A stretch of DNA of 63,759 nt from Candidatus Parcubacteria bacterium (GTDB lineage: Bacteria; Patescibacteriota; Patescibacteriia; Patescibacteriales; UBA12075). The stretch covers positions 1 to 63,759 of the forward strand of contig JAGLYP010000028.1 in the NCBI GenBank assembly GCA_023132155.1, written 5' to 3'. This document shows, piece after piece, positions 1-63,759 of this stretch. The position numbers and the translations under genes were made by a program. The notes beneath the pieces were generated by a model that made no database searches, was not told the origin of the DNA, and saw only the letters and a program-made list of their open reading frames with translations. Within the stretch, counting starts at the first letter, position 1. The number at the start of each line of letters is the position of its first letter.

Positions 1-690
1 TTGAATTTAAGCGTTTCCCATGACGGAATACATACAATTCCGGCGCGCGGAATTTTAAATAAAAAGCAAATGCGAGAGATCGCTTTGGACTGCGAAAAAA
101 AGAATGGCAAAGTTTTAGAGCGCGATATTGGTGGCGGTGAAACCGAGATATATGAAATGAACATTACTTATCCGAGCGCAATCGGCGAAGTTAATAAATA
201 TTTGGCAAGCCAGTCAATACAGCTGGCATTGCGGGGAGTGCCTTTGATTTATCTTAATAATTTAATCGGAGCGGATAATTGGAGCGAGGGGGTTGAAAAA
301 TTAGGCTATGGCCGCGCGATTAACCGTGAAAAATTTGATTATGATAAATTAACAAAAGAGCTTGACAATGCTGATTCGCGCAAGCATAAAATTTTTAAGG
401 GTTATAAAAAATTATTAAAAGCGCGAAGCAAGGAACCGCTATTCTCGCCTTTGGCAAAACAAAAAATATTGGATTTGGGGCAAAGCGTAATGGCTATTTT
501 GAGGTTTGACAAAAATTCAAATAATTTGCTGGCCATAAGCAATGTTACAAACCGCGCGATAAAAATTGACGCGGGTAAAATCAAAAAGGAGATACAAAAA
601 AACGAGGTAAAAGATATTTTAAGCCAAGAGAAATTAAAATTAGAAGAATATCTGACTTTAAAGCCGTATCAGGTTAGGTGGTTAAAATAA
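1..690 (+). CDS. sugar phosphorylase of the sucrose-phosphorylase family (GH13_18), C-terminal part; 5' end outside window
   Basis: The frame is open to the window edge, so the TTG at position 1 is not a real start. LALRGVPLIYLNNLIGADNW.EGVEKLGYGRAINREKF and the downstream LFSP..KQ..LDLG segment resemble the conserved C-terminal half of sucrose/glucosylglycerate phosphorylases. The family is recalled from memory; no search was run. Confidence 0.65.
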   Translation: MNLSVSHDGIHTIPARGILNKKQMREIALDCEKKNGKVLERDIGGGETEIYEMNITYPSAIGEVNKYLASQSIQLALRGVPLIYLNNLIGADNWSEGVEKLGYGRAINREKFDYDKLTKELDNADSRKHKIFKGYKKLLKARSKEPLFSPLAKQKILDLGQSVMAILRFDKNSNNLLAISNVTNRAIKIDAGKIKKEIQKNEVKDILSQEKLKLEEYLTLKPYQVRWLK

Positions 691-691
691 T

Positions 692-1354
692 TTAATCAAT
701 AATTTTTCTTTTGCGGGTTATTAAATAGTAAACGGACACAATAATAACCGTGGTTATTACGCCCAGTATATCCATGGACAGGTCATTGGCCGTATCCGTT
801 CCCGGGCCCAAACGGTTTGTATGAAAAAAAACATCTTCCAGATATTCCTCTACCTCATAAAGCGCTCCCAAGCTGATTGTTGAAGCAGAGGCAAGAAACA
901 AGGAGAGTTTTAATCGGCCTTCTTTTAAGAGCAGGCTATATTTAAATTTATCAATCCAAAAAGCATTGATTACGGCAAATAAGGTAAAGGCCATGATGGC
1001 GCTTACCGAATAATGGACAGTCTGGTCCCACCAGGATATTTTTTCGTAAAGATGAAAAAAATCACCGGCGGCATCCAAGCTTAGGGCGGTTGTTACTATT
1101 ATCCATATTGACCAATGAAGATAATGCCCCTTTTTTTGCCTGTATTTATAAGCTGTGATTTCCAGCAGCGTTAAAATAGAAATAGAAGTAATTACCAGGC
1201 CCAGCCAGGTAAACTGGGTATTGAATTCCAAGATTTTTAAAAAATTCAGTATTTCAAAAACAATTAAGCCGGCAAATAAAAGACGGGCAAAATTAATTAC
1301 AATTAATGTGTCCCGTTCTTTTTTACTTTTGCTATTGTTGTGAAAAATTTTCAT
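692..1354 (-). CDS. polytopic membrane protein, possibly YjdF/DUF2238-like
   Basis: The 220-aa ORF has about 6 hydrophobic spans. GALYEVEEYLEDVF....LGPGTDTANDLSMDILGV resembles the YjdF-type E..E...G.qGD.wD...D motif. The assignment is weak. Confidence 0.4.
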   Translation of the reverse strand: MKIFHNNSKSKKERDTLIVINFARLLFAGLIVFEILNFLKILEFNTQFTWLGLVITSISILTLLEITAYKYRQKKGHYLHWSIWIIVTTALSLDAAGDFFHLYEKISWWDQTVHYSVSAIMAFTLFAVINAFWIDKFKYSLLLKEGRLKLSLFLASASTISLGALYEVEEYLEDVFFHTNRLGPGTDTANDLSMDILGVITTVIIVSVYYLITRKRKIID

Positions 1355-1461
1355 AAAATTTTAAAAATATTTTATTAAAATCTATTGCCGATTAAGTAGT
1401 TATCGGTTCAATATAATTATTTTAGCATTTTTTGTTATTAGTTTCAAATTAATGCATTCAT

Positions 1462-1501
1462 TTGTCATTCCATGGGCGCGGAGCGCAACCTGGAATCAGG
1501 G
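1462..1501 (+). repeat. solo TGTCAT-type hairpin repeat unit
   Basis: TTTGTCATTCCAtgggcgcggagcgcaaccTGGAATCAGGG carries the TGTCAT outer signature and has ATTCCA/TGGAAT stem potential. It is related to the other TGTCAT...CGA units in this window. Confidence 0.4.
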
Positions 1502-1631
1502 AGAGCGAGAAATAAACAAGCAATAACAGATGAATTCAAGTACATGCACCCCGGATTCCGGATATTTTATTTGCGTTATTTTTATTATTAGTATATAATA
1601 ATACCAGCAATAAGCCAATAATGATAAAAAT

Positions 1632-2426
1632 ATGGTATCAAAAAATACAATTTTAAGCGCTAAAGACAGTAAATTAATAGAAAAAGTCATTATAAAACAT
1701 GGTGATATTGTTGCTGTCGGCAGTATTTTAAAAATATTTCAAAAAGAATATTCACTTCTTGCCGCCCGCAACAGAATACACCAGCTGAAAAAAAGAGGCT
1801 GGTTTGTCCGTGTTAAACAAGGGCTTTATGTTGTTGTTAGCGATATTGCATCAAGATCAACGAGCAATATATCTTTATTTAGAATAGCTCAGACTCTAAA
1901 TAACAAATCTTATGTAAGTTTTGATTACGCGTTAAATTACTATAATATGTTTGACCAATACGCGAAAACGATTACATCAATTACGACAACACGAGCAAAA
2001 AAATATGAATTTCAAGAAATAATTTTTAAGTTTGTTAAAATTAATAAAAATTATTATTTTGGTTTTTCCAAAAAACGAATTGAAGGCAAATTAGTCAACA
2101 TAGCCGATTTGGAAAAAGTTATTATTGATTATCTTTATTTTAATAAAACTTCCTATATTTTAAGCTTGATGCTGGAAAAATTAAAAAATTATAAAAATGA
2201 TTTTGATTTTGAAAAGATGCAAAATTATGCTTCGCGCTGCAACATAACAACACAGCGTAAAATCGGTTTTTTATTGGATGAAATAGGAGTTGATACTAAA
2301 AAATTATATAATAAAGTAAAATCAAACAACAAGGGATATTCTCGTTTTAGCAAAGATTCAAAAAAATTTAACAGTAAATGGCGCGTATATTATGATTATA
2401 GAATTATTAAACAAAAGAGAACTTGA
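1632..2426 (+). CDS. abiEi: type IV toxin-antitoxin AbiEi-family antitoxin / transcriptional regulator
   Basis: The N-terminal wHTH segment RNRIHQLKKRGWFVRVKQGLYVVV matches the AbiEi signature L.kkGwl.r..rGlY. The gene sits directly upstream of, and overlaps, an AbiEii gene. Confidence 0.8.
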   Translation: MVSKNTILSAKDSKLIEKVIIKHGDIVAVGSILKIFQKEYSLLAARNRIHQLKKRGWFVRVKQGLYVVVSDIASRSTSNISLFRIAQTLNNKSYVSFDYALNYYNMFDQYAKTITSITTTRAKKYEFQEIIFKFVKINKNYYFGFSKKRIEGKLVNIADLEKVIIDYLYFNKTSYILSLMLEKLKNYKNDFDFEKMQNYASRCNITTQRKIGFLLDEIGVDTKKLYNKVKSNNKGYSRFSKDSKKFNSKWRVYYDYRIIKQKRT

Positions 2427-3150
2427 AATTTTCAATAAACATTTAAAATATCCTTTGGCTATCGCGGAAAAGGATTATTTTTTAGCGCTTGTGTCTAAAA
2501 TAATTTATAATTCCGTTTTGCGTGAAAAATTAGTATTTAAGGGCGGTACAGCTTTGTATCATGTCTATTTAAAGCAATTGCGGTTTTCCGAAGATTTGGA
2601 TTTTACCGCGGTCAAAAAGCCGGTTATCATTGATGAAATAAAAAAAATATTCGCTCCGTATGATTTTTTGGAAATTAAAAAAGAACATACTTCAAAAGCG
2701 ACAATTAAATTAGAAAGATTAAAGTTCAATGGTCCGCTGGGACAGCCGAATTCTTTAAAAATAGATATTGATTTTATTCAAAATGTTGTTTTACCCCCGG
2801 TGGATATGGAATACAGGAATAATTACGGCGTAAAAACAAAAGTCAGGGTTATGGATATACGCGAAATATGCGCTGAAAAAATCAGGACAATAAGCGATAG
2901 GGCGAGATATAGGGATTTTTATGATTTAACCATGATATTCAGAAATTTCAAAATTCATCCTGAAGAAATCATCAGTTTAATAAAGCAAAAAGAAATTCGC
3001 CGGCCAATTACAAAAAAGTCAATGTTGAAAAATTGGAAAATTGTTAAACAAGACAAACGGAACGGGTTGTCTAGTATTTATTATTCAGAAGAAATAAGCG
3101 ATAATGAAATTCAGCAAATGATAAAGGGGCTAAGGCTGAAAATACATTAA
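2392..3150 (+). CDS. abiEii: AbiEii/AbiGii-family nucleotidyltransferase toxin
   Basis: FKGGTALYHVYLKQLRFSEDLDFT is the hallmark KGGTAL...RFSEDiDf motif. The ATG at 2392 overlaps the abiEi 3' end by 35 nt. Confidence 0.85.
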   Translation: MIIELLNKRELEIFNKHLKYPLAIAEKDYFLALVSKIIYNSVLREKLVFKGGTALYHVYLKQLRFSEDLDFTAVKKPVIIDEIKKIFAPYDFLEIKKEHTSKATIKLERLKFNGPLGQPNSLKIDIDFIQNVVLPPVDMEYRNNYGVKTKVRVMDIREICAEKIRTISDRARYRDFYDLTMIFRNFKIHPEEIISLIKQKEIRRPITKKSMLKNWKIVKQDKRNGLSSIYYSEEISDNEIQQMIKGLRLKIH

Positions 3151-3166
3151 AAAATTTTATCATAAT

Positions 3167-3198
3167 CCGTAGAGACGCATTGCAATGCGTCTTTACGG
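3167..3198 (+). terminator. GC-rich palindromic hairpin after abiEii (terminator/REP-like)
   Basis: CCGTAGAGACGCATTGCAATGCGTCTTTACGG forms a 14-15 bp stem with one mismatch. There is no clear T-run. Confidence 0.45.
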
Positions 3199-3441
3199 AA
3201 TGCGTTTATGTGAAATATGTTTTTATAAAAAATGCTAAAGATAACCAATGGCCATATTTTTTTATAAACAGTGAGTTTTTTTATTTAAGTGAATAATATC
3301 TAATTTTTAGATATATTTTATAAAAATTTCATAATTATTTTATAATAATTTTATTTATTTGCAACAAAAATTAGTATTTGTCAAATTTTTGTAAATTTTT
3401 AGTTTTTTTCTATTTTTAGCTATTTTTAGCTATTTTTTTTA

Positions 3442-3470
3442 TTGACAAATTTGTTTTTATATGCTAGATT
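3442..3470 (+). promoter_or_regulatory. sigma-70-like promoter (TTGACA-17-TAGATT)
   Basis: TTGACA lies at 3442-3447 and TAGATT at 3465-3470, separated by a 17-nt spacer. An A/T-rich region with CTATTTTTAG direct repeats lies upstream. Confidence 0.5.
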
Positions 3471-3477
3471 TTAAATG

Positions 3478-3560
3478 CAAGTTATGCCCAAAGGGCACTA
3501 ACAGTAGTCGGGAATACGCCCCAAAGGAAGTGCCCTTGGGGTATTCAAATTCCTTGACTA
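3478..3560 (+). promoter_or_regulatory. conserved structured leader element, copy 1 (long form)
   Basis: CAAGTTATGCCCAAAGGGCACTAACAGTAGTCGGGAATacgccccaaaggaagtgcccttggggtATTCAAATTCCTTGACTA recurs at 24651-24752 and, reverse-complemented, at 40797-40852. It lies between a promoter and the GT2 start codon. Confidence 0.6.
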
Positions 3561-3592
3561 TAAATTAAAAAATAATTATAAGTAAAAATAAT

Positions 3593-4525
3593 ATGTATTT
3601 ATCAGTAGTTGTTCCAATACTTGACGAGGAGGGTTCTGTTTTGGATTTATATAATGATATAATTCTTTCTTGTGCAAAGATAGAAAAAGAATTTGAAATT
3701 ATTTTTGTTAATGACGGTTCAAACGATAGAACCTTGGAAATAATAAAAAAACTAAAGCCTCTTAAAATTATAAGTTTTAGAAAAAATTTCGGGCAGACAG
3801 CGGCAATGGACGCGGGTATTAAGCACGCCCAAGGCAAATATATTGTTACTATGGACGGCGATGGACAAAATGATCCTGCGGATATTCCAAAATTGATTGA
3901 GAAATTGGAATCAGGCGGACTTGATGTCGTGTCGGGCTGGAGAAAAAACAGAAAAGATAATTTTTTAAAGAAATTTTCATCAAAGTGCGCGGCCGCTTTA
4001 AGGCGAGTATTGATTAATGACGGCATCCATGACAGCGGCTGCTCTTTAAAGGTTTATAAAAAAGAATGTTTTGAGTGCGTTGATCTTTACGGCGAGATGC
4101 ATCGCTTTATTCCGGCAGTGTTGAAGATAAAGGGCTTTAAAATAGGGGAAGTTGTAGTCAATCATAATCCGCGAACTACTGGCAAGACAAAGTATAACTG
4201 GAAAAGGGGAGTTAAGGGCATTCTTGATATGTTCGCGGTTTGGTTTTGGAAAAAATATTCAAATCGTCCGCTTCATTTTTTCGGCGGCCTGGGCATTCTT
4301 TTAATGTTTGTTTCCGTTGTTTCCGGCGTTTGGGCGGTTTATAAAAAGTTTTTTTTAAACGTTGATTTATCCGATACTTCTTTAACGATTTTAAGCATGG
4401 GCGGTTTTTTTATGGGAGTTTTATTTTTCGTTTTCGGCCTTTTGTCTGATATTCTTTCAAAAATTTATTATTCATCAGGCATAGACAAGCCGTATCATAT
4501 AAAGGAGATTATTAACAACGATTAA
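3593..4525 (+). CDS. GT2 polyprenyl-phosphate glycosyltransferase (GtrB/ArnC/Dpm1-like)
   Basis: VVPILDEE...FVNDGSNDRT...FRKNFGQTAAMDAGIKHAQGKYIVTMDGDGQNDPADIPKLI, followed by two C-terminal TM helices, is the classic GtrB-type architecture. Confidence 0.85.
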   Translation: MYLSVVVPILDEEGSVLDLYNDIILSCAKIEKEFEIIFVNDGSNDRTLEIIKKLKPLKIISFRKNFGQTAAMDAGIKHAQGKYIVTMDGDGQNDPADIPKLIEKLESGGLDVVSGWRKNRKDNFLKKFSSKCAAALRRVLINDGIHDSGCSLKVYKKECFECVDLYGEMHRFIPAVLKIKGFKIGEVVVNHNPRTTGKTKYNWKRGVKGILDMFAVWFWKKYSNRPLHFFGGLGILLMFVSVVSGVWAVYKKFFLNVDLSDTSLTILSMGGFFMGVLFFVFGLLSDILSKIYYSSGIDKPYHIKEIINND

Positions 4526-4531
4526 ATAGAA

Positions 4532-4568
4532 ATACAGAGGCATCTCTGTAGTTTCAATTTTATGAAAA
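4532..4568 (+). repeat. 37-nt direct repeat copy A (contains the hairpin TACAGAGgcatCTCTGTA and an orphan ATGAAAA)
   Basis: It matches 4778-4814 at 35 of 37 positions. The hairpin directly follows the GT2 stop codon and probably acts as its terminator. Confidence 0.6.
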
Positions 4569-4582
4569 AAGCACACTTCTTC

Positions 4583-4717
4583 TTTTGTCATTCCCGACAC
4601 ACCCAATCTCGCCCTCTTTTTTGTCATTCTCTACACATCTTTGCCCCGCTCACTTTTGTCATTCCCGACACTCCCAGCCTCGCAGAGAAGTTATATTAAA
4701 TGATCGGGAATCTCTTT
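4583..4717 (+). repeat. cluster of three TGTCAT-type repeat units (MITE-like)
   Basis: The units are TTGTCATTCCCGACACacccaatctcgccctc, TTGTCATTCTCTACACatctttgccccgctcac, and the full unit TTTTGTCATTCCCGACACTCCCAGCCTCGCAGAGAAGTTATATTAAATGATCGGGAATCTC. The full unit has an ATTCCCGA/TCGGGAAT stem. Confidence 0.65.
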
Positions 4718-4777
4718 AAAAGGCACAACTGATAAATAACCAATAAAGACGAAAAAAGAATATACTAAAATATTAAT

Positions 4778-4814
4778 ATACAGAGCTATCTCTGTAGTTT
4801 CAATTTTATGAAAA
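4778..4814 (+). repeat. 37-nt direct repeat copy B (overlaps the start of the AbrB-like gene)
   Basis: See copy A at 4532-4568. Confidence 0.6.
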
Positions 4815-4984
4815 CACACAAAAGAAACATAAGAAAACTCGCCAAGGTCGGCGGCGGCTCTACTTACGCAATTACTTTGCCGATTGATGGCGTGCGGGAA
4901 TTAGGTTGGCAGGAAAAGCAAAAATTGGTTGTTGAGCTTGATAAGAGGCGGAAGAGGTTTATTATTAAAGATTGGGAGAGATAA
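4808..4984 (+). CDS. small AbrB/MazE/SpoVT-fold DNA-binding protein (58 aa, below the ORF-track cutoff)
   Basis: Hand translation gives MKTHKRNIRKLAKVGGGSTYAITLPIDGVRELGWQEKQKLVVELDKRRKRFIIKDWER. The pattern g.gS..itLP...vrelgw..g..l.v is the looped-hinge SpoVT/AbrB signature. The TAA stop lies at 4982-4984. Confidence 0.6.
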   Translation: MKTHKRNIRKLAKVGGGSTYAITLPIDGVRELGWQEKQKLVVELDKRRKRFIIKDWER

Positions 4985-4985
4985 T

Positions 4986-6455
4986 ATGAAAAATGAAAAA
5001 ATAATATTGTTAATAATACTTGCTGTATTCGTTTTTCTGCCAATTACGGCTGATGCCAGAAGCGGCTGCTGTTCTTGGCATGGGGGCGTTTGCGGCTGTA
5101 GCTGTTGTGATGGCACGCCGCTTTCCGCAACATGCGCTCCGTATTATCCGTGGTGTTCCGGAGGTTCTTCTTATTCTTCTCCGTCTTATTCTTCTCCGTC
5201 TTACAGTACGCCGTCTTGTCCGTCTAATTCATCATATAGTTATTTAAGCAAAAGCTGTAAGTGTAATAGCGGATATGTCGCAAATACCGGCGGGAGCGGG
5301 TGCATATCCGGAAATTCTTATTGTCGTGATAAATACGGGTGGAATTCAAGCTATAATAGCTTGAATAGCAATTGCGAATGCAATTATGGGTATATTTTAA
5401 GCGGTGGAAAATGTATTTCTAACGATGATTATTGCGAAGACCTTTACGGATGGAATTCCAGCTATAATATTTTATATGATAATTGTAAATGTGATTATGG
5501 ATATGAATTAAAATATGGAAGTTGTACAAAAAAAGTTGATACATCATATCAATACAGCGATATTGATTATGATAAAATATCAGAATTACTCAAAGAATAC
5601 AAAACTGAAAGTAATTGTCCTATAAATTCTAGTGTTGGTAGTGATGATAAGTGTTATTGTAATGACGGATATAAAATAAATAGTAATAAAGACGGTTGTG
5701 TTAGAATATTATGTTCCACTCACTCAAAATTAATAGGAAATGAATGTATATGTGATGAGGGATATATAAAAAACGGATTATTTTGCATTACTCATACTGA
5801 AAATTGCAAGAAATCATTTGGCGATAATGTTGTTGGCGTTCAAGACGACAGCGATTCATCTTGTTATTGTTCGGATGGGTATGAGTGGAATCATGATAAA
5901 ACTAATTGCGTGAAAATTTCTTGCCAAATAAAATATGGGTTATACAGTGTTTTAAAAAATAATCAATGCGTTTGTTTGGACGGATATATTTTAAGCGGTG
6001 GAAAATGTATTTCTGAAGAAAATAAAATAGATAATTTTATTAAAAAAGAAAAAGAATTAATAAAAGAGATTGATTTAAAATTATCCGAAAGATTAAAAGG
6101 AAAAATATTATTGCAGGTAGAAAAGAACGGAGAGGCTTGGTATGTAAGTCCAAAGGACAGAAAAAGATATTATATGGCTAATGGAGAAGAAGCATACAAT
6201 ATTATGAGGGATTTGGGTGTCGGTATTACAAATAAGGATTTAGAAAATTTATTATTAGAGAATGAAATGGCTAAAAAGCATAGCGGTAAAATATTTTTAA
6301 AGGTTGAAGATATGGGTCAGGCATATTATATTGATTTTGACGGTTCAGCTTATTATTTAAAAAACGGAGATGAGGCGTATAATATTATGAGGGATTTGGG
6401 AATGGGTATTACAAATAGTGATATAAGGAAAATTGAAATGTCGGATATTTTGTAG
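4986..6455 (+). CDS. secreted cysteine-rich modular protein with two C-terminal repeat domains
   Basis: The start is set at ATG 4986, preceded by GGGAGAG, which yields the signal peptide MKNEKIILLIILAVFVFLPITADA. The mature protein begins with a CCSWHGGVCGCSCCDGTPLSATC motif. It continues with about 10 modules of the form C.C..GY.....C, then two copies of GEAWYV.P.D.KRYYM.NG.EAYNIMRDLG.GITN.D. Confidence 0.7.
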   Translation: MKNEKIILLIILAVFVFLPITADARSGCCSWHGGVCGCSCCDGTPLSATCAPYYPWCSGGSSYSSPSYSSPSYSTPSCPSNSSYSYLSKSCKCNSGYVANTGGSGCISGNSYCRDKYGWNSSYNSLNSNCECNYGYILSGGKCISNDDYCEDLYGWNSSYNILYDNCKCDYGYELKYGSCTKKVDTSYQYSDIDYDKISELLKEYKTESNCPINSSVGSDDKCYCNDGYKINSNKDGCVRILCSTHSKLIGNECICDEGYIKNGLFCITHTENCKKSFGDNVVGVQDDSDSSCYCSDGYEWNHDKTNCVKISCQIKYGLYSVLKNNQCVCLDGYILSGGKCISEENKIDNFIKKEKELIKEIDLKLSERLKGKILLQVEKNGEAWYVSPKDRKRYYMANGEEAYNIMRDLGVGITNKDLENLLLENEMAKKHSGKIFLKVEDMGQAYYIDFDGSAYYLKNGDEAYNIMRDLGMGITNSDIRKIEMSDIL

Positions 6456-6475
6456 GAACGCGCCGCGGCGCGTTC
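6456..6475 (+). terminator. perfect 20-nt GC palindrome (terminator/REP-like)
   Basis: GAACGCGCCGCGGCGCGTTC lies immediately after the stop codon at 6453-6455. Confidence 0.45.
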
Positions 6476-6650
6476 TTGATAAAAAGGAAACGGTTTATTA
6501 TTAAAGATTGGAAGAAGTAATCATTAATCAAAGTTCTTAGAGTTCGTAGTGCAATTATGTTTGTCAAAAAAACGACCCTCCTTGTTTTCGCGATAGTTTT
6601 TTTGCACTACGAATTTTGTGAATTTTATTATTAAAGATTTTAGGAAAAAA

Positions 6651-6749
6651 ATGAAAAATATTTTTGTTTTGAATTATGAATTTTCGCCACTGGGTGGAGG
6701 TGCTGGTAACGCGGCGTATTATTTGTTGAAAGAGTTTTTTAAAGAATAA
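6651..6749 (+). pseudogene. N-terminal fragment (32 codons) of a GT4-type glycosyltransferase
   Basis: MKNIFVLNYEFSPLGGGAGNAAYYLLKEFFKE* matches a typical GT4 N-terminus (..PP.GGg.....La..L) and then stops. Nothing continues it in any frame. Confidence 0.55.
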
Positions 6750-6752
6750 AAG

Positions 6753-8570
6753 ATGGAAGAAGAAAAATTACAAATTGCGATTTATAGAATAAATACTGAA
6801 AATGATTTATTATTTGAAGCGGAAGACAGCTTCGCTTGTTTAAGTGAGCGCATAAAAAGCAAAGGATTTAGCAGTCAAAATTTGCAAGACGATTTAATAG
6901 GTGATTATGATATAGGGCTTTTTTACAAAAAGAGTCCATTAAAACCAAAATGGAAAGATTTTTTCAATGGTATTGCAAAAGATAATCAAGATATTCTAAA
7001 GTTAAATCAAGGTTGGACTGAAAGTTTTGTAATACTTTTTTTAAATAATATTTCTAATAATTTGTATGCAATAACAGGTGGTTCAGGATATCATGTTATT
7101 CAAGAATTTATTGACGATGATTTTGGAGTAGATATTTTATCTTGTCTGATAACGAAAGAAGATAAAATTTTAAAATCAGTGAAAGAAAAAAGTGTTATGG
7201 GCGGAATATTAGGAGCAACTAAGTATTTTAGAAAAAATTATAATCTTTTTGAAAATGATGGTTTCGGGAAAATTTATCAGGAGCTAAAGGCATGTTTAGA
7301 TAAAAATATACTTCAAGATCAGTTTGGTTTTTCTGCGGAGGATTTGAAAAAAGAATCTGCCTGTATTGCAAAAACATCTTTTAAAATAAACAAAGCAATT
7401 ACTTTTAATCAGATTTTTCAAATTATAGATAGGTGCGAATATATTTTAGAGAATCCAGATAATGACCCAAGACTGAAACCAATATCAATAAATAATGTTG
7501 AAAAAATTGTAAAAAAGAAAAAACAAAGGTTAATCCGTGAATTAGAAAATGAGTTGTTTAATCAACTCTGGAAAAGATATTGTGATGAAAATGAGAATAT
7601 AGATTTTGATCTTTGCCATAAAGATTTTGAAAAGTATTTAACAGCTTCAAAATATATTGTTAAAAAAAATATTTCTAAAAATAATCTTTTTGATGATTTT
7701 GAGTTCACGGATGATAAAAAATTGGAAAATATTGATGAATTATTTAAGCAAATAAAAGAATTAGATGGTAGTCCAAGCGACAAGGATGAACTTGAAAGTT
7801 TAATAAAATCTTTAAAAATTTATTCATATAATGATGAAGATGAAATTAATGAGTTGACTAAAGGTTATGTGCTTCATCATATTTTTGGAGATGTTTCTTT
7901 TGATGGAAAAAAATATTTTTTGATTGACAATAATTGGTATAAAATAAAAGATGATTTTATTGATGAATTAAATCAAAGTTGTGAAAGTTTTATTAATAGC
8001 AATCATGATGATGGTCTGGATAAAAAATGGAATTATCCAACTATTAGCGAAAATCAATATAATGAAAGCTATCTGGGTGAAAATAAAACGATTGTTTTGG
8101 ATAAAATTACTCCTGACAATATTGAGCCATGTGATATTTTGAAATGGGATGATGAAAATTTATATTTTTATCATGTAAAGGCTGGTTTTGGAAATACAAT
8201 GAGAGATTTATGTTCGCAAATTTTTATTGCCGCAAATAAAATAAAGAAAGATATAAATTCTTCAAAAGAATATATTGGTAAAATTTATGATCAATTAAAA
8301 AATAAAAAAGGGAGTACAGATGAATATTTTGATAAGATAGGGAAACAGACAGAAATTGTATCAAAAGATGATTTCATAAATTTTTTTACAAGCAAAAAAC
8401 TTGTTTTTGTTTTATCAGTTTTAGACACAGCAACTGAAAGGAATTTAAAAACTGATATTTCTGAGTTTAACTCAAATATAGCAAAATTTTCGTTACAAGA
8501 GTTAGTAAAAGCAATGAAAGGGATTGATGTAGAATTTAGAATTATACAAATTTTTAAGCAAACAGAATAG
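6753..8570 (+). CDS. TIGR04141/DUF6119-like sporadically distributed protein, function unknown
   Basis: The 605-aa protein has an N-terminal block LYAITGGSGYHVIQEFIDDDFGVDILSCLI..DKILKSVKEKS. A C-terminal block reads IEPCDILKWDDENLYFYHVKAGFGNTMRDLCSQIFIAA. Both resemble the family blocks as I recall them (fA.tFG.g..ll....e.dFGl.v.LN......lrs and E.cDl......lihvK....S..lSHLf.Qg..Sa). No search was run. Confidence 0.55.
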   Translation: MEEEKLQIAIYRINTENDLLFEAEDSFACLSERIKSKGFSSQNLQDDLIGDYDIGLFYKKSPLKPKWKDFFNGIAKDNQDILKLNQGWTESFVILFLNNISNNLYAITGGSGYHVIQEFIDDDFGVDILSCLITKEDKILKSVKEKSVMGGILGATKYFRKNYNLFENDGFGKIYQELKACLDKNILQDQFGFSAEDLKKESACIAKTSFKINKAITFNQIFQIIDRCEYILENPDNDPRLKPISINNVEKIVKKKKQRLIRELENELFNQLWKRYCDENENIDFDLCHKDFEKYLTASKYIVKKNISKNNLFDDFEFTDDKKLENIDELFKQIKELDGSPSDKDELESLIKSLKIYSYNDEDEINELTKGYVLHHIFGDVSFDGKKYFLIDNNWYKIKDDFIDELNQSCESFINSNHDDGLDKKWNYPTISENQYNESYLGENKTIVLDKITPDNIEPCDILKWDDENLYFYHVKAGFGNTMRDLCSQIFIAANKIKKDINSSKEYIGKIYDQLKNKKGSTDEYFDKIGKQTEIVSKDDFINFFTSKKLVFVLSVLDTATERNLKTDISEFNSNIAKFSLQELVKAMKGIDVEFRIIQIFKQTE

Positions 8571-8628
8571 TGAACCCCTCCCTGCGGCAGAGACCGCTGG
8601 GTGTTGCCTTTTTATAAATTATAAAATA

Positions 8629-9720
8629 ATGAATAAAAATAACAAAAAGAAAATTTTATTTATTGCCCCGCAACCTTTTTTTGAAATTAGAGGAACGCCA
8701 ATTGCAAATAAAAATATGTTAGAAATTTTGTCTTCTGAATATGAGATTGATTTTTTATCATATCCAATTGGAGAAAATATTAATATAAAAAATGTTAATT
8801 TTTTTAGGTCAAAGTTTTTTGGAGTAAAAGATATTAAAATTGGTTTTTCGTTAAAGAAAATTATTTTAGATTTTGGTTTATATCTGAAAACAAAAGAATT
8901 ATTGAAGAAAAAAAAGTATGATGTTATTCATGCTAATGAAGAATCAATTTTGTGGGCCAGTAGATTGGCTAAAAAATATAATATAAGATTTGTTTATGAC
9001 ATGGATTCAATTATCTCAGAACAATTAAAAAATAAAGACAACGTTTTTTTGGCAAAAATAATGAAAAAAATTGAAGCTAATGCAGTTATGCAGTCAAATT
9101 TAATTCTAGGTATTAGCTCTAATTTTGAAAATTTTTGTAAAAGAATAAAAAATAATGTTAATTATGTTACTATTTGGGACGTTCCGCAGATAACTGATAA
9201 ATTCAAGTTGGAGAATCGTTTTTTAAGTAAGTTAGATAATAATAAATTTAAAATTTCGTATATAGGGAATAATGAGTATTACCAAGGGACTGATATTATT
9301 TTAGAATTGGCAAAAGAGCTACCTGAATATCAGTTTATTTTGGCGGGAGTTGGAATAGACTCTGTTGAAAATAATGTAGTTAGATTTTCAAAGGTTCCAA
9401 TGGGTCAAATTTTTGATCTAATGAGTAGAGTGAATTTATTAATTTCACCAAGGCGAAACGGAACAAATCCTCCAATGAAAATTTATACATATATGTCATC
9501 TGGAAAACCGATTATTGCTAGCAATATTCCTGCACATAATATTTTAATAAATTGTGGGTTTCTCGTTGATCAAGATATTGATTCTTATAAATGTGGAATA
9601 AGAAAAGCTTTATCTAAAAAAGGAAAGATTTTAGCAAAAAAAGCAAAATTAAAAGTTTACAGAGAATTTAGTTTTGAAAAATTAAAAAATTTAGTTTTGA
9701 AAAAATATGGAGAAATATAA
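8629..9720 (+). CDS. GT4-family glycosyltransferase
   Basis: The protein has a GT-B layout. The N-terminus reads KILFIAPQPFFEIRGTPI, and the C-terminal nucleotide-sugar region reads LLISPRRNGTNPPMKIYTYMSSGKPIIASNIPAHN. Confidence 0.7.
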   Translation: MNKNNKKKILFIAPQPFFEIRGTPIANKNMLEILSSEYEIDFLSYPIGENINIKNVNFFRSKFFGVKDIKIGFSLKKIILDFGLYLKTKELLKKKKYDVIHANEESILWASRLAKKYNIRFVYDMDSIISEQLKNKDNVFLAKIMKKIEANAVMQSNLILGISSNFENFCKRIKNNVNYVTIWDVPQITDKFKLENRFLSKLDNNKFKISYIGNNEYYQGTDIILELAKELPEYQFILAGVGIDSVENNVVRFSKVPMGQIFDLMSRVNLLISPRRNGTNPPMKIYTYMSSGKPIIASNIPAHNILINCGFLVDQDIDSYKCGIRKALSKKGKILAKKAKLKVYREFSFEKLKNLVLKKYGEI

Positions 9721-10762
9721 AATAGTTCATATAATAAAAGGTGATTATGGGGGTATGGACTTTTTAGCAAAAAAAATATTTAAAAAATATAATCAAAAAT
9801 ATAATCAAAAAATATTTTTTTTTGAAAATTATGGAAAAAAATTGTACAAAAATTATGTAAACAAAAAAATATTTTCAATTAAAATAAAAAATGAAGTAGT
9901 TTATCTTAATTTATGGTTTAATTTAAAAGATTTATTTCAAGCAGATATAATACACATTCAGCATACAAAGATATGGATTTTATTTTCTCCATTATGTTTT
10001 TTTTGGAGAAAAAATATTTTTTCTTTTCATATAAATTTTGGAGTTGCTGTAAAAAAAAGTTTTTTTATAAGAATTATAATTAGTTTAATAATTTCATATA
10101 TTGCTTTGTTTTCTAAACAAATTATTTGTCTTACGATTGGACAACAAAAAAATCTCAAACAATATAGCTTGCTAAAACGAAAATTTAATAAAAAAGCGGT
10201 AGTTATTAATAATTTTATTAGTAAAAAAATAATTGTTAAAGAGAAAAATAATTTTAATAATAAAATTTTATTTGTAGGTAGATATGAAAAATTAAAAGGG
10301 TTTTATGATTTGCTCAAAGTTTCTAAGAATATTATTGATATAGAGTTTTGTTTTATTGGTGGAGATAAAATTGAAATGGAACAAAAAAATATAATTAATT
10401 ATGGCAAAATTGAAAATTCTCAAATTTTAGAATATTATGATAAATGCTCTATTTTTATTTTGCCCTCATATACAGAGGCTTTTCCAATGACAATTCTTGA
10501 AGCAATGAGCAGGGGATTGGTTATTTTGGTTTCTAATATTCCAGGAATGAACGAAATTATAAAGGATGGGCATAATGGGTATTTGTTTAGCACTGGAGAT
10601 ACAAAAAAGATGAAAGAAATAATTGAGTATTTAAAAGATAATCCATGTGAAATAAAAAGAATTTCAAAAAATAATCTTAAAGATGTTCAAAGATTCACAG
10701 AAGAAAAATTAATTAAAGGATATGAAAAATTATATAAAAAGGTAATAGAAGAAAATGCTTAA
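9707..10762 (+). CDS. GT4-family glycosyltransferase
   Basis: LPSYTEAFPMTILEAMSRGLVILVSNIPGMNEIIKDGHNGYLF is the canonical EX7E region. The gene overlaps its upstream neighbour by 14 nt. Confidence 0.8.
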   Translation: MEKYKIVHIIKGDYGGMDFLAKKIFKKYNQKYNQKIFFFENYGKKLYKNYVNKKIFSIKIKNEVVYLNLWFNLKDLFQADIIHIQHTKIWILFSPLCFFWRKNIFSFHINFGVAVKKSFFIRIIISLIISYIALFSKQIICLTIGQQKNLKQYSLLKRKFNKKAVVINNFISKKIIVKEKNNFNNKILFVGRYEKLKGFYDLLKVSKNIIDIEFCFIGGDKIEMEQKNIINYGKIENSQILEYYDKCSIFILPSYTEAFPMTILEAMSRGLVILVSNIPGMNEIIKDGHNGYLFSTGDTKKMKEIIEYLKDNPCEIKRISKNNLKDVQRFTEEKLIKGYEKLYKKVIEENA

Positions 10763-12026
10763 ACAAAAATATAGACAACACAAAGAAATAATTGATAATT
10801 TTCTTTGGAGAATATTACAAATATTGGGAAAGCAGGGGACTGTTTTTTTAATATTTTTTGTCTCAGCAAAATTTTTACTACCTGAAAATTTTGGATTATT
10901 GAATTATTTAATGGCAATAATTGCATTGTTCATGATTTTTTGCGATTTTGGATTATCATCTTCAATTTCAAAATATTCGGCAGAATATAAAAATAAAGAT
11001 AAAAATAAGCTACCCGATTTATTGAATTCGTCTTTATTAATTATTTTTGGGTTGTCGTTTTTGGTAAGTTTTATTATTGTTTTTTGTGGACAAAAAATAA
11101 TTGGTAATAATTTATTGTTATATTTTATTCCCTATATTTTTTTGTATCCAATAACAAGTTTGTTTGACGGTTATTATCGTGGAATAAAAGAATTTAAAAA
11201 GATTTCCATTATAACAATATTTTCTGGAATTATTTCAATTTTATTATCATTTGTTTTAATTTCAAAATATTTATTTATTGGAGCAATTATTTCACAAAAT
11301 TTATTTTTTATTTTATTGGGATTTTTATTTTTTATTACGAAAAAAAAAGAAAAAATTAGTTTTAATAAAGAAATAGCAAGGCAAGTTATAAAATATGGGT
11401 TAGTTATAGGAATTATCAATGTTTTGTTTTTTTTATACACAAAAGTAGATATTATTATTTTAAAATATTTTGGATATATTGTTGAAATTGGATATTATGA
11501 AATTGTCAATAAAATATTTATGATTTTATTAATACCTTTCGTGATAATAGGACAAGTAATTGCGCCTAATATTACAAAGCTATATTCTGATAAAAAATAT
11601 CAAATTGTAAAAAAGAAATTTTGGCAGTATATGATATTTTTTTCAATTATTTCTTTTGTATTGGCAATTTTTGTTTATTTTATTTTTCCAATAATTCTTA
11701 AGATTGCTTTGTTTAAATATTTTACTAATGACACAATTTTAATTTTTCAATTTTTAATATTACTTTTTCCGTTAAAAGCTGTCGCTGCAATAATAAATCA
11801 TGCGCATACTGTTCCAACAGGCAATGCTAAGTTTTCCATGTGGACGATGATTCCTGCCGGGATTGCAAATGTTTTTTTAGATTTTATATTTATCGCAAAA
11901 TATGGTTTTATAGGAGTTGTTTACTCAACAATAATTTGTTATATTTTTGCAACCGTGTCATTTATAATTTTATACTATTTAAAGTTAAATAAATTAATAA
12001 AAATACAGATAAATGAAAAATACTAA
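10755..12026 (+). CDS. Wzx-like oligosaccharide flippase (MOP superfamily)
   Basis: The 423-aa protein has about 12 predicted TM spans and sits inside a glycosyltransferase operon. Its N-terminus, NFLWRILQILGKQGTVFLIFFVSAKFLLPENFGLLNY, is typical of polysaccharide biosynthesis flippases. Confidence 0.65.
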   Translation: MLKQKYRQHKEIIDNFLWRILQILGKQGTVFLIFFVSAKFLLPENFGLLNYLMAIIALFMIFCDFGLSSSISKYSAEYKNKDKNKLPDLLNSSLLIIFGLSFLVSFIIVFCGQKIIGNNLLLYFIPYIFLYPITSLFDGYYRGIKEFKKISIITIFSGIISILLSFVLISKYLFIGAIISQNLFFILLGFLFFITKKKEKISFNKEIARQVIKYGLVIGIINVLFFLYTKVDIIILKYFGYIVEIGYYEIVNKIFMILLIPFVIIGQVIAPNITKLYSDKKYQIVKKKFWQYMIFFSIISFVLAIFVYFIFPIILKIALFKYFTNDTILIFQFLILLFPLKAVAAIINHAHTVPTGNAKFSMWTMIPAGIANVFLDFIFIAKYGFIGVVYSTIICYIFATVSFIILYYLKLNKLIKIQINEKY

Positions 12027-12882
12027 TCCTAAAATTTCCGTTATAATGTCAACCTATAACGAGCCGTTAGAATGGATAAAAAAAAGCATAGATTCTATTT
12101 TAAATCAAACCTTTATAGATTTTGAGTTTATTATAATAAATGATAATCCAGATAGAATTGAATTACAAAAGTTTTTAGAAAATCATAAAAGGCAAGATAA
12201 AAGAATTATTTTAATAAAAAATAATAAAAATTCAGGATTAACAAAATCATTAAATGAAGGATTAAAAATAGCAAAAGGTAAATATATCGCAAGGATGGAT
12301 GCGGATGATATTTCTTTTTTAGATAGATTTAAAATACAATATGAATATTTAGAAAAGAATAATAGTATTTATTTAGTTGGCTCTGGTGCGATATTAATTA
12401 ATGAGCAGGAGAGTACAATAGGAGCTTTTACGCCATTGACAGATACTAAAAAGATAGAAAATAGGCTAAAAAAGACAAATTGTATTTATCATCCGACCAT
12501 TATGTTTAAAAATGAGAAAATATTTTATAGAGAAAAAATGTTTTATTGTGAGGACTACGATTTGTATTTACGGTTATTATCTAAAGATAAACAATTATCT
12601 AATATTAGTGATACTTTAATCGAGTATAGGATAAATTCTAATTCAATATCAAAGTCTAAAAAATTATATCAAAAATTATTTACAAAAAAAGCTAAAGATT
12701 TTTATTTTCAAAGAGCAAAAAATGGCTTTGATGATTATAAAAATTTTGATTTTAATAAAATTTTAAATAGTAATTTTTTTAACTCTCCGATACAAATAGT
12801 TTATGTGATTTTAAAAATTTATTATTTTAAGATTGAGTTTATTTTTAAAAAAATGTTATACAAAATGAAAAATATATTTTAA
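12013..12882 (+). CDS. GT2-family glycosyltransferase
   Basis: ISVIMSTYNEPLEWIKKSIDSILNQTFIDFEFIIINDNP and ARMDADDIS supply the DxD motif of GT-A fold GT2 enzymes. Confidence 0.85.
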   Translation: MKNTNPKISVIMSTYNEPLEWIKKSIDSILNQTFIDFEFIIINDNPDRIELQKFLENHKRQDKRIILIKNNKNSGLTKSLNEGLKIAKGKYIARMDADDISFLDRFKIQYEYLEKNNSIYLVGSGAILINEQESTIGAFTPLTDTKKIENRLKKTNCIYHPTIMFKNEKIFYREKMFYCEDYDLYLRLLSKDKQLSNISDTLIEYRINSNSISKSKKLYQKLFTKKAKDFYFQRAKNGFDDYKNFDFNKILNSNFFNSPIQIVYVILKIYYFKIEFIFKKMLYKMKNIF

Positions 12883-13031
12883 TAATCTGCCAAAAATTTA
12901 CAAGGCGTAGGATTGTGAAAGTTTACTCCCATTTATAAATTCTATGGTAGTTGACGGATTTAATAAATTTAAATGTTTTTTTATGAGGGTGTAAAATATT
13001 TTGCGAAATTAGCAAAAAAAATTTATTTGAA

Positions 13032-15320
13032 TTAATTTTGAAATATAAAAAAATTATAATCACCTATTCTTTTTTCAAGAATAAATTTGTTTTTGATATC
13101 GTACTCTTTAATTATTTGCCCCCTCTCTCCAATATCTTTGAAGTATTCATAGTTTTTATCTAATTTTGAAAAAATTATATCTGTCCTCCTATAAGATGTT
13201 TTTTGTAAATCTTTGTCCGTAAATATATTAGCGTATTTTTCATAATCGGGAGATTCCTTGGCCGTAATTAAGTATTTTATTTTATATTTTTTCATGGTTT
13301 CTGAAAATCCATTTTGCCTAACAGACAATTTAAAAGATGGCTTATCAAAAAAAGAATAATCTCCAAGCCTGCCCCTTCCAGTGCTTATAGTAAGCGGAAG
13401 CACGGTAGATTCGTCAATATAGATTTCGTCTTCATAGGTGTGGGAAATTAAATAATTTGATGCTTCAGATAGTCCGTTTAATCGTATAGATAATAATGCT
13501 GTTGTTTTCTGAAAAGTTAAAATTGACGAAGAACATATAAGTATAATTAAAAATATTTTAGAAAACCGTGATTTAAAAGTCATTAATAAAGTAGATGTTG
13601 CGATACAAAAAGAAATCATAATAATTATTGTATAGTAATTATGAAAAAAAATAATTTTAGATGCTAAAATCCAGTATATTAAACTTCCCAAAATAAATGA
13701 TTTTAGTAAAATTTTTGATCTAGTATTTATATTATAAAAATTTATAATACCAATTAATCCAAAAAAGAAAATTAAACTAGTCATATATTCTTTGAATTGA
13801 TTTATTAACATATATTTATAAAAAGAAAAATTCAAGATTAATCTATGGTCAGTTAAAAATTCTTCAAAGTAGTACTTTAATCCAAGCAGATTTAAGAATA
13901 TTATTGTTAATGAAATTAAAATAAAAAAGAATATGGCTAAGAGAATTTTTTTTTCGGACAATTTATAAAAAATTTTATCAATTTTTTTGTTATATTTATT
14001 TATTTTTTTAATCAATGTAAATATTAAAATTATACTTATTAAAAACAAAAAAATTCCTCTATTAGCATTTGATGGTAAAATTTCTATAGATAATTTAGAT
14101 ATAAGCAAAGGGGCAGATATAGAGAAAAAAAAGATAGAAGAACTTTTTAAAAAAAGATAAAGTTTAGTTTGTTTATAGTAAAGGAATGTTAAATAAATTG
14201 GAATTGCGAATAATGCTAGATTGTATTTTCCAGAAATTCCAATACCTAGTATTAATCCTGAAATAATTAATGAATTAATATTATTTTTTTTAAAATAAAT
14301 ATTTAAATAAATTAATGAAAGAAACATTATGGCGATACACAGACTGTCATAGATAGTGACAAATGTTGAAAATAAAATTATAGGATTAAGCGCAATTAAT
14401 AATGAAATTAATAAGGATGTTTGTTTTAAAAATATTTCTTTCAAAAAAATATATGAAAAAATAATAATTAATATCCCAATAAAATGCATAACGATTCTTG
14501 TAGAAAATTCTATACTAGTTTGTGGCAGTATTTTGTATACTGCCGAAAGTGACCATTCCAAAATTGGTAAATGTCCGAATTTTTGGAAAATACCTTGTTT
14601 GTTATCTATTGGATCTATATTATATTTTTTTTGAAATAAAAAAGGATTATTTTTTTCTGCCATATATTTAGCTGGCTCTACATATGCATTATATTTCATC
14701 CTGTGTTTTCCTGAAAAATCCGTATTTAAATACGGAGCTTTAATGAAAGTGAATAAAAATATAATAAACAACAAGATTAAAAAATATCCCCATCCTTCTT
14801 TATATATCCATCGAATAAAGTTTCTTAATCCCCAAATTTTGTTTATTTTTTGGAATTTTTTATAAAATTTTTCGTATCGTTTTTGTTCTATTTTCTCTTC
14901 GTTTAATTTTTTTATTTCAATTTCTTTTTCAATTCTATTTCTATTTGCGTAAAAAGTAAGAAAACCAATCATTATTGAAACACAAGATATTTCAAAAGTA
15001 TAATTGATTATTATTTCGTTTTTTAAAAATTGATTTATTGCTATTATCGCTAATGAAAATAAAAATAAACAAGAGAATGTTTTAATTAATTTTGATTTCT
15101 CTCTTTTGTTTTCCGGAATATTTTTAATAATTTGCGAGAAATAAAAAGTAATAGAAATTATAGAAATCGCAAAAATATATTTAATTTCAATATAAAAAGA
15201 AATAATATTATTAAAGAAGACATTATAAAACAACACTATTATATAAAAAAGTAGTGTTGTTATTGATATATAAAGCGATATTTTTTTCCAATCAATTTTT
15301 TTAAATTTATTCCACATCAA
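13032..15320 (-). CDS. large polytopic GT-C-type membrane glycosyltransferase (PMT/ArnT-like) with C-terminal extracytoplasmic domain
   Basis: The 762-aa protein has more than 12 hydrophobic spans followed by a soluble C-terminus of about 150 aa. It lies in an operon with another GT-C gene. The assignment rests on architecture only. Confidence 0.5.
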   Translation of the reverse strand: MMWNKFKKIDWKKISLYISITTLLFYIIVLFYNVFFNNIISFYIEIKYIFAISIISITFYFSQIIKNIPENKREKSKLIKTFSCLFLFSLAIIAINQFLKNEIIINYTFEISCVSIMIGFLTFYANRNRIEKEIEIKKLNEEKIEQKRYEKFYKKFQKINKIWGLRNFIRWIYKEGWGYFLILLFIIFLFTFIKAPYLNTDFSGKHRMKYNAYVEPAKYMAEKNNPFLFQKKYNIDPIDNKQGIFQKFGHLPILEWSLSAVYKILPQTSIEFSTRIVMHFIGILIIIFSYIFLKEIFLKQTSLLISLLIALNPIILFSTFVTIYDSLCIAIMFLSLIYLNIYFKKNNINSLIISGLILGIGISGKYNLALFAIPIYLTFLYYKQTKLYLFLKSSSIFFFSISAPLLISKLSIEILPSNANRGIFLFLISIILIFTLIKKINKYNKKIDKIFYKLSEKKILLAIFFFILISLTIIFLNLLGLKYYFEEFLTDHRLILNFSFYKYMLINQFKEYMTSLIFFFGLIGIINFYNINTRSKILLKSFILGSLIYWILASKIIFFHNYYTIIIMISFCIATSTLLMTFKSRFSKIFLIILICSSSILTFQKTTALLSIRLNGLSEASNYLISHTYEDEIYIDESTVLPLTISTGRGRLGDYSFFDKPSFKLSVRQNGFSETMKKYKIKYLITAKESPDYEKYANIFTDKDLQKTSYRRTDIIFSKLDKNYEYFKDIGERGQIIKEYDIKNKFILEKRIGDYNFFIFQN

Positions 15321-17091
15321 TTTTTATTTCCTTAAATAATATCGGATTTTGAATAATATTCTCAGTAAGCGCAAAATCAAAATTTTCCTTGTTGTCAGTA
15401 ATAATTTTTATTGGCAATAAATCGTCTTTGTTTAAAAAAATATTATCAGGCAATAATAAAATTGCTTCGCTTGGCAAAGAATTTTTTAACCAAGATATTA
15501 AATCCGTTGCGAGAGAATTTGTGTTTTTTAATTCGTTATTGCCAAATAATTTATATTCATTAAACTGCGCCAACGGGCTATATCCTTTTGTATACAGAAA
15601 ATTTTCATTTTTAAATTGTTTATATAGCTCATTATTTCTAATTTGAAAAGTTATAGATTTTAAATTATCTGATTTTTCAATATTCTTTAATGAAAATAGT
15701 TTATCAACCTTTAACCAGTTATTCGCCAATTTAGTATAATTTGTATCAGAAATTATAATATCAGTCCCAATATTTGTAAAAGTATTAGTGTAAATTTCAA
15801 AATAATTATTTTTATCAATAGAAAAATTAAAACCATCTGTGCGCTGATCTCCTTTTGTAGTAATAATATTTTCTCCGCTTAACATATCTGTGTATTGCCA
15901 TTTACCCAGTCGTATATCATCTATAACAATATCTTGTTCAATATTTTCTGATTTAATTTTTATTGTTTGCACCGCGTTTCCATGCCACGCGTAAAATCCA
16001 ACATTTAGTATCCCTTTATTATTCGTATATAATTTTGCATCATCAAGTATTAAAGATTTTTCTGCAAATATAATTTTATTAGTATTAATTTTAAAGTTAG
16101 TAATTGTCCAGTCATAATTTATTAAGTCAGGATTAGCTATATCAAGAGCCAATTTATAAACTCCGCTACTTGGAACATCAAAACTTATATCCTTCCTAAC
16201 AACCGGCGTAAATTTTTTGCTTGCATCCTCAATCCCATCATCATCCAAAAAATCCTCTTCAATCAAATTATCATCCAAATCATACAAAGCAACCCGCACC
16301 CTATCAGCACCCTCATAATTATTCAAATCCTTCTTAATAACTTCCATCTCCAACCCACCCTCCAAATAAACAAAAAACTCATGCGGACCCCTTATAGTCT
16401 TATCCATAGTCGTCCATTCCCCCTTATGAAAATCAATATCAGGATTAACCAATTTAGACTTAGGAAAAACCTCATTCTTAATCTCAATAGAATCATCAGG
16501 ACTGGCATTAAGCCCGATCCACTCCTCAATAGAATCAGCAGATATATAATCATCCCGCTTTTCTTTAGTATAAATATGAACCCCATCAAAAGTAGCAGCC
16601 AAAAAATAATCGCCCATCTTGCCGTCGTAAAACGCCTGCCAATTGTATTTTTCTTCCTTTTCACAATTCGGACACACAAGTGAAATCTCCCATTCGCCGT
16701 CGCCTTGCAAAATCATAGAAACAGTAATGTTTTTATTAAGCGGAAACTCCTCCGGTTGGAAAACAAAAGAAATAGGGGAGCCTTCAACTTGGGCGATAGT
16801 GCCGGTGTCGGTCTCTTCAAAATAAGAAAACTTTGGAGAATTTTGCAGTTCGTTAATATACAGAGGGAGCTCTGTATTTTTGAAATTTTCTTCGTTAAAG
16901 TCTACTGAATAGCTCGCATTGTAATTTTGCGCGTCATAGAATTTTACGCCTAAGTAAATTAAAATAGAAAAAGGAAGCAACAGCGCGATAATTTTCGCGA
17001 TTGTGTTTAAATTATCCCATTTGTACCTTAGCCTTATTACAAGATGTTTTTTTGGTTTTCTTATATGTTTTTTAATTTGTTTTCTTAGCAT
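15307..17091 (-). CDS. membrane-anchored extracytoplasmic protein, unknown function
   Basis: The 594-aa protein has a basic N-terminus, one TM span (IAKIIALLLPFSILIYLGV) and a large soluble domain. It overlaps the downstream GT-C gene by 14 nt. Confidence 0.6.
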   Translation of the reverse strand: MLRKQIKKHIRKPKKHLVIRLRYKWDNLNTIAKIIALLLPFSILIYLGVKFYDAQNYNASYSVDFNEENFKNTELPLYINELQNSPKFSYFEETDTGTIAQVEGSPISFVFQPEEFPLNKNITVSMILQGDGEWEISLVCPNCEKEEKYNWQAFYDGKMGDYFLAATFDGVHIYTKEKRDDYISADSIEEWIGLNASPDDSIEIKNEVFPKSKLVNPDIDFHKGEWTTMDKTIRGPHEFFVYLEGGLEMEVIKKDLNNYEGADRVRVALYDLDDNLIEEDFLDDDGIEDASKKFTPVVRKDISFDVPSSGVYKLALDIANPDLINYDWTITNFKINTNKIIFAEKSLILDDAKLYTNNKGILNVGFYAWHGNAVQTIKIKSENIEQDIVIDDIRLGKWQYTDMLSGENIITTKGDQRTDGFNFSIDKNNYFEIYTNTFTNIGTDIIISDTNYTKLANNWLKVDKLFSLKNIEKSDNLKSITFQIRNNELYKQFKNENFLYTKGYSPLAQFNEYKLFGNNELKNTNSLATDLISWLKNSLPSEAILLLPDNIFLNKDDLLPIKIITDNKENFDFALTENIIQNPILFKEIKIDVE

Positions 17092-17152
17092 ATTGTTTTT
17101 TCGTCTTTAATTGTTTATTTTATGGTTGCCGGTAATTCATATATTATAGATT

Positions 17153-17200
17153 TCTCCGCTCCGTTCCGCTGTCGCTCCACTCCGGTCGAAATGACAAAAA
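17153..17200 (-). repeat. solo TGTCAT-type half-element
   Basis: The minus strand reads TTTTGTCATTTCGACCGGAGTGGAGCGACAGCGGAACGGAGCGGAGA. This has the same TGTCAT..CGA outer signature as the inverted-repeat elements, with no partner arm nearby. Confidence 0.45.
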
Positions 17201-17289
17201 GGCGAGGCTGGGGTTGCGACAAAATCACGACAGTGATCGCGACACTAAGTATTTAGCGCATAAAAATTGGCAATGTGTTAGCAGATAGT

Positions 17290-17380
17290 TAACGGACAAA
17301 TAACGGACATTTTAACGGACAGCCTATTGGTTTAAATACATTTTTGAAATCCCGCACTAATCCCGCACTTTATCCCGCAT
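17290..17380. repeat. two sets of triple direct repeats with 11-12 bp phasing
   Basis: TAACGGACA occurs at 17290, 17301 and 17313. (A/T)ATCCCGCA(C/T) occurs at 17348, 17359 and 17371. Both sets lie between the fic stop codon and the start of the next minus-strand gene. Confidence 0.7.
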
Positions 17381-17386
17381 CCAATT

Positions 17387-18451
17387 TTAAATATTTAAGA
17401 CATAGTGAGTGGCTGAACCTTTACCAATTTTTTTTAAAAGTTTTATTGATTCAAGTTCTTGTAAATATTTTTGAGCCATTCTTTCTTTAATATTTAAAAT
17501 ATCTTGTACGTCCTTACTATCAACTTTCCCCATAGTCATCATAAAATCAACGATTTTGATTTGTTTTTTATCCAGATAAACATGCCCGCCGATTTTTTTT
17601 AACATTTTGGCATCCAAGCTTAACGGTACGATAATATTATAAATTTTTTCCATTTCATGCGCAAATCCTTTACTGAAATACGTTATCCAATTAGTTAAAT
17701 CGCCTTGCGCTCTTTCCTGATAATTTTTACCCAAATGAATCGCCTTGTAATATGACGGGCGATCTTGATTATAATAATCTTCCAAAGCAAAAAGGCGGCG
17801 GAAGTCATAGCCTGATTTATAAAGGATTAAAGTCGCTAAAAGGCGGGCCGTTCTGCCATTACCGTCCGCGAAAGGATGAATGGCGGCAATTTCCGCGTGC
17901 GCTATGCTTGATATTATAATAGGGCAGATATTTTCTTTTTTTGATTTTTCCATCCAATCAATTAAATTTTTTACCAATTTTGGCACTTGTCTTGCAATCG
18001 GTCCTGTGTAAGACACCTTGATAATCTTATTGCCGCGGCGGCTAACCACATAAACATCGCTTTTTCTGAATTTTCCGCATTTTTCTTTATCAAGCACATT
18101 TTTAGTGGTAAGCCGATGAATTTCAAGAATTGTTTTAACAGTGATTTTTTGTTTTTTTTCAATAAGCTTTGTAATATAATACAAAGCGTCGCGGTAATTT
18201 TTAACCTCGGCAATATCTCGCTTGGGAGCATCAACTTTTTCGCCTGCCAAAACCTTTTCCACTTCATAACGATTTAAAATATTTCCCTCAATGCTTGTGG
18301 AAGAATGGATCATTCTAATCATCGCTTCTCGCCTTAATTTTAATTCCTGCCGCGGCATAATAGGAGTATGCGCGACCAATGACTTAATCTCGGCAATACC
18401 GATTAAATCATTAAGAATTGAATGAGTAATTGTGTATTTTGGTTTAAACAT
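17387..18451 (-). CDS. fic: Fic-family protein (AMPylase type) with N-terminal inhibitory helix and C-terminal wHTH
   Basis: HPFADGNGRTARLLATLIL matches the Fic motif HPFx[D/E]GNGRxxR. SSTSIEGN matches the [S/T]xxxE[G/N] auto-inhibition motif upstream of the core. The C-terminal ERMAQKYLQELESIKLLKKIGKGSATHY is wHTH-like. Confidence 0.85.
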   Translation of the reverse strand: MFKPKYTITHSILNDLIGIAEIKSLVAHTPIMPRQELKLRREAMIRMIHSSTSIEGNILNRYEVEKVLAGEKVDAPKRDIAEVKNYRDALYYITKLIEKKQKITVKTILEIHRLTTKNVLDKEKCGKFRKSDVYVVSRRGNKIIKVSYTGPIARQVPKLVKNLIDWMEKSKKENICPIIISSIAHAEIAAIHPFADGNGRTARLLATLILYKSGYDFRRLFALEDYYNQDRPSYYKAIHLGKNYQERAQGDLTNWITYFSKGFAHEMEKIYNIIVPLSLDAKMLKKIGGHVYLDKKQIKIVDFMMTMGKVDSKDVQDILNIKERMAQKYLQELESIKLLKKIGKGSATHYVLNI

Positions 18452-18455
18452 ATTA

Positions 18456-19964
18456 TTAAAATTTATAAACCCAAATTTCAGAATAAGAATTTATTTTATT
18501 ATTAAAAATTAATTCAGAATTATTTGTTATATAGTCAATTTCATTTTTTGGAATGCGATTATCAATAGACATAAAATCAAATACCGCGCAGCCATGATTA
18601 TTTTGCATTATTTGTTTTAACTCCTTTAAATCATCAATAACCTTTGCTCCGACATAATATTCCCTGTCTTCATTTATGGCGCTTACATTGTCTTCAATTC
18701 CAAGATAATCATATTTTAGCCAATAGCCGGGGCGGTTTAAAAATATTTTGTTAAAATGAGGATGGGATGAAATTACTATTTCATTGTTTTTTAAATTATT
18801 TTCTATAACTGCGTAAGCCGAATTAAAATCCGGCTGGGGCGTATAAGCGTAATGCGGACGTTGTCCTAATTTGTCCGGATCATCAGATTCAAGCAAATAA
18901 AAAGAGCGAGGCAAAATCGCTCCGTTGCTGATAAAAAAAGCTAAAATTACCGCGGAAATAAAAATATATTTCAAATAAATATACCTTATTTTACCGAAAA
19001 AGTCAAGAATAGCCACAGACGCTAAAATGTAAATTGCCGGAGTTATATGGAAAAGATAGCGGTAATGAACTATGTTTGTAAAAAAAGAAAGAAGAATTAA
19101 ATAAGCGAAAATCGGCAAAAGCATGAAATATATTTTTTTTTTGTTTTGGAAGCTAAAAACAGCCAAAACGCTAAAAATAATTAAAAGCCAATAATTTCTT
19201 AAATAAAAACTTAAATAATACGGCAGGTTATAATGAAGTGATATTTTATTTAAAAAAGCTTCAATAAAAGTAATTCCAAAAACGAATTTTAAAATTAAAA
19301 CCAAAAAAATCGTAAAAACAGAACCTGTTGCCAAATATTTCAGTAAAGATTTATTTTTGGATAAAATTATTTCAACAACAATCCAGCCAAGCATAATCAG
19401 CGGCAGAAGTATTGCAATGTGATGGGTTAGGATCGCAAGAAGCGTAAACAAAAAAACCAAAGACCCGTTAAGAATTTTTTTTCGCTTGTTATATAATAAT
19501 TTATAAAAGAAAAAAAGCGCCAGCCAAAAAAATACAGACAGCAAAGTGTACCATCGCGCCTGCCTTGACCAGGCGATCTGTGAATAAGAAAATGTAATAA
19601 AAAAAGAAGATAAAAAAGCAGCGCGCCAGCCAAATAAATTTTTAGCAAAAAAGAAAATTATAAAAATAAAAATAATTCCGGCAATAGCGGACAGCAAGCG
19701 GAAGGCAAGAGGGGTATTATCAAAAATTTTTACTATAAATTCAGTTGGATAGCAATATATCGGACAAAAATAAGTTTTGCCGGAATCCAGAATTGAAGCT
19801 AAATTGTTATGCCCGTTTTCCATGCCGGAAATAACCGCGTTAACAGTATAGCCCTCATCCATCCAATAAGGAGTATCGTTAATTTGATAAAATCTGATAA
19901 ATATGCCCCAGCTAATTATCAACAATCCAGCTAAAATAAAAAATATTTTAAAATATTTATTCAT
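18456..19964 (-). CDS. GT-C-type membrane glycosyltransferase (ArnT/PMT-like)
   Basis: The 502-aa protein has about 11 TM spans. The first-loop acidic motif PYWMDEGY is typical of GT39/GT83 enzymes, and the C-terminal domain is soluble. Confidence 0.6.
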   Translation of the reverse strand: MNKYFKIFFILAGLLIISWGIFIRFYQINDTPYWMDEGYTVNAVISGMENGHNNLASILDSGKTYFCPIYCYPTEFIVKIFDNTPLAFRLLSAIAGIIFIFIIFFFAKNLFGWRAAFLSSFFITFSYSQIAWSRQARWYTLLSVFFWLALFFFYKLLYNKRKKILNGSLVFLFTLLAILTHHIAILLPLIMLGWIVVEIILSKNKSLLKYLATGSVFTIFLVLILKFVFGITFIEAFLNKISLHYNLPYYLSFYLRNYWLLIIFSVLAVFSFQNKKKIYFMLLPIFAYLILLSFFTNIVHYRYLFHITPAIYILASVAILDFFGKIRYIYLKYIFISAVILAFFISNGAILPRSFYLLESDDPDKLGQRPHYAYTPQPDFNSAYAVIENNLKNNEIVISSHPHFNKIFLNRPGYWLKYDYLGIEDNVSAINEDREYYVGAKVIDDLKELKQIMQNNHGCAVFDFMSIDNRIPKNEIDYITNNSELIFNNKINSYSEIWVYKF

Positions 19965-20037
19965 AAATAATATAAAAAAGTAATATATTATGCTAATATT
20001 AAGTTAAATAATGCATAAAACAATATTACTAAAAAAT

Positions 20038-20066
20038 TTGACAAAAACCTAATTACAGTATATAAT
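20038..20066 (+). promoter_or_regulatory. consensus sigma-70 promoter (TTGACA-17-TATAAT)
   Basis: TTGACA lies at 20038-20043 and TATAAT at 20061-20066, about 75 nt upstream of the ATG at 20141. Confidence 0.65.
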
Positions 20067-20140
20067 TTTATCAAATATAAGTAAATAATAATAACTAAAA
20101 TAGCAAGGATTATTTTAGTTATCTAAGATTTTTAAACTAT

Positions 20141-21145
20141 ATGAAAAAAACAATTTTTAAAGCGTCAATGGCGTTTGTTATCATTTTCGCATTTTCACTA
20201 TTCGGTTTTAGCGCCGCTTTCGGTTATGGCGGAGGAGGTCATGGAAAACCGCCAGTGCCGACAAATGTTACGGCAGTTAATCATCCAATGACATTGACAA
20301 ACGCGCAAAGCGGGGTTGCTACCAATAATTTTGGACAGCAAGCAACAGTTGCCTTGAGTGTTCCAATGGGCGCCGTTCCCGCTGATGAAAAAATTACATT
20401 TAAAATTCAAATGAGTTCTGCTAACGCAAACATCAGGCCTGATACTTCCGGAGGCGCTTTTATGATTGGCAATAAAGTATTTTATATTACCGCTACCGAT
20501 ATAGGCAACAAAAGTTATACAGACGATTTTATTAGTCCTTTAGGAATCACAATGACATTGCCTGAAATGAGCGGCGTTTCTGATTTGGACGTTTATTTTA
20601 TTAATAATGATAATGAGTGGGAATCAGTTTCTGCTTCTGTTTTAGGCAATACGGCAACATTTAGCGTAAGCCACCTTACTACTTTTTCAGTTATTTCTTA
20701 CGACGGTTCCGGTAATATTGCCATAGTTAAAGCTCCTAAGAAAAATGTAAAAGCGGAGAACAGTAATAAACCGGGAGTAACAGTTTTAGGCATATCGCAT
20801 TACGCGGACGGTTCTTTAATTCGCGGGGAAAATAAAAAAATTTATGTTATCGTTGACGGCGTTAAACAGCATATTAAAAATATGAAAGAATTAATGCAAT
20901 ACGCCGGACAGCCGATATTTGAGGTTGATGATGAAGTTTTAGGGCAATATTCAGGAGTGGAAGTATTGGGAATATCAGGATATGGCAACGGCGCTTTAAT
21001 CCGTTGCAATGATATGAAAATTTATGTTATCGTAAACGGAAAATGCAAGCATATTGCGAACCTTAAACAGCTTGCCAAATACGCGGGCCAGGAAATTTTT
21101 AATGTTACCGATGATGTTGTGAGTTCGTTTGAGATTGTTGAATAA
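20141..21145 (+). CDS. secreted protein with two C-terminal copies of a ~55-aa repeat module
   Basis: The signal peptide is MKKTIFKASMAFVIIFAFSLFGFSAAFG. It is followed by VLGISHYADGSLIRGENKKIYVIVDGVKQHIKNMKELMQYAGQPIFEVDDEVLGQY and a second copy, VLGISGYGNGALIRCNDMKIYVIVNGKCKHIANLKQLAKYAGQEIFNVTDDVV. Confidence 0.7.
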   Translation: MKKTIFKASMAFVIIFAFSLFGFSAAFGYGGGGHGKPPVPTNVTAVNHPMTLTNAQSGVATNNFGQQATVALSVPMGAVPADEKITFKIQMSSANANIRPDTSGGAFMIGNKVFYITATDIGNKSYTDDFISPLGITMTLPEMSGVSDLDVYFINNDNEWESVSASVLGNTATFSVSHLTTFSVISYDGSGNIAIVKAPKKNVKAENSNKPGVTVLGISHYADGSLIRGENKKIYVIVDGVKQHIKNMKELMQYAGQPIFEVDDEVLGQYSGVEVLGISGYGNGALIRCNDMKIYVIVNGKCKHIANLKQLAKYAGQEIFNVTDDVVSSFEIVE

Positions 21146-21177
21146 AAATTATATTAAATTAAATAGTATTAAAAAAA

Positions 21178-21201
21178 GCGGCGTTTTGCCGCTTTTTTTT
21201 T
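21178..21201 (+). terminator. intrinsic terminator
   Basis: The hairpin GCGGCgttttGCCGC is followed by T9. Confidence 0.7.
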
Positions 21202-21234
21202 GACATAAAATAATTAATAATATATAATATTATT

Positions 21235-21630
21235 ATGTTAGACAACAATGATTTAAAACAAATTAAGAAAATAATGGATAGCAAATTTGATGATTTTGCT
21301 ATTGTTGTTAATAAGGGATTTGAACAAGTTGATAAACGTTTTGATGAGCAAGACAAACGTTTTGACGCACAGGATAAACGTTTTGAAAGTATTGATAAAC
21401 GTTTTGATGAAATAAAAAGTGAGATTACTGAAATAAAAAGTGAAATTGGAACAATTAAATATGAAATCGCAACGCTTTCTGAAAAATTTGATAAATTAGA
21501 ACAAAAAGTTGATAGGTTGATTAATACTGAAAATGAAAATATTATTGCTCTTAATAAAGAGGTTGAAAGAATAAAAGAGAAATTAAAAATTTTAGAAACA
21601 AAGATTCAAGAGCATGCCGTGCCGGCATAG
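21235..21630 (+). CDS. coiled-coil protein with DKRFDxQ heptad repeats
   Basis: The 131-aa protein contains VDKRFDEQDKRFDAQDKRFESIDKRFDE, encoded by four 21-nt tandem repeats at about 21331-21414. Heptad-patterned helices follow. Confidence 0.65.
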   Translation: MLDNNDLKQIKKIMDSKFDDFAIVVNKGFEQVDKRFDEQDKRFDAQDKRFESIDKRFDEIKSEITEIKSEIGTIKYEIATLSEKFDKLEQKVDRLINTENENIIALNKEVERIKEKLKILETKIQEHAVPA

Positions 21631-21631
21631 C

Positions 21632-21709
21632 GGTAAGGCTGAAAAACTTCAAAATTACGCCGGACAGCTGATTAATGATATTGATGATAGTATTTTAGAG
21701 CAATACTAA
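21632..21709 (+). pseudogene. relic 3' end of a repeat-module gene
   Basis: Hand translation gives GKAEKLQNYAGQLINDIDDSILEQY*. This parallels MKELMQYAGQPIFEVDDEVLGQY in the 20141 gene. It has no start codon and no upstream continuation. Confidence 0.5.
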
Positions 21710-21723
21710 GCCGGATTAAAACA

Positions 21724-21757
21724 AAAAGCCGTTTTGAAATTTTTCAAAACGGCTTTT
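21724..21757. terminator. bidirectional intrinsic terminator between convergent genes
   Basis: AAAAGCCGTTTTGAAAttTTTCAAAACGGCTTTT forms a 16-bp stem flanked by A and T runs. Confidence 0.75.
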
Positions 21758-21792
21758 TAAAATTAAAAATTCAAAGAATTAATAGCGTAAAT

Positions 21793-22959
21793 TTATTCAT
21801 TTGCTGAAGTGTCCTCGGCAGTATCAAAGTTTCCCGAGCTTGTAGCCGTACTGTTATCGTCAGTTGCTTCTACTAAGTAAAAATAAGTAGTTGAAGCGGA
21901 AAGGCCGCTTAATTCAGCTAAATACGGGGAATTATCGCCGGTAGCCGTTACTTCTTCATAATTCTCAGTACCGATTTCTTCAGTGGCATATTTTACGGTA
22001 ATATCAGCATTTTTATTGGTTGTAATTGTAGTCGTGGCTGAATTAGCGGATGCTTCTACGGAAACATTTTCAATGCTTAAATCAATATCATTACCGTCGT
22101 CATTATCCGTGTCGTCTGTACTGTCACTGTCCGCGCAGGCTCCTATAGTGCCGCCCTGTTTTAAATGAGCTCCAATAGCCATAATACCAACGTTAATGGT
22201 TTTTCCTTCGTGGCAAAGGGTAACTTTTTTTACGGAACGTAACGCGTTGCTTCTTATTTTGCCATCACTGCCCAGGCCATAGCATTTGTCCAATAAATGA
22301 TCGCCGATGTTTGGAAGCGCTACATCCCAAAGGCTAAGGCGTTTTTGCAAGCGATTTAAAGCGCTTTCCAATCGGTCGCATATTTTTTCATTTCGGTTTC
22401 TGGTTTGCGCGGCAATTTTAGCCTTAAAACCGCGGTTATGGCTGATACTTGGCATTTGTTCCTCTTCTTCGCTTGGATCAAAATCACTTTCTTCGTTAAC
22501 TTCAGTGCTTATTTCATAGTTTGTGAAAAATGAATCAGGCACATCGTCAATTAATTTATTCCAATTATTGCCGTAAAGCGCTTTGGCGATTTTCTCGGTT
22601 TTAATCCAATGAAGCTTGCCATTGCCGCCAACCGCGTAAACCTTAGGGTCGGTTTGGATTTTTATTAAAAGAGCGCCCGGTTTATAGCGGGCATTGCCGC
22701 CTAAAGGATATTCATATAAATCTTCTAAAGGAACTTCCACTACTTTGGAAAAATTATCATACCATGAGAAAAAAATGTTTGAATTTGGAAAAACATAGCG
22801 TTTTCCGTCTTCGCCGATATAATAAAGAGTGGAAAGACCCTCGCCTTTAATTACGGTACCGGCGGGCAAATTGTTTTCGGCGCTTGATTTGGCCGCGTCA
22901 ACCAGGGACACGGAAAAAATAAACGCGCAAACAAGAAAAATGATTAAAGTTTTTTTCAT
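21793..22959 (-). CDS. secreted protein with N-terminal repeat-module domain, Cys-containing middle and acidic C-terminus
   Basis: The signal peptide is MKKTLIIFLVCAFIFSVSLVDA. The module LYYIGEDGKRYVFPNSNIFFSWYDNF...PKVYAVGGNGKLHWIKTEKIAKALYG follows. The middle contains VTLCHEGKTINVGIMAIGAHLKQGGTIGAC, and the tail is rich in D, T and S. Confidence 0.65.
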   Translation of the reverse strand: MKKTLIIFLVCAFIFSVSLVDAAKSSAENNLPAGTVIKGEGLSTLYYIGEDGKRYVFPNSNIFFSWYDNFSKVVEVPLEDLYEYPLGGNARYKPGALLIKIQTDPKVYAVGGNGKLHWIKTEKIAKALYGNNWNKLIDDVPDSFFTNYEISTEVNEESDFDPSEEEEQMPSISHNRGFKAKIAAQTRNRNEKICDRLESALNRLQKRLSLWDVALPNIGDHLLDKCYGLGSDGKIRSNALRSVKKVTLCHEGKTINVGIMAIGAHLKQGGTIGACADSDSTDDTDNDDGNDIDLSIENVSVEASANSATTTITTNKNADITVKYATEEIGTENYEEVTATGDNSPYLAELSGLSASTTYFYLVEATDDNSTATSSGNFDTAEDTSANE

Positions 22960-23096
22960 AGGTTTTTTATTAATTTAGTTATTAACATTAATATACATTA
23001 TAGCACAAATTATTATTTTATATAAACTGATTTTTTAGAATTATCCCAAAAATCTCCAAAATCCCAAAAATCACAATAATCTTATTATCCCTGATA

Positions 23097-23125
23097 TTGA
23101 ATTTCATTTTAAAAAATGCTATAAT
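23097..23125 (+). promoter_or_regulatory. sigma-70-like promoter with extended -10 (TTGAAT-17-TGcTATAAT)
   Basis: TTGAAT lies at 23097-23102 and TATAAT at 23120-23125. Phased A-tracts (TCCCAAAAATCTCCAAAATCCCAAAAATC) lie upstream at 23044-23072. Confidence 0.55.
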
Positions 23126-23154
23126 ATTCTATATAAATACTAGCAAGCAAGAAA

Positions 23155-24198
23155 ATGGAATTAGAACCTTATTTTAAAACAGCAGTTGAAAATAATGCCT
23201 CTGATTTGCATCTGGTTGAAGGCAGTGTGCCTGCCTTGCGCGTATCCGGCGAATTAATGCGTTTTAAAGAGGATGCTATTCCTTATGGCGAATTAAAGCA
23301 TGCTGTTTATCTTTGTTTGGATAGCCACACAAAAGATAGATTTGAAAGGAAAAGAGATCTGGATTTATCAATGGAATTTTTTGATAACAGATTCCGGGTT
23401 AATCTTCATTTCCAGGAAGGCAAAATCGGCTTAACCGCCCGCTTAGTCCCTAAAAAAATCCCCACACCTAGACAAATCGGACTTAATGAGGTAATTTATT
23501 CTTTAACTCATTTAAAAGACGGCTTAATATTGGTAACAGGCCCTTCCTGTACCGGCAAATCAACCACTTTGGCGGCCATGATTGATATAATCAACGCGGA
23601 AAGGCGGTCCCATATAATTACAATTGAAGACCCGATTGAGTATAATTTTGTTGACAAGCAAAGCATTGTTGAACAAAGGCAATTGGGGCGGGATACGAAA
23701 AGTTTCGCCGATGCCTTAAAATACGCTTTAAGGCAAGACCCGAATGTTATTATGGTAGGGGAAATGCGTGATCTTGAAACTATTTCCGCGGCGCTGACAG
23801 CCGCGAAAACCGGCCATTTAGTCCTTTCCACCCTGCATACGGCCACAGCGCCGGAAACAGTGGAAAGGATAGTGGATTTTTTTCCTTCGCAGAGCCAAAA
23901 TTTAGTTACCGGCCAGCTCGCCTCAGTATTAAGGGCGGTTATTTCCCAGCAATTATTGCCAAAAAAGGGAGGGGGATTAACAGCAGCCAGAGAAATAATG
24001 ATTAATAATCGCGCGGTGGCGAATTTAATCCGCAATAACCAGGTAGAGCAAATTTATTCCGCCATTCAAATGGGCGCAAAAGACGGCATGATAACAATGA
24101 ATAAATCAATAGATAATTTGTTAAAAAACGGAGTAATCAGCGAAGACGTCGCGCGCAATAGAAAAAGAGACTTGGAAACGCAAGCTGTTTATTACTAA
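23155..24198 (+). CDS. pilT: type IV pilus retraction ATPase PilT
   Basis: ASDLHL begins the protein. The Walker A is GPSCTGKSTT, the Asp box/Walker B is RQDPNVIMVGEMRD, and the His box is TGHLVLSTLHT. At 347 aa the length is typical of PilT. Confidence 0.8.
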   Translation: MELEPYFKTAVENNASDLHLVEGSVPALRVSGELMRFKEDAIPYGELKHAVYLCLDSHTKDRFERKRDLDLSMEFFDNRFRVNLHFQEGKIGLTARLVPKKIPTPRQIGLNEVIYSLTHLKDGLILVTGPSCTGKSTTLAAMIDIINAERRSHIITIEDPIEYNFVDKQSIVEQRQLGRDTKSFADALKYALRQDPNVIMVGEMRDLETISAALTAAKTGHLVLSTLHTATAPETVERIVDFFPSQSQNLVTGQLASVLRAVISQQLLPKKGGGLTAAREIMINNRAVANLIRNNQVEQIYSAIQMGAKDGMITMNKSIDNLLKNGVISEDVARNRKRDLETQAVYY

Positions 24199-24204
24199 TA
24201 AATA

Positions 24205-24303
24205 ATGCTATGAATATAATGCTAATCCGCGAATAAATGCTAATCCGCGAATTGCGAATAATTAATATTAGCAATTCGCGGAATTAGCATTATTCATTAG
24301 CAT
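24205..24303. repeat. ATGCTAAT-N3-GCGAAT direct and inverted repeat array
   Basis: ATGCTAATCCGCGAAT(A/T) occurs twice, at 24219 and 24237. A degenerate copy lies at 24205 and an inverted copy (ATTCGCGGAATTAGCAT) at 24274-24290. Together they can form a long hairpin downstream of pilT. Confidence 0.65.
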
Positions 24304-24316
24304 TATTATAAAAAAT

Positions 24317-24646
24317 ATGATGCCGGAAAAATGGGAAAGTATTATTGGAAATATTAAAGACAAGTTCACAATCAAAGACGAGGGTAAGCTTCATCTTGAC
24401 GAAGAAGGGGGAATTGATATTGAATTTATAGAATTTGAAGGCCCCCTGGGCTTAATGAGGCTTGAATTTGTTTCCCGTCCGATTGTTCTTGATAAAAAAA
24501 CGATTTATTCAAGACGCATAGGTTCGGAAACTAAAGTTGATTACGTTTACAGTGAAAACGAAAAAAGCCATAAATTAATTGTTTACAAATGGGACGGCGA
24601 TGAAAATGATTGGCTGGAGGTTGACGATAAAAATCTTTTCGCTTAA
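24317..24646 (+). CDS. hypothetical protein (109 aa)
   Basis: The ORF has coding-like composition. No motif was recognised. Confidence 0.5.
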   Translation: MMPEKWESIIGNIKDKFTIKDEGKLHLDEEGGIDIEFIEFEGPLGLMRLEFVSRPIVLDKKTIYSRRIGSETKVDYVYSENEKSHKLIVYKWDGDENDWLEVDDKNLFA

Positions 24647-24649
24647 ATT
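24621..24649 (+). promoter_or_regulatory. sigma-70-like promoter (TTGACG-17-TAAATT) overlapping the upstream stop codon
   Basis: TTGACG lies at 24621-24626 and TAAATT at 24644-24649. The leader element begins 2 nt downstream. Confidence 0.45.
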
Positions 24650-24650
24650 A

Positions 24651-24752
24651 CAAGTTATACCCTAAAGGGCATTTTATGCCCAAAGGGCGCTAACAGTAGT
24701 CAGGAATACGCCCCAAAGGAAGTGCCCTTGGGGTATTCAAATTCCTTGACTA
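24651..24752 (+). promoter_or_regulatory. conserved structured leader element, copy 2 (long form with duplicated first hairpin)
   Basis: The sequence is CAAGTTATACCCTAAAGGGCATTTTATGCCCAAAGGGCGCTAACAGTAGTCAGGAATACGCCCCAAAGGAAGTGCCCTTGGGGTATTCAAATTCCTTGACTA. It ends 13 nt before the ATG at 24766. Confidence 0.6.
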
Positions 24753-24765
24753 AAATTTAAAATAT

Positions 24766-25236
24766 ATGCTGAATAAAAATAAAATTTTTATAATTTTGGC
24801 AATAATCATATTGCTTTTCTTTTTTTATTATATTTTTTCCGTTAAAACGGTTGTATTAAAAAAGCCGGCTACGCAAGACAAAGCTGAAAATATCGCGGCT
24901 CTGAAAAAATTAAGCATGCGAGAAAAACTTGAATTAAAAAATAATTATAATAGCAAGATCGCGGATATTTTATCTCGGTATGAAGAAAATTTGGAAAAAA
25001 TTAAAGAAGCCGAAAGCGATGATGATAATTTTTATGAAAATTTAGATGCTTTAAAATTGGAGGCGCTCGCCCTGATTGTTCCGGGGGAATATAAAAATAC
25101 GCATTTGGAAATAGCTTTAATATTTTCCAGAATAAACGAATTATGCGCCAAAGACAAAGTGGAAGAAAATTTTAATTTAATTAATGAATTACTGGCTCAA
25201 GCCGGAAATTTAAAGAGTAATTTGAAAAACCTGTAA
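24766..25236 (+). CDS. membrane-anchored hypothetical protein (156 aa)
   Basis: An N-terminal TM span (IFIILAIIILLFFFYYIF) is followed by a helical soluble part. Confidence 0.5.
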   Translation: MLNKNKIFIILAIIILLFFFYYIFSVKTVVLKKPATQDKAENIAALKKLSMREKLELKNNYNSKIADILSRYEENLEKIKEAESDDDNFYENLDALKLEALALIVPGEYKNTHLEIALIFSRINELCAKDKVEENFNLINELLAQAGNLKSNLKNL

Positions 25237-25242
25237 AAGAAT

Positions 25243-26004
25243 ATGCGTTTAAACCGCTATCTGCCGCTGGCAACGCCATTTTTAGCTTTAATATTTTTAG
25301 AATTTTACAGTTTTAACGCCGGGATAATTTATATTATGCTAGTGTTTTTGTTTTTTCTGTTTTTTTTTACAATCAGGCAGCTTATTGTTGAAAGCGGGAA
25401 AAATGAAAATGTTTGGAATTATTGTATCCTGCCTTTTTTGTTTTTATCAAGCGGAGTAATGTTTAGCACTTTAATGCCCCATGGATATTTGGTTCAGATT
25501 TTAATAATTATAATTTTTTTATTTTTAAATTTTTATTTTAGGTCAATTTATGAATTTTTATTAAAACCGAATAATTATAAAAAAGATTCACTTGAAAATT
25601 TTTCTTCTTATGGAAATTTTTTGGCATTATATTTTTTCGCGTCTTCAGTTTACGGTTTTCAGTCTTTTTTAGGCATTGATGTTTGGAGTATAATGTTTTT
25701 TTTGCTTCTGGTTATAATTTTAATTGTTTATCAGGTTTTTTGGGCAAATAAAATTTTGACTAAGGCGAATTTATTATATATAATAATCTTGCCTTTGGTG
25801 TATATTGAATTGGCTTGGTCAATTTCTTTTTTAACTTTAAGCTTTTATATTTTGGGCATGATTTTAGCTGTTTCATATTACATCGGAATAGGCATAGTAA
25901 GATTTTATTTAATTGGAAAATTAGACGCGCAAATCATCAAAATGTACCTGATTTTCGGCTTCTTTAGCATACTTACGGTAATTTTAACGGCTAGGTGGAT
26001 ATAA
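25243..26004 (+). CDS. polytopic membrane protein (253 aa), unknown function
   Basis: The protein has about 7 hydrophobic spans and lies 6 nt downstream of the previous gene. Confidence 0.5.
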   Translation: MRLNRYLPLATPFLALIFLEFYSFNAGIIYIMLVFLFFLFFFTIRQLIVESGKNENVWNYCILPFLFLSSGVMFSTLMPHGYLVQILIIIIFLFLNFYFRSIYEFLLKPNNYKKDSLENFSSYGNFLALYFFASSVYGFQSFLGIDVWSIMFFLLLVIILIVYQVFWANKILTKANLLYIIILPLVYIELAWSISFLTLSFYILGMILAVSYYIGIGIVRFYLIGKLDAQIIKMYLIFGFFSILTVILTARWI

Positions 26005-26011
26005 CGCAATA

Positions 26012-26048
26012 ATGCTAATACTGCGAATATATGCTAATGACGCGAATA
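26012..26048 (+). repeat. ATGCTAAT-N3-GCGAATA direct repeats (two units, 19-nt period)
   Basis: The units are ATGCTAATACTGCGAATA and ATGCTAATGACGCGAATA. This is the same motif as at 24205-24303. Confidence 0.6.
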
Positions 26049-26070
26049 AATAATGTGTAAAATTTAATAT

Positions 26071-27246
26071 ATGGAAAAAACTAATAATAAAATAATTTTA
26101 ATTGTTGTGTTGGCGACAATATTCGGAATGTTAAGCGGATTAGTCGGCGCGGTTATTGCCAGAGTTTATGTTTTGGAAAAGGCTTTTAATGTTCCGCTTT
26201 TTGGGGAAATAAATTTATCCGGAGATATGTTGAATTCGCAAAGATTGATTATCAGAGACGCGAAAAAAGTTATTGTTGAGCAAAATAGCAAGGTTCAAGA
26301 AACCATAAATTCAGCGGGAAACAGCATCGCGGCGATTTTTGAAAAAAAGAAAACAACAAATGAAAAACCGGATAAAAGCGTAAAAAATATTATTGAATCG
26401 GCTTATAATTTGAAAAATGAAATCGGGCAAGGCTTGATTATCACCAGCGATGGATGGATTATTTCCAGCTATACCCCGAAAGCGTATAGCAGCGATATTG
26501 CCACAAAAACCAGAGAAAGCGTAATTGATAACTATGTAATTATTGACAGCAATAAAAAAGTGTATTCAGTTGAAAATATCATATTGGACACGACCTCTAA
26601 TTATTCTTTTTGGAAAATAAAAGCCAATGATTTGCCGGTTAAAGCCTTTGCTGAAACAAATAATATCCATAACGGCCAATTAGTTTTGGCTGTCAACTGG
26701 GATGGAAGCTCTTTTTTATCAACAATTGTTGAAAAAAACGAGAAAGATAAAAAACTCTACAAGACAAGCGATAATTTTTTTAATAAAATTAAGCTTTCCG
26801 CGGTTCCGGATGATAATTTTTTTGGTTCTTTTGTTTTTAATCTTAACAATGATTTAGTCGCGTTAATTAATAATGAGGGCGAAATTAGATTGATAAGCGA
26901 TTTCGCGCCTTGCATAAATTGTTTGTTAAGCAAAAGGGAAATAAAATATCCCGAATTAGGAATAAATTATCTTGATTTATCGGAATTTTTATTTGATAGC
27001 AAAAATATCGCCGGCAAGGGCGCTTTGCTTTATCCTGATGAAAAAGGCATAGCAATAAAGGTGGGCAGTCCGGCTGAAAAAATCGGATTAAAAAACGGGG
27101 ATATAATTTTGTCAATTAATGATATTTTAATAGATGAAAAAAATAAACTGGAAGATATTATGAAAAAGTTTTTCGTAAATGATGAAATTTTAATTAAATA
27201 TTTAAGAGACGGCAAAGAATTTGAAGTAAAAATTCAATTTGACTAA
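26071..27246 (+). CDS. membrane-anchored HtrA/DegP-like protein with PDZ domain; catalytic triad apparently lost
   Basis: An N-terminal TM span is followed by GQGLIITSDGWIISS at the position of GSGfii..dGyilTNaHV. NFFGSFVFNLNNDLVAL occupies the position of GNSGGpl.n..G.viG. The PDZ segment reads GIAIKVGSPAEKIGLKNGDIILSINDILI. Confidence 0.6.
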   Translation: MEKTNNKIILIVVLATIFGMLSGLVGAVIARVYVLEKAFNVPLFGEINLSGDMLNSQRLIIRDAKKVIVEQNSKVQETINSAGNSIAAIFEKKKTTNEKPDKSVKNIIESAYNLKNEIGQGLIITSDGWIISSYTPKAYSSDIATKTRESVIDNYVIIDSNKKVYSVENIILDTTSNYSFWKIKANDLPVKAFAETNNIHNGQLVLAVNWDGSSFLSTIVEKNEKDKKLYKTSDNFFNKIKLSAVPDDNFFGSFVFNLNNDLVALINNEGEIRLISDFAPCINCLLSKREIKYPELGINYLDLSEFLFDSKNIAGKGALLYPDEKGIAIKVGSPAEKIGLKNGDIILSINDILIDEKNKLEDIMKKFFVNDEILIKYLRDGKEFEVKIQFD

Positions 27247-27312
27247 AAAGGTAAAAAAATGTAATATATAATTGATGTTAAAGAAAATATTTTAAGAAAA
27301 AAAGTCGAGGAT

Positions 27313-29121
27313 ATGGCACTCGTCTTTTTTAAATATATGGAAAATATTAGAAATTTTTGCGTAATCGCGCATATTGACCATGGCAAATCAACTTTAGCCG
27401 ACAGAATGCTTGAATTAACTGAAACTATTGATAAAAGAAAAATGAAAAACCAGATATTAGATCAAATGGACATAGAAAGGGAAAGGGGGATTACGATTAA
27501 GCTGCAGCCTGTTACCATGAAATATAACGGTTATATATTGAATTTAATTGATACCCCCGGGCATGTTGACTTTAATTATGAAGTTTCCAGAAGTTTGGCG
27601 GCTGTGGAAGGCGCCATTTTATTGGTGGACGCGACACAGGGAATCCAGGCGCAAACTCTGGCAAATTTATATTTGGCGATAGAGCAAGATTTAACTATAA
27701 TTCCTGTCGCAAATAAGATTGATTTGCCGGCGGCCGACAAGGGCAAAACCGAACGGGAAATTGTTGAGCTTCTGGGATGTGATAAGTCTGAAATTATTTA
27801 CGCTTCCGGCAAAACAGGAGAAGGTGTTAAAGATATACTGGACGCGGTTATTAAGCGCGTTCCCTGTCCTAAAAATCAAAGCGATAAAAATTACGCGCGG
27901 GCGCTTATTTTTGATTCAAATTACGATGAATACAAGGGAGTGGTGGCTTATGCGAGAATGGTTGACGGCAGCATTAAAAAGGGAGACAAAATAAAATTAC
28001 TGGCTACCGGCGCGGAAAGCGAAGCTCTGGATGCGGGAATTTTTAAGCCGGCTTATCATTCAACGGGAGAATTAAAAACAGGTGAGATCGGTTATATTGT
28101 TACCGGGTTTAAAAACGTTAATGAATGCAGGGTTGGCGATACGATTACTTTGTTAAAAAATTTTTCCGATGTTGATTTGCTTAAAGGCTATAACGAAGCT
28201 AAGCCGATGGTTTTTGCCGGGATTTTTCCCAAAGAAGGCAATGAATACGGGGAATTGCGAGAAGCGATTGATCGTTTAAAGTTAAATGACGCGGCCTTGG
28301 TTTATGAGCCGGAACATTCGCATGCTTTAGGCTTTGGTTTTAGATGCGGTTTTCTTGGAATACTTCATTTGGAAATTTTCCAGGAAAGATTAAGGCGGGA
28401 ATTTAATTTGGAACTAATCGTAACACTTCCAAGCGTTGCGTATCAAGTATATTTGAAAAACAACGAAAAATTTATTATGCGTACGCCTCAGCAGTTTCCG
28501 GCACGGGAGAAAATTGAAAAAATTGAAGAACCGTGGGTAACTTTGGATATTATCACCCCGAAAGAATATGTAGGCAATATTATGAGTTTGGCTCAAGAAA
28601 GGCGAGGGGTGTACAAAAATACCGAGTATATTGATGAAACTCGGGCGATTCTGCACTATAATATTCCCATGAGTATGATTTTAACTGATTTTTATGATAA
28701 AATTAAAAGCGTTAGTTCGGGATACGCGTCAATAAACTATGAATTTTCAGATTACAGAGAAGCTAAAGTAATTAAAATGGACATTTTGGTGGCTGAAGAA
28801 AATGTTGAGGCTTTGGCCACGATTGTTTACGAGGACGATGCGTTTAGGCGCGGAAAGGAAATTGTCAGCATTTTAAAGACAAGCATGCCTAAGCAGATGT
28901 TTGTTTTAAAATTGCAGGCGGCAATAGGCGGAAAAGTAATCGCCGGCGAAAGGCTTTCGGCTATGCGCAAAGACGTAACCGCCAAGCTTTACGGAGGAGA
29001 TGTCAGCCGTAAAAAAAAATTACTGGAAAAGCAAAAAAAAGGAAAGAAAAAAATGATGGCCGCCGGCAAGGGAAGCGTGGATATTCCCAGTGAAACTTTT
29101 GTTAAGTTGTTAAAAAAATAG
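27313..29121 (+). CDS. lepA: translation elongation factor 4 (LepA)
   Basis: IRNFCVIAHIDHGKSTLADR, LIDTPGHVDF and NKIDL are the GTPase motifs. The LepA-specific C-terminus reads LYGGDVSRKKKLLEKQKKGKKKM. The start may instead be the ATG at 27337. Confidence 0.95.
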   Translation: MALVFFKYMENIRNFCVIAHIDHGKSTLADRMLELTETIDKRKMKNQILDQMDIERERGITIKLQPVTMKYNGYILNLIDTPGHVDFNYEVSRSLAAVEGAILLVDATQGIQAQTLANLYLAIEQDLTIIPVANKIDLPAADKGKTEREIVELLGCDKSEIIYASGKTGEGVKDILDAVIKRVPCPKNQSDKNYARALIFDSNYDEYKGVVAYARMVDGSIKKGDKIKLLATGAESEALDAGIFKPAYHSTGELKTGEIGYIVTGFKNVNECRVGDTITLLKNFSDVDLLKGYNEAKPMVFAGIFPKEGNEYGELREAIDRLKLNDAALVYEPEHSHALGFGFRCGFLGILHLEIFQERLRREFNLELIVTLPSVAYQVYLKNNEKFIMRTPQQFPAREKIEKIEEPWVTLDIITPKEYVGNIMSLAQERRGVYKNTEYIDETRAILHYNIPMSMILTDFYDKIKSVSSGYASINYEFSDYREAKVIKMDILVAEENVEALATIVYEDDAFRRGKEIVSILKTSMPKQMFVLKLQAAIGGKVIAGERLSAMRKDVTAKLYGGDVSRKKKLLEKQKKGKKKMMAAGKGSVDIPSETFVKLLKK

Positions 29122-29123
29122 AC

Positions 29124-29237
29124 TTTTGTCATTGCGAGCGCCAGCGAAGCAATCCCGTGGTTCTTGTATTGCCCGCTGTTAATCCGCACATGATATTCTG
29201 TGGCACGGGATTGCTTCGCAAGCTCGCAATGACAAAA
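29124..29237. mobile_element. MITE-like hairpin element with TGTCATTGCGAGC... terminal inverted repeats
   Basis: The left arm is TTTTGTCATTGCGAGCGCCAGCGAAGCAATCCCGTG and the right arm is CACGGGATTGCTTCGCAAGCTCGCAATGACAAAA, which is imperfect in the middle. The core is about 45 nt. The element begins 3 nt after the lepA stop codon. Confidence 0.7.
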
Positions 29238-29430
29238 ATTCGTAATTCGTAGAAATTATATGAAGAAAAAAACAATCACAAAAATTATTTGGACGATTCT
29301 TAGCGTGATGATTATTTTTACCATGGTTTTGTGGACGATTGGAGTGGCTTTTATGTAGTCTTGAACTATGATTAAAATGATTAAATGACGGGCTATGATT
29401 TTTTTATTAATAATTATAGCTCAAAGCGAT

Positions 29431-31188
29431 ATGCAAGAAAAAAAATGGCAAATTTTGCCTAAAATTAAAGAAGAAATAATTAGCGAATATTCGGAGTATT
29501 TGCCTTTGGTTTTGCAATTGCTGTATAACCGCGGTATAAAAGGAAAAGAGGAAATAAAATATTTTTTAGAAGGGGATTATGAAAAAAATTCTCATGATCC
29601 TTTTTTATTTCAGGATATGAAACAGGCGGTTGATTTAACGATTGACCATATTAAAAAAGGCAACAAAATAACCATATACGGCGATTATGATGCTGACGGC
29701 GTAACCTCTTCCGCGATTTTGGTTGAGCTTTTCAAGCTGTTTAAGGCTGACACGGATGTTTATATCCCGCATCGCGTAAACGAAGGCTATGGCGTAAATA
29801 GATCGGCGGTTGATTTGATCGCGAAAAATAACACAAAACTGATTATTACGGTTGACACCGGCATAAGAAGCAAAAAAGAAATCGCTTACGCGAGAGAGTC
29901 GGGAATTGATGTTATTGTTACGGATCACCATGTTCCGCCAAATGAATTAAGCGAATATCCCGAATGCCTGATTATCAACCCGGCTATTACCGCGGATAAA
30001 TATCCTGACAATTTTTTGTCAGGCGCAGGAGTGGCGTTTAAATTTGCCAAGGCGCTGATTGACAGCTCAAAGCTCCGCGAAGAAGACAGGCAAAATTTAA
30101 GTTATAGATTCTTGGATTTAGTCGCAATCGGCACGGTCGCGGATTGCGTAAGCTTAACCGGAGAAAATAGAATTTTAGTTAAAAAAGGTTTGGAAATTTT
30201 AAGCAATACAAAGAGAATCGGGCTAACTTCGCTTTATGAAATAGCGAAAATAAACGATAACAATAAAATTGATACATGGAATATCGGTTTTCAGATCGCG
30301 CCCAGATTAAACGCCGCCGGACGGCTTGACCATGCCAATACGGCTTATCAATTATTAATTACCAAGGATATAGATGAAGCAAAAAAGTTAGCCCAAGAAT
30401 TAAATAACAGCAATCAGGAAAGACAGCAAATCACCGATGAAATATTTTTGGAAGTGGAAGAACAAATTAATATTAAAAATGATAATATTTTAATCGGGAT
30501 TTATAATTTAGAGAATAATAAGCCAGAAAAAAAAACGGCTTGGAACGAAGGCGTAGTCGGCTTGGTGGCCGGAAAAATAGCCAATAAATATTTTCGCCCT
30601 TCTTTGGTGATTACCAAAACGGAAAACGGCTATAAAGGTTCAGGCAGAAGCATCCCTTGCTTTAATTTAATTAAAGCGATTGAACAATGCGCGGATTTTT
30701 TAGATAAATACGGCGGGCATCCCCAAGCCTGCGGCTTTAGTTTTTCTGAAAAAAATTTAGATAATTTTGTCAATAAAATCAAAAACCTTGCCAAAAAAGA
30801 AATCACAGAAGGTATGATGAAGCCGATAATTAAAATTGACGCGATTTTGAATTTTGAAAAAATAGACGAAGATTTATATGAAAAAATAAGCGCGCTCGCG
30901 CCTTACGGACAGGGCAATGAACGGCCGGTTTTTTTAAGCGAGAATATAAAAATATTTGATATTATGACAATGGGAATGGAAGGACAGCACATAAAGTTTA
31001 AATTAAAAAATGACAAATCCGGCTTTATAAACGCAATCAGCTTCGGCGGCTCTGAAAGATGGAAAAATTTCGCGATTGGTGATATTATTAATATTGTGTA
31101 TAATTTGGATTTGAATGTTTTTAATGGACGCAGCGAGGTGCAGTTGAAGGTGGTTGATATTAAGAAAGAAAAAAGGGAGCACTTGTAA
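29431..31188 (+). CDS. recJ: single-stranded-DNA-specific exonuclease RecJ
   Basis: The DHH motifs are IYGDYDADGVTS, VDTGI and VTDHH. DHHA1 (GGH..A.G) and the C-terminal OB-like region are present. The start is set at ATG 29431 (MQEKKWQI); the ORF is open from 29395. Confidence 0.9.
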   Translation: MQEKKWQILPKIKEEIISEYSEYLPLVLQLLYNRGIKGKEEIKYFLEGDYEKNSHDPFLFQDMKQAVDLTIDHIKKGNKITIYGDYDADGVTSSAILVELFKLFKADTDVYIPHRVNEGYGVNRSAVDLIAKNNTKLIITVDTGIRSKKEIAYARESGIDVIVTDHHVPPNELSEYPECLIINPAITADKYPDNFLSGAGVAFKFAKALIDSSKLREEDRQNLSYRFLDLVAIGTVADCVSLTGENRILVKKGLEILSNTKRIGLTSLYEIAKINDNNKIDTWNIGFQIAPRLNAAGRLDHANTAYQLLITKDIDEAKKLAQELNNSNQERQQITDEIFLEVEEQINIKNDNILIGIYNLENNKPEKKTAWNEGVVGLVAGKIANKYFRPSLVITKTENGYKGSGRSIPCFNLIKAIEQCADFLDKYGGHPQACGFSFSEKNLDNFVNKIKNLAKKEITEGMMKPIIKIDAILNFEKIDEDLYEKISALAPYGQGNERPVFLSENIKIFDIMTMGMEGQHIKFKLKNDKSGFINAISFGGSERWKNFAIGDIINIVYNLDLNVFNGRSEVQLKVVDIKKEKREHL

Positions 31189-31226
31189 GTACTCCCCGAA
31201 AAAATTGAATTCTTGCTATGGGGCAT

Positions 31227-31391
31227 TTAATTATTATTCCAAAATAATATTCCACCGACTGCGCACATCACCCTATGTGCAAGTCCGATTAGAGAACGTC
31301 CATCATAATCAATCTTCATTAGTTGCTCTCCGCCGCCAATAACAATAACAAGAGCAACCGCCCAAAGTAAAAGCTTTAAATGTTTGTTCAT
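31227..31391 (-). CDS. small membrane/secreted protein (54 aa, below the ORF-track cutoff)
   Basis: Hand translation gives MNKHLKLLLWAVALVIVIGGGEQLMKIDYDGRSLIGLAHRVMCAVGGILFWNNN*. It is preceded by AAAGGAGG 5 nt from the ATG, one of the few strong SD sequences in the window. Confidence 0.55.
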   Translation of the reverse strand: MNKHLKLLLWAVALVIVIGGGEQLMKIDYDGRSLIGLAHRVMCAVGGILFWNNN

Positions 31392-31453
31392 TAGAACCTC
31401 CTTTTTAATGAAATGGTTTGTACGATATTAAAACATAACATAAAATTAAAATA

Positions 31454-31879
31454 ATGTCAAATAAAGCTAAAATAAAACATCAAAAAATTAAAATCTACAC
31501 CGACGGGGGAGCGCGGGGCAATCCCGGGCCGGCCGGAATCGGGGTGGTTGTTTATGACGAAAAAGATGATATTATTGACACCAAATCAGAATACATCGGC
31601 GAGACAACTAATAATCAGGCGGAATATAAAGCGGTTATCGCGGCCTTTGAATTGATTGGTAACTACGAAGTTAACGAAATTAATTTTTTTCTTGACAGTG
31701 AATTGGTGGTAAAACAGCTAAACCGCGAGTATAAAGTAAAAAACAAAGGCTTGTCGCCTTTGTTTGTGAAGGTGTATAACAGCATATTAAAATATAAAAA
31801 AGTTACTTTTACGCATGTGCGCCGGGAATTTAATAAAGAAGCGGACAAATTGGCAAATATTGCTATGGATAATAAATAG
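31454..31879 (+). CDS. rnhA: ribonuclease HI
   Basis: IYTDGGARGNPGPAGIGVV....TNNQAEYKAVI...DSELVVKQ....REFNKEADKLAN supplies the DEDD catalytic pattern of type 1 RNase H. Confidence 0.9.
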   Translation: MSNKAKIKHQKIKIYTDGGARGNPGPAGIGVVVYDEKDDIIDTKSEYIGETTNNQAEYKAVIAAFELIGNYEVNEINFFLDSELVVKQLNREYKVKNKGLSPLFVKVYNSILKYKKVTFTHVRREFNKEADKLANIAMDNK

Positions 31880-31908
31880 ACTTACTGCGTAATAAGTCTA
31901 AAAATTCT

Positions 31909-32526
31909 ATGATGGAGCTTGTAAATTTATTAGTTGAATTCAGCCAGGCAATAGGCTACTTTGGCATTATTTTTTTAATGGCGATTGAAAGCTCGTTTAT
32001 TCCTTTTCCATCGGAAGTAATAATACCGCCGGCCGCTTTTTTAGCGGCGCAAGGAGAATTTAATATATTTTTAGTCGTGTTATTTGGAATTCTTGGAAGT
32101 TTGATCGGCGCATTGATTAATTATTATTTGGCTTTAACTTTGGGCAGAAAGGTTGTTTTTTCTTTGGCAGAAACAAAAACGGCAAAGCTTTTTTTGGTTA
32201 CTCCGAAAAAAATTGAGCGCGCGGAAAATTATTTTTTGCGATATGGAAATATTTCAACTTTTATCTGCCGCTTGGTTCCGGCGGTTCGCCAACTAATATC
32301 AATCCCAGCCGGTTTTTCAAAAATGAAAATTAGGAATTTTTTATTTTTTACCTTTCTGGGTTCATCTACATGGATAATCATTTTGGCAATTCTCGGTTAT
32401 GTTTTCGGCGCCAACGAAGAACTTATGCATTATTTTTATAAAAACATAAAAATAATTTGTATTGCTTTGTTTGTTTTGATAGTTTTGTATATTTTTGTTA
32501 AAAAGATTTTGCGTAAAAGAAAATAG
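31909..32526 (+). CDS. DedA-family membrane protein
   Basis: AIESSFIPFPSEVIIPPAAF, YFLRYGNISTFICRLVPAVRQLISIPAG and 4-5 TM spans fit the family. Confidence 0.85.
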   Translation: MMELVNLLVEFSQAIGYFGIIFLMAIESSFIPFPSEVIIPPAAFLAAQGEFNIFLVVLFGILGSLIGALINYYLALTLGRKVVFSLAETKTAKLFLVTPKKIERAENYFLRYGNISTFICRLVPAVRQLISIPAGFSKMKIRNFLFFTFLGSSTWIIILAILGYVFGANEELMHYFYKNIKIICIALFVLIVLYIFVKKILRKRK

Positions 32527-32567
32527 GCAATCAAGATTTTTTTGACTGCCTATTTAAATGTGTATTA

Positions 32568-32840
32568 CTATTTAAACAGCTTCTTCATTTTAATTTCGAA
32601 TAAATCCGCATCTCTGTAAGTCCCTAGATGTTCAAGATTTTCTATATCCGCGGGGTAACTCTCACCTACGGTTGTTGAAAGAAAATTTCTAGTTTCCATT
32701 TCCGTGATACCGGTGTCAATAAGTACATGTAAATGCGGCCGACGATCAAACGGTGCGTGAACTTTTAAAACATCTGATTTTTTAGGCATATCAATGGAAA
32801 AAAAATTTACGCCAATTCTGTATTCTTTAATAGTAATCAT
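32568..32840 (-). CDS. hypothetical protein (90 aa)
   Basis: The ORF has balanced composition. No motif was recognised. Confidence 0.45.
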   Translation of the reverse strand: MITIKEYRIGVNFFSIDMPKKSDVLKVHAPFDRRPHLHVLIDTGITEMETRNFLSTTVGESYPADIENLEHLGTYRDADLFEIKMKKLFK

Positions 32841-33021
32841 TTTTTTATCTCCTATTTTTTGTTAAAGGTTCTAAATTTCAATTTAATGTTGATACACAAC
32901 TATAGCACATATTCCAATTATGTCAATAATAAATTACCATTATTTAACCAATATTAGCAAAAAGAAATTAAAAAAACTCTAATACTAGAGTAAATTATAA
33001 ATAATATTAATTTGTTTATTC

Positions 33022-33501
33022 TTAAGCGCGTAAGTTCTGCGTTTTAATATTTTTTGCTTTTTCAATAAATAAAATTCCGTCCAAGTGATCTATTTCATGC
33101 TGGAAAACCCTTGCCATTAAGCCCTTTGGGCTTATTTTTTTTTCTTCTCCGTTCCTGTCGGCATAAACGCAGGTTATTTTCGAATTTCTTTTTACTTTCC
33201 CAAAAACATTAGGCACGGATAAACAGCCCTCTTCTCCCCATTCTTTTGACCATGATCTTTTGATTATTTGAGGGTTGATTATATAAAGCGGTCCTTCCTT
33301 GGAGTTTATTATTGCCAAACGGATATTTTTGCCGATTTGCGGCGCGGCCAAGCCGATTCCGTCTTTTTTTATCATTGTCTCGGCCATATCATCGCATAAA
33401 ATCTGAAATTCTTTTGATTTTATAATTTCTTGCGAGATTTTTTGCGATTTCTTTTTTAAAATATCGTTTGGATAAGTTATTATTTTAAGTAATTTTTGCA
33501 T
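33022..33501 (-). CDS. def: peptide deformylase
   Basis: The three deformylase motifs are present: GIGLAAPQIG, EGCLSVP and HEIDHLDG. Confidence 0.95.
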   Translation of the reverse strand: MQKLLKIITYPNDILKKKSQKISQEIIKSKEFQILCDDMAETMIKKDGIGLAAPQIGKNIRLAIINSKEGPLYIINPQIIKRSWSKEWGEEGCLSVPNVFGKVKRNSKITCVYADRNGEEKKISPKGLMARVFQHEIDHLDGILFIEKAKNIKTQNLRA

Positions 33502-33771
33502 ATAATATTAATTTATTTACAAATATATTTTACAGCCTATTTCGTTTTTAGTCAATTTTAAACGATTTGCCTAATAAAAACTTTTTTAAACTGCTCTTTA
33601 CTGGTATAATGTAGATATGTTAACCACCCATGCTATACACTTACATTATTATTAATTGTTTTTTTATTGTTTTAACGAGTGTTTTTTAGCATTTTGATAA
33701 ACGTCCATCCTCTTTGATTTTTTATTTTGATGAGTAATTATTTTTTTTGTCATCTTAACAAGCACCTCCTC

Positions 33772-34237
33772 TTTTGTCATCTCGACGAGCGCAGCGAGGA
33801 GAGATCTATAATACATGAATTATGCAAAAAGACTACAATTTTTACGTCTATGTCGTAAGTAATTTCAAAAGAACTTGTTTTTATATTGGATTTTGTAACG
33901 ATATATTGCGTCGGACAATTGAACACATGTATGGCCTCGGCAGCAGTTACACCAAAAAATACAAAACAAAAGACTTGTTATATTATGAACATTATCAATA
34001 TGTAAATAGCGCAATCTACAGAGAAAAAGAAATAAAAAAATGGCGGAGAGAAAAGAAGTTAGAACTAATAAAAAATAATAACCCAGGGTTAAAAACATTA
34101 AATCAGGAGTTGTTTAATACGCACAGGATAAGCCCAAGAGGCATTCAGGAAATAATAACTATATTAAAAGAGAATTATAGGAATAAGTAATAATATATTA
34201 AAGATCTCTCCTCGCTGCGCTCGTCGAGATGACAAAA
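33772..34237 (+). mobile_element. 466-bp cassette bounded by perfect 36-bp terminal inverted repeats, with a GIY-YIG gene as sole cargo
   Basis: Positions 33772-33807 read TTTTGTCATCTCGACGAGCGCAGCGAGGAGAGATCT, and 34202-34237 are the exact reverse complement (checked base by base). Partial extra end copies lie at 33746-33762 and 34245-34290. Confidence 0.7.
33822..34190 (+). CDS. GIY-YIG nuclease superfamily protein (UPF0213/YhbQ-like)
   Basis: FYVYVVSNFKRTCFYIGFCNDILRRTIEH........Y...L.Y.E....E....A..REKEIKKWRREKK supplies the GIY...YIG, Arg, Glu and KxW-R-KK pattern of small stand-alone GIY-YIG proteins. Confidence 0.85.
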   Translation: MQKDYNFYVYVVSNFKRTCFYIGFCNDILRRTIEHMYGLGSSYTKKYKTKDLLYYEHYQYVNSAIYREKEIKKWRREKKLELIKNNNPGLKTLNQELFNTHRISPRGIQEIITILKENYRNK

Positions 34238-34318
34238 AAAGGGGCTCGTCGAGATGACAAAAAAAGGGGAAAGCTCGTCAAAACGACAAGGAAACAAGAG
34301 CTAATCAATACGAAATAT

Positions 34319-35350
34319 ATGGAAGAAAAATTAAAAAAAGTTAAAGCCTTATGGGAGAGGTTAAAAGTTAGCGGGGCGACAAGCAAGGAATTGTGTGAAT
34401 TAATTAAAAATGTTCCTGAATTAAGGAATGAGGTTTGGCGGGAATTGAAAAAGAATAATCCCACCAACGAGGATTTGCGTTTTTTAATTGAATTTGTTGA
34501 TGGTGATTTACAAAAAGAATTTTGGGAAGAATTGAAAAAAAATAAAATTTCAAATTTTGAATTAAAAAATATTATTGAATATGTTGAACCGTTTAGAAAA
34601 GAAGCTTGGAAAAAACTTTTAAAACAAAAACCGACTAATTTTGAATTGCGCGATATTGCGCGATATGTCGAGCCATTAAGGCATGACGCGTGGAAAAAAT
34701 TGGCAAAACAAAAGCCGACTGAAAATGATCTGATATATATAATTAAATTTGTTGAATCATTAAGGAAAGACGCTTGGAAAAAACTGGCGAAAATGAATCC
34801 GGATACTGATAATTTATTATATATAATTAAATATGTTAAAGAACTTAGGGAGGATGCATGGAAATTAACGCTTAAATTAAGGCAATCAAATGATATAATA
34901 AGAAAAATAATAACCAAAGTGCCTGATTTCAGGGAGCGCGCGTGGGAAACGCTTTTGGCGCAAAATCCAAGCAACAGTGATTTATGCTTTATAATAAAAG
35001 ACGTTGAATCGCTGCGCGAACAGGCATGGAAAGAATTTTGCAAAAAGAATCCTTCTAACGAGGATTTGCGTTTTATATTGAAGCATGTTAAAGAATTAAG
35101 AAGCAGGGCATGGAAAAATTTATTGGAGCGGAAGCCGACAAATAATGATTATTGTTTTATCATAAAAGATGTTGAATCTTTGCGTGTTGAGGCTTGGAAA
35201 AAATTTATAAAAAACAAACCGACAGACGATGAAATTGATTTTATAATCCGCTATATTCCGACTTTAAAAAATTACGCGGAACGATATAAAAAGACTAAAA
35301 ATAATAAAATTTTAGAAGAGATTAAAGATATTTATTTATATGAAAAATGA
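34319..35350 (+). CDS. alpha-helical tandem-repeat protein (~10 x 32-33 aa, HEAT/ARM-like)
   Basis: The unit P(T/S)N.DL..II..V..LR..AWK.L.K.K repeats about 10 times. The start is set at ATG 34319 (MEEKLKK), because the longer ORF from 34229 begins inside the TGTCAT repeat copies. Confidence 0.65.
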   Translation: MEEKLKKVKALWERLKVSGATSKELCELIKNVPELRNEVWRELKKNNPTNEDLRFLIEFVDGDLQKEFWEELKKNKISNFELKNIIEYVEPFRKEAWKKLLKQKPTNFELRDIARYVEPLRHDAWKKLAKQKPTENDLIYIIKFVESLRKDAWKKLAKMNPDTDNLLYIIKYVKELREDAWKLTLKLRQSNDIIRKIITKVPDFRERAWETLLAQNPSNSDLCFIIKDVESLREQAWKEFCKKNPSNEDLRFILKHVKELRSRAWKNLLERKPTNNDYCFIIKDVESLRVEAWKKFIKNKPTDDEIDFIIRYIPTLKNYAERYKKTKNNKILEEIKDIYLYEK

Positions 35351-35603
35351 AAAAATTGAAGGAATAGGGGATATATTAAAAATAAGAAAAACCAAAAAAA
35401 CCCCCGCCTACGAATGGCAGGAGCTGGCATTGCGAGTTATTGAGGAATTAAAAGTCCCAAGTAATAAGCGAAGTTCGGTTTTTAAGGCATGCAAACAGCT
35501 TCCCAAAAATTTTATTTTACAAGCCTTAAACGATACGAAAGAATTATGTAAAACCGGAGATAAGTGGAAATATTTTTTTAAAATATTAACCAGCAAAGAA
35601 TAA
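35340..35603 (+). CDS. hypothetical small protein (87 aa), translationally coupled to the repeat protein
   Basis: It overlaps the upstream stop by 11 nt. The sequence is basic and helical; no motif was recognised. Confidence 0.5.
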   Translation: MKNEKIEGIGDILKIRKTKKTPAYEWQELALRVIEELKVPSNKRSSVFKACKQLPKNFILQALNDTKELCKTGDKWKYFFKILTSKE

Positions 35604-35606
35604 ATT

Positions 35607-36398
35607 TTAGCTAATTTCAAAATCCATAACCAGATATCCGACTCCAAAAGGCGCTTCATAAGAAAGCGTTTTTGCTTTATAATTAACATTTTTTAATATT
35701 CCTTGCTGGATTAAAAACGGGCGCAAGCCGCATTCTTTAGCTTCATTTATAAATTCCGGATCAAGATTTAAAATTTCATTAATTTTTTTCGCGCTTAGTA
35801 ATTCTATGATTTTTTTATCAAATTTTTTGCCCTTAGGCGAATACCCCGCGGGAGAATCTTTAATTAAACTATGGGAAAGATCGCCTGAAGCAATCACGGC
35901 GATATTTTTATTGCTGACAAAAATTTGAGTTTTAAGCTTTTCACCGAAATTGAAGTGTTCTTCCAGGCTGAGCCCTGAATGACAAATTGGAATTATTTTT
36001 ATATTTTTCAAATTCCCGGTAAGAACATATAACGGAACAGCCGATCCGTGATCTAAAAAATCATCGGTATTAAGCTGAAGCGGAGTATTTGTTTCAAGTT
36101 CCTCTTTGATTTTATATGCCAATTCAATATCCAAGTCCCATGTTTTTTGCGTGGAAAAATCACCGAAATCTTTAAAATTACAGCTTAATTTTGGATTAAA
36201 ATTAATTGTAAAAGAATTCTCGTATGCTTTTCCATGCGGCGAAATAATAATGATCGTATCAATATTTTTTTCGCTTAATTTGTTTTTTAATTTTTCATAC
36301 GAATTTAAAGTCGCTTTCAATTGTTTCAGATGATCTTTTCCGATCGCTGGAATTAAAATCGGCGGATGGGGGACAATGCTCGCGAATACTAGAGGCAT
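35607..36398 (-). CDS. class III extradiol dioxygenase subunit B-like (LigB/Memo superfamily) protein
   Basis: The N-terminal MPLVFASIVPHPPILIPAIGKDH, later ISPHG and GDLSH are His-containing motifs typical of the LigB-fold domain often found fused to AMMECR1. This is recalled, not searched. Confidence 0.5.
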   Translation of the reverse strand: MPLVFASIVPHPPILIPAIGKDHLKQLKATLNSYEKLKNKLSEKNIDTIIIISPHGKAYENSFTINFNPKLSCNFKDFGDFSTQKTWDLDIELAYKIKEELETNTPLQLNTDDFLDHGSAVPLYVLTGNLKNIKIIPICHSGLSLEEHFNFGEKLKTQIFVSNKNIAVIASGDLSHSLIKDSPAGYSPKGKKFDKKIIELLSAKKINEILNLDPEFINEAKECGLRPFLIQQGILKNVNYKAKTLSYEAPFGVGYLVMDFEIS

Positions 36399-36430
36399 AG
36401 ATTTAGGAATTAAGAATTAAGAATTAGGAA

Positions 36431-37972
36431 TCAAGGATTTAAAACATTATTGATTTCATCTTCTAATATTTCGTCTGTGGAGGAGGCTAAAATTGTATCA
36501 GTGGAGCTTGCGCTGTCTGTGTCAATTATATCTTCAGTAAATATTTCCTTAACCGCGCCGCCTTCGGCGTAAAGATTAAGGATTTTTTCAGGGACAGTTA
36601 TGATATTATCCCAGGAATAACCTAAATCTTCAAAAATTTTACCTGAAGTTATCGGCCTCCGTTTTTTATTGTCAATTACATATACGGCCGGAGAGAGATT
36701 TGATTTTAACAGCTCGCCGTCATTGAAAATTGCCGGTTCAACGGTTTTGTAGCTGGCTAATTTTTCCGGACTTTCCGGAGTGATGGATTTCCATTTGAAT
36801 TTGGTTTTTAATAAAACCGCGTCCCAAAGAGGGGCTTTTGTGCCTTCGGTTACGTAGTAGATGCCGCCGCTAACTTTATCTTGCAATAAGGCTCCGGTAG
36901 GATAGCTTGAAGTCGCGGTAATAGGTACGCCCTCTTCGTAGGCGTTGACATCTTCCCAGCTGGCGTTTAAAATTTCTTCCGGGTTATATCCGATTTTTCT
37001 AAATGCTTCCGCGCTCGCAAGTCCGCGGCGTTTGTCGTCAACTAACAAATAAATAGTTCCGCGCGGACTGCGGATTAAGGAATATTGAGGAAATTTAATC
37101 GGAGCTCCTTTTGGATATTGGTCTAAAATTGATTTATTAACTTGAATTACTTTATTTAAATCATATCTTGAAGTTAGCGCGCCCTTGGTTAAGAATGGGC
37201 GTTTTTGACCGTTTTTGATAAGCCAAACGCCGGGCTCGCCTTTTATTTGCAAAAGGGTGTTATCAGGATAGCTAAAAGTAAAATAACGCATCCATAGTTT
37301 ATAGAAATTATAATTTCCATTATAAACATGCGGCGTATAATTATATAAAGCGGCGGTAGCGTTATTTAAAGGAGTAACTTCCATCGGCGGTTTATTGGTA
37401 TTGGTTATAGTGTAAGTATTTCCGGCGCGATAGTTGTAATGGCGCGGATTTTTTATATAATCAAAAAATTGCAGCGCGGCCGAGTTTACTTGCTTGCCAA
37501 AACCTTTCCATCTGTCATTGCAGCCTCCGCCATCCGGACATCCATAACCGGTTGCCCAATCAAGCTGTCTTTGCGTTGGTGTTGTTGCGGTAATAAGGCT
37601 TTGCTCTTTTTGCAAAAGCACAATTAAAAATTTAGGGTTGATTGTAACTTTTTGGCAAAATCTTTCTTTTTCTTGCGGATTTGCGTGAGTAAATAAATCC
37701 GAATTGCCGCAATCATAATTATTCGCGGCATCATAGATAATTTGCGCCGCGGTTTTGGTTCGCCCCGCGTAATCAGAAAGGTTGTTTTTGGAAATGTATC
37801 CGTTTTTAGCGCGCAAAAAAGCGTCAATTTCAGAAAGCGTCATTGAGTCCGCGTCAAGTATTTCCTCATCGCTGATTATATGATTTGGATCAAAAAGCGC
37901 TGCCAGCGATTCTGTGCTTAAACACGCAAAAATAATAAAACATGTGATTATTAAATAAGTTTTTTTTAGCAT
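36431..37972 (-). CDS. secreted protein with four C-terminal ~55-aa repeat modules
   Basis: The signal peptide is MLKKTYLIITCFIIFACLSTESLA. The modules are GVWLIKNGQKRPFLTKGALTSRYDLNKVIQV, GTIYLLVDDKRRGLASAEAFRKIGYNPEEI, GGIYYVTEGTKAPLWDAV and PAVYVIDNKKRRPITSGKIFEDLGYSWDNI. Confidence 0.65.
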   Translation of the reverse strand: MLKKTYLIITCFIIFACLSTESLAALFDPNHIISDEEILDADSMTLSEIDAFLRAKNGYISKNNLSDYAGRTKTAAQIIYDAANNYDCGNSDLFTHANPQEKERFCQKVTINPKFLIVLLQKEQSLITATTPTQRQLDWATGYGCPDGGGCNDRWKGFGKQVNSAALQFFDYIKNPRHYNYRAGNTYTITNTNKPPMEVTPLNNATAALYNYTPHVYNGNYNFYKLWMRYFTFSYPDNTLLQIKGEPGVWLIKNGQKRPFLTKGALTSRYDLNKVIQVNKSILDQYPKGAPIKFPQYSLIRSPRGTIYLLVDDKRRGLASAEAFRKIGYNPEEILNASWEDVNAYEEGVPITATSSYPTGALLQDKVSGGIYYVTEGTKAPLWDAVLLKTKFKWKSITPESPEKLASYKTVEPAIFNDGELLKSNLSPAVYVIDNKKRRPITSGKIFEDLGYSWDNIITVPEKILNLYAEGGAVKEIFTEDIIDTDSASSTDTILASSTDEILEDEINNVLNP

Positions 37973-37990
37973 ATTTTGTATTGTTATATT

Positions 37991-38038
37991 GCTGTATTGT
38001 TATATTGTTAATAAAATTAAACAATATAACAATACAGC
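37991..38038. repeat. perfect 19-bp inverted repeat in the upstream region of the 36431-37972 gene
   Basis: The repeat is GCTGTATTGTTATATTGTT-N10-AACAATATAACAATACAGC. A direct partial copy, TGTATTGTTATATT, lies just upstream. Confidence 0.6.
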
Positions 38039-38096
38039 AATATAGCCATTATACATTATTTTATCTTTTTTTACAAAAAACTTTATATAAAAAAAT

Positions 38097-38124
38097 CGTC
38101 CCGCCCATTGCGAGGGGCGGGACG
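38097..38124 (-). terminator. intrinsic terminator of clpB
   Basis: The minus strand reads CGTCCCGCCCCtcgcaatGGGCGGGACG followed by a T-run, 13 nt after the clpB stop codon. Confidence 0.8.
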
Positions 38125-38136
38125 ATTTTTTATTTT

Positions 38137-40770
38137 TTATTTCACATTAACCAATAATTTATCTTTAATTCCAAGATCAATTGATATCTTGTTTCCTTCT
38201 TTGATTTTGCCTTTAATAATTTCCAGAGCCAATTCATCAAGGATTGAATTTTGTATGATTCTTTTTAACGGCCGCGCTCCAAAAGTTATATCATAACCCT
38301 TGTTAGCCAGCATTTTTTTAACTTTAGCCGCGATTTTTAGCTTAATATTTTTGTCAAGCAGTCTTTTTTCCAATTTATTTAATTCAAGATCCACTATTTC
38401 AACCAATACCTTTTTGCTAAGGCTTTTGAATATTACAATTTCGTCAATTCTATTTAAAAATTCCAGCTTAAAATTTTCTTTAAGAATTATGTCAATTTTT
38501 TCTTTCATTTCGCTATCTCTGATTTTAACGGCTTCCGCCTTATCGCTTTCATCGGAAAATCCGATTGAATATTGCTTAATAACTTCATTGCCAAGATTGG
38601 ATGTCATAATGATAATTGAATTTTTAAAATTAACCACCCGTCCCTTAGCATCGGTTAAACGGCCATCATCTAAAATTTGCAAAAGAATATTAAATACTTC
38701 AGGGTGGGCTTTTTCAATTTCATCAAATAAAATTACGCTATAAGGGCGGCGGCGGATTTTTTCCGTTAACTGTCCGCCTTCTTCATGTCCGATATAGCCG
38801 GGAGGGGAGCCTATCATGCGGGCAACGCTGTGCTTTTCCATAAATTCACTCATATCCAGCCTGATTAAAGCATTTTCATCGTTAAACATAAAGTCCGCCA
38901 AGGTTTTGCCTAATTCGGTTTTTCCCACGCCGGTTGGTCCGACAAACAGGAATGATCCGATTGGTTTTTGCTCTTCGGATATTCCGGCTCGCGAACGGCG
39001 AATCGCGTTGGCAACAGATTTAATCGCGTCATCCTGGCCCCTGACGCGCTTAGACAATTCAATTTCGGCTTTTGCCAGTTTTTTAATTTCAGATTCAAGC
39101 ATTTTTGAAACCGGAATTCCCGTCCAGCGGGCTACAACTTTGGCAATATCTTCATTGTCAATTTCTTCTTTTAATATTCTTTGCCCTTTTTTCTGGATAT
39201 TTAATAATCCTGTTTCCAATTCTTTTACGTCTTTTTCCAATGCTGGAATTTTCGCGTATCTGATTTCCGCTACTTTAGCCAAGTCTTCACCCTGTCTTTC
39301 AATAATTTCAGCTTCAGCTTTCAAATTATCAATTTCTTTCTTTTTTACGCTTATTTTTGATATGATATTTTTTTCGTTGTTCCAGTGCAATTCAATTTGA
39401 TCGGCTTTTTCTTTAAATTCTTCAATTTGCTTATTTAAATGCTTGATTTTTACATTGCTTTTTTTGTCATGTTTTAAACCGGCTTTTTCAATTTTTAATC
39501 TTTTAATTTCTCTTTTTAATTTATCCAGATCCTCGGGCATTGAATCAATTTCCATTCTTAGCGCGCTTGTGGCTTCGTCAACTAAATCAACCGCCTTATC
39601 CGGCAAAAAACGGTCGCTTATATAGCGGGAAGAAAGTTTAACCGCGGACATTATGGCATCATCGGTAATTCTTACGCCATGATGAACTTCATACTTTTCT
39701 TTAATTCCCCTTAAAATCGCGATTGTATCTTCGGCGCTTGGCTCGGAAACGTAAATCGGCTGAAAGCGCCTTTCCAGAGCAGCGTCTTTTTCAATGTATT
39801 TTTGATATTCTTTAACGGTAGTGGCGCCGATTGTTTTTAATTCGCCGCGCGCCAAAGCGGGCTTAAGCATATTTGAAGCATCCATAGCGCCTTCAGACGC
39901 GCCAATTCCGACGATTGTATGCAATTCATCAATAAATAGAATAATTCTGCCTTCTTGAGATTTAATCTCTTTTAAAACCGCTTTTAAACGATCCTCAAAT
40001 TCACCTCTGAATTTCGCGCCGGCGACCATTGAACCCAGGTCAAGGCTGATTAATTCTTTGTTTTTTAAGGTTTCAGGAACATCGCCATCAATAATTCTTT
40101 GCGCCAATCCCTCAACAATCGCGGTTTTTCCCGTTCCGGCCTCTCCGATAACAACCGGGTTGTTTTTTGTGCGGCGAGATAAAATTTGCATTATTCTGCG
40201 AATTTCCTCATCTCTGCCGATTACAGGGTCCAGTTTTTTCTGTTTTGCCAATTCAGTTAAATTAATCGCGTATTTTTCTAAAACTTTATATTTTGTTTCA
40301 GGATTGGGGCTGTCAACTTTTTGCGAACCGCGAAGTTCCGCTAAAATTTTTAAAATATTTTCATAATCAACCCCAAGGCGCAAAAGAATTTCCTGTGATT
40401 CGCTTTTTATGCCGATCAAAGCCAAAAGGATATGTTCGGTGGAAATATATTCATCATCCATTTGATCGGCTTCTTTTTTTGCTCTTTCTAAAATCATTGC
40501 CACCTCCGCGGTACCCTGAACCGCGCCAACATTTTCCGGCACAGGAGTAGGGGACTTTGGCCTTTTTTCAATTTTTTTAAAAATCATATCTTCCACTTCT
40601 TCGGGTGAAATTTTTAATTTTTCCAAAACCGGCTTAATTAAGCTTTCGCTTTGGGTTAAAAGCGCGGCAAAAATATGCAAGCTTTCAATCTGAGATTGCC
40701 CGTAATCCTGGGCGATAATTTGCGCGTTAATAATCGCTTCTTGTGATTTATTGGTAAACTTATTAAACAT
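38137..40770 (-). CDS. clpB: ATP-dependent chaperone/disaggregase ClpB
   Basis: The 877-aa protein has two AAA+ modules ([15 protein letters not shown] and [15 protein letters not shown]). It also has a Clp N-domain and the long coiled-coil middle domain that separates ClpB from ClpA/C. Confidence 0.95.
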
Positions 40771-40796
40771 AATATTTATATTAAATCTTTAATTTA

Positions 40797-40852
40797 TAGT
40801 CAAGGAATTTGAATATTCCCGACTACTGTTAGTGCCCTTTGGGCATAACTTG
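40797..40852 (-). promoter_or_regulatory. conserved structured leader element, copy 3 (short form)
   Basis: The minus strand reads CAAGTTATGCCCAAAGGGCACTAACAGTAGTCGGGAATATTCAAATTCCTTGACTA. It lacks the 27-nt inner hairpin of copies 1 and 2. It lies between CIRCE and the clpB ATG. Confidence 0.6.
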
Positions 40853-40856
40853 TAAG

Positions 40857-40883
40857 TTAGCACTCTCACTGCTTGAGTGCTAA
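40857..40883 (-). promoter_or_regulatory. CIRCE operator (HrcA binding site)
   Basis: TTAGCACTC-N9-GAGTGCTAA is a perfect match to the CIRCE consensus. It starts 4 nt downstream of the -10 box. Confidence 0.85.
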
Positions 40884-40887
40884 TTTA

Positions 40888-40916
40888 ATAATAGTATTTA
40901 TGGAGCATGTTGTCAA
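40888..40916 (-). promoter_or_regulatory. sigma-70-like promoter of clpB (TTGACA-17-TATTAT)
   Basis: On the minus strand, TTGACA lies at 40916-40911 and TATTAT at 40893-40888. Confidence 0.65.
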
Positions 40917-40993
40917 GTAAAATTTATTTTGAGTGTTTAAAAGGGACAGTACGTAATTGCAGGCATCCCTTTGCGGTTAAATCTTAGATTTTT

Positions 40994-42010
40994 TTACTCC
41001 ACAATATCCAAACTCCTATCGCATTGTATGCAATGGCCGTTTTGGTCAAGGCGTTCAACGTGATAGCCGAGCCTTCTTATCGCCAATTCATTACAGCGGG
41101 GACAGTAAGTGTTTTCTTTTTGATCGCCGGGTATATTGCCGACATAAACATATTTTACTCCCGCGTCTTTGGCTATTTCATAAGCCTGATAAATTATATC
41201 TTCTCCTGTCGGGGGAAAATTTTTTAATTTCCATGAAATATCAGGTGAAAATTTGCTTAAATGCCACGGGGTATCGCCGTCTAATTCTGAAGCTATAAAA
41301 TCGGCTATTTGGCTTAAAGTTTCAATATTATCGGAAAGGCCGGGAATGATTAAGGTGGTTATTTCCAAATGAATTTGCTCTTGTTTTATTTTTTTTAAAT
41401 TATCCAAAACCGGCTCTAATCTGGCTGAACAAATATTATTATAAAAATTATTGTCAAAAGATTTTAAATCAATATTAATCGCGTCAAGATAGGGGAATAT
41501 TTCTTTCAAACATTCATTGGACATATAACCGTTAGATACCCAAAGATTTTTCAAGCCATTAGCCTGCGCCAGGCGCATAACATCAAGGTAGTATTCAACA
41601 TTAATAGTCGGCTCGTTATAAGTATAAGCTATTGATTGGCAATCATTGCCGATTGCCTCTTCAACAATCCGTTCGGGGTTAATATTGCTAAAATTATCAA
41701 GTATTTTTTCAATGCTTTTCACTTGGCTTATCGCGTAGTTTTGGCAATTATCACATTTAAAATTGCAGCCCAAGGAACCGATTGAAAAGGCTAGCGAACC
41801 CGGCATAAAATGAAAAAAAGGCTTTTTTTCAATCGGATCAATATTTTGCGCGCTGATAACGCCATATCCAAGCGTATACAGATTTCCGCCATTATTGATT
41901 CTGTTTAAGCAAATTCCTGTTTGCTTATTTTGAATCACGCAATTATGATTGCATAACAGGCATTGCGCGGATCCGTCCTGATTGGTTTTATAGAATTTTG
42001 CTTTTTTCAT
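40994..42010 (-). CDS. AmmeMemoRadiSam-system radical SAM enzyme (PflA-like activase family)
   Basis: The N-terminal pattern is C.LC.H.C.I..G..GIC..R.N..G.L. DPIEKKPFFHFMPGS follows. GCNFKCDNCQN is the CX3CX2C cluster, and a C-terminal CPRC....CIQC zinc ribbon is present. Confidence 0.8.
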   Translation of the reverse strand: MKKAKFYKTNQDGSAQCLLCNHNCVIQNKQTGICLNRINNGGNLYTLGYGVISAQNIDPIEKKPFFHFMPGSLAFSIGSLGCNFKCDNCQNYAISQVKSIEKILDNFSNINPERIVEEAIGNDCQSIAYTYNEPTINVEYYLDVMRLAQANGLKNLWVSNGYMSNECLKEIFPYLDAINIDLKSFDNNFYNNICSARLEPVLDNLKKIKQEQIHLEITTLIIPGLSDNIETLSQIADFIASELDGDTPWHLSKFSPDISWKLKNFPPTGEDIIYQAYEIAKDAGVKYVYVGNIPGDQKENTYCPRCNELAIRRLGYHVERLDQNGHCIQCDRSLDIVE

Positions 42011-42057
42011 TTTGAAAATGTTATTAACATTTATTATTCATAAAATATCACATTTTA

Positions 42058-42086
42058 TTGCCGAACGCAAGAATATTTACTATAAT
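42058..42086 (+). promoter_or_regulatory. sigma-70-like promoter (TTGCCG-17-TATAAT)
   Basis: TTGCCG lies at 42058-42063 and TATAAT at 42081-42086. Confidence 0.45.
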
Positions 42087-42103
42087 AAATTTATAGCTAA
42101 AAT

Positions 42104-42139
42104 GGGCATGTCGCCGAAGCGGTGTTCGGCGATATGCCC
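42104..42139 (+). promoter_or_regulatory. 15-bp-stem hairpin in the 5' leader of the GT26-NUDIX gene
   Basis: GGGCATGTCGCCGAAgcggtgTTCGGCGATATGCCC has one mismatch and ends 7 nt before the ATG at 42147. Confidence 0.55.
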
Positions 42140-42146
42140 AAAAAAT

Positions 42147-43358
42147 ATGGACAGAAAAAAAAGCATAAGCATATTGGGAATAAATATTGATAATATTTCC
42201 AAACAAAATCTTTTATCGCGAGTTGAAAAAAATTTAGAAAAAAATAATTTTAAATTTTTAATAACCCCTAATCCGGAAATAATTTTACAAGCGCAAAAAG
42301 ATGAAGAGTATTTTTATATTTTAAATAAAGCCGATTATTCAATCGCTGACGGCATTGGCTTGAAATTCGCGGCTTTTTTATTGGGAAAAAATATTAAGCG
42401 GATCACCGGCGCTGATTTAAGCAGGGATATTTTAAAAATAGCTCAAAAAAAATCTAAAAAAATATTGATAATTAATCGGCGAAAAGGATTATCAAGCAAG
42501 AAAGATATTGAAAAAATGTTGTCAACAGGATTTCCAGGGTTAAGATATATGGTAGTTGATAATCCTCGCGATAAAAATGAATGGCAAAAAATAATTAATA
42601 AAAAAACAAGTGATTTTGCTCCGGATATTTTATTTTGTTTATTCGGCGCGCCATTGCAGGAAAAATTTATTTATCATAATGCCCGTAAAATCAAGTCAAT
42701 TAAACTGGCGCTCGGAGTGGGCGGGGCTTTTGATTTTCTAACTAAAAAAATTAAGCGCGCGCCTTATATTTTTAGAAAGTTAGGATTGGAGTGGCTGTGG
42801 CGGCTTGTTAAACAGCCTAAACGAACAAAAAGAATTTATAACGCGGTCGTTAAATTTACTTATAAATTTTTACGTTGGCGTTTTATTCTGCCTTTTTTAT
42901 ATCGTCCAAATGTTGCCTGTCTTTTATATAAATATGAAAATAATAAAAAATATATTTTATTGGTAGAAAGAAAGAATGATTTAGGCCATTGGCAGCTGCC
43001 TCAAGGCGGAATAGACGGTGAAGACCTTGAAAGAGCAGGGGAGAGAGAACTAAGCGAGGAGCTTAATTGTAATAAATTCAAATTTATAAAAGCTTATAAA
43101 AATATTTATAAATATAAATTCGGACAAAAAAATGAAACAGGGAAGTATAAAAACGCGCGAAAGCACATAGGCTATAAAGGGCAAAAGCAGAGCTTGTATA
43201 TTGCAAAATTTACGGGGAGAGACGCGGATATTAAAATAAATTTTTGGGAACATAGAAATTGGCAATGGGTTGAAGATAATAAGGTATTGGATATTGTCCA
43301 TAAATGCCGCAAAGAAGCAACTGAAAAATATTTGGGGTTATTTAACAAAATTTGCTAA
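42147..43358 (+). CDS. fusion protein: WecG/TagA/CpsF-family (GT26) glycosyltransferase plus C-terminal RppH-like NUDIX hydrolase
   Basis: The GT26 part reads ITPNPEIILQA...YSIADGIGLKFAA...LFGAPLQEKFI...GLEWLWRLVKQPKRTKR. The NUDIX part reads YRPNVACLL....WQLPQGGIDGEDLERAGERELSEELN. The start is set at ATG 42147 (MDRKKSISILGINID); the track ORF from TTG 42012 runs through the promoter and hairpin. Confidence 0.7.
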   Translation: MDRKKSISILGINIDNISKQNLLSRVEKNLEKNNFKFLITPNPEIILQAQKDEEYFYILNKADYSIADGIGLKFAAFLLGKNIKRITGADLSRDILKIAQKKSKKILIINRRKGLSSKKDIEKMLSTGFPGLRYMVVDNPRDKNEWQKIINKKTSDFAPDILFCLFGAPLQEKFIYHNARKIKSIKLALGVGGAFDFLTKKIKRAPYIFRKLGLEWLWRLVKQPKRTKRIYNAVVKFTYKFLRWRFILPFLYRPNVACLLYKYENNKKYILLVERKNDLGHWQLPQGGIDGEDLERAGERELSEELNCNKFKFIKAYKNIYKYKFGQKNETGKYKNARKHIGYKGQKQSLYIAKFTGRDADIKINFWEHRNWQWVEDNKVLDIVHKCRKEATEKYLGLFNKIC

Positions 43359-43401
43359 AATTAAAAAAAATTGCTAATATATATTCAATAAATAAAAAAA
43401 T

Positions 43402-44868
43402 ATGAAAAAAATCAGAACGCGTTTCGCGCCCAGTCCAACCGGATTTTTGCATATTGGCAGTTTAAGGACCGTGCTTTTTGTGTACTTATTGGCCAAGGAG
43501 TTAGGCGGCAAAATAATTTTACGGCTGGATGATACCGACCAAAAACGTTATGTTGAAAAGTCTGAGGAAAAACTTTATGATACTTTAGACCGTTTGGGAT
43601 TCAAATTTGATGAAGGACCGCGCGTAGGAGGGGATTACGGGCCGTATATTCAAAGCCAAAGAAAAAAATTTTATAGTAAGTATATTAAAAAACTTCTTAA
43701 TGACAAAAAAGCTTACTATTGTTTTTGCACGCCTGAACGTTTACAAAAAATGCGTGAGGACCAACAAGCGCGAAAACTGCCGCCGCGATACGACCGTTGC
43801 TGTCGTGATTTAAACGAAGAAGAAGTTATAAAAAAAATAGATTCCGGAGAAAAGTTTGTTATTAGGCAAAAAATGCCTCTCGCGGGAGAAGTAATTGTTA
43901 ATGATGAGCTGAGAGGAAAAATTAAATTTCAAGCCGGTGAGCTGGAAGATCATGTTTTAATCAAGTCAGACGGCATGCCGACTTACCAGTTTGCGCTTGT
44001 GGTAGATGACCATTTAATGGAAATCAGCCATGTTGTCAGGGGAGAGGAGTGGATACCGAGTTTTCCTAAAAATATTCTGCTTTACAAGGCTTTTGGCTGG
44101 GTGCCGCCGAAATTTATCCATATCCCGCTAACCCTAAACAAGGAAGGCGGCAAATTAAGCAAGCGCCAAGGCGATGCGGCAGTTGAGGATTATTTGGAAA
44201 AAGGATATTTGCCTGAAGCTTTAATAAACTTTTCCATACTTCTCGGCTGGCATCCAAAAGGCGATAATGAAATATTTACTTTAAGTGAATTGGAAAAAAT
44301 ATTCAAATATAAAGATATAAATATTTCCCCGTCAATTTTTGATATTGAAAAGCTGGATTATTTCAACGGTTATTATATCCGCAAAATGGATTTGGATAAG
44401 TTAGTTGAAATCATTAAGCCTTATTTGGAGAATAATATTAAAAAAACCGGCGACAAAAATAAAAAGACAGACGAATTTATTAAAAACGTAGTCGCGCTTG
44501 AGCAGGAAAGGCTAAAAAAATTATCTGAAATAGGGGACTTAAGCGAATTTTTCTTTGTTGATAAATTGGATTATCCAAAAGATATGCTAATTTGGAAAAA
44601 ACAAAAAGAATCAGACTGCAAAAAAAATTTGGAAACGATAAAAAATATTTTAGAAAAAATTTCGGAAAGAGAATGGACAAAAGAAAATATTGAAAATATA
44701 ATTATCAAATATTTTAAAGACAATAATTTAAAAGTGGGGGATTATCTTTGGCCGGCAAGAGTCGCTTTAACCGGCAAAAAACAAAGCCCGGGACCCTTTG
44801 AGGTTGCTTTTGTTTTAGGCAAGGAGGAGAGTTTGGAAAAAATCCAGGATGCTATTGACTTATTTTGA
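43402..44868 (+). CDS. gltX: glutamyl-tRNA synthetase
   Basis: RFAPSPTGFLHIGSLRT supplies the HIGH motif and KLSKR the KMSKS motif. The CxC...CC zinc motif YCFCTPE....RCCRDL is present. Confidence 0.95.
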   Translation: MKKIRTRFAPSPTGFLHIGSLRTVLFVYLLAKELGGKIILRLDDTDQKRYVEKSEEKLYDTLDRLGFKFDEGPRVGGDYGPYIQSQRKKFYSKYIKKLLNDKKAYYCFCTPERLQKMREDQQARKLPPRYDRCCRDLNEEEVIKKIDSGEKFVIRQKMPLAGEVIVNDELRGKIKFQAGELEDHVLIKSDGMPTYQFALVVDDHLMEISHVVRGEEWIPSFPKNILLYKAFGWVPPKFIHIPLTLNKEGGKLSKRQGDAAVEDYLEKGYLPEALINFSILLGWHPKGDNEIFTLSELEKIFKYKDINISPSIFDIEKLDYFNGYYIRKMDLDKLVEIIKPYLENNIKKTGDKNKKTDEFIKNVVALEQERLKKLSEIGDLSEFFFVDKLDYPKDMLIWKKQKESDCKKNLETIKNILEKISEREWTKENIENIIIKYFKDNNLKVGDYLWPARVALTGKKQSPGPFEVAFVLGKEESLEKIQDAIDLF

Positions 44869-44870
44869 CA

Positions 44871-45082
44871 TTGTCATCTCCGACACTCCCAGCCCCGCAG
44901 GGAAATTATATTAAATGATCGGAGATCTCGTAAAAATCAATGAACATAAAAAATAATAAAATGTTTTAAAAAAATATTATATTAACAACTATTATCTTAA
45001 AAAATAATTTAGATGCTTTTAAAGAGATTCCCGATCATTTAATATAATTTCCCTGCGGGGCAAATGTGTGTCGGGAATGACA
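44871..45082. mobile_element. inverted pair of TGTCAT(T/C)(C/T)CCGACAC-type units (MITE-like)
   Basis: The left unit at 44871-44929 is TTGTCATCTCCGACACTCCCAGCCCCGCAGGGAAATTATATTAAATGATCGGAGATCTC. The right unit at 45024-45082 is the reverse complement of a near-identical unit. They share the 30-nt core CCCCGCAGGGAAATTATATTAAATGATCGG. The same unit type occurs at 4654-4717. Confidence 0.7.
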
Positions 45083-45170
45083 GAGGGGAGCGAGATAAAA
45101 TTCTCGCCCTTTTTTATTATTTTAAATTATGCTATATTATTGATATAAAAATAAAAACTAAACAATTCCC

Positions 45171-46418
45171 ATGAAGAAAAAAATATTTAAAAAAATAACC
45201 AACTTTACGATAATCTTATTGGTTTTTTTGCTGTTTTCCGGTTCAACCGCAATCGGGCAAGTAAATTCTAATGAGGCAAGCATGCTCAATAGGGAAGTCA
45301 AGCGGATTAATAATGATATTTCGGATAAAAAAAATGAAATTAAGCGAATTCAGCAAAAGCAGGAAAAATATTCAGCCGCAATTGAGGAAAAACAGAAAGA
45401 AAAAGCCAGTTTAAACAATCAATTAGCACTTTTGGATAATCGTTTGGCTAAATCCGAATTGGATATTGAGCTTGTTGAGATTGACATTGATCGCGTTAAA
45501 TTGGAAATTCAAAAAACCGATTTGGAAATCGTAAACAAAGATAAGAGGATCGCGAGAGAAAAAAAACAAATTGCCGATGTTATCCGCTTGATGCAAAAAC
45601 GCGATAATGTTAATTCTTTGGAGATGATGCTTTTAAATAGGTCATTATCGGAATTTTTAACTCAAGTAAGATATTTAGAGGATATAAATGAGAGCTTAGA
45701 TAAAAGCCTTGGAAGTCTTGAAAAATTAAAAAGGGAGCTTGAAAAAGAGCAAAAGACTTTAACGCGCAAAAGCGAAGATTTGGCGGGAATGAAAAAAGAT
45801 TTGGAAGAAAAAAAGATTAAACTGGCAAGTGAAAAAGAAAATAAAATCCATATTCTTTCACAAGTCGGACAATCTGAACGCGAGTATCAACGGCTTTTAG
45901 CTCAGGCAAAACAAGAACAGGAAGACACGGCCGCTGAAATCGCCAGTATGGAAAAATTGGCTAGAGCCAAATTGGCCAAGCTTGAAGGAAAAAAACTGGA
46001 ATTTAATGATAATGGCTTAATTTGGCCGGTTAAAAAAAATATTATTACCGCCTATTTTCATGATCCGGATTATCCGTTTCGCCACATTTTTGAACATCCG
46101 GGCGCTGATATTCGCGCGGCACAGGGGAGTACGCTTATGGCGGCCGCTTCCGGGTATGTCGCTCGGGTAAGATCAGACAACTCCTCGCGTTATGGCTATA
46201 TTATGATTATCCATGGTGATGGAATATCCACTGTGTACGGGCATATTATCAAAGCTTATGTTAAAGAAGATGATTATGTGGTACAAGGCCAAAAAATCGC
46301 TCTTTCCGGCGGATTGCCCGGAACTCCAGGCGCAGGCCGCTTAACAACCGGTCCGCATCTTCATTTTGAAGTAAGACTAAACGGAATTCCGGTTGATCCT
46401 TTAGCTTATTTGCCGTAA
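45171..46418 (+). CDS. M23-family metallopeptidase with N-terminal coiled coil (EnvC-like)
   Basis: A signal/TM segment is followed by about 250 aa of coiled coil. The M23 motifs are HPGADIRAAQGSTLMAAASGYV, GHI and GPHLHFEVRLNG. Confidence 0.85.
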   Translation: MKKKIFKKITNFTIILLVFLLFSGSTAIGQVNSNEASMLNREVKRINNDISDKKNEIKRIQQKQEKYSAAIEEKQKEKASLNNQLALLDNRLAKSELDIELVEIDIDRVKLEIQKTDLEIVNKDKRIAREKKQIADVIRLMQKRDNVNSLEMMLLNRSLSEFLTQVRYLEDINESLDKSLGSLEKLKRELEKEQKTLTRKSEDLAGMKKDLEEKKIKLASEKENKIHILSQVGQSEREYQRLLAQAKQEQEDTAAEIASMEKLARAKLAKLEGKKLEFNDNGLIWPVKKNIITAYFHDPDYPFRHIFEHPGADIRAAQGSTLMAAASGYVARVRSDNSSRYGYIMIIHGDGISTVYGHIIKAYVKEDDYVVQGQKIALSGGLPGTPGAGRLTTGPHLHFEVRLNGIPVDPLAYLP

Positions 46419-46423
46419 CCCCG

Positions 46424-46447
46424 CCCCGCCCTTCGCGAAGGGCGGGG
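46424..46447. terminator. bidirectional GC hairpin exactly filling the gap between convergent stop codons
   Basis: CCCCGCCCTTCGCGAAGGGCGGGG is a perfect 24-nt palindrome. Confidence 0.75.
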
Positions 46448-47413
46448 TTATTCCTTCATATTCCGCCCGCTATGAACCTTCCTGTGAATATCTTTAAGCT
46501 GTTTATTGGTTACATGGGTATAAATTTGCGTAGTTGCGATATTTTGATGGCCTAAAAATTCTTGCACCATGCGCAAATCAACGCCTTGGGCAAGCAAGTC
46601 GGTGGCAAAAGAATGCCTAAGCGTATGCGGTGTGGACGCGATTGGCAATCCGCAAATTTTAACATATTTTTTTACGATGTTTTCAATGCTTTTTACGGTT
46701 AAACGGCGCTCCGCGCCGTTTTTTTCAATTCCCGGCTTATAATTTATAAACAAAGCATCGTCAATATCGTTGCGTTTATCTAAATATTTTTTTAGAGATC
46801 TTGTCGCGCGCGCGGACAAATAAACAGTTCTGATTTTTCCGCCCTTACCGGTAATTGATAACTCAATTTCATCAGTAATTTTTGGAATTTTAATTTGTTC
46901 GCGATTTAACGCGACAAGTTCGGCAACTCTTAACCCTGTTGAAAATAAAGTTTCTAAAATCGCCCGATCTCTTAAGCCGATCGCGGTAGACATGTTAGGG
47001 GAGAGTAGGAGTCTTTCCAATTGTTCCAGTTTTAAAAATTTTACTTCTCTTTGAGTTTTATCCCTGGCTAATTTAATGGAGGTGGGGGAGAGTGAATTGA
47101 TTTTTTTTTCAACAAAGAAATCAAGCAGGCCGCGCAAAGCAATTAGATAATAATTCTGCGTTGATTTTTTAAGGGCGGTTTTTGTCCGCGGATCAACGTG
47201 TCTGGATAAAAAAAGGCGATATTTCCAAATATGCTTATCATTTAATTTTTCCGGCTTTAATTTATCTAAATTATTATCGCTTAGCCAATTAAAAAATTTA
47301 TTTAAAAAACGAGAGTAATTTTCTTGCGTTTTCGCGCTCAATCCCCTCTCAATTTCCAAAAAATCAAGGTAGTCAATCAGATATTCAATTATTGGTTTTG
47401 AGTTGTTTTGCAT
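46448..47413 (-). CDS. tyrosine recombinase, XerC/XerD family
   Basis: An N-terminal SAM-like domain is present. The catalytic pattern is R..., HTLRHSFATDLL, then LGHQNIATTQIYTHV. Confidence 0.9.
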   Translation of the reverse strand: MQNNSKPIIEYLIDYLDFLEIERGLSAKTQENYSRFLNKFFNWLSDNNLDKLKPEKLNDKHIWKYRLFLSRHVDPRTKTALKKSTQNYYLIALRGLLDFFVEKKINSLSPTSIKLARDKTQREVKFLKLEQLERLLLSPNMSTAIGLRDRAILETLFSTGLRVAELVALNREQIKIPKITDEIELSITGKGGKIRTVYLSARATRSLKKYLDKRNDIDDALFINYKPGIEKNGAERRLTVKSIENIVKKYVKICGLPIASTPHTLRHSFATDLLAQGVDLRMVQEFLGHQNIATTQIYTHVTNKQLKDIHRKVHSGRNMKE

Positions 47414-47432
47414 TTTTTATTTGTTATAAAAA

Positions 47433-47589
47433 TTGTCATTGCGAGCTGCTAGTTTTTTGTCATTGCGAGCGCTGTTGTAATTGTCATTGCGAGCGCCAGC
47501 GAAGCAATCCCGTGCCACAGAACACCAGGCGTGATAACAATGGACGGTGCAGGAACCGCGGGATTGCTTCGCTGGCGCTCGCAATGACA
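47433..47589. mobile_element. two solo TGTCATTGCGAGC half-sites followed by a complete MITE-like hairpin element (47481-47589)
   Basis: The complete element has 32-bp perfect arms, TTGTCATTGCGAGCGCCAGCGAAGCAATCCCG and CGGGATTGCTTCGCTGGCGCTCGCAATGACAA. Its core resembles the reverse complement of the core at 29124-29237. Half-sites lie at 47433 and 47456. Confidence 0.75.
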
Positions 47590-47932
47590 AGCAAAAGGGC
47601 TAACATTAACTATATTTTACGACCTAAACCACCTCTATACAATACGTCGCATAATGTAGATTAAACGAAGTATTATTAAAAGATATGGCAATTTAGCTAT
47701 TTAAATTTTATCATTATCTTAATTCAATAGGACTAAAATGTATGCCAAAAAAACTAAACTCCCCCGTAAACATAAACAATATTTTAATAAACAGCAAAAA
47801 AAATCCAATTACGGTTAGACAAAAAACAATTATAGCTAAAACAAATACAATTTTAAAAGCAATTTCCATATTTTATTATTTTGGCTAACATTAAATAAAA
47901 TAAATATATTTTATTTAATGTTAGCTATTTAA

Positions 47933-48784
47933 CTAACGATAATAAATACTATCTCCGATTCTGACATCTATATATTCTTTAACAAAAAAACTTTCTTTTA
48001 ATTTTTCATTTTTTATAGTTATTACTTTGTTAATTTGTTTTTCAATTTTTTCCCCGGTACTAAAAAATATTTTTGGACCGTTTAATAATTCAACTTTAAC
48101 TGTATTTAATTCTTCATCAATAATAAATTTATTTATTTTAAACTCTTTTTCATAATCCTTAAACACTTGAAATATTTTTAAAATACAGCTAATTTGCTCT
48201 TGTTTAATTTTTGTTCGCTCAATTAAGTTTTCAATAACAGGATAATCTTTTTGGCTCACCTCTATGACATTGTCAATTTCAGAAATTACTTCCGCCCTGT
48301 CTCCGCAATAATAATACCTATCGCCTTCTTTTAGAATTAAAGCATATTTTTTTTCATTAAATTCCACTATAATTTTATCAGGTATTTTTTTAACAATAAG
48401 CAAATTATTAAACACGTACTTATTTTCAAGAGTATTTTTAAATTTATCCTTATTAAATATAAAAATATTTCTTTGCGGGATAACTGCCAAATATGAATCA
48501 TTAATTTGTTTCCATGCCGCTTCTTTAATTGACTCCGGATTAATTCTGCCTCCTCCCCTAACTTCAATTTCTTTAATTGAAAAATAATTTGAATAAAAAA
48601 CAAACCACGCGGTTAAACCGATGAAAAAAAATAAACCCAGTAAAAAAAATTTAGATATTTTTAAAATCCGCGAGTCGCTTGCGTAATGCCTTTTTCGTTT
48701 TTTTGATTTTTGGAAAAAAGGATTTGTGTATTTTTTGCGTTGATAAAAATTTTTATTATTTTTACGTAATTTTTTCAGAAACAT
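47933..48784 (-). CDS. ftsQ: FtsQ/DivIB-like cell division protein
   Basis: A basic N-terminus and one TM span are followed by the POTRA-like IKEIEVRGGGRINPESIKEA. Size and position next to a Mur-ligase-like gene fit FtsQ. Confidence 0.65.
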   Translation of the reverse strand: MFLKKLRKNNKNFYQRKKYTNPFFQKSKKRKRHYASDSRILKISKFFLLGLFFFIGLTAWFVFYSNYFSIKEIEVRGGGRINPESIKEAAWKQINDSYLAVIPQRNIFIFNKDKFKNTLENKYVFNNLLIVKKIPDKIIVEFNEKKYALILKEGDRYYYCGDRAEVISEIDNVIEVSQKDYPVIENLIERTKIKQEQISCILKIFQVFKDYEKEFKINKFIIDEELNTVKVELLNGPKIFFSTGEKIEKQINKVITIKNEKLKESFFVKEYIDVRIGDSIYYR

Positions 48785-49511
48785 AAGCCTGAATTATTAA
48801 TCCGGCCATTTGCGCGTAAACATGGTGTTTGCCAAATTTTTTAATATTATAATTATAGGATTTATTTTTAAAATTTATTTTTATATTTTGGCCGCTTGCT
48901 ATTTTTTTAAAAATATCGGCTTGACAGTCAGAATCGCTTGAAAAACCAAAAGTAATAACTTTTGCTTTAGTATCGCCTTCCAATGACTTAATTCTTAAAT
49001 TATCATTATTTAACAGCAGCAAATTTTTTTTATTAAGCTTTTTAACAAGGCAGACATATTCATTTAATAAACCGTTTAAATCGCTAAAGCCCTCCATATA
49101 ACGCTGTGTTATTTCGGTAATAACGGCAATCTCGGGCTTAATAATTTTTAATAAATATTTCATATCGCCAGGATCGGATGAGCCAAGGCTTAAAACCAAA
49201 AATTTTGGAAAATTAGCTTGAAAAATTTTTTTGAAAGCTGAATAAACTATTGGCAGCCATTTTTTATAACAATTATATCCGCTTGGCAAATTTAAAATTG
49301 CCAGTGGCATTCCGATTTCCGTGTTAAAATTTTTTGGGTTCGCGCGAACGCTAAAATCTTTTTCCAATAATCTGTTTTTTATTTCTTGCTTTACAAAATA
49401 TTTATTAGCGCTTCCGGCAACAACAATAATTATCGGTTTATGAATAAATATGATTAACTTGCTTATATATTTTAAATAATATTTTAATAATATTTTTAAA
49501 AATGTTTTCAT
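48762..49511 (-). CDS. truncated MurF-like Mur-ligase domain protein with degenerate P-loop
   Basis: IIIVVAGSANKYFVKQEI....NPKNFNTEIGMPLAILNL....LVLSLGSSDPGDMKYLLKIIKPEIAVITEI parallels the MurF central domain. GSANKY replaces G(S/T)NGKTT, and there is no C-terminal domain. The start is uncertain: ATG 49511 is chosen, and the ORF is open to 49550. Confidence 0.5.
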   Translation of the reverse strand: MKTFLKILLKYYLKYISKLIIFIHKPIIIVVAGSANKYFVKQEIKNRLLEKDFSVRANPKNFNTEIGMPLAILNLPSGYNCYKKWLPIVYSAFKKIFQANFPKFLVLSLGSSDPGDMKYLLKIIKPEIAVITEITQRYMEGFSDLNGLLNEYVCLVKKLNKKNLLLLNNDNLRIKSLEGDTKAKVITFGFSSDSDCQADIFKKIASGQNIKINFKNKSYNYNIKKFGKHHVYAQMAGLIIQAYVSEKIT

Positions 49512-49515
49512 ATTT

Positions 49516-50670
49516 TTAAGCGTTTTTAAAATAATCATCAAATCTGTCAAAGGCCGTATTTATATCTTCTTCGCTTCTGCCAAAACTTAAACGGATATGT
49601 GCTTCTCCGTTGTTGCCAAAAGCAGATCCGGGGACGACGGCAACATGGGTTTTATCCAATAACTCAAGAGAAAAATCCCACGCGTTTTTTATATTAATTT
49701 TTATTTTAGGAAATACATAGTAAGCGCTTTGCGGATAAACATAAGAAAAAATATTTTTGAGATTGTCAAGCCGCGCGCAAATTAAAGCCCGTCTTTTTTT
49801 GTAATTCTTATTGAAATTTTCAACATCGCCCTCCCCCATTTCCAAAGCGCCCATTGCCGCGTACTGTGAGATTACCGGCGCGCAAGTAACTAGCGCGTCG
49901 TGCACTTTAACAATTTCTCTAATAATTTTTTCATCGCTATGCACATAGCCGACTCGCCAGCCGGTCATAGCGTATGCCTTGGAAAAACCGTAAATTCTTA
50001 TCACTTGCTCCCGTAAATCAGGTATTTCCGCCAGAGAAAAAATTTGTTCATTATTGTAAACAAAATCTTTATAAACTTCGTCGGTTATAATAAATAAATT
50101 ATATTTTTTTGCGAGCCCGGCCAATCCCAATTGCTGTTCTTTTGAATAAATTGTTCCGGTTGGGTTGTTGGGGTTGCAAAAAAATATCGCTTTAGTTCTA
50201 TCAGTAATAGCCTTTTCATATTCATTTAGTCCAAACGCCCAGCCTTTTTTTTCATTTAATGGAACAAAAACAGGCTTGCAGCCGGCTAAATAAATTACCT
50301 CGCGATAGCTTGTATAAGTCGGCTCTGGAATAATAATTTCGTCCCCTGGCGCGGTAATCGCTAAAATAGACGCGGTAATTCCCTCAATTGTTCCGGCGGT
50401 AACGATAATTTCTTTTTCCCAATCATAAAACATATTTTCTTTTTCAAGCTGAATTTCAATCAGCTCTCTTAATTCGGGAAGACCCGGTGAAAGCGAATAT
50501 TTGGCCACCACTCCCCGTCTAAGAGCGCGTTCCACTCTTCGCTTAACGCATACAGGGGTGTCAAAGCTCGGCACTCCTTGCGCGAGTGAAATAGCATCCG
50601 GGAATACGCTTGCTTTCAGCTCTATTTGCTTTATAATTGAAAGCCTAAGATTTTTTGTGCGTTCAAACAT
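49516..50670 (-). CDS. class I/II PLP-dependent aminotransferase
   Basis: NPNNPTG and YGFSKAYAMTGWRVGY (the PLP lysine region) are present. At 384 aa the length fits. Confidence 0.85.
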   Translation of the reverse strand: MFERTKNLRLSIIKQIELKASVFPDAISLAQGVPSFDTPVCVKRRVERALRRGVVAKYSLSPGLPELRELIEIQLEKENMFYDWEKEIIVTAGTIEGITASILAITAPGDEIIIPEPTYTSYREVIYLAGCKPVFVPLNEKKGWAFGLNEYEKAITDRTKAIFFCNPNNPTGTIYSKEQQLGLAGLAKKYNLFIITDEVYKDFVYNNEQIFSLAEIPDLREQVIRIYGFSKAYAMTGWRVGYVHSDEKIIREIVKVHDALVTCAPVISQYAAMGALEMGEGDVENFNKNYKKRRALICARLDNLKNIFSYVYPQSAYYVFPKIKINIKNAWDFSLELLDKTHVAVVPGSAFGNNGEAHIRLSFGRSEEDINTAFDRFDDYFKNA

Positions 50671-51978
50671 TTATTTTTTAACTATTTTCCCAATATTTCC
50701 AGGCATGTATTTTCTTAATACCTCGGGGATAATTATTGATCCGTCTTTTTGCTGATAATTTTCTATAATGGCTATCAAAATTCGTCCCATAGCAAAGGCC
50801 GTTGCGTCATTCATATGAACAAACTTTTTATCACCTGTCTTGGTTTTGTATTTTATATTTAGCCTTCGCGACTGAAAATCTGTCATATAATCAGAGGTGT
50901 GGGTTTCACGATATTTATTTTGGCCTGGCATCCAGCACTCAATATCTATTTGTCTAAAATCAGGTTTCCCCATGTCGCCCGAGCATACAGCCACGACTTG
51001 ATATGGAATATTGAGCCGTTGCAATAAATATTCTTGGATTGCTACAATCAAATTTTGTTCTAATTGGCCATATTCCGCCTGAACAAATGTTTCCATTTCC
51101 GCTTTGTCAAACTGATGCCGACGCAGAATCCCTGCCATATCCTTGCCGTACGAGCCCGCCTCTCTTCTAAAAGCAGTTGAATAGCCAATATATCTAATGG
51201 GTAAATCTTTTTCTTTAATAATTTCGTTCATATGAATCGGTCCAAGCGTGTGTTCGGCGCTTCCTATAAGCAGAACTTCGTCTTGTTCAAGATAGTATCT
51301 ATCTCCCAATGGATCAAAACGATCCATTTTTTTCATTACCTCGGATTTTACCATTACCGGAAGAAGTACTGGCGTAAAAGGCTTGTCAAAGGGGTTGCCA
51401 ACCTTGTCCGCGAGTTGTTTTATTATTTTTCTGTCAGTTAGAGCCGCCATTATAAACTGAATTAAAGCAAATTGCAGCAGCACAGCTTCGCCGAAAAGAT
51501 AGTTGAACCGTGAACCGGAAATATTCGCGGATTTCTCAGTATCAATTATTCCATGTATCATTCCCAGCTCCATATGATCTTTTGGCTTAAAATCAAATTC
51601 TGTCGGTTCGCCAAATTTTCTGATTACTTTGTTTTCTGATTCATCCTTCCCTATCGGGGTATCATCGGAAATAACATTTGGTACTTGAATAATCAGATCG
51701 TTAAAATTAATTTTAATATTTTTTAGCTTTGCTTCAAGAGCGGCAGTTTCTTCTTTAATTTTTTTTCCTTTTTTGATTTGCTTATCAGTTGGCCGGCCGC
51801 CTTTGGCTGATTTAGCCAATTCATTACGTTTCGCGCGCAGCTCATCAAGCTTTGTCTGTGCTCCCCTCTTTTCATTATTAATTTTTAATAGCAAATCAAT
51901 ATCAATGTCAATATTCTTATTTTTCGCCGCCTCTTTAATTTTTTTCTTGTTTTTTTGAATGTATTTTATGTCTAGCAT
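50671..51978 (-). CDS. serS: seryl-tRNA synthetase
   Basis: An N-terminal coiled-coil arm is followed by class II motifs, including FRREAGSYGKDMAGILRRHQF and GRILIAIIENYQ. Confidence 0.95.
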   Translation of the reverse strand: MLDIKYIQKNKKKIKEAAKNKNIDIDIDLLLKINNEKRGAQTKLDELRAKRNELAKSAKGGRPTDKQIKKGKKIKEETAALEAKLKNIKINFNDLIIQVPNVISDDTPIGKDESENKVIRKFGEPTEFDFKPKDHMELGMIHGIIDTEKSANISGSRFNYLFGEAVLLQFALIQFIMAALTDRKIIKQLADKVGNPFDKPFTPVLLPVMVKSEVMKKMDRFDPLGDRYYLEQDEVLLIGSAEHTLGPIHMNEIIKEKDLPIRYIGYSTAFRREAGSYGKDMAGILRRHQFDKAEMETFVQAEYGQLEQNLIVAIQEYLLQRLNIPYQVVAVCSGDMGKPDFRQIDIECWMPGQNKYRETHTSDYMTDFQSRRLNIKYKTKTGDKKFVHMNDATAFAMGRILIAIIENYQQKDGSIIIPEVLRKYMPGNIGKIVKK

Positions 51979-51999
51979 ATTTTTCTATAAAATTAAAAA

Positions 52000-52611
52000 T
52001 TATATATTTTCATACTCTTTTTCCCATTTTATACCATTTTTTATATAAGATATTTTCATTTCTTTTTGCAAAGAAACATATAAATTTTTAAGCTCAGGTG
52101 TTTCTTTCAAATATACATTTGCGTAAGTGGCAATATAGCTCGCGTAGCATTTCGCCGGTTTGCCTTTTTCAAAAAAAGTCATTAGGCCTTCAATCTTATC
52201 AAGACTTGCCACTATTTTTGCTTCTTTGGTTTTTCGCGCGGCATATTCTTCCCATAATAATTCAATTTCTGTGCCAATTTTTTTCGGAGCAATTTTTATA
52301 ATTTTTTTCATTGCAGGTTTTTCATTTTTTAGCTTTTCTTCATCTGAAATATTTTTCTTCACTCTATCGGCACGTGTTATATCCTTAGCTATAATTTCAA
52401 CTATATCATGAACAAGGGCAATCTTAATGGCTTTGAAAATATTTATTTTTATTTTATAAAATTCAGCGCTTAAAATCACCATCATTGCCAGCCGCCAACT
52501 ATGATCCGCGGAGTTATCACCTTTCATATTTTTAACACCTAAAAATCTTTTCTCTTCTTTTAATTTATTTAAAAATTTTATAAATTCATAAAATTTAAGA
52601 TTTTCGTCCAT
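52000..52611 (-). CDS. HD-domain phosphohydrolase (YfbR-like 5'-nucleotidase type)
   Basis: HSWRLAMMV....ALVHDIVEI supplies the H...HD...E metal-binding pattern. Confidence 0.7.
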   Translation of the reverse strand: MDENLKFYEFIKFLNKLKEEKRFLGVKNMKGDNSADHSWRLAMMVILSAEFYKIKINIFKAIKIALVHDIVEIIAKDITRADRVKKNISDEEKLKNEKPAMKKIIKIAPKKIGTEIELLWEEYAARKTKEAKIVASLDKIEGLMTFFEKGKPAKCYASYIATYANVYLKETPELKNLYVSLQKEMKISYIKNGIKWEKEYENI

Positions 52612-52618
52612 TTTAATT

Positions 52619-53044
52619 TTATTTAATCTTATTTAAATCGTTATTTATAATAATTGGTTTCATAGCTATTATTTCATCTTTATAGCTAATTTCCGGAATA
52701 TCATTAAGCAGATAAATTTTTTTATCGTTGACATAGGCAAAAGCAATTTCCATTAATGTATTACCACCGATGTAATTATTTATTTCATTTTTTTTTAAAT
52801 TAACTACCAAAATAGCATCACTGCTAACAATAGCCCGGTAATACCACATAATGTAATCATTCTCAATTTTAAGCTGAGCATGCTCGCCCTTATTAATTCT
52901 TTCCATTATGTTTTTTCTATCCCCCTTCACAGATTCAATATAATGAGGATGTATAATTGGTTTATGCCCTAATTTAATTAATTTATCCATTATTTCCACT
53001 TTTTTTTGTCGAAAAGCGCTGCTGCCGCTTAAAGTTATTTTCAT
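52619..53044 (-). CDS. possible nucleoside 2-deoxyribosyltransferase-like fold protein
   Basis: The 141-aa protein starts MKITLSGS, and IGGNTLMEIAFAYVNDKKIYLL loosely resembles the D.GT..E.G.A.a.gKPv region. The assignment is low-confidence. Confidence 0.35.
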   Translation of the reverse strand: MKITLSGSSAFRQKKVEIMDKLIKLGHKPIIHPHYIESVKGDRKNIMERINKGEHAQLKIENDYIMWYYRAIVSSDAILVVNLKKNEINNYIGGNTLMEIAFAYVNDKKIYLLNDIPEISYKDEIIAMKPIIINNDLNKIK

Positions 53045-53056
53045 AAATTTGGTATG

Positions 53057-53467
53057 TTAGATTATTTTTAATTTCTTAAACCAATACCCCCAAACTTTTT
53101 CTAACTTTAAATTTTTTAATTCTTGTAATTTCACCCACTTCATTTCTTTTGCTTCACGGCTTGACCTTACTTCTCCTTGCCATTTTAAAATTTCAAAAAC
53201 ATGCCAATCGTGTCCTCTTACTCCCTTAGAACATTCATTCCATTCAACAAATTCATGAAATATTTTTTTATACTCTAATATTATTAATCCAGTTTCTTCC
53301 TCAACCTCTCTTATTAGCCCTTCCTCCGGAGTTTCACCTTTTTTAATATGTCCGGCAGGACACGCCCAGCCCGGCGGAAATTGCGCCCGATCCTGCATTA
53401 AAATTTCTCCGTTTTTATTTTTAATAATGGCACCTGCTGATTTGTGCATATTTATTAATCTTTTCAA
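53057..53467 (-). CDS. NUDIX hydrolase
   Basis: The Nudix box is GWACPAGHIKKGETPEEGLIREVEEETGL. Confidence 0.85.
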   Translation of the reverse strand: MKRLINMHKSAGAIIKNKNGEILMQDRAQFPPGWACPAGHIKKGETPEEGLIREVEEETGLIILEYKKIFHEFVEWNECSKGVRGHDWHVFEILKWQGEVRSSREAKEMKWVKLQELKNLKLEKVWGYWFKKLKII

Positions 53468-53548
53468 TATAAAAATTCGGAAAAATATTTTCCGTATATT
53501 TATACTTTAAGCTATTTTTGCTTAAAAGTCAAAAAGTAAAAATTAAAA

Positions 53549-53577
53549 AATAGCCCGAAATAAAAATTCGGGCTATT
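53549..53577 (-). terminator. intrinsic terminator of the 53598-56051 gene
   Basis: AATAGCCCGAAataaaaaTTCGGGCTATT is followed by a T-run on the minus strand. Confidence 0.75.
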
Positions 53578-53597
53578 TCCAAAGTTTAACGGCAGTA

Positions 53598-56051
53598 TTA
53601 TAAAATATCCTTAAATTGCTGCTTAACAGTATTTTTAACGCTTTCGTCTTGTAATACATTGAGCAATGACTGAACTGCCATTTTCGCGTTTTCAGTTTCG
53701 CCGATTTTTTGATACAAAACAGCAAGGCTGTAAAGGGCGTTAGCATGATTAGGATTATTTTTAATAATACTTAAAAATAATTGCTCTGCTGAAACTATAT
53801 CTCCGTTTTTACCAACTGTATTTCCTGCGGTACGGGTTGGTTTTACGCTTAGCTGTTCCGCTGAAGAGGATGCGTTTTCAGGATTGATATCATTTTCGGT
53901 TATTTGTTCAGGAACGGTTTGGCTTAAATTTGGCTGAACAACTCCCCTGTTAAAATAGAGGCGGCCTAATTCAAAACGATAATCAAGATTATTTCGGGAA
54001 GCTAAATTAGCCTGCTTAAGATTCTCAATGGCATTATCAATATCAGTCATTTTTTCATAAGCGATTGCTTTGCCATAATACGCGGCCGCTAAATCACCTT
54101 TTTTCTTAATTGCTTCATCATATTTTTTGATTGCTTCGCCGATAAAATATTTTTTTTCTTCTTCATCCGCCTCGGCATTTGCTCTTGCCATATTAATTAA
54201 AGCGATTCGCAAATACGGCGTTGGATTTTTAGGATCAAGCTCAATAACCTTTTGATATGATTGCTCTGATAATGTTAAGGCATCCCTGGTAAAAAAAGAT
54301 GTGTTTTCATAGATTAACGCTAAAGATTCATTATTTGCCGCTTTATTTTTTGCTAAATCAACCGCTTTTTTGCCCTGTTCAATCGCTCTGCTCAGATTAG
54401 CGCTTACCTCGGGCTGATTACTTCCGCTAAGAGCAAGTTGATTGGCCTTTGCCATATACGCGTTAGCCGCGTTTATATAATAGCTGTCTCTGTAAGGCGA
54501 CAGGCTTACGGCTTTGTTTAATTTTTCAATTTTTTTATCAATATTCCCGGATTCCATTGCTTCTTTGGCATAAACATCAGCAAGGTACATTTTAAGCCCC
54601 ATAGTAAAAAGAATTACCACGCCGGCGCTTACTGTTAAAAATATAGCAGACAATGCCAAGGCGTATTTTGGGGAAGCTCTAAATGATAATTTTAAATCTT
54701 TGAATTTTTCAGGATACATTACCATGGCCGATGATACGGCAAAAATTGAAATTAATACTGTTAATAGGATTAATGAATTGTTTTGCGCGAACAATAAACT
54801 AAAAAGAATTGCTGAAACAAAACTCGCGAAAAGCGCCAAAAGAATTGATGCAATTTCTTTATCTTTTGTTTTTATTATAGATAAAAAGATAATTGACAAT
54901 GAAGTAAGGGCTAAGATTATAATTGACAAAAGGCCAAGCGGACCGACAGTGGCTAAAAATTCAAATAAGGACCCGGAAGAACTGTCAAAACGGACATTCC
55001 AGAGCGGAGATGAATTGAAATCACCGCTTTTAAACTTGGAAAAACTGTAATAAAAAGTTGAAGGTCCGGAACCGAATATTGGATTTTCTTTTAAGCTGGC
55101 TTTGGCGATATTCCAGGAAGCCTCCCGGGAAAGACTGACTTCCGCCGGCAAATTCATGGAGGCAAAATTAAAATTTCCTAAAACCAATAATGTTATCAAA
55201 ACCAAGAACACTCCCAAGGGAATTAATAAATTATTGTTGCTGATTTTAATTATTTTTGCCAAATAAAACATTAAAACTATAGCCGCTCCGACAATCGCAA
55301 TCGGCCAAAATGTAAAACCGCTTAAAAGAAATAAAATGATAAAGGCGCCGATTGCCACTAGGCCTAAAATGGATTTTACAATAATTATCAGGCTTGAATT
55401 GGCTTTTGATAGAATTTCTCTGGTTTGGGCCAAGGCAACCGAAATAAGCGGCAAAGAAATAACTAAAAACATTGTAAGAGCCGAAAGGGAGCCCAAAGGA
55501 TTAAAGCCGGCATTTTTCGCGAAAGGAAAAGGAAGAATATACCAGCCTTTAAACTGAAGCAAAACATATATTGTTAAAACGCTGATAGAAGAAATAAAAA
55601 TCCAAAAAAATATTTTTATTTTTTTGGCATTAAGGTTGTTAACCACCAAATAATAAAATAAAATAAAAACTATTAAGGCAATAAGGCTTTTTGACGAACT
55701 TCCATAAGAACCGATTAAGCTGTCAACGCTGTTGACTGAAAGAATGGTTGATAAAATAAAAACTGCCAATGTTAATATTATCGGGATATCCAAGGGCGTC
55801 CGCTTTAAATTAAGCTCGCCGCAAATAACTCCCTTGGTGACCCACGCGACTATTCCGATTAAAACCAAAAAATAAAACAAAATCATTTTTTCAAAGCCTA
55901 AGCCTTGGGCGATAAAACCGGTAAAAAATAACGGAGTAAGGAAAAATATCAACCCGATAACCAGCGAAATGATAATATCCAACCCGCGAGTTGAAAAATG
56001 CTTTTCTTTTTTATTCTCTTTGGCTAAATTTTTAATTTTTTTTTCTTCCAT
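53598..56051 (-). CDS. O-antigen-ligase-like (Wzy_C-type) polytopic membrane protein with C-terminal TPR repeats
   Basis: About 12 TM spans are followed by about 300 aa of TPR-like repeats (AAAYYGKAIAYEKMTDIDNAIENLKQA, ANALYSLAVLYQKIGETENA). Confidence 0.6.
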   Translation of the reverse strand: MEEKKIKNLAKENKKEKHFSTRGLDIIISLVIGLIFFLTPLFFTGFIAQGLGFEKMILFYFLVLIGIVAWVTKGVICGELNLKRTPLDIPIILTLAVFILSTILSVNSVDSLIGSYGSSSKSLIALIVFILFYYLVVNNLNAKKIKIFFWIFISSISVLTIYVLLQFKGWYILPFPFAKNAGFNPLGSLSALTMFLVISLPLISVALAQTREILSKANSSLIIIVKSILGLVAIGAFIILFLLSGFTFWPIAIVGAAIVLMFYLAKIIKISNNNLLIPLGVFLVLITLLVLGNFNFASMNLPAEVSLSREASWNIAKASLKENPIFGSGPSTFYYSFSKFKSGDFNSSPLWNVRFDSSSGSLFEFLATVGPLGLLSIIILALTSLSIIFLSIIKTKDKEIASILLALFASFVSAILFSLLFAQNNSLILLTVLISIFAVSSAMVMYPEKFKDLKLSFRASPKYALALSAIFLTVSAGVVILFTMGLKMYLADVYAKEAMESGNIDKKIEKLNKAVSLSPYRDSYYINAANAYMAKANQLALSGSNQPEVSANLSRAIEQGKKAVDLAKNKAANNESLALIYENTSFFTRDALTLSEQSYQKVIELDPKNPTPYLRIALINMARANAEADEEEKKYFIGEAIKKYDEAIKKKGDLAAAYYGKAIAYEKMTDIDNAIENLKQANLASRNNLDYRFELGRLYFNRGVVQPNLSQTVPEQITENDINPENASSSAEQLSVKPTRTAGNTVGKNGDIVSAEQLFLSIIKNNPNHANALYSLAVLYQKIGETENAKMAVQSLLNVLQDESVKNTVKQQFKDIL

Positions 56052-56129
56052 AATTTTTATTGGTTAAAAATAAATATTAATTAATTTTTACAAAGCTGAT
56101 TATATATTAGCAAAAAGGCAGAAAAAAGT

Positions 56130-57305
56130 CTAATTATTTTTGTTAATATCTTCGAAAAAATTCAGATACTTTGCCGCGCATTTATCCCATGAATATTCTT
56201 TTTTAATATTAGCGAATTTTTTTAAAAAAATATTATTATCAATTTTATCCAAACAGTATAATTCAATCGTTTTGGCAATTGAGGAAATATCATACGGGTT
56301 AATTAAAGTTGAGTAATCCCCAACAATCTCGCTTAAACTGGAATTATTTGCCGCAATTACCGGACAGCCGCAAGCCAAAGCCTCAAGCGGCGGAAAACCA
56401 AAACCTTCGTAATAAGAAGGGAAAATAAAAAGCGAAGCCAGATTATATAAATATTTTTTATCATTTTTATCAATATATCCGATAAATTTAATATTATTTT
56501 TTTCTAAAGAATTTTTCCAGGTTTTAAAAATATTTTTATTTTTCCATCCGCTCCCGCCGGCGATTACAAGTTTATAATCCGCGGCTTGAGGATTTTTTTC
56601 TAAAAATATTCCAAAAGCCTTGATTATATTTTCAATATTTTTTCTTGGTTCAATTGTCCCCAAATATAAAATAAATTTTTTCGGCAAATTATATTTTTGC
56701 TTAAAATTATAATCGTTTTTGATTAAATTTAATTCTTGTTTGCTGATTTTTCGCATATCATTTTCAATCCCGGAGTAAATTACTTGTATTTTATTTTCCG
56801 AAATGTCAAATAATTCCATTAAATCGTTTTTGGTATTTTTACTTATAGCGATTATTTTATCGTATTTTCGCAAGGTTTTTTTAATATTTATCATTTTATG
56901 CCACAAATTTCTTCTTAAAGAAAAAAATTCAGGATATCTTACAAAAGACAAATCATGGATGGTTATTATTTTTTTTGGGGCATTGGTGTAATTAAAAAAA
57001 TTTAAATTCGGAGAAAAAAATAAGTCAACTCCGCCTAAAATTTTATCCACTTTAGGAAATTTGAATAAATTTTGCATTATATGCTTAAAAAATTTGTTTG
57101 GATAGCGAGTTTGCGCGACTTTTACGTTTGGATATTCAGAAATATCAATTTTTAAATTCTTTGAAGGCGCGAATGAATTAAAATATAAAAAATATTCATT
57201 CTTTTTATCTTTTACGATAATTTTTTTAATAAGATTATAGCTATACTCGGAAACTCCGCTAAAATACGCATCCATTAAAGTTGAGATATCAATTCCAATT
57301 TTCAT
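56130..57305 (-). CDS. GT4-family glycosyltransferase
   Basis: FPSYYEGFGFPPLEALACGCPVIAANNSSLSEIVGD is the EX7E region. Confidence 0.85.
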   Translation of the reverse strand: MKIGIDISTLMDAYFSGVSEYSYNLIKKIIVKDKKNEYFLYFNSFAPSKNLKIDISEYPNVKVAQTRYPNKFFKHIMQNLFKFPKVDKILGGVDLFFSPNLNFFNYTNAPKKIITIHDLSFVRYPEFFSLRRNLWHKMINIKKTLRKYDKIIAISKNTKNDLMELFDISENKIQVIYSGIENDMRKISKQELNLIKNDYNFKQKYNLPKKFILYLGTIEPRKNIENIIKAFGIFLEKNPQAADYKLVIAGGSGWKNKNIFKTWKNSLEKNNIKFIGYIDKNDKKYLYNLASLFIFPSYYEGFGFPPLEALACGCPVIAANNSSLSEIVGDYSTLINPYDISSIAKTIELYCLDKIDNNIFLKKFANIKKEYSWDKCAAKYLNFFEDINKNN

Positions 57306-57318
57306 AAAATATATTTTT

Positions 57319-58443
57319 TCAAGCCCCCTCTTTAAATTTTTTCATTTTTTCATTTATAAAATCTTTTATTTCCCGTTTAAATCTGCTTTTGGAAAATTTT
57401 AAGGCATGCTCTCTTATTTTATAAGAATCCCATGCCTTAGAAAAATTTTTAACTGCCAAAGCTATTGCTTCCGGACTTTCATCATGAAAAAACATTCCGG
57501 TCTCTCCTTCTAAAACCGTTTCTTTGGCACCTCCCCTGTTTAAGGCGATAACCGGCCGGCCTGAAGCCATTGCCTCAACTATGGTTATGCCAAAATCTTC
57601 TCTTTGCGGATTAATAAACGCCTGGCATTCGCTAAAAAGCTTATTTCTTTCTTTATCTGTTACTCGACCTAAAAATTCAATATTTTTATCGTCTCCAGCC
57701 AGTTTTTTTAACCGTTCCATATCAATGCCATCTCCAAAAATTTTTAGTTTATATTTTTTCTCAAATTCTTGATTTAATCTTTTAAAAGCTTTAATAACAA
57801 TATCATTACGCTTATAAGGAACCAGCCGGCAGCCGGTTAAAAAATAATCACCTTGTTTTTTGGAGATATAAAATTGATCCTCTTCCACGCTTGGGTAAAT
57901 TATAGTGGAGCTATGTTTATAATATTTTTTAATTCTTTTTTGTACTGTTTTTGAATTAGCAATATAAAAATCAACCCTATCGGCGGCTATTTTATCCCAA
58001 ATCCTGACATAATTCAAAATTAAAGAAATAATTTTTTTAAAATATTTATTATATTTTAATTCATTGATATATTGATGGGTATCGCTCCATAAATACCTAG
58101 TGGGAGTATGGCAATAACAAATATGCAGACATTCAGGAGTCGTGATGACTCCCTTTGCAAAAGAGCTTGTACTGGAAATAACTAAATCGTAATCAGTTAA
58201 ATCAAAAAATTCAACAGCCATGGGCATAAAAGGCATATACCATTTATAATACTTTGCGCTTCCGGGAAGTTTTTGTATTATGGAAGATTCAATATGGGTA
58301 TTTGGAAAATTTTTTTCTATATTTTTTTGTCTATACAACAAAGTGTATACCGGCGCGTCTGGAAACATTTCTATTAATACCTGCAAAACCTTTTCAGCGC
58401 CGCCCATTTGAGCCAGATGATCGTGAATTAGTGCTACTCTCAT
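57319..58443 (-). CDS. GT4-family glycosyltransferase
   Basis: NPQREDFGITIVEAMASGRPVIALNRGGAKETVLEGETGMFF is the EX7E region. Confidence 0.85.
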   Translation of the reverse strand: MRVALIHDHLAQMGGAEKVLQVLIEMFPDAPVYTLLYRQKNIEKNFPNTHIESSIIQKLPGSAKYYKWYMPFMPMAVEFFDLTDYDLVISSTSSFAKGVITTPECLHICYCHTPTRYLWSDTHQYINELKYNKYFKKIISLILNYVRIWDKIAADRVDFYIANSKTVQKRIKKYYKHSSTIIYPSVEEDQFYISKKQGDYFLTGCRLVPYKRNDIVIKAFKRLNQEFEKKYKLKIFGDGIDMERLKKLAGDDKNIEFLGRVTDKERNKLFSECQAFINPQREDFGITIVEAMASGRPVIALNRGGAKETVLEGETGMFFHDESPEAIALAVKNFSKAWDSYKIREHALKFSKSRFKREIKDFINEKMKKFKEGA

Positions 58444-58509
58444 GTTGTTTATTTGTATTACGTTTAAATTATCGTAACAAATTTTTAATTTCTAATTTTG
58501 TTAATTTTT

Positions 58510-59925
58510 TTACTCAGCCAATCTACTCCTAAACACTGCCAAAGGAGTTCTTATAAGGATTGATAAATCCAGTAAAATTGACCAATTTTCAATGTAATAC
58601 GTGTCAAGTTTAACCTCTTCTTCAAAGCTTAAATCGCTTCTTCCGGAAATCTGCGCCATGCCGGTCATTCCAGGTTTTATAGTTAAAACTTTTTTGTGAT
58701 GATGTTCATAGCGCGCGACTTCTTCCGGCAGATGCGGCCTTGGTCCGACTAAACTCATTTTTCCGGTAAAAACCAAAAATAATTCCGGCAATTCATCTAT
58801 GCTAAAATGTCGGATAAATTCGCCGAATCTGGTAATTCTCGGATCATCCTGTATCTTAACCATGGGTCCGTCGTTTCTTGTATTGCGGCCAGCCAGCTCT
58901 GAGTATCTCAAGTTGTCGGTTTTTGGAATCATGGAACGGAACTTAAAATAATGAAATAAATTACCCCCTTGCCCAACTCGATATAGAAGCGAATTATCGT
59001 CTTTCCTGGAAAAAAATATCGGTCCTTTAGAATCAATTTTGATAATTATAACCGTCAAAATCAAAATTGGGCTAAAAATTACAATCAAAACGGAAGAGCC
59101 GATTAAATCAAAAATTCTTTTTGCTATTCTCCCCCATCCGTCAAGCGGAGTTTTTTTGACTTCAATTATCGGAATACCGGCAATTTCATTTACCTCGGTT
59201 TTTAAAACTTTCGCGTCCAATAAATCCGCAACATATTTAAAAACGATATGATGCTCATCGGCAAAATCGTAAAGCCTTAAAATTTCTCCCTTGCTTAAAT
59301 TAGGATTACTCTGGATAACTTCATCAACCTCTTTTAATTTTAAAAATTCTTCCAGTTCTTGCGCGGATTCAATGCTAAAATCCCTTAGGCGCTTAACAAT
59401 CTTGTATCCGAAAGCGCTTGAAGATGAAAATTTTTTAATGAGATTATCAGCGGTTTTGCTGTTGCCGACTAAAACAACTTTATGGACTCCGATGCCTTTT
59501 TTAAATAACGATCTTTGGATTAAACGAATTACAATTCTTGCTAAACTTATATAAAAAACCGCTAAAATCAGCCCTGCTAAAACAATAAAGCGAGAATCAA
59601 ATAATTCACGCCGCATAAATATCAATATCACTATCAACATAAAGCCGGTTGAACACGCCAACACTACCCGATAAATTTCTTTAATCAATTTTCGCGCGCT
59701 TTTTATGGAGTAAAGCCCGGCAAAAGCAAAAATAATAATCCATAAAATCGCGATCGCGATTAATACTTTGAAATACCCGTTAAAATTCAAATCAAAAATT
59801 ATCGGACGATATTCTTGAAAAAAATCAGCATACCGAATATAGTACGCTGATACGCCTGCCAAAATTATTGCCATGTAATCCAACGGAATCAATAAAAATG
59901 AAAAAAATAGTTCGCTTCGTTTCAT
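58510..59925 (-). CDS. polyprenyl-phosphate hexose-1-phosphate transferase (WbaP/WcaJ-type bacterial sugar transferase)
   Basis: Four or five N-terminal TM spans are followed by KRIFDLIGSSVLIVIFSPILILTVIIIKIDSKGPIFFS...SLVGPRP..P.E....PGMTG. The start is set at ATG 59925 (MKRSELFF), because the upstream 48 codons of the track ORF overlap the RNase P RNA gene. Confidence 0.85.
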   Translation of the reverse strand: MKRSELFFSFLLIPLDYMAIILAGVSAYYIRYADFFQEYRPIIFDLNFNGYFKVLIAIAILWIIIFAFAGLYSIKSARKLIKEIYRVVLACSTGFMLIVILIFMRRELFDSRFIVLAGLILAVFYISLARIVIRLIQRSLFKKGIGVHKVVLVGNSKTADNLIKKFSSSSAFGYKIVKRLRDFSIESAQELEEFLKLKEVDEVIQSNPNLSKGEILRLYDFADEHHIVFKYVADLLDAKVLKTEVNEIAGIPIIEVKKTPLDGWGRIAKRIFDLIGSSVLIVIFSPILILTVIIIKIDSKGPIFFSRKDDNSLLYRVGQGGNLFHYFKFRSMIPKTDNLRYSELAGRNTRNDGPMVKIQDDPRITRFGEFIRHFSIDELPELFLVFTGKMSLVGPRPHLPEEVARYEHHHKKVLTIKPGMTGMAQISGRSDLSFEEEVKLDTYYIENWSILLDLSILIRTPLAVFRSRLAE

Positions 59926-59947
59926 AAAACTTGATAATATAACAAAA

Positions 59948-60438
59948 ATATCAGGACAAGCTATAAGCCGGATCCTGTCCTCCTGCGCTGAAGCTTCGGA
60001 GGACAAGTTCCCTATTTCTTTAAAAAAAAGAGAGCCTGCCCTCCGAAGCTGTAAACGTAGGAGGGGCAATCATTTATCTAGCCCGATTATTGCCAATCGG
60101 GTCATGCGAGCCACTTTTTTCGCGTGGAAGCAAAGCTTCTTTAACGCGATTTGCTCTTGCTTTAGACAGGGTTTACCGCGTACACTCTGTTGCCAGAGGA
60201 CGAGATTTATAGCTTTTTATCTCGAGAACAAAAAACACCAAATCACTTTTCACCTTTCACCAGCGCGAAAGCGCTGGTTAGTATTGTCTCTGTGGCACTT
60301 TCCCTGGAATTTCTTCCGGTGGGCGTTACCCACTGTCGCTTTCATTTTGGATAAAATCCATGCTGGATAAAACCAAAAATCAAAGTCCGGACTTTCCTCC
60401 CCGGTTATACCGGGGTAATTGCCCGCTTATCCTGATAT
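59948..60438 (-). ncRNA. rnpB: RNase P RNA, bacterial type A
   Basis: The minus strand contains these conserved blocks in order: GGAGGAAAGTCCGGAC (P4 5' strand), GGTAACGCCCACC, AGTGCCACAGAGACAA, GGTGAAAGGTGAAAAG, GGTAAACCC, CTAGATAAATGATTGCCCC and GGACAGGATCCGGCTTAT (P4 3' strand). A 14-bp P1 pairs ATATCAGGATAAGC (60438-60425) with GCTTGTCCTGATAT (59961-59948). Confidence 0.9.
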
Positions 60439-60526
60439 TTTTATTATTTTAAATATCCTAAAATTAAAAAGACAACTTTTTATCGTCTTCTATAAAGTAA
60501 CATATTAAAGCATTAAAGTCAATTTT

Positions 60527-61438
60527 TTAAACCCTGGAATATTTTCCGACCGCGATTAAACTGGCAAACATATTTATAAGCGAACCGGCTAAAAATTGCA
60601 TGCCGAAAATAGTAAACATGTTTCCATAAAAAAAGTCAAGCAAATTTACATTGTAACCGACAAAAAAGGCTTCGAGATAAGGTTGTAAAAGCGACAAAAA
60701 GGGATAAAAAATAAGCATTATCGCCGCTACTCCAAAAAACGCGTATATCAGGCCTGATATCAAATATGGCATTTGAATAAACCAGTTAGATGCTCCGACC
60801 AATTTCATTATTGTAATTTGCCGGCGGTGGGTATATATCGCGACGCGCACTGAATTGTAAATAACCAAAATCGTAATCATAATAAAAATGGCGCTTAAAA
60901 ATATGCCTGCCTCAGTTACTTTTCTTGTAATACTATTTATTTTTTCCAATAATGCTTTATAATTCGTAAAATTCCTTGATTCAATAATATTTTCATCAAG
61001 CGCGTTTAAACGATTGACTAAATTGTCAAAAACATCTAAATTTTTCGGTTTAATCACTAACGTCGGCGTAAGCGGATTAATATTTAATTCTCGTAAAGCC
61101 TCCAAAATTTCCGGATTATCCTGATGCTTCTCTTTGAAGTTTTTCAGGGCTTGGGCGTTTGAAATATACTCAACGTTTTTCACTTCGTTTAAATTATTTA
61201 TTTTTGCTTTCAGAGCCAATATTTCATCTTCCTTCGCGTTTGGCTTTAAATAAAGATTAACATCAATTTTTTCCTCAACCGCCTCGACCGCCATATCGCC
61301 GATTACTTTAACCATCAAAAGCATATTAACCGTAAACAAGGCTAAAATTAAAATAATTACCGTAACCAAAGACAGCCAGATATTTCTAAATATATCTTGC
61401 AGGCTAAATTTAATAATTCTGGCAAAAGAAAAAAACAT
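60527..61438 (-). CDS. ftsX: cell division permease-like protein FtsX
   Basis: The layout is TM1, a large periplasmic loop, then three C-terminal TM spans. The gene lies directly downstream of ftsE. ATG 61438 is preferred over TTG 61459. Confidence 0.85.
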   Translation of the reverse strand: MFFSFARIIKFSLQDIFRNIWLSLVTVIILILALFTVNMLLMVKVIGDMAVEAVEEKIDVNLYLKPNAKEDEILALKAKINNLNEVKNVEYISNAQALKNFKEKHQDNPEILEALRELNINPLTPTLVIKPKNLDVFDNLVNRLNALDENIIESRNFTNYKALLEKINSITRKVTEAGIFLSAIFIMITILVIYNSVRVAIYTHRRQITIMKLVGASNWFIQMPYLISGLIYAFFGVAAIMLIFYPFLSLLQPYLEAFFVGYNVNLLDFFYGNMFTIFGMQFLAGSLINMFASLIAVGKYSRV

Positions 61439-61439
61439 A

Positions 61440-62120
61440 TTATAATATATATTTACCAACCGCTTGATCGCTGATTATCGTACCGTCATCAATAGTTACA
61501 ACTCTGCGCCTCAAGTTATTAACCACTTCGCGATTATGTGTAACCAAAATTACGGTTGTGCCGAATTTATTTATTCTTAATAACAATTCAATTATTTCGT
61601 TGGCGTTAATTGAGTCTAAATTTCCCGTCGGCTCATCAGCTAAAAGAATTTTTGGCCGATGAACAAGCGCGCGGGCAATTGCCGCTCTCTGCTGTTCTCC
61701 GCCTGATATTTCCTGAGGATAACTGCTAATCTTTTTTTCCAAACCGACAATTTTCATAACATGCGGAACTATTTTTTTAATTTTAGCCGGCCGGCCGCCG
61801 CACACCTGCATGGCAAAGGCGACATTTTCAAATAAAGTTTTTTTATTTAATAATTTAAAATCCTGAAAAATAACGCCAATCTGCCGCCTGAGTATGGGGA
61901 TTTCCCTTTGTCCGATGTCGGTAATATCCCAGCCGCCAATAATTATTTTGCCCTCATCAACCTGCTCCTCGCCGATCATTGTTTTAACAAGAGTGGTTTT
62001 TCCGGTTCCGGATTGTCCGACAATTGAAACAAATTCTCCAGGCTTAACGTGGAGATTTATTTTATTCAAAGCTTTCCCGCTTTTATTATATATTTTTGAA
62101 ACATTATGAAATCTAATCAT
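61440..62120 (-). CDS. ftsE: cell division ATP-binding protein FtsE
   Basis: Walker A is GQSGTGKTT, the ABC signature is ISGGEQQR and Walker B is ILLADEPTGNLD. At 226 aa the length fits. Confidence 0.9.
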   Translation of the reverse strand: MIRFHNVSKIYNKSGKALNKINLHVKPGEFVSIVGQSGTGKTTLVKTMIGEEQVDEGKIIIGGWDITDIGQREIPILRRQIGVIFQDFKLLNKKTLFENVAFAMQVCGGRPAKIKKIVPHVMKIVGLEKKISSYPQEISGGEQQRAAIARALVHRPKILLADEPTGNLDSINANEIIELLLRINKFGTTVILVTHNREVVNNLRRRVVTIDDGTIISDQAVGKYIL

Positions 62121-63727
62121 ATTTGTTTTAAACCATATTGAATTAATTTTTCTGTTTCCGTGAAACTACCCGCGCGAGTCTCTGCGCCAAAAGTAACTAC
62201 TATTAAATTACTGTAAATATTTTTTAAAACCCTGGTCATTAGACAATAGCCCGCTTCATGCAAATAGCCGGTCTTAGAGCCGTTAATTGTATATTTGTCT
62301 GTTCTGATTATATGGTTGGTATTTCTAATTCGATGGAATTTTTCCGTGTTAACCGTATAAAATTCATATTTTTCCATAGTGCTTGCCTTGGCGATAATCG
62401 GATGTTTCAACACCTCTCTCGTTATTATAGCATAATCCAGCGCGGAACTCACATTTTCCGGAGCAAGACCGGTCGGTTCAATAAAATGTGTCGTGCCGGC
62501 TCCCCAACGCTTAACTTTGGAATTCATTTTTGCGATGAACGCGCCACGGCTTAAAGGACTGACACGCACTAGCGATTCAACGGTATTGTTGGCTGAGCCG
62601 ACAAGCGAAGTATAAATTAAATCATTAATAGTTAAAGTTTCACCATTTTCAATATTTAAACTGGCTGATTCCCATTCATTAACATGTTCATAGTTATATT
62701 CAGCGTCAGCAGATGAATAAGCCACAACTTTACTAAGCGTGGGCCTGGTATCTAAAAAAACTTTTACCGCGACCAACTTTGTTAAACTTGCCAAAGGCAA
62801 ACTGCTTGTGCTATTTTTTTCCAAAAATACTCTTCCGCTCCCCTCTTCCATAACAACGGCCGCCTTTGCGGATACTTTTGGCTCAATACCGATTCCCTCA
62901 GGCGCGATGCTTAAAATATTACTATTGCTTAATTTGGCAATATGCAAAGGCTCAACATAAACATCAATAATCCCCTCGCCCAAAGAAGCAATCCGCGCGA
63001 AAGCGTTTTTCTCCAAATCAATTACCCGATTTGGAAATTTTTGCCTTTCCGGACCATAATCATTAATTTCCACATCAACAAATTTTCCATTTTCCATATT
63101 ATATACGCGTAATTTAGAACCTTTTGGAAAATCCGGCGAAGCCGCGTAGTTTCCGCTTTTATACGCGTACCAACTAGCCCGACCGACAGTCAATGTATTT
63201 GGAAATGAAAAAATCGCCAAACGCGCGTAAGGCAGATGAATTAAAGACCGCACAAAATTTTCTTTAGGAAAATCCCTGGTTGGCAAAGGCCGCCAAGTGC
63301 CGAAATTTTTATCATAAAAAAATACTTGCTTATAACTATTATTATCTTCGTTGTAGGAAAACTGAATATAAAAAGGCTTGTGGTTGTCATACGCGGATTT
63401 ATTTTTAAATTCAAATTGATAAATATCGCTAATTAAATTTAGCTTCCACGGAGCGGGCAAATCTTCATGCAATTCACAAATCTCAACTCGCGTAGCTTCG
63501 TCCAAAATTCCCGGCACTAAAGACAATTTTAATTTATCCGCGAACGCGCTAACGGTATAGCCTTTCGCGATTGTATCTTTATCAAGATTGATACTGAAAT
63601 ACTTATTTAAATTTTCCGTCTTTTCCGCGCTTGAAGAGGCTTCCGCTTTAACGTTGTTCGCGGATAAAACGAAAAAAAGCAATAAAAAAAAGCCGATAAC
63701 ACTGATATTTATTTTATTTTTTGTCAT
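62117..63727 (-). CDS. secreted fusion protein: N-terminal domain, RlpA-like DPBB domain and S11 D-alanyl-D-alanine carboxypeptidase
   Basis: A signal peptide is present. The DPBB part reads GRASWYAYKSGNYAASPDFPKGSKLRVYNMENGKFVDVEINDYGP....VIDLEKNAF. The S11 motifs are SLTK (SxxK), SAN (SxN) and KTG. The gene overlaps the ftsE start by 4 nt. Confidence 0.8.
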   Translation of the reverse strand: MTKNKINISVIGFFLLLFFVLSANNVKAEASSSAEKTENLNKYFSINLDKDTIAKGYTVSAFADKLKLSLVPGILDEATRVEICELHEDLPAPWKLNLISDIYQFEFKNKSAYDNHKPFYIQFSYNEDNNSYKQVFFYDKNFGTWRPLPTRDFPKENFVRSLIHLPYARLAIFSFPNTLTVGRASWYAYKSGNYAASPDFPKGSKLRVYNMENGKFVDVEINDYGPERQKFPNRVIDLEKNAFARIASLGEGIIDVYVEPLHIAKLSNSNILSIAPEGIGIEPKVSAKAAVVMEEGSGRVFLEKNSTSSLPLASLTKLVAVKVFLDTRPTLSKVVAYSSADAEYNYEHVNEWESASLNIENGETLTINDLIYTSLVGSANNTVESLVRVSPLSRGAFIAKMNSKVKRWGAGTTHFIEPTGLAPENVSSALDYAIITREVLKHPIIAKASTMEKYEFYTVNTEKFHRIRNTNHIIRTDKYTINGSKTGYLHEAGYCLMTRVLKNIYSNLIVVTFGAETRAGSFTETEKLIQYGLKQI

Positions 63728-63759
63728 GTTTTTTCTGAAGCTTAGCTTCGGGTACCCGA

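Follow-up and report, generated by a model that had tools for sequence, protein, structure and literature searches.

A probable mobile hairpin repeat, modular and non-autonomous, in intergenic DNA of Parcubacteria

Three copies of a short structured element lie in the window (the whole stretch of Candidatus Parcubacteria DNA analysed here, 63,759 nucleotides). We take the element to be a non-autonomous, modular, hairpin-forming mobile DNA repeat of a narrow Parcubacteria (Patescibacteria) clade, with a probability of roughly 0.8. It is inserted directly 5' of a pre-existing TAAATTA-like motif, in either orientation, in intergenic DNA, and its variants show separate amplification within each host genome. 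We group it with the interspersed hairpin repeats of bacteria. For annotation this would mean that the three look-alike 'leaders' in front of unrelated genes represent a single mobile repeat, not a new riboswitch or thermosensor; it also means that very small Parcubacteria genomes carry an amplified non-coding repeat – at least 23 copies in one MAG, three in a 64-kb window – which lands within operon junctions of 10-20 nt and in 5' untranslated regions.

The three copies in the window

A reading made earlier from the sequence alone (the sequence-only reading) had placed copies at 3478-3560 (+), 24651-24752 (+) and 40797-40852 (-), and these are indeed the three: a 23-nt core, GGGCRCTAACAGTAGTCRGGAAT, and an 18-nt 3' part, ATTCAAATTCCTTGACTA, each have exactly three matches in the window, at these places (shuffles expect 0.00 and 0.32, respectively), and a search of the window with a covariance model returned these three copies only. 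The features are as follows.

3478..3560, plus strand: copy 1, long form, 83 nt (sequence; covariance model match of 82.5 bits; exact empty site at L151:484^485)
3481..3502, plus strand: predicted hairpin 1 of copy 1, GTTATGCCC AAA GGGCA-C-TAAC (fold; pair counts; compensatory changes in L027:4373-4433)
3504..3560, plus strand: predicted hairpin 2 of copy 1, GTAGTCGGGAAT ... ATTCCTTGACTA (fold; compensatory variants in L053 and L050)
3516-3542, plus strand: predicted nested hairpin of the 27-nt insert of copy 1 (fold)
3561..3567, plus strand: TAAATTA, the pre-existing target motif directly 3' of copy 1, outside the unit (L151 empty site; flank logo of 62 copies)
3442..3470, plus strand: promoter-like site of the host GT2 gene, TTGACA-17-TAGATT, outside the element (promoter scan; kept in element-free L151)
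24651..24752, plus strand: copy 2, 102 nt, a long-form hairpin 2 preceded by two 5' hairpin modules (sequence; covariance model match)
24753..24759, plus strand: AAATTTA, target-like motif 3' of copy 2 (comparison with the L147 empty junction)
40797..40852, minus strand: copy 3, short form, 56 nt (sequence; covariance model match of 95.7 bits)
40790..40796, minus strand: TAAATTA, target-like motif 3' of copy 3 (sequence; flank logo)
40916-40888, minus strand: promoter-like site of the host clpB gene, TTGACA-17-TATTAT, outside the element (promoter scan; kept in element-free relatives)
40883-40857, minus strand: CIRCE operator TTAGCACTC-N9-GAGTGCTAA, outside the element (kept upstream of clpB in element-free relatives)

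Copy 1 consists, in order, of CAAGTT, hairpin 1, CTAACAG and hairpin 2 with its 27-nt insert, terminating in CCTTGACTA, and falls within the 5' untranslated sequence that precedes GT2 (3593-4525). Copy 2 sits between a gene of 109 aa (24317-24646) and one of 156 aa (24766-25236), and copy 3 between CIRCE and the start codon of clpB (38137-40770, minus strand). Details of the sequence-only reading are borne out here: the 27-nt loop insert is present in copies 1 and 2, copy 2 has a duplicated 5' hairpin module together with a G-to-A change, and CIRCE (40883-40857) stands between the TTGACA-17-TATTAT site and copy 3. Promoter predictions would put copy 1 approximately at the GT2 transcription start and copy 3 in the clpB leader past CIRCE; scans around these two copies list no terminator-like sites.

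The same reading held that all copies have one placement – each behind a promoter, co-oriented with the downstream gene and ending 13-32 nt before its ATG. Distances of 32, 13 and 26 nt (copies 1, 2 and 3) and the orientation agree with this in the window, but not across the family; indeed, three co-oriented copies have a one-in-four probability under random orientation. The promoter scan recovers the pairs at 3442 and 40916. That at 24621 is inside the upstream coding sequence: TTGACG-17-TAAATT consists here of codons for VDDKNLF, the conserved 3' coding end of the 109-aa gene, and is equally present in element-free relatives. Proximity to a promoter is not a general property either, many copies being found in operon junctions of 10-20 nt.

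A dispersed family, empty sites and the target motif

Outside the window about 70 more copies are spread over roughly ten MAGs of related Patescibacteria and three contigs from metagenomes. When 185,579 species-representative genomes were scanned with the 3' half of the element, 38 loci were returned; the 5' half contributed a further 15, of which one was a chance match. A degenerate pattern for the upper stem (with a permitted gap 1 nt short for the long forms) added two loci and no new stem variants. A metagenome collection contained three loci only, and a scan of a viral contig collection gave no match. All true matches are on low-GC contigs of Patescibacteria/Parcubacteria MAGs, the bearers being MAG221, RS_8_12, RS_2_9, RS_5_13, CSMAG_1835, CSMAG_518 and a few bins labelled otherwise. 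Across the collected loci (about 1 Mb, redundant window contigs excluded) nhmmer identified 66 copies in 55 loci, with at least 23 copies in RS_8_12, 16 in RS_2_9 and 13 in MAG221. The window was identified with contig DAOVLK010000001.1 of GCA_030631305.1. Short-read contigs break inside the element, as is expected of a repeat. Contigs encoding identical proteins revealed no presence/absence polymorphism within populations: all sites were filled. Rfam 15 gave no match at the gathering score and, in a permissive search to E 10, hits at chance level only (E of at least 1); no Rfam family covers the element, nor did we find a description of such a repeat in Patescibacteria in the literature.

Element-free orthologous sites exist in relatives for all three window copies. 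For copy 1 the comparison is with GCA_030637985.1 (L151), which carries a GT2 homologue (P0006) that is 90% identical, and whose flanks are near-identical to those of the window: the right one matches in 134 of 153 aligned columns, the left one at 39 of 42 positions by the junction. The empty site reads ...TAGATTTTGAATG^TAAATTAAAA... (onward to the start codon, ...TAGATTTTGAATG^TAAATTAAAAAATAATTA...ATG); at the caret the window has the 83 nt of 3478-3560, and the target duplication is zero. Because this empty site is exact, the unit of copy 1 can be delimited: its first base is the C of CAAGTT and its last the purine that follows TTGACT. L151 also retains an intact TTGACA-17-TAGATT site in front of GT2: both this promoter-like site and TAAATTA are therefore host sequence, being present where the element is not.

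Copy 2 interrupts an operon (T2SSE, p109, p156, DUF5656, PDZ, LepA) that is conserved in L144/L145 and L147. The p109/p156 spacer measures 14 nt in L144/L145, 17 nt in L147 and 119 nt in the window; removal of the 102-nt unit leaves a junction of 17 nt, 13 of which match L147 (by-eye comparison of printed sequences), where the empty junction is ATTG^TAATTTGAAATAC. For copy 3, about 30 orthologous clpB upstream regions were examined and none has the element: nearly all of those reaching far enough consist of a TTGACA-type promoter, CIRCE, a spacer of about 20-130 nt and the ATG. A search of 80 clpB loci of related species with nhmmer likewise gave no match to the element, and the clpB site of RS_8_12 is empty despite 23 copies elsewhere in that genome.

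The T2SSE-LepA operon has received the element more than once. In RS_2_9 (L011) an antisense copy occupies the T2SSE/p109 junction, which measures 9 nt in L144. In MAG221 (L035) the copy is again antisense, but of the long form, and occupies the p109/DUF5656 junction, which measures 17 nt in L011. With the window copy, the element is present at three junctions, in two orientations and in three genomes, and two genomes are without it: the insertions are independent of one another. In the four filled/empty comparisons that can be counted there are 0, 0, 1 and 4 bases beyond the unit, which do not add up to a consistent duplication.

Orientation relative to genes is close to random. Among 53 placeable copies (with genes approximated by long ORFs), 43 are in spacers between genes of the same strand, 17 of them co-oriented and 26 antisense; 8 are in divergent and 2 in convergent spacers. 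At the same loci, 242 tandem, 28 divergent and 36 convergent spacers without the element served as controls: the types of spacer are used roughly as available, and the sense orientation is not preferred. Many copies occupy very short operon junctions beside start codons, and in antisense copies the CAAGTT end is often separated by 2-19 nt from the opposite-strand gene's start codon (in L011, for example, CTTGaaatatATG). The functions of the flanking genes are unrelated. Random orientation of further copies is the result that the sequence-only reading had named as telling against its own proposal, a cis-regulatory leader, thermosensor or processing/stability element acting as RNA and co-oriented with the downstream gene. 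The empty orthologous sites likewise fail to support that proposal. The alternative given by the same reading, a small mobile promoter-proximal repeat, is upheld as regards the mobile repeat by the dispersed family, the empty sites and the orientation.

The inserted unit spans CAAGTT to CCTTGACT plus one purine (A/G); it ranges from 56 to 130 nt, the short form being 56 nt. No target-site duplication was detected for k = 3-9 at four offsets (in a permutation test, flank identity within copies equals that between copies), and there are no terminal inverted repeats: the ends, CAAGTTAT and TTGACTA, have only CAAG/CTTG in common. Apart from a weak TTA, the 5' flank is no more than AT-rich. On the 3' side a purine stands at +1 (50 copies with A, 12 with G), the conserved positions +2 to +8 read T, A, A (62/62), A, T, T and A and are TAAATTA-like in nearly all copies, and from +9 the composition is that of the background. 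The +1 purine belongs to the element and pairs with U29. Positions +2 to +8 represent a target preference, since the junction of an empty site already reads TAAATTA, TAATTAA or TAATTTG.

Structure, conservation and subfamilies

The element is modular. Its 5' part holds one to three tandem copies of a module of the type GCCCAAAGGGC followed by the linker CTAACAG, and its 3' part is an imperfect palindrome, TAGTCGGGAAT / ATTCCTTGACTA, the loop of which can hold a nested hairpin insert of 27 or 32 nt. When the three window copies were folded as RNA, each with the downstream stretch to the ATG, the two hairpins predicted by the sequence-only reading were recovered (-22.3 to -38.7 kcal/mol, z-scores -3.75 to -4.8): the 5' hairpin is GUUAUGCCC-AAA-GGGCA-C-UAAC and the 3' hairpin GUAGUCGGGAAU / AUUCCUUGACUAU, with the nested insert hairpin in copies 1 and 2. 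The stretch from TTGACU to AUG is unpaired in all three, in minimum-free-energy and centroid folds alike. As the sequence-only reading held, the element is structured and tolerates variation in length that is compatible with its helices. The 27-nt insert is confined to the element loop (17/17 cases), one locus (L039) has a different insert of 32 nt, a double hairpin, in that place, and the short loops vary as well (ATTCAA, ATTTAA, ATCCAA, ATTGAA and others).

When 32 distinct single-module copies are aligned, 97.5% of the stem cells are paired, compared to 33-50% in a control with the partner slid by 1-3 columns. Double-sided changes in this alignment number three, each in a single sequence. 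Two are in L027:4373-4433, where GUUAUGCCC/GGGCAcUAAC has become GCUAUGCCA/UGGCAUAGC, and the third is in L050, where the closing U-A pair is replaced by C-G. A replacement of GGAAU/AUUCC by GGAC/GUCC in L053 was missed by the alignment. From the pairing we infer that the hairpins are kept by selection. The predicted folds do not point to a functional RNA strand: the reverse and forward strands fold equally well (-18.5 against -20.1, -32.9 against -32.0 and -44.8 against -38.1 kcal/mol). An argument from strand-specific G.U pairs was dropped – changes in hairpin 2 favor the forward strand, the extra 5' modules carry A.C on that strand and so favor the reverse one, and both strands fold equally.

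Conservation of the element contrasts with that of its hosts. The T2SSE genes of the window, L011, L035, L144 and L147 are 85-91% identical, and their third codon positions 69-78% (about 73%), whereas the window, L011 and L035 agree at 54-55 of the 55 positions of the element core (98-100%), although their copies are at non-orthologous sites. Each genome also has variants of its own. RS_8_12 has TTAGGCCC in 6 of 23 copies and a ACCCTAAA module in 10 of 23; in RS_2_9, GGGCAATRAC is found in 5 of 16 copies and GTCAGG in 6 of 16, and there are no long forms; in MAG221 the long form makes up 9 of 13 copies and a ACCCGCAAGGGGC module is present in 6 of 13. Genome-private variants common to several non-orthologous copies suggest amplification within each genome from lineage-specific source copies.

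Alternative readings, mobilization and related repeats

Could the element nevertheless act as an RNA leader, transcribed from an upstream promoter and serving as a thermosensor, riboswitch-like sensor or processing/stability element? The window invites this reading, with its stable folds, its three copies co-oriented and ending shortly before an ATG, and promoter-like sites of good quality upstream of copies 1 and 3; some stem changes, moreover, preserve pairing. Yet 26 of 43 copies in tandem spacers are antisense to the flanking genes, relatives have GT2, clpB and operon sites without the element, and a single operon carries it at differing junctions and in different orientations. The stretch next to the AUG is unpaired, so that a thermometer would sequester nothing, folding is just as good on the reverse strand, the permissive Rfam search yields no match better than chance, and the 'promoter' of copy 2 is coding sequence. 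Orientation and empty sites largely refute the leader, which we now regard as highly improbable. A portable promoter or operator is likewise very unlikely. The 3' TTGACT, which agrees with the -35 consensus at five of six positions, might serve as an outward -35, TATAAG or TATAAA being found 17 nt downstream in copies 1 and 3, or the imperfect palindrome of the 3' part (TAGTCGGGAAT-N6-ATTCCTTGACTA) might be bound by the dimeric regulator of a regulon; but -10-like hexamers 16-18 nt past TTGACT are at background level (2-3 of 64 copies), and several copies have an ATG just 9-16 nt past it. The sequence-only reading already considered a protein operator of fixed spacing less likely; inserts of 27 and 32 nt separate the palindrome arms, which a dimer site of that kind would not tolerate. 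Functionally unrelated neighbors and random orientation also speak against this reading.

A repeat that spread by mobility and now serves the host in either orientation is harder to dismiss, although we think it rather unlikely. Protection of mRNA 3' ends, provision of RNase sites within operons or uncoupling of cistrons are possible roles by analogy; such roles have been proposed for the REP/BIME elements of E. coli. The identity of the 55-nt core (98-100%, set against about 73% at third codon positions), the good folding of both strands, the many copies in very short operon junctions beside start codons and the scarcity of copies in convergent spacers (2/53) would all suit domestication, and the very high conservation, which we count against the mobile reading, could also reflect a function at the level of the host. 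Against this, the orthologous junctions of close relatives work without the element, with spacers of 9-17 nt, its position within one operon is not conserved, the distribution over spacer types is close to that of the controls, and genome-private subfamilies better fit recent amplification than ancient maintenance. Covariation is thin, and this too is counted against mobility. A further possibility, which we think unlikely, is that the element is moved by a mobilizing system of the CPR that has so far gone unrecognized and that would read both hairpins and a specific sequence: insertion is exactly 5' of TAAATTA, without duplication or inverted repeats, no Y1/HUH enzyme was detected in the DNA searched, and replication-strand bias is not evident. 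Or else, again as an unlikely reading, it would be an orientation-independent structural module of operon junctions, domesticated in these reduced genomes.

The preferred reading remains the non-autonomous mobile repeat. Under this hypothesis an enzyme supplied in trans would read the conserved hairpins, in the manner of REP/RAYT or of IS200/IS605-derived elements: stems would then be expected to retain pairing through compensatory changes and the sequence to be near-invariant. Only harmless copies would survive, hence their location in intergenic spacers. A newly inserted copy would be transcribed along with the 5' untranslated region (GT2, clpB) or the intercistronic spacer (109-aa/156-aa genes) that holds it, and operons would not be interrupted because the hairpins, having no U-tract, would not terminate transcription. 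Any effect of the added stable stem-loops on mRNA stability or translation would be incidental – a by-product – and effects on neighboring genes are probably incidental in general.

The enzyme was sought in several ways. Pfam searches of nearly all ORFs of the window revealed no Y1/HUH or DDE transposase, the sole recombinase recognized being a XerC/D-like integrase (46448-47413), and tblastn with IS200/IS608 TnpA queries against the roughly 1 Mb of collected loci gave no significant match (best E 0.84). Genome scans uncovered no autonomous or split copy with the same ends. Gene families that recur beside the element were also considered as possible transposases and rejected: they comprise response regulators, histidine kinases, AAA ATPases and small GIY-YIG proteins. 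Copies less than 8 kb apart point in the same direction in 5 loci and in opposite directions in 4, a poor fit to the strong replication-strand bias expected of transposition of the IS200/IS605 type. In the window, GC skew tracks gene strand only and indicates no replication origin. Precise, duplication-free insertion beside TAAATTA nonetheless provides a concrete handle for finding the mobilizing enzyme, and the covariance model and end definitions allow the repeat to be masked (which would help where contigs break during assembly) and to supply strain markers.

We do not place the element in the BOX, PATE or REP/REPIN-RAYT families. The BOX repeats of Streptococcus pneumoniae (boxA, boxB n times, boxC) are modular, structured, cotranscribed and clade-restricted, and have been judged parasitic and not specialized host sequence (PMC3049150). 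These pneumococcal modular repeats are the closest in behavior. Like BOX, RUP and SPRITE, the element is a small interspersed intergenic repeat with modules in variable number, and with BOX it also has in common extensive secondary structure and a narrow clade; it differs in the phylum of its host, in its shorter length (56-130 nt) and in having a defined target motif without duplication. The likeness to BOX is one of function, and no homology is claimed.

PATEs, which derive from IS200/IS605, have imperfect hairpins near both ends and neither terminal inverted repeats nor target duplication (PMC3597680), and they insert next to a short specific sequence, which remains at one end (PMC3597680, PMC10055086). 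The element resembles them in having no inverted repeats, no duplication and hairpins near both ends, and is, as they are, non-coding and multi-copy; a TAAATTA-like motif adjoins one of its ends. In contrast to PATEs and IS608, however, its hairpin starts at the junction, which leaves no space in front of the foot for a guide tetranucleotide next to the cleavage site; the adjacent motif is of about 7 nt and not 4-5 nt, nearby copies are without clear strand bias, and the DNA searched contains no gene for TnpA (Y1 HUH). Classical MITEs (DDE derivatives such as Correia) are also small, non-coding, multi-copy and intergenic, with differences in presence and absence, but the terminal inverted repeats and target-site duplications that define them were both tested here and are both absent.

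REPs and REPINs, associated with RAYT, are extragenic imperfect palindromes, vertically inherited, with near-identical copies within genomes and lineage-specific variants (PMC3116915, PMC3337134). The element has the same general character: a short, extragenic, imperfect palindrome, amplified within genomes and with lineage-specific variants. Unlike REPINs, its copies are singletons and not inverted doublets, and no RAYT gene flanked by copies was present in the searched loci (of incomplete genomes). A last point of resemblance is the tetranucleotide GTAG at the 5' foot of hairpin 2 (CAGTAGTC): GTAG at the foot of a hairpin recalls a feature of REPs, but here it is inside the stem.

A second palindrome in the T2SSE operon

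The spacer between T2SSE and the gene for a 109-aa protein, one junction upstream of the element copy in this operon, is occupied in its entirety by a further inverted repeat.

24199-24316: imperfect palindrome filling the whole 118-nt spacer from the T2SSE stop to the start of the 109-aa gene

Folded as DNA, this segment gives -33.4 kcal/mol (z -7.75); a tandem AATGCTAATCCGCGAAT lies within it. Because the same junction differs among relatives – just 9 nt long in L144, whereas L147 has a variant there and L035 (from the metagenome-assembled genome MAG221) another hairpin – the segment is, on comparison of these sequences, a second insertion-like palindrome in the T2SSE operon, unrelated to the element.

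Repeats in clpB leaders and a divergent element subfamily

Upstream of clpB the TTGACA promoter and CIRCE are kept across many Parcubacteria (L061-L104), and in several relatives (L061, L062, L069, L099) the interval from CIRCE to the ATG holds other, unrelated GC-rich hairpins. Small repeats seem to land often in the clpB leader. Purine/pyrimidine repeats of low complexity (cagaaagcagaaaacag, gtctgctgtctgtcgtc), found at L033:5400-5560 and upstream of clpB in L063, adjoin one element copy and the clpB leader of RS_8_12, a genome with at least 23 element copies; they add a further class to the intergenic repeats of these genomes.

A divergent subfamily of the element, with upper stem GGGAC/GUCC, is represented by two copies in one related locus (L053:1211-1303 and 4142-4234). 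Since both stand beside paralogous AAA-ATPase genes and have an identical upstream flank of ~40 nt in common, their arrangement suggests one element duplicated along with its flank rather than two insertions.

Other repeats and genes of the window

A second intergenic repeat family, starting with TTGTCATTGCGAGC (six exact heads), gives rise to long inverted repeats; for example, 47481-47512 and 47559-47590 are 100% complementary. Elsewhere a short GIY-YIG gene is bracketed by inverted repeats of 52 nt (33765-33816 and 34193-34244, 90% complementary), and the whole (33765-34244) looks like a small mobile cassette; similar small GIY-YIG ORFs occur in loci L007, L019 and L030 of related genomes.

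29126-29235, 47433-47590: second repeat family
4585, 4656, 44871: related heads of that family
33822-34190: GIY-YIG domain gene, 122 aa
59948-60434 (-): RNase P RNA, bacterial class A, 173.6 bits
34229-35350: internally repetitive ORF, seven 84-nt units, weak TPR-like Pfam match
21235-21630: internally repetitive ORF (131-aa protein), 21-nt periodic repeats, match to the Nup54 coiled-coil model
1632-3150: AbiEii toxin (2392-3150), overlapped by an upstream 264-aa ORF
17387-18451: Fic/DOC protein
6753-8570: DUF6119 protein

Because the mechanically called sugar transferase ORF (58510-60069) overlaps the 3' part of the RNase P RNA, its true start is probably further downstream. The last three entries are defence/toxin-type genes close to element copies; in L154 and L155 an AbiEii pair lies downstream of the GT2 homologue.

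Follow-up and report, generated by a model that had tools for sequence, protein, structure and literature searches.

Single-domain GIY-YIG nucleases that pair with a hairpin repeat were first described as the Ssn family in 2025 (Chenal et al., Nat Commun; PMC11893778). In single-stranded DNA (ssDNA), these enzymes bind to an oriented hairpin repeat and cut just upstream of it, and their genes are typically flanked by their own repeat (PMC11893778). The NTS/SRM repeats follow a common logic, i.e., an oriented 5′ GTC, a palindrome that starts from AT, and a C behind the palindrome. With the characterised enzymes the SRM strand alone is cut, double-stranded DNA is left untouched and RNA is not bound, and in Neisseria meningitidis SsnA lowers transformation by NTS-flanked DNA (PMC11893778). 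The authors defined the family through the CDD entry cd10448 (GIY-YIG_unchar_3), searched for SRM with the string HGTCWYN(0-2)YYVSBRHN(0-5)WNVSBRGN(0-2)RNCYNB, and remarked on the IS-like look of the NTS-ssnA-NTS arrangement (PMC11893778).

The locus analysed here is a new example of this Ssn/SRM system, found in the ultra-small genome of a member of the Patescibacteria, a host phylum that goes unmentioned in that paper (PMC11893778). It lies within a 63,759-nucleotide stretch of a Candidatus Parcubacteria contig (the window), of which a reading made from sequence alone had proposed that a GIY-YIG nuclease recognises the hairpin-forming ends of its own cassette, adding that no such system was known to have been characterised in bacteria. 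The latter statement is superseded, as the nuclease-repeat pair was already present in the 2025 paper (PMC11893778). The recognition of hairpin ends, for its part, has been demonstrated experimentally for the Ssn family (PMC11893778), in which homology places the window protein.

The layout of the cassette was described accurately. The sequence TTTTGTCATCTCGACGAGCGCAGCGAGGAGAGATCT at 33772-33807 is the exact reverse complement of 34202-34237, giving a perfect 36-nt inverted repeat whose complementarity reaches 52 nt at 90% (33765-33816 / 34193-34244), and the 394 bp between the arms hold a single credible ORF (33822-34190, + strand, 122 aa). The AGATCT seen at the inner arm ends corresponds to the 3′ stem half GAGAT plus a conserved CT. 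The degenerate end copies reported outside both arms are likewise present (33745-33763, 34244-34268 and 34273-34297); the left one has three mismatches to the 16-mer TGTCATCTCGACGAGC and is without a 3′ stem half. At up to three mismatches, this 16-mer occurs five times in the window (0.06 expected), always within the ssn locus. When the cassette was compared with that of an orthologous locus (L004), the left arm and its inner flank were found to be 100% identical and the right arm was kept at 36/37 positions, with the ORF ~14% diverged. The 25-nt duplicate outside the right arm is missing in L004, showing that half-site copy number varies between relatives. The TATAAT region AGATCTATAATACATG is kept in L004 and in a second homologous locus, L006; the TATAAT box itself is a consensus match only, and the promoter scan did not list 33807-33812. 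On the right, the intergenic space ends at the gene of a helical-repeat protein (43% identical over its full length to the orthologue at locus L098, E=1e-91), the start of which we corrected to the ATG at 34319, rather than the ATG at 34229 inside the right arm. Genome annotations of these lineages contain spurious ORF starts, and some annotated ORFs are really repeat units.

Table 1. Features of the ssn cassette and of the other SRM-type elements in the window (strand "." for paired or mixed elements).
Feature	Position	Strand	Remarks
Solo SRM unit, TGTC ATTCCA ... TGGAAT C	1463-1497	+	ssDNA fold -7.8 kcal/mol
Two truncated 5′ half-sites (4586, 4622), then long-loop SRM unit 4657-4712	4586-4712	+	stem ATTCCCGA/TCGGGAAT, 35-nt loop
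Solo SRM unit, TGTC ATTTC GA...GA GAAAT CT	17149-17196	-	stem type commonest in the wider family
Inverted SRM pair, cargo-less, MITE-like	29127-29234	.	stem ATTGC/GCAAT, core ~50 bp; between lepA and recJ
Truncated 5′ SRM half, stacked outside left arm	33745-33763	+	TTTTGTCATCTTAACAAGC; 84% identity to first 19 nt of left arm
Left arm, one complete SRM unit	33772-33807	+	TTT-TGTC-ATCTC-(GA..17 nt..GA)-GAGAT-CT; unit at 33775-33806 in architecture scan
TATAAT box, possible -10 element	33807-33812	+	directly inside left arm, 10 nt before start codon
ssn, coding for a putative long-form Ssn-family nuclease with a single GIY-YIG domain	33822-34190	+	122 aa; Pfam, homology, AlphaFold2
Right arm, one complete SRM unit	34202-34237	-	exact reverse complement of 33772-33807; scan unit 34203-34234
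Exact 25-nt repeat of the right SRM's outer (5′) half	34244-34268	-	member of direct repeat family D1 (100%)
Third copy of the outer half, degenerate	34273-34297	-	GCTCGTCAAAACGACAAGG...; 68% to D1 reference; 3 mismatches to 16-mer
Neighbour gene, 343-aa helical-repeat protein, outside cassette	34319-35350	+	start marks right limit of intergenic space
Two inverted long-loop SRM units, 44872-44927 (+) and 45026-45082 (-)	44872-45082	.	~100 bp AT-rich DNA between; gltX / M23 peptidase gene
Two truncated 5′ half-sites (47434, 47458), then complete inverted SRM pair (47482-47589)	47434-47589	.	adjoins xerC/D-like gene

The only Pfam family above its cut-off in the 122-aa protein is GIY-YIG (PF01541, E=7e-10, residues 7-79), as had been claimed for this sole cargo; the related GIY-YIG-type family T5orf172 scores below its threshold. 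Pfam detected no DDE, HUH, Y1_Tnp or serine/tyrosine recombinase domain in the protein, and no NCBIfam model matches it. Residues Y10, Y21, G23, R31, H35, Y47, R67, E68 and N87 show no variation across 18 homologues, and the residues of catalytic type are kept, namely the GIY and YIG tyrosines, the Arg and the metal-binding Glu/Asn. An AlphaFold2 model (pLDDT 93), whose top Foldseek matches are GIY-YIG domains, consists of a GIY-YIG core and two extra C-terminal helices; this C-terminal extension of ~25 aa sets the window protein apart from the published Ssn proteins.

We compared the protein with a 94-aa ORF of Neisseria gonorrhoeae (L087, 1516-1800), which is flanked by canonical NTS repeats and which, given its length and these flanks, we infer to be the SsnA orthologue; the sequence was taken from a chromosome that is listed as a plasmid in PLSDB. 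The two proteins are 35% identical in a gapless alignment over 85 aa (E=4e-19, 62 bits), and their profile comparison in hhalign yields a probability of 99.5%; the best 120 matches of a large protein search included no Neisseria protein. A GIY-YIG fold could also belong to a free-standing homing endonuclease or to a housekeeping protein of the UPF0213/YhbQ type, the repeats then being unrelated to the gene, and the nearest solved structures are indeed generic GIY-YIG relatives: PDB sequence searches and Foldseek returned UPF0213 BH0048, Slx1 and UvrC N-terminal domains, and no solved Ssn structure. However, the UPF0213 structures 1zg2/1ywl match the protein with ~25 bits (E about 1e-4), and it is the 62 bits to the SsnA-type protein that argue for Ssn rather than UPF0213/YhbQ. 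Moreover, there is neither a DNA-binding domain nor an intron or intein context, and 44-61 of 80 homologues are associated with the repeat (detailed below), making this reading extremely improbable. Judged by its sequence, the 122-aa protein is thus likely an Ssn-family nuclease with cognate hairpin repeats (SRM).

In line with this assignment, the locus shares with the described system a ~100-aa single-domain GIY-YIG protein homologous to the NTS-flanked gonococcal ORF, a gene bracketed by oriented hairpins (5′ (T/C)GTCAT, a palindrome starting from AT, and a trailing C), and many dispersed intergenic repeat copies with stems that vary by lineage. The window ends TGTCATTCCCGA...TCGGGAATC are nearly those of NTS, CGTCATTCCCGCG...CGGGAATC. 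It differs in that the loops measure 11-36 nt (published, 0-5 nt) with GA at both loop ends, in that the arms point strictly in opposite directions, with TGTC at the outer end of each, and are identical over 36 nt, and in the truncated 5′ half-sites stacked outside the arms. The published SRM string has no match in the window, where the loops of the repeats exceed the 0-5 nt that it allows, and seven in the 80 loci, none of them adjacent to ssn. As this string is an operational search pattern and not a biological definition, its miss marks the window repeats as a variant of SRM and does not exclude them; the window protein is predicted to recognise them.

Across 80 homologous loci from many phyla, a correctly oriented unit was found upstream of the gene in 51, downstream in 61 and on both sides in 44, the background rate of SRM units for this count being 0.23 per kb. 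In 322 kb of loci from relatives without ssn, the density of SRM-like units is lower by about 20-fold, at 0.009 per kb. The pairing of gene and flanking repeat that had been suspected from the window therefore recurs at homologues elsewhere. To follow the two halves of the stem independently, we drew up an unbiased contingency table of 5′ halves against 3′ halves, in which no palindrome was imposed: ATTTC pairs with GAAATC at 269 of 337 sites, ATCTC with GAGATC at 31 of 36, ATTCC with GGAATC at 23 of 47, and ATTGC with GCAATC at 6 of 9, and off-diagonal pairings are near zero. The ATCTC stem tracks the subfamily of the window protein; covariation of protein subfamily and repeat had been proposed as a check. 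Folded alone as ssDNA, single SRM hairpins are weak in energy terms: an ssn-flanking arm reaches -2.2 kcal/mol, no better than shuffled sequences, and single-arm energies of both the ATCTC and the ATTGC types are no better than those of shuffles; the evidence for a hairpin hence rests on covariation and not on energy. In the whole cassette as a single strand, the arms would pair together (-85 kcal/mol), which might compete with folding of the individual units.

The same pairing of the arms lies at the heart of another reading, put forward in similar form as an alternative in the sequence-only reading, whereby the arms pair in the transcript, so that the ssn mRNA is stabilised, terminated or silenced, and have no role as DNA. 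If both arms were transcribed they would indeed form a perfect 36-bp stem (computed with DNA parameters). Yet TGTC, the stem and the C are all that left and right sides have in common at L005 and L006 and at most of the 80 loci. Their loops differ in sequence and length, so that pairing between the arms of homologues does not extend through the loops; conservation concerns the small hairpin within each arm, together with its orientation. The TATAAT box, on the inner side of the left arm and 10 nt before the start codon, provides a weak indication that the transcript probably lacks that arm. A scan found no terminator-like site, and an Rfam scan of the whole window at gathering thresholds returned RNase P only and nothing at the repeats. 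Furthermore, units also occur far from any ssn gene, and the characterised Ssn enzymes do not bind RNA (PMC11893778). We regard a purely RNA-level hairpin as very improbable, and the loop differences between the arms of homologues suggest that a conserved terminal inverted repeat (TIR) is probably not the selected feature. The reading that we favour is an oriented SRM unit recognised in ssDNA.

Six further intergenic regions of the window contain TGTCAT-hairpin elements, all present where they had been noticed previously. The motif TGTCATNNCGA occurs 10 times in the window against 0.21 expected, and a scan for the architecture (GTCAT, a stem of at least 5 bp starting from AT, a loop of up to 60 nt, the stem complement and a C) gave 13 matches against 1.4 expected, with a shuffle maximum of 5 (n=100). 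There are 11 complete SRM units, in addition to half-sites, in the 64 kb; every one is intergenic, and all 11 carry T-GTC and the trailing C. Outside the ssn locus, these hairpins are SRM-type units whose stems belong to other families, and some form MITE-like inverted pairs. The element at 47482-47589 is a second copy, in the opposite orientation, of that at 29127-29234: both SRM arms are identical over their first 32 nt, the core is about 70% identical, and the second arm of the 29127 copy has a short indel. Within the long-loop family, where the 4657-4712 unit folds with an 8-bp stem in ssDNA, the stems are compensatory, with ATCTCCGA/TCGGAGAT in place of ATTCCCGA/TCGGGAAT. The cargo-less elements had been proposed to be non-autonomous derivatives of the cassette. 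That they are real repeat families built as TGTC-hairpin-C is borne out; however, their stems (ATTGC, ATTCCCGA, ATTCCA) are unlike the ATCTC of the ssn flanks, so that descent from the ssn cassette does not follow.

These features invite comparison with mobile DNA. Like IS200/IS605 TnpA and the REP/BIME-RAYT systems, the locus combines a small protein gene with flanking and genome-wide extragenic hairpins that are, or here would be, recognised as folded ssDNA and cleaved at a short distance, and in both cases domestication of a mobile element is possible. Those enzymes, however, are HUH Y1 proteins, whereas here we deal with a predicted GIY-YIG hydrolase that has no covalent tyrosine intermediate and no intrinsic means of rejoining; moreover, the ends of IS200/IS605 are not inverted and both lie on one strand, whereas the ends here are inverted, with one predicted cleavable site per strand. 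MITEs and Correia-type elements are similar in that 29127-29234, 47482-47589 and the family 4657-4712/44872-44927/45026-45082 are short, cargo-less, repeated intergenic elements, some with TIRs. In classical MITEs, though, the TIRs are also those of a DDE-transposase IS, and target-site duplications are present; neither was found here, and the "TIRs" of the window are SRM hairpin units. In homing endonucleases (I-TevI, Seg) and in Penelope-like retroelements, a GIY-YIG nuclease serves a mobile gene that spreads via host break repair, but with separate DNA-binding or reverse-transcriptase domains, on double-stranded targets and without flanking hairpin repeats. By analogy with homing endonucleases, host repair of a nuclease-made break could move the ssn cassette.

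We examined the surroundings of the cassette for signs of such movement. Syntenic relatives, which share the gene order p513-Memo-p87-def-VTT-RNaseH-recJ, are without ssn, and at L098 a gap of 105 bp, free of ssn, separates def from the helical-repeat orthologue. The empty sites that the idea of mobility had called for thus exist, at deep divergence only, as def is 54-63% identical in these relatives, which leaves some room for loss there. In the closest ssn homologues the gene lies elsewhere, at cysS-dus; cysS/dus, sought as a possible empty site of the L005/L006 insertion, was not found in the window. The ssn ORFs of different phyla reach 80-84% nucleotide identity, ending at the ORF limits, a comparison that rests largely on metagenome-assembled genomes. 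These observations suggest that the cassette was acquired horizontally and inserted into the intergenic region between def and the repeat-protein gene. Conversely, many ssn loci keep a stable synteny from one genus to another, and the cassette sequence is the same in three independent assemblies carrying the identical protein, with no polymorphism among them. No direct repeats amounting to a target-site duplication were found around the arms or the outermost half-sites, and the 64-kb window holds no second ssn gene or pseudogene (noise matches only). The only duplication seen is at L006, where the cassette is flanked by an atypical direct duplication that covers 103 bp of the cysS 3′ end. A pair of loci within one genome (L025/L027) is homologous over 4.5 kb, beyond the cassette, pointing to redundant or duplicated regions rather than to transposition.

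For the minimal mobile unit that had been envisaged, the empty sites and the near-identity across phyla stand in favour, and the missing target-site duplication, the single copy in 64 kb and the lack of a transposase-type domain speak against it. The same evidence bears on the stronger claim of an autonomous TIR transposon, in which the GIY-YIG protein would serve as the transposase (cut-and-paste or copy-out) and mobilise the cargo-less hairpins in trans as non-autonomous derivatives. A single gene between perfect inverted arms, absent from syntenic relatives and found at another locus in its homologues, near-identical across phyla, accompanied by dispersed MITE-like families with a common end architecture and, at L006, bordered by the 103-bp duplication, is what such a transposon might look like, and the IS-like architecture was noted by the Ssn authors as well (PMC11893778). 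However, besides the points just listed, the uniformity of the three assemblies and the synteny of many ssn loci across genera are at odds with an active transposon, identical TIRs appear not to be conserved at most homologues (whose arms have only TGTC, stem and C in common), and the stems of the MITE-like families differ from the ssn flanks. The only domain is a hydrolytic nuclease, of no transposase or recombinase class. GIY-YIG nucleases hydrolyse DNA without a covalent intermediate, and hence would not rejoin strands unaided. In addition, cleavage of the SRM strand only, combined with inverted arms, would produce one nick per strand, unlike the two cuts on one strand in IS200/IS605 (our inference from PMC11893778). 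We consider an autonomous TIR transposon unlikely. Instead, nuclease-repeat modules of this kind probably spread and persist as semi-selfish units, via nuclease-stimulated host recombination and horizontal transfer, and not by self-catalysed cut-and-paste.

Alternatively, the module may no longer be mobile. In this scenario, Ssn and its genomic SRM marks would have been domesticated as a host function that restricts or modulates incoming ssDNA or recombination intermediates, as proposed for Neisseria, and the repeats flanking ssn would be part of a genome-wide set or autoregulatory. Patescibacteria take up DNA through natural competence, and the SRM units of the window are strictly intergenic and adjoin ordinary genes (lepA/recJ, gltX, GT2). 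The synteny of ssn is stable in several lineages, and the arms are more constrained than the ORF. The effect of SsnA on transformation in N. meningitidis also fits this scenario, with the qualification that the functional data come from Neisseria only (PMC11893778). Against it, the patchy spread of near-identical genes across phyla and the absence of ssn from syntenic relatives are what one would sooner expect of an accessory or selfish gene than of a host function under conservation. A domesticated function is accordingly a possibility that we take seriously, without favouring it over semi-selfish spread.

By analogy with the characterised enzymes, the window protein would act once DNA becomes single-stranded, during replication, repair or recombination or in incoming transforming DNA, when the SRM can fold. 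The protein would bind the SRM stem and the C that follows, and cut that strand by hydrolysis, a few nucleotides 5′ of TGTC, leaving double-stranded DNA, RNA and the complementary strand intact. On the + strand this places the predicted cut immediately outside the left arm, and on the - strand immediately outside the right arm. Which SRM families the protein would target, and what its cleavage of ssDNA would do for the cell, are extrapolated in the same manner. More speculatively still, SRM-ssn-SRM may represent an unrecognised class of prokaryotic mobile element: ssDNA nicks at the hairpin ends would be followed by host recombination or template switching that copies the cassette, or cargo-less pairs, into new intergenic sites and across phyla, and the stacked 5′ half-sites would be scars of cleavage and repair. 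The empty sites, the near-identity across phyla, the MITE-like families and the 103-bp duplication at L006 are compatible with this scenario, which we nonetheless hold to be rather unlikely; a literature search for follow-up work on Ssn mobility found none.

With these findings, the Ssn/SRM system reaches into the Patescibacteria (CPR) and gains a long-form protein subfamily. They also reveal that the published SRM pattern misses a large and widespread class of repeats with long GA...GA loops, and thus the reported association figures of 71% and 42% are probably underestimates. The empty sites, the 80-84% identity of ssn across phyla, the stronger conservation of the arms relative to the ORF and the one-sided stacking of half-sites all bear on whether such IS-like cassettes are or once were mobile; mobility, if demonstrated, would amount to a new transposition or homing strategy built on an ssDNA-specific hydrolase. 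Finally, each Ssn/SRM pair is a candidate reagent for sequence-specific cutting of ssDNA, for which the ATCTC stem offers a new candidate specificity.

The cassette holds up as a GIY-YIG gene standing as sole cargo between perfect inverted repeats, the form in which the sequence-only reading had described it. The left arm, TTTTGTCATCTCGACGAGCGCAGCGAGGAGAGATCT, is the exact reverse complement of the right arm over 36 nt, with complementarity extending over 52 nt at 90%, and the 394 bp in between contain one credible ORF, of 122 aa, matching Pfam GIY-YIG (PF01541, E=7e-10). Partial copies drawn from the outer part of the arm were likewise present on both sides; cassette and half-sites (truncated 5', TGTC-side copies) together fill 552 bp of the 817-bp spacer between def and the 343-aa repeat-protein gene. 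The AGATCT noted at the inner ends is also there, not as a separate palindrome, but simply as GAGAT followed by CT.

The same reading had supposed that the nuclease recognizes its hairpin ends, an intuition that proved right for Ssn, a single-domain GIY-YIG nuclease family, and was not aware of any formally characterized TIR-bounded GIY-YIG transposon/MITE system in bacteria; the nuclease-repeat system was described in 2025 (PMC11893778; Chenal et al., Nat Commun 2025). SsnA of Neisseria meningitidis, a 94-aa single-domain GIY-YIG protein (CDD cd10448), binds its repeat, the NTS (CGTCATTCCCGCGMAVGCGGGAATCYRG), solely as single-stranded DNA and cleaves a few nucleotides upstream of it, leaving the complementary strand, dsDNA and RNA uncut; the three nucleotides 5' of the palindrome matter most for cutting, and the C 3' of it for binding (PMC11893778). 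Ssn-related motifs (SRMs) accompany homologues across many phyla (at least one nearby in 71%, both sides in 42%), and three more of these homologues cut their own repeats in vitro (PMC11893778). NTS-ssnA-NTS was likened to an insertion sequence and domestication was proposed, mobility not being part of that study (PMC11893778); our literature search found no later papers testing it.

Using tblastn against plasmid records, which matched two N. gonorrhoeae chromosomes, we located a reference 94-aa ORF with canonical NTS copies on both sides (NZ_CP119140.1). The two PLSDB records, NZ_CP119140.1 and NZ_CP119142.1, are 2.17-Mb chromosomes filed as plasmids and nearly unannotated. Over 85 residues, the window protein and this ORF gave a gapless alignment (35% identity, E=4e-19, 62 bits), and a profile of 18 homologues matched the ORF at 99.5% probability, while the UPF0213 structures 1zg2 and 1ywl scored only about 25 bits against the window protein. 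Catalytic-type residues (Y10, Y21, R31, H35, E68, N87) were invariant, and the AlphaFold2 model (pLDDT 93.3) presented a GIY-YIG core, its Foldseek matches being GIY-YIG domains of UPF0213, Slx1 and UvrC, with no solved Ssn structure among them. Given this alignment, profile match, low UPF0213 score, residue set and fold, we assign the protein to the Ssn family, by sequence, profile and model rather than by CDD. Unlike the 94-aa SsnA, it carries two extra C-terminal helices, specific to a long Patescibacteria-type subfamily. The family is very large (7009 matches in a protein search), with no Neisseria sequence among the best matches listed.

Every other TGTCAT element named earlier in the window was found again, and these motifs greatly exceed chance: TGTCATNNCGA is present 10 times versus 0.21 expected, and TTGTCAT 24 times versus 7.6. 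Compared side by side, the elements share an architecture and not a sequence, namely a T-rich flank, TGTC, a stem starting with AT, a loop, the stem complement and then C. Scanning the window for this architecture with the trailing C returned 13 matches versus 1.4 expected (100 dinucleotide shuffles, maximum 5). All units are intergenic, beside ordinary genes (a GT2 glycosyltransferase, a Fic protein, lepA/recJ, gltX/M23 peptidase and an xerC/D-like recombinase), and two elements recur, one of 108 bp in two copies and another in three.

Coordinates of repeat units, genes and comparison loci (window positions unless a locus is named)
Feature	Position	Strand	Detail
Left and right ssn arms	33772-33807; 34202-34237		TGTC-ATCTC-(17 nt)-GAGAT-CT
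ssn ORF	33822-34190	+	122 aa
Left partial arm copy	33745-33763		outside left arm
Right partial arm copy 1	34244-34268		exact 25-nt duplicate
Right partial arm copy 2	34273-34297		outside right arm
Stacked 5' half-sites	33745-33763; 34244-34297; 4586-4656; 47434-47481
Stacked 5' half-sites, homologous loci	L008, L016, L022, L023, L042, L047, L052
Units	29128; 47483		TGTC-ATTGC-(13)-GCAAT-CC
Unit	4658		TGTC-ATTCCCGA-(35)-TCGGGAAT-CTC
Unit	44873		TGTC-ATCTCCGA-(35)-TCGGAGAT-CTC
Unit	1464		TGTC-ATTCCA-(18)-TGGAAT-C
Unit	17195	-	TGTC-ATTTC-(33)-GAAAT-CT
Two-copy element	29127-29234; 47482-47589		108 bp
Three-copy element	4657-4712; 44872-44927; 45026-45082
Called start of 343-aa neighbour	34229 (34229-34318)		'MTKKGARRDDKKRG...'
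50-aa called ORF	33664-33816	-	across left repeat
xerC/D-like tyrosine recombinase gene	46448-47413	-	adjoins repeat cluster 47434-47589
Low-G+C stretch	8001-16000		G+C 22-25%
Large ORFs	8629-12882; 13032-17091	+; -	run in low-G+C stretch
ORF	15307-17091		no Pfam match
RNase P RNA, bacterial class A	59948-60434	-	173.6 bits
def/p87 spacer, window	33502-35339		ssn and repeat-protein gene
def/p87 spacer, L098	1017-2153		repeat-protein gene
def/p87 spacer, L093	2050-3001		unrelated 951 bp, no convincing ORF
Inverted SRM-type pair, L090	2648-2850		TGTCATTCCCGG...GGGAATCC
cysS end duplicates, L006 (= L007)	about 2841-2943; 3428-3530		directly flanking SRM-ssn-SRM
Gonococcal SsnA-type ORF, L087	1516-1800		NTS at about 1304, 1388-1410, 1802, 1877, 1960-1985
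Cross-phylum near-identical ssn loci	L016, L019, L022, L023, L039, L042, L047, L052, L073

Several further features were recorded in this AT-rich bacterial chromosome, part of a Patescibacteria metagenome-assembled genome (GCA_030631305.1, contig DAOVLK010000001.1). Gene callers place the start of the 343-aa neighbour at an ATG of the right repeat and call an ORF across the left one, both probably artefacts of the repeat units; translated repeat also ends several database Ssn homologues (for example P0002 'MSSRGAKR...', P0010 '...SSLRSSR', P0008 '...VISTRGRNL'). The position of the xerC/D-like gene is probably coincidence. The low-G+C stretch (29-40% in the remainder) might be an island, and the over-long RNase P RNA alignment (487 nt versus 367 model positions) suggests insertions, which are frequent in this RNA in CPR bacteria.

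Our homologue scan, limited to one genome per species, confirmed 561 homologous stretches, and we analysed the best 80 loci, which span Patescibacteria, Saccharibacteria, Bacteroidota, Chloroflexota, Ignavibacteria, Nitrospirota, Zixibacteria, Calditrichota and Gammaproteobacteria. Matching repeats do accompany the gene: correctly oriented units lay upstream within 200 nt in 51/80, downstream within 250 nt in 61/80 and on both sides in 44/80, against a background of 0.23 units per kb elsewhere in these loci. The consensus unit was TGTC-ATTTC-GA...GA-GAAAT-CT with loops of 9-45 nt, mostly unlike on the two flanks of a gene; since the published SRM search string allows loops of 0-5 nt only, it matched none of these flanking or window units. 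When 3' halves were counted per 5' half without imposing a palindrome, the table was nearly purely diagonal (ATTTC with GAAATC, 269/337; ATCTC with GAGATC, 31/36; ATTCC with GGAATC, 23/47; ATCCC with GGGATC, 9/20; ATTGC with GCAATC, 6/9), indicating that the stem is kept by compensatory change. ATCTC occupies both sides in the window, L004, L005 and L007, homologous loci with proteins at least 62% identical, and one side in two more long-form proteins; most others have ATTTC.

This stem maintenance is seen although single units are thermodynamically weak: folded singly, an ssn arm reached -2.2 kcal/mol, not better than shuffles. When the cassette is single-stranded throughout, its two arms fold onto each other (-85 kcal/mol, z=-8.5), as they would if they served as a transcript-level hairpin. 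However, the long arm-arm stem is not conserved in homologues, no terminator-like site was found, characterized Ssn enzymes ignore RNA, and a TATAAT box inside the left arm, 10 nt 5' of the start codon, is conserved in L004 and L006, making this role very improbable.

In the orthologous locus L004, whose protein is 85% identical, the left arm, inner flank and start codon (62 nt) are 100% identical to the window and the right arm matches at 36/37 positions, whereas about 14% of ORF positions differ and outer intergenic DNA diverges further. An additional 57-nt block in L004 brings another left half-site, and the window has an extra right one. Thus, by this comparison, the arms are conserved while half-site number changes quickly. 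Truncated 5' halves stacked 19-30 nt upstream of a full unit were seen in 14 cases across all loci, and stacked 3' halves in one; over the stacked half-sites tabulated for the window and the homologous loci, the spacing covers 19-36 nt. Because two half-NTS oligonucleotides together can rebuild a cleavable site (PMC11893778), stacked 5' halves could pair with the single 3' half, giving alternative cutting registers; alternatively, they may be scars of cleavage and repair.

Is the cassette, then, the autonomous mobile unit proposed earlier? Several observations speak for acquisition or movement, among them empty sites, cross-phylum identity and repeat families. The closest metagenomic relatives (def 54-63% identity) share the synteny p513-Memo-p87-def-VTT-RNaseH-recJ, and five of them have p87 directly beside def (gaps 65-184 bp), with neither ssn nor repeat between; in L098, just 105 bp of empty spacer separate def from a gene orthologous to that of the 343-aa repeat protein (43% identity, E=1e-91). 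The contents of the def/p87 spacer vary, suggesting a local hotspot for insertions. The nearest ssn homologues, at 62-68% identity, occupy another locus, between cysS and dus. Moreover, ssn ORFs from MAGs of Saccharibacteria, Chloroflexota, Nitrospirota, Zixibacteria, Armatimonadota and Gammaproteobacteria share 80-84% nucleotide identity that ends at the ORF limits (roughly 290 bp), which points to recent horizontal transfer, though individual cases may be mis-binned MAGs. L006 has the terminal 103 bp of cysS, stop codon included, duplicated at 90% identity on both cassette sides, a trace that would be expected if a circle with that segment had integrated, or if an element had brought in a substitute gene end. 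In that cassette, TGCTATCTC replaces TGTCATCTC in both arms, an identical change at either end. Across 322 kb of ssn-free relatives' loci, the density of SRM-type units is about 20-fold lower; one of 80 such def-relative loci, L090, has an inverted pair, and its genome probably has ssn elsewhere. A ~1.9-kb block downstream of ssn in L009, L014 and L017 is homologous to the upstream block in L024, L025 and L027, and these Prolixibacteraceae / Maribellus relatives may have two ssn genes bracketing one gene block.

These observations would also suit a self-sufficient transposon with the arms as terminal inverted repeats, yet the window holds neither a target-site duplication around the arms nor a second ssn copy, and Pfam finds no joining-competent domain in the protein. 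In addition, three assemblies carry an identical cassette, synteny is shared between genera at many ssn loci, and the arms are non-identical in most homologues. IS200/IS605-type excision requires two cuts on one strand; in contrast, since Ssn cuts only the repeat-bearing strand, the inverted units here predict one nick per strand, at the 5' cassette boundary on each. We therefore consider self-sufficiency unlikely. The cassette is better described, from comparative evidence, as a putatively acquired, horizontally travelling nuclease-repeat module, whose movement, if nuclease-assisted, would rely on host recombination.

What is new here is modest: Patescibacteria, which PMC11893778 does not mention, as a host phylum, a long-form protein subfamily, and an SRM variant missed by the published search pattern. 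Beyond this, the empty sites, horizontal transfer and labile half-sites offer comparative hints bearing on the question of Ssn mobility.
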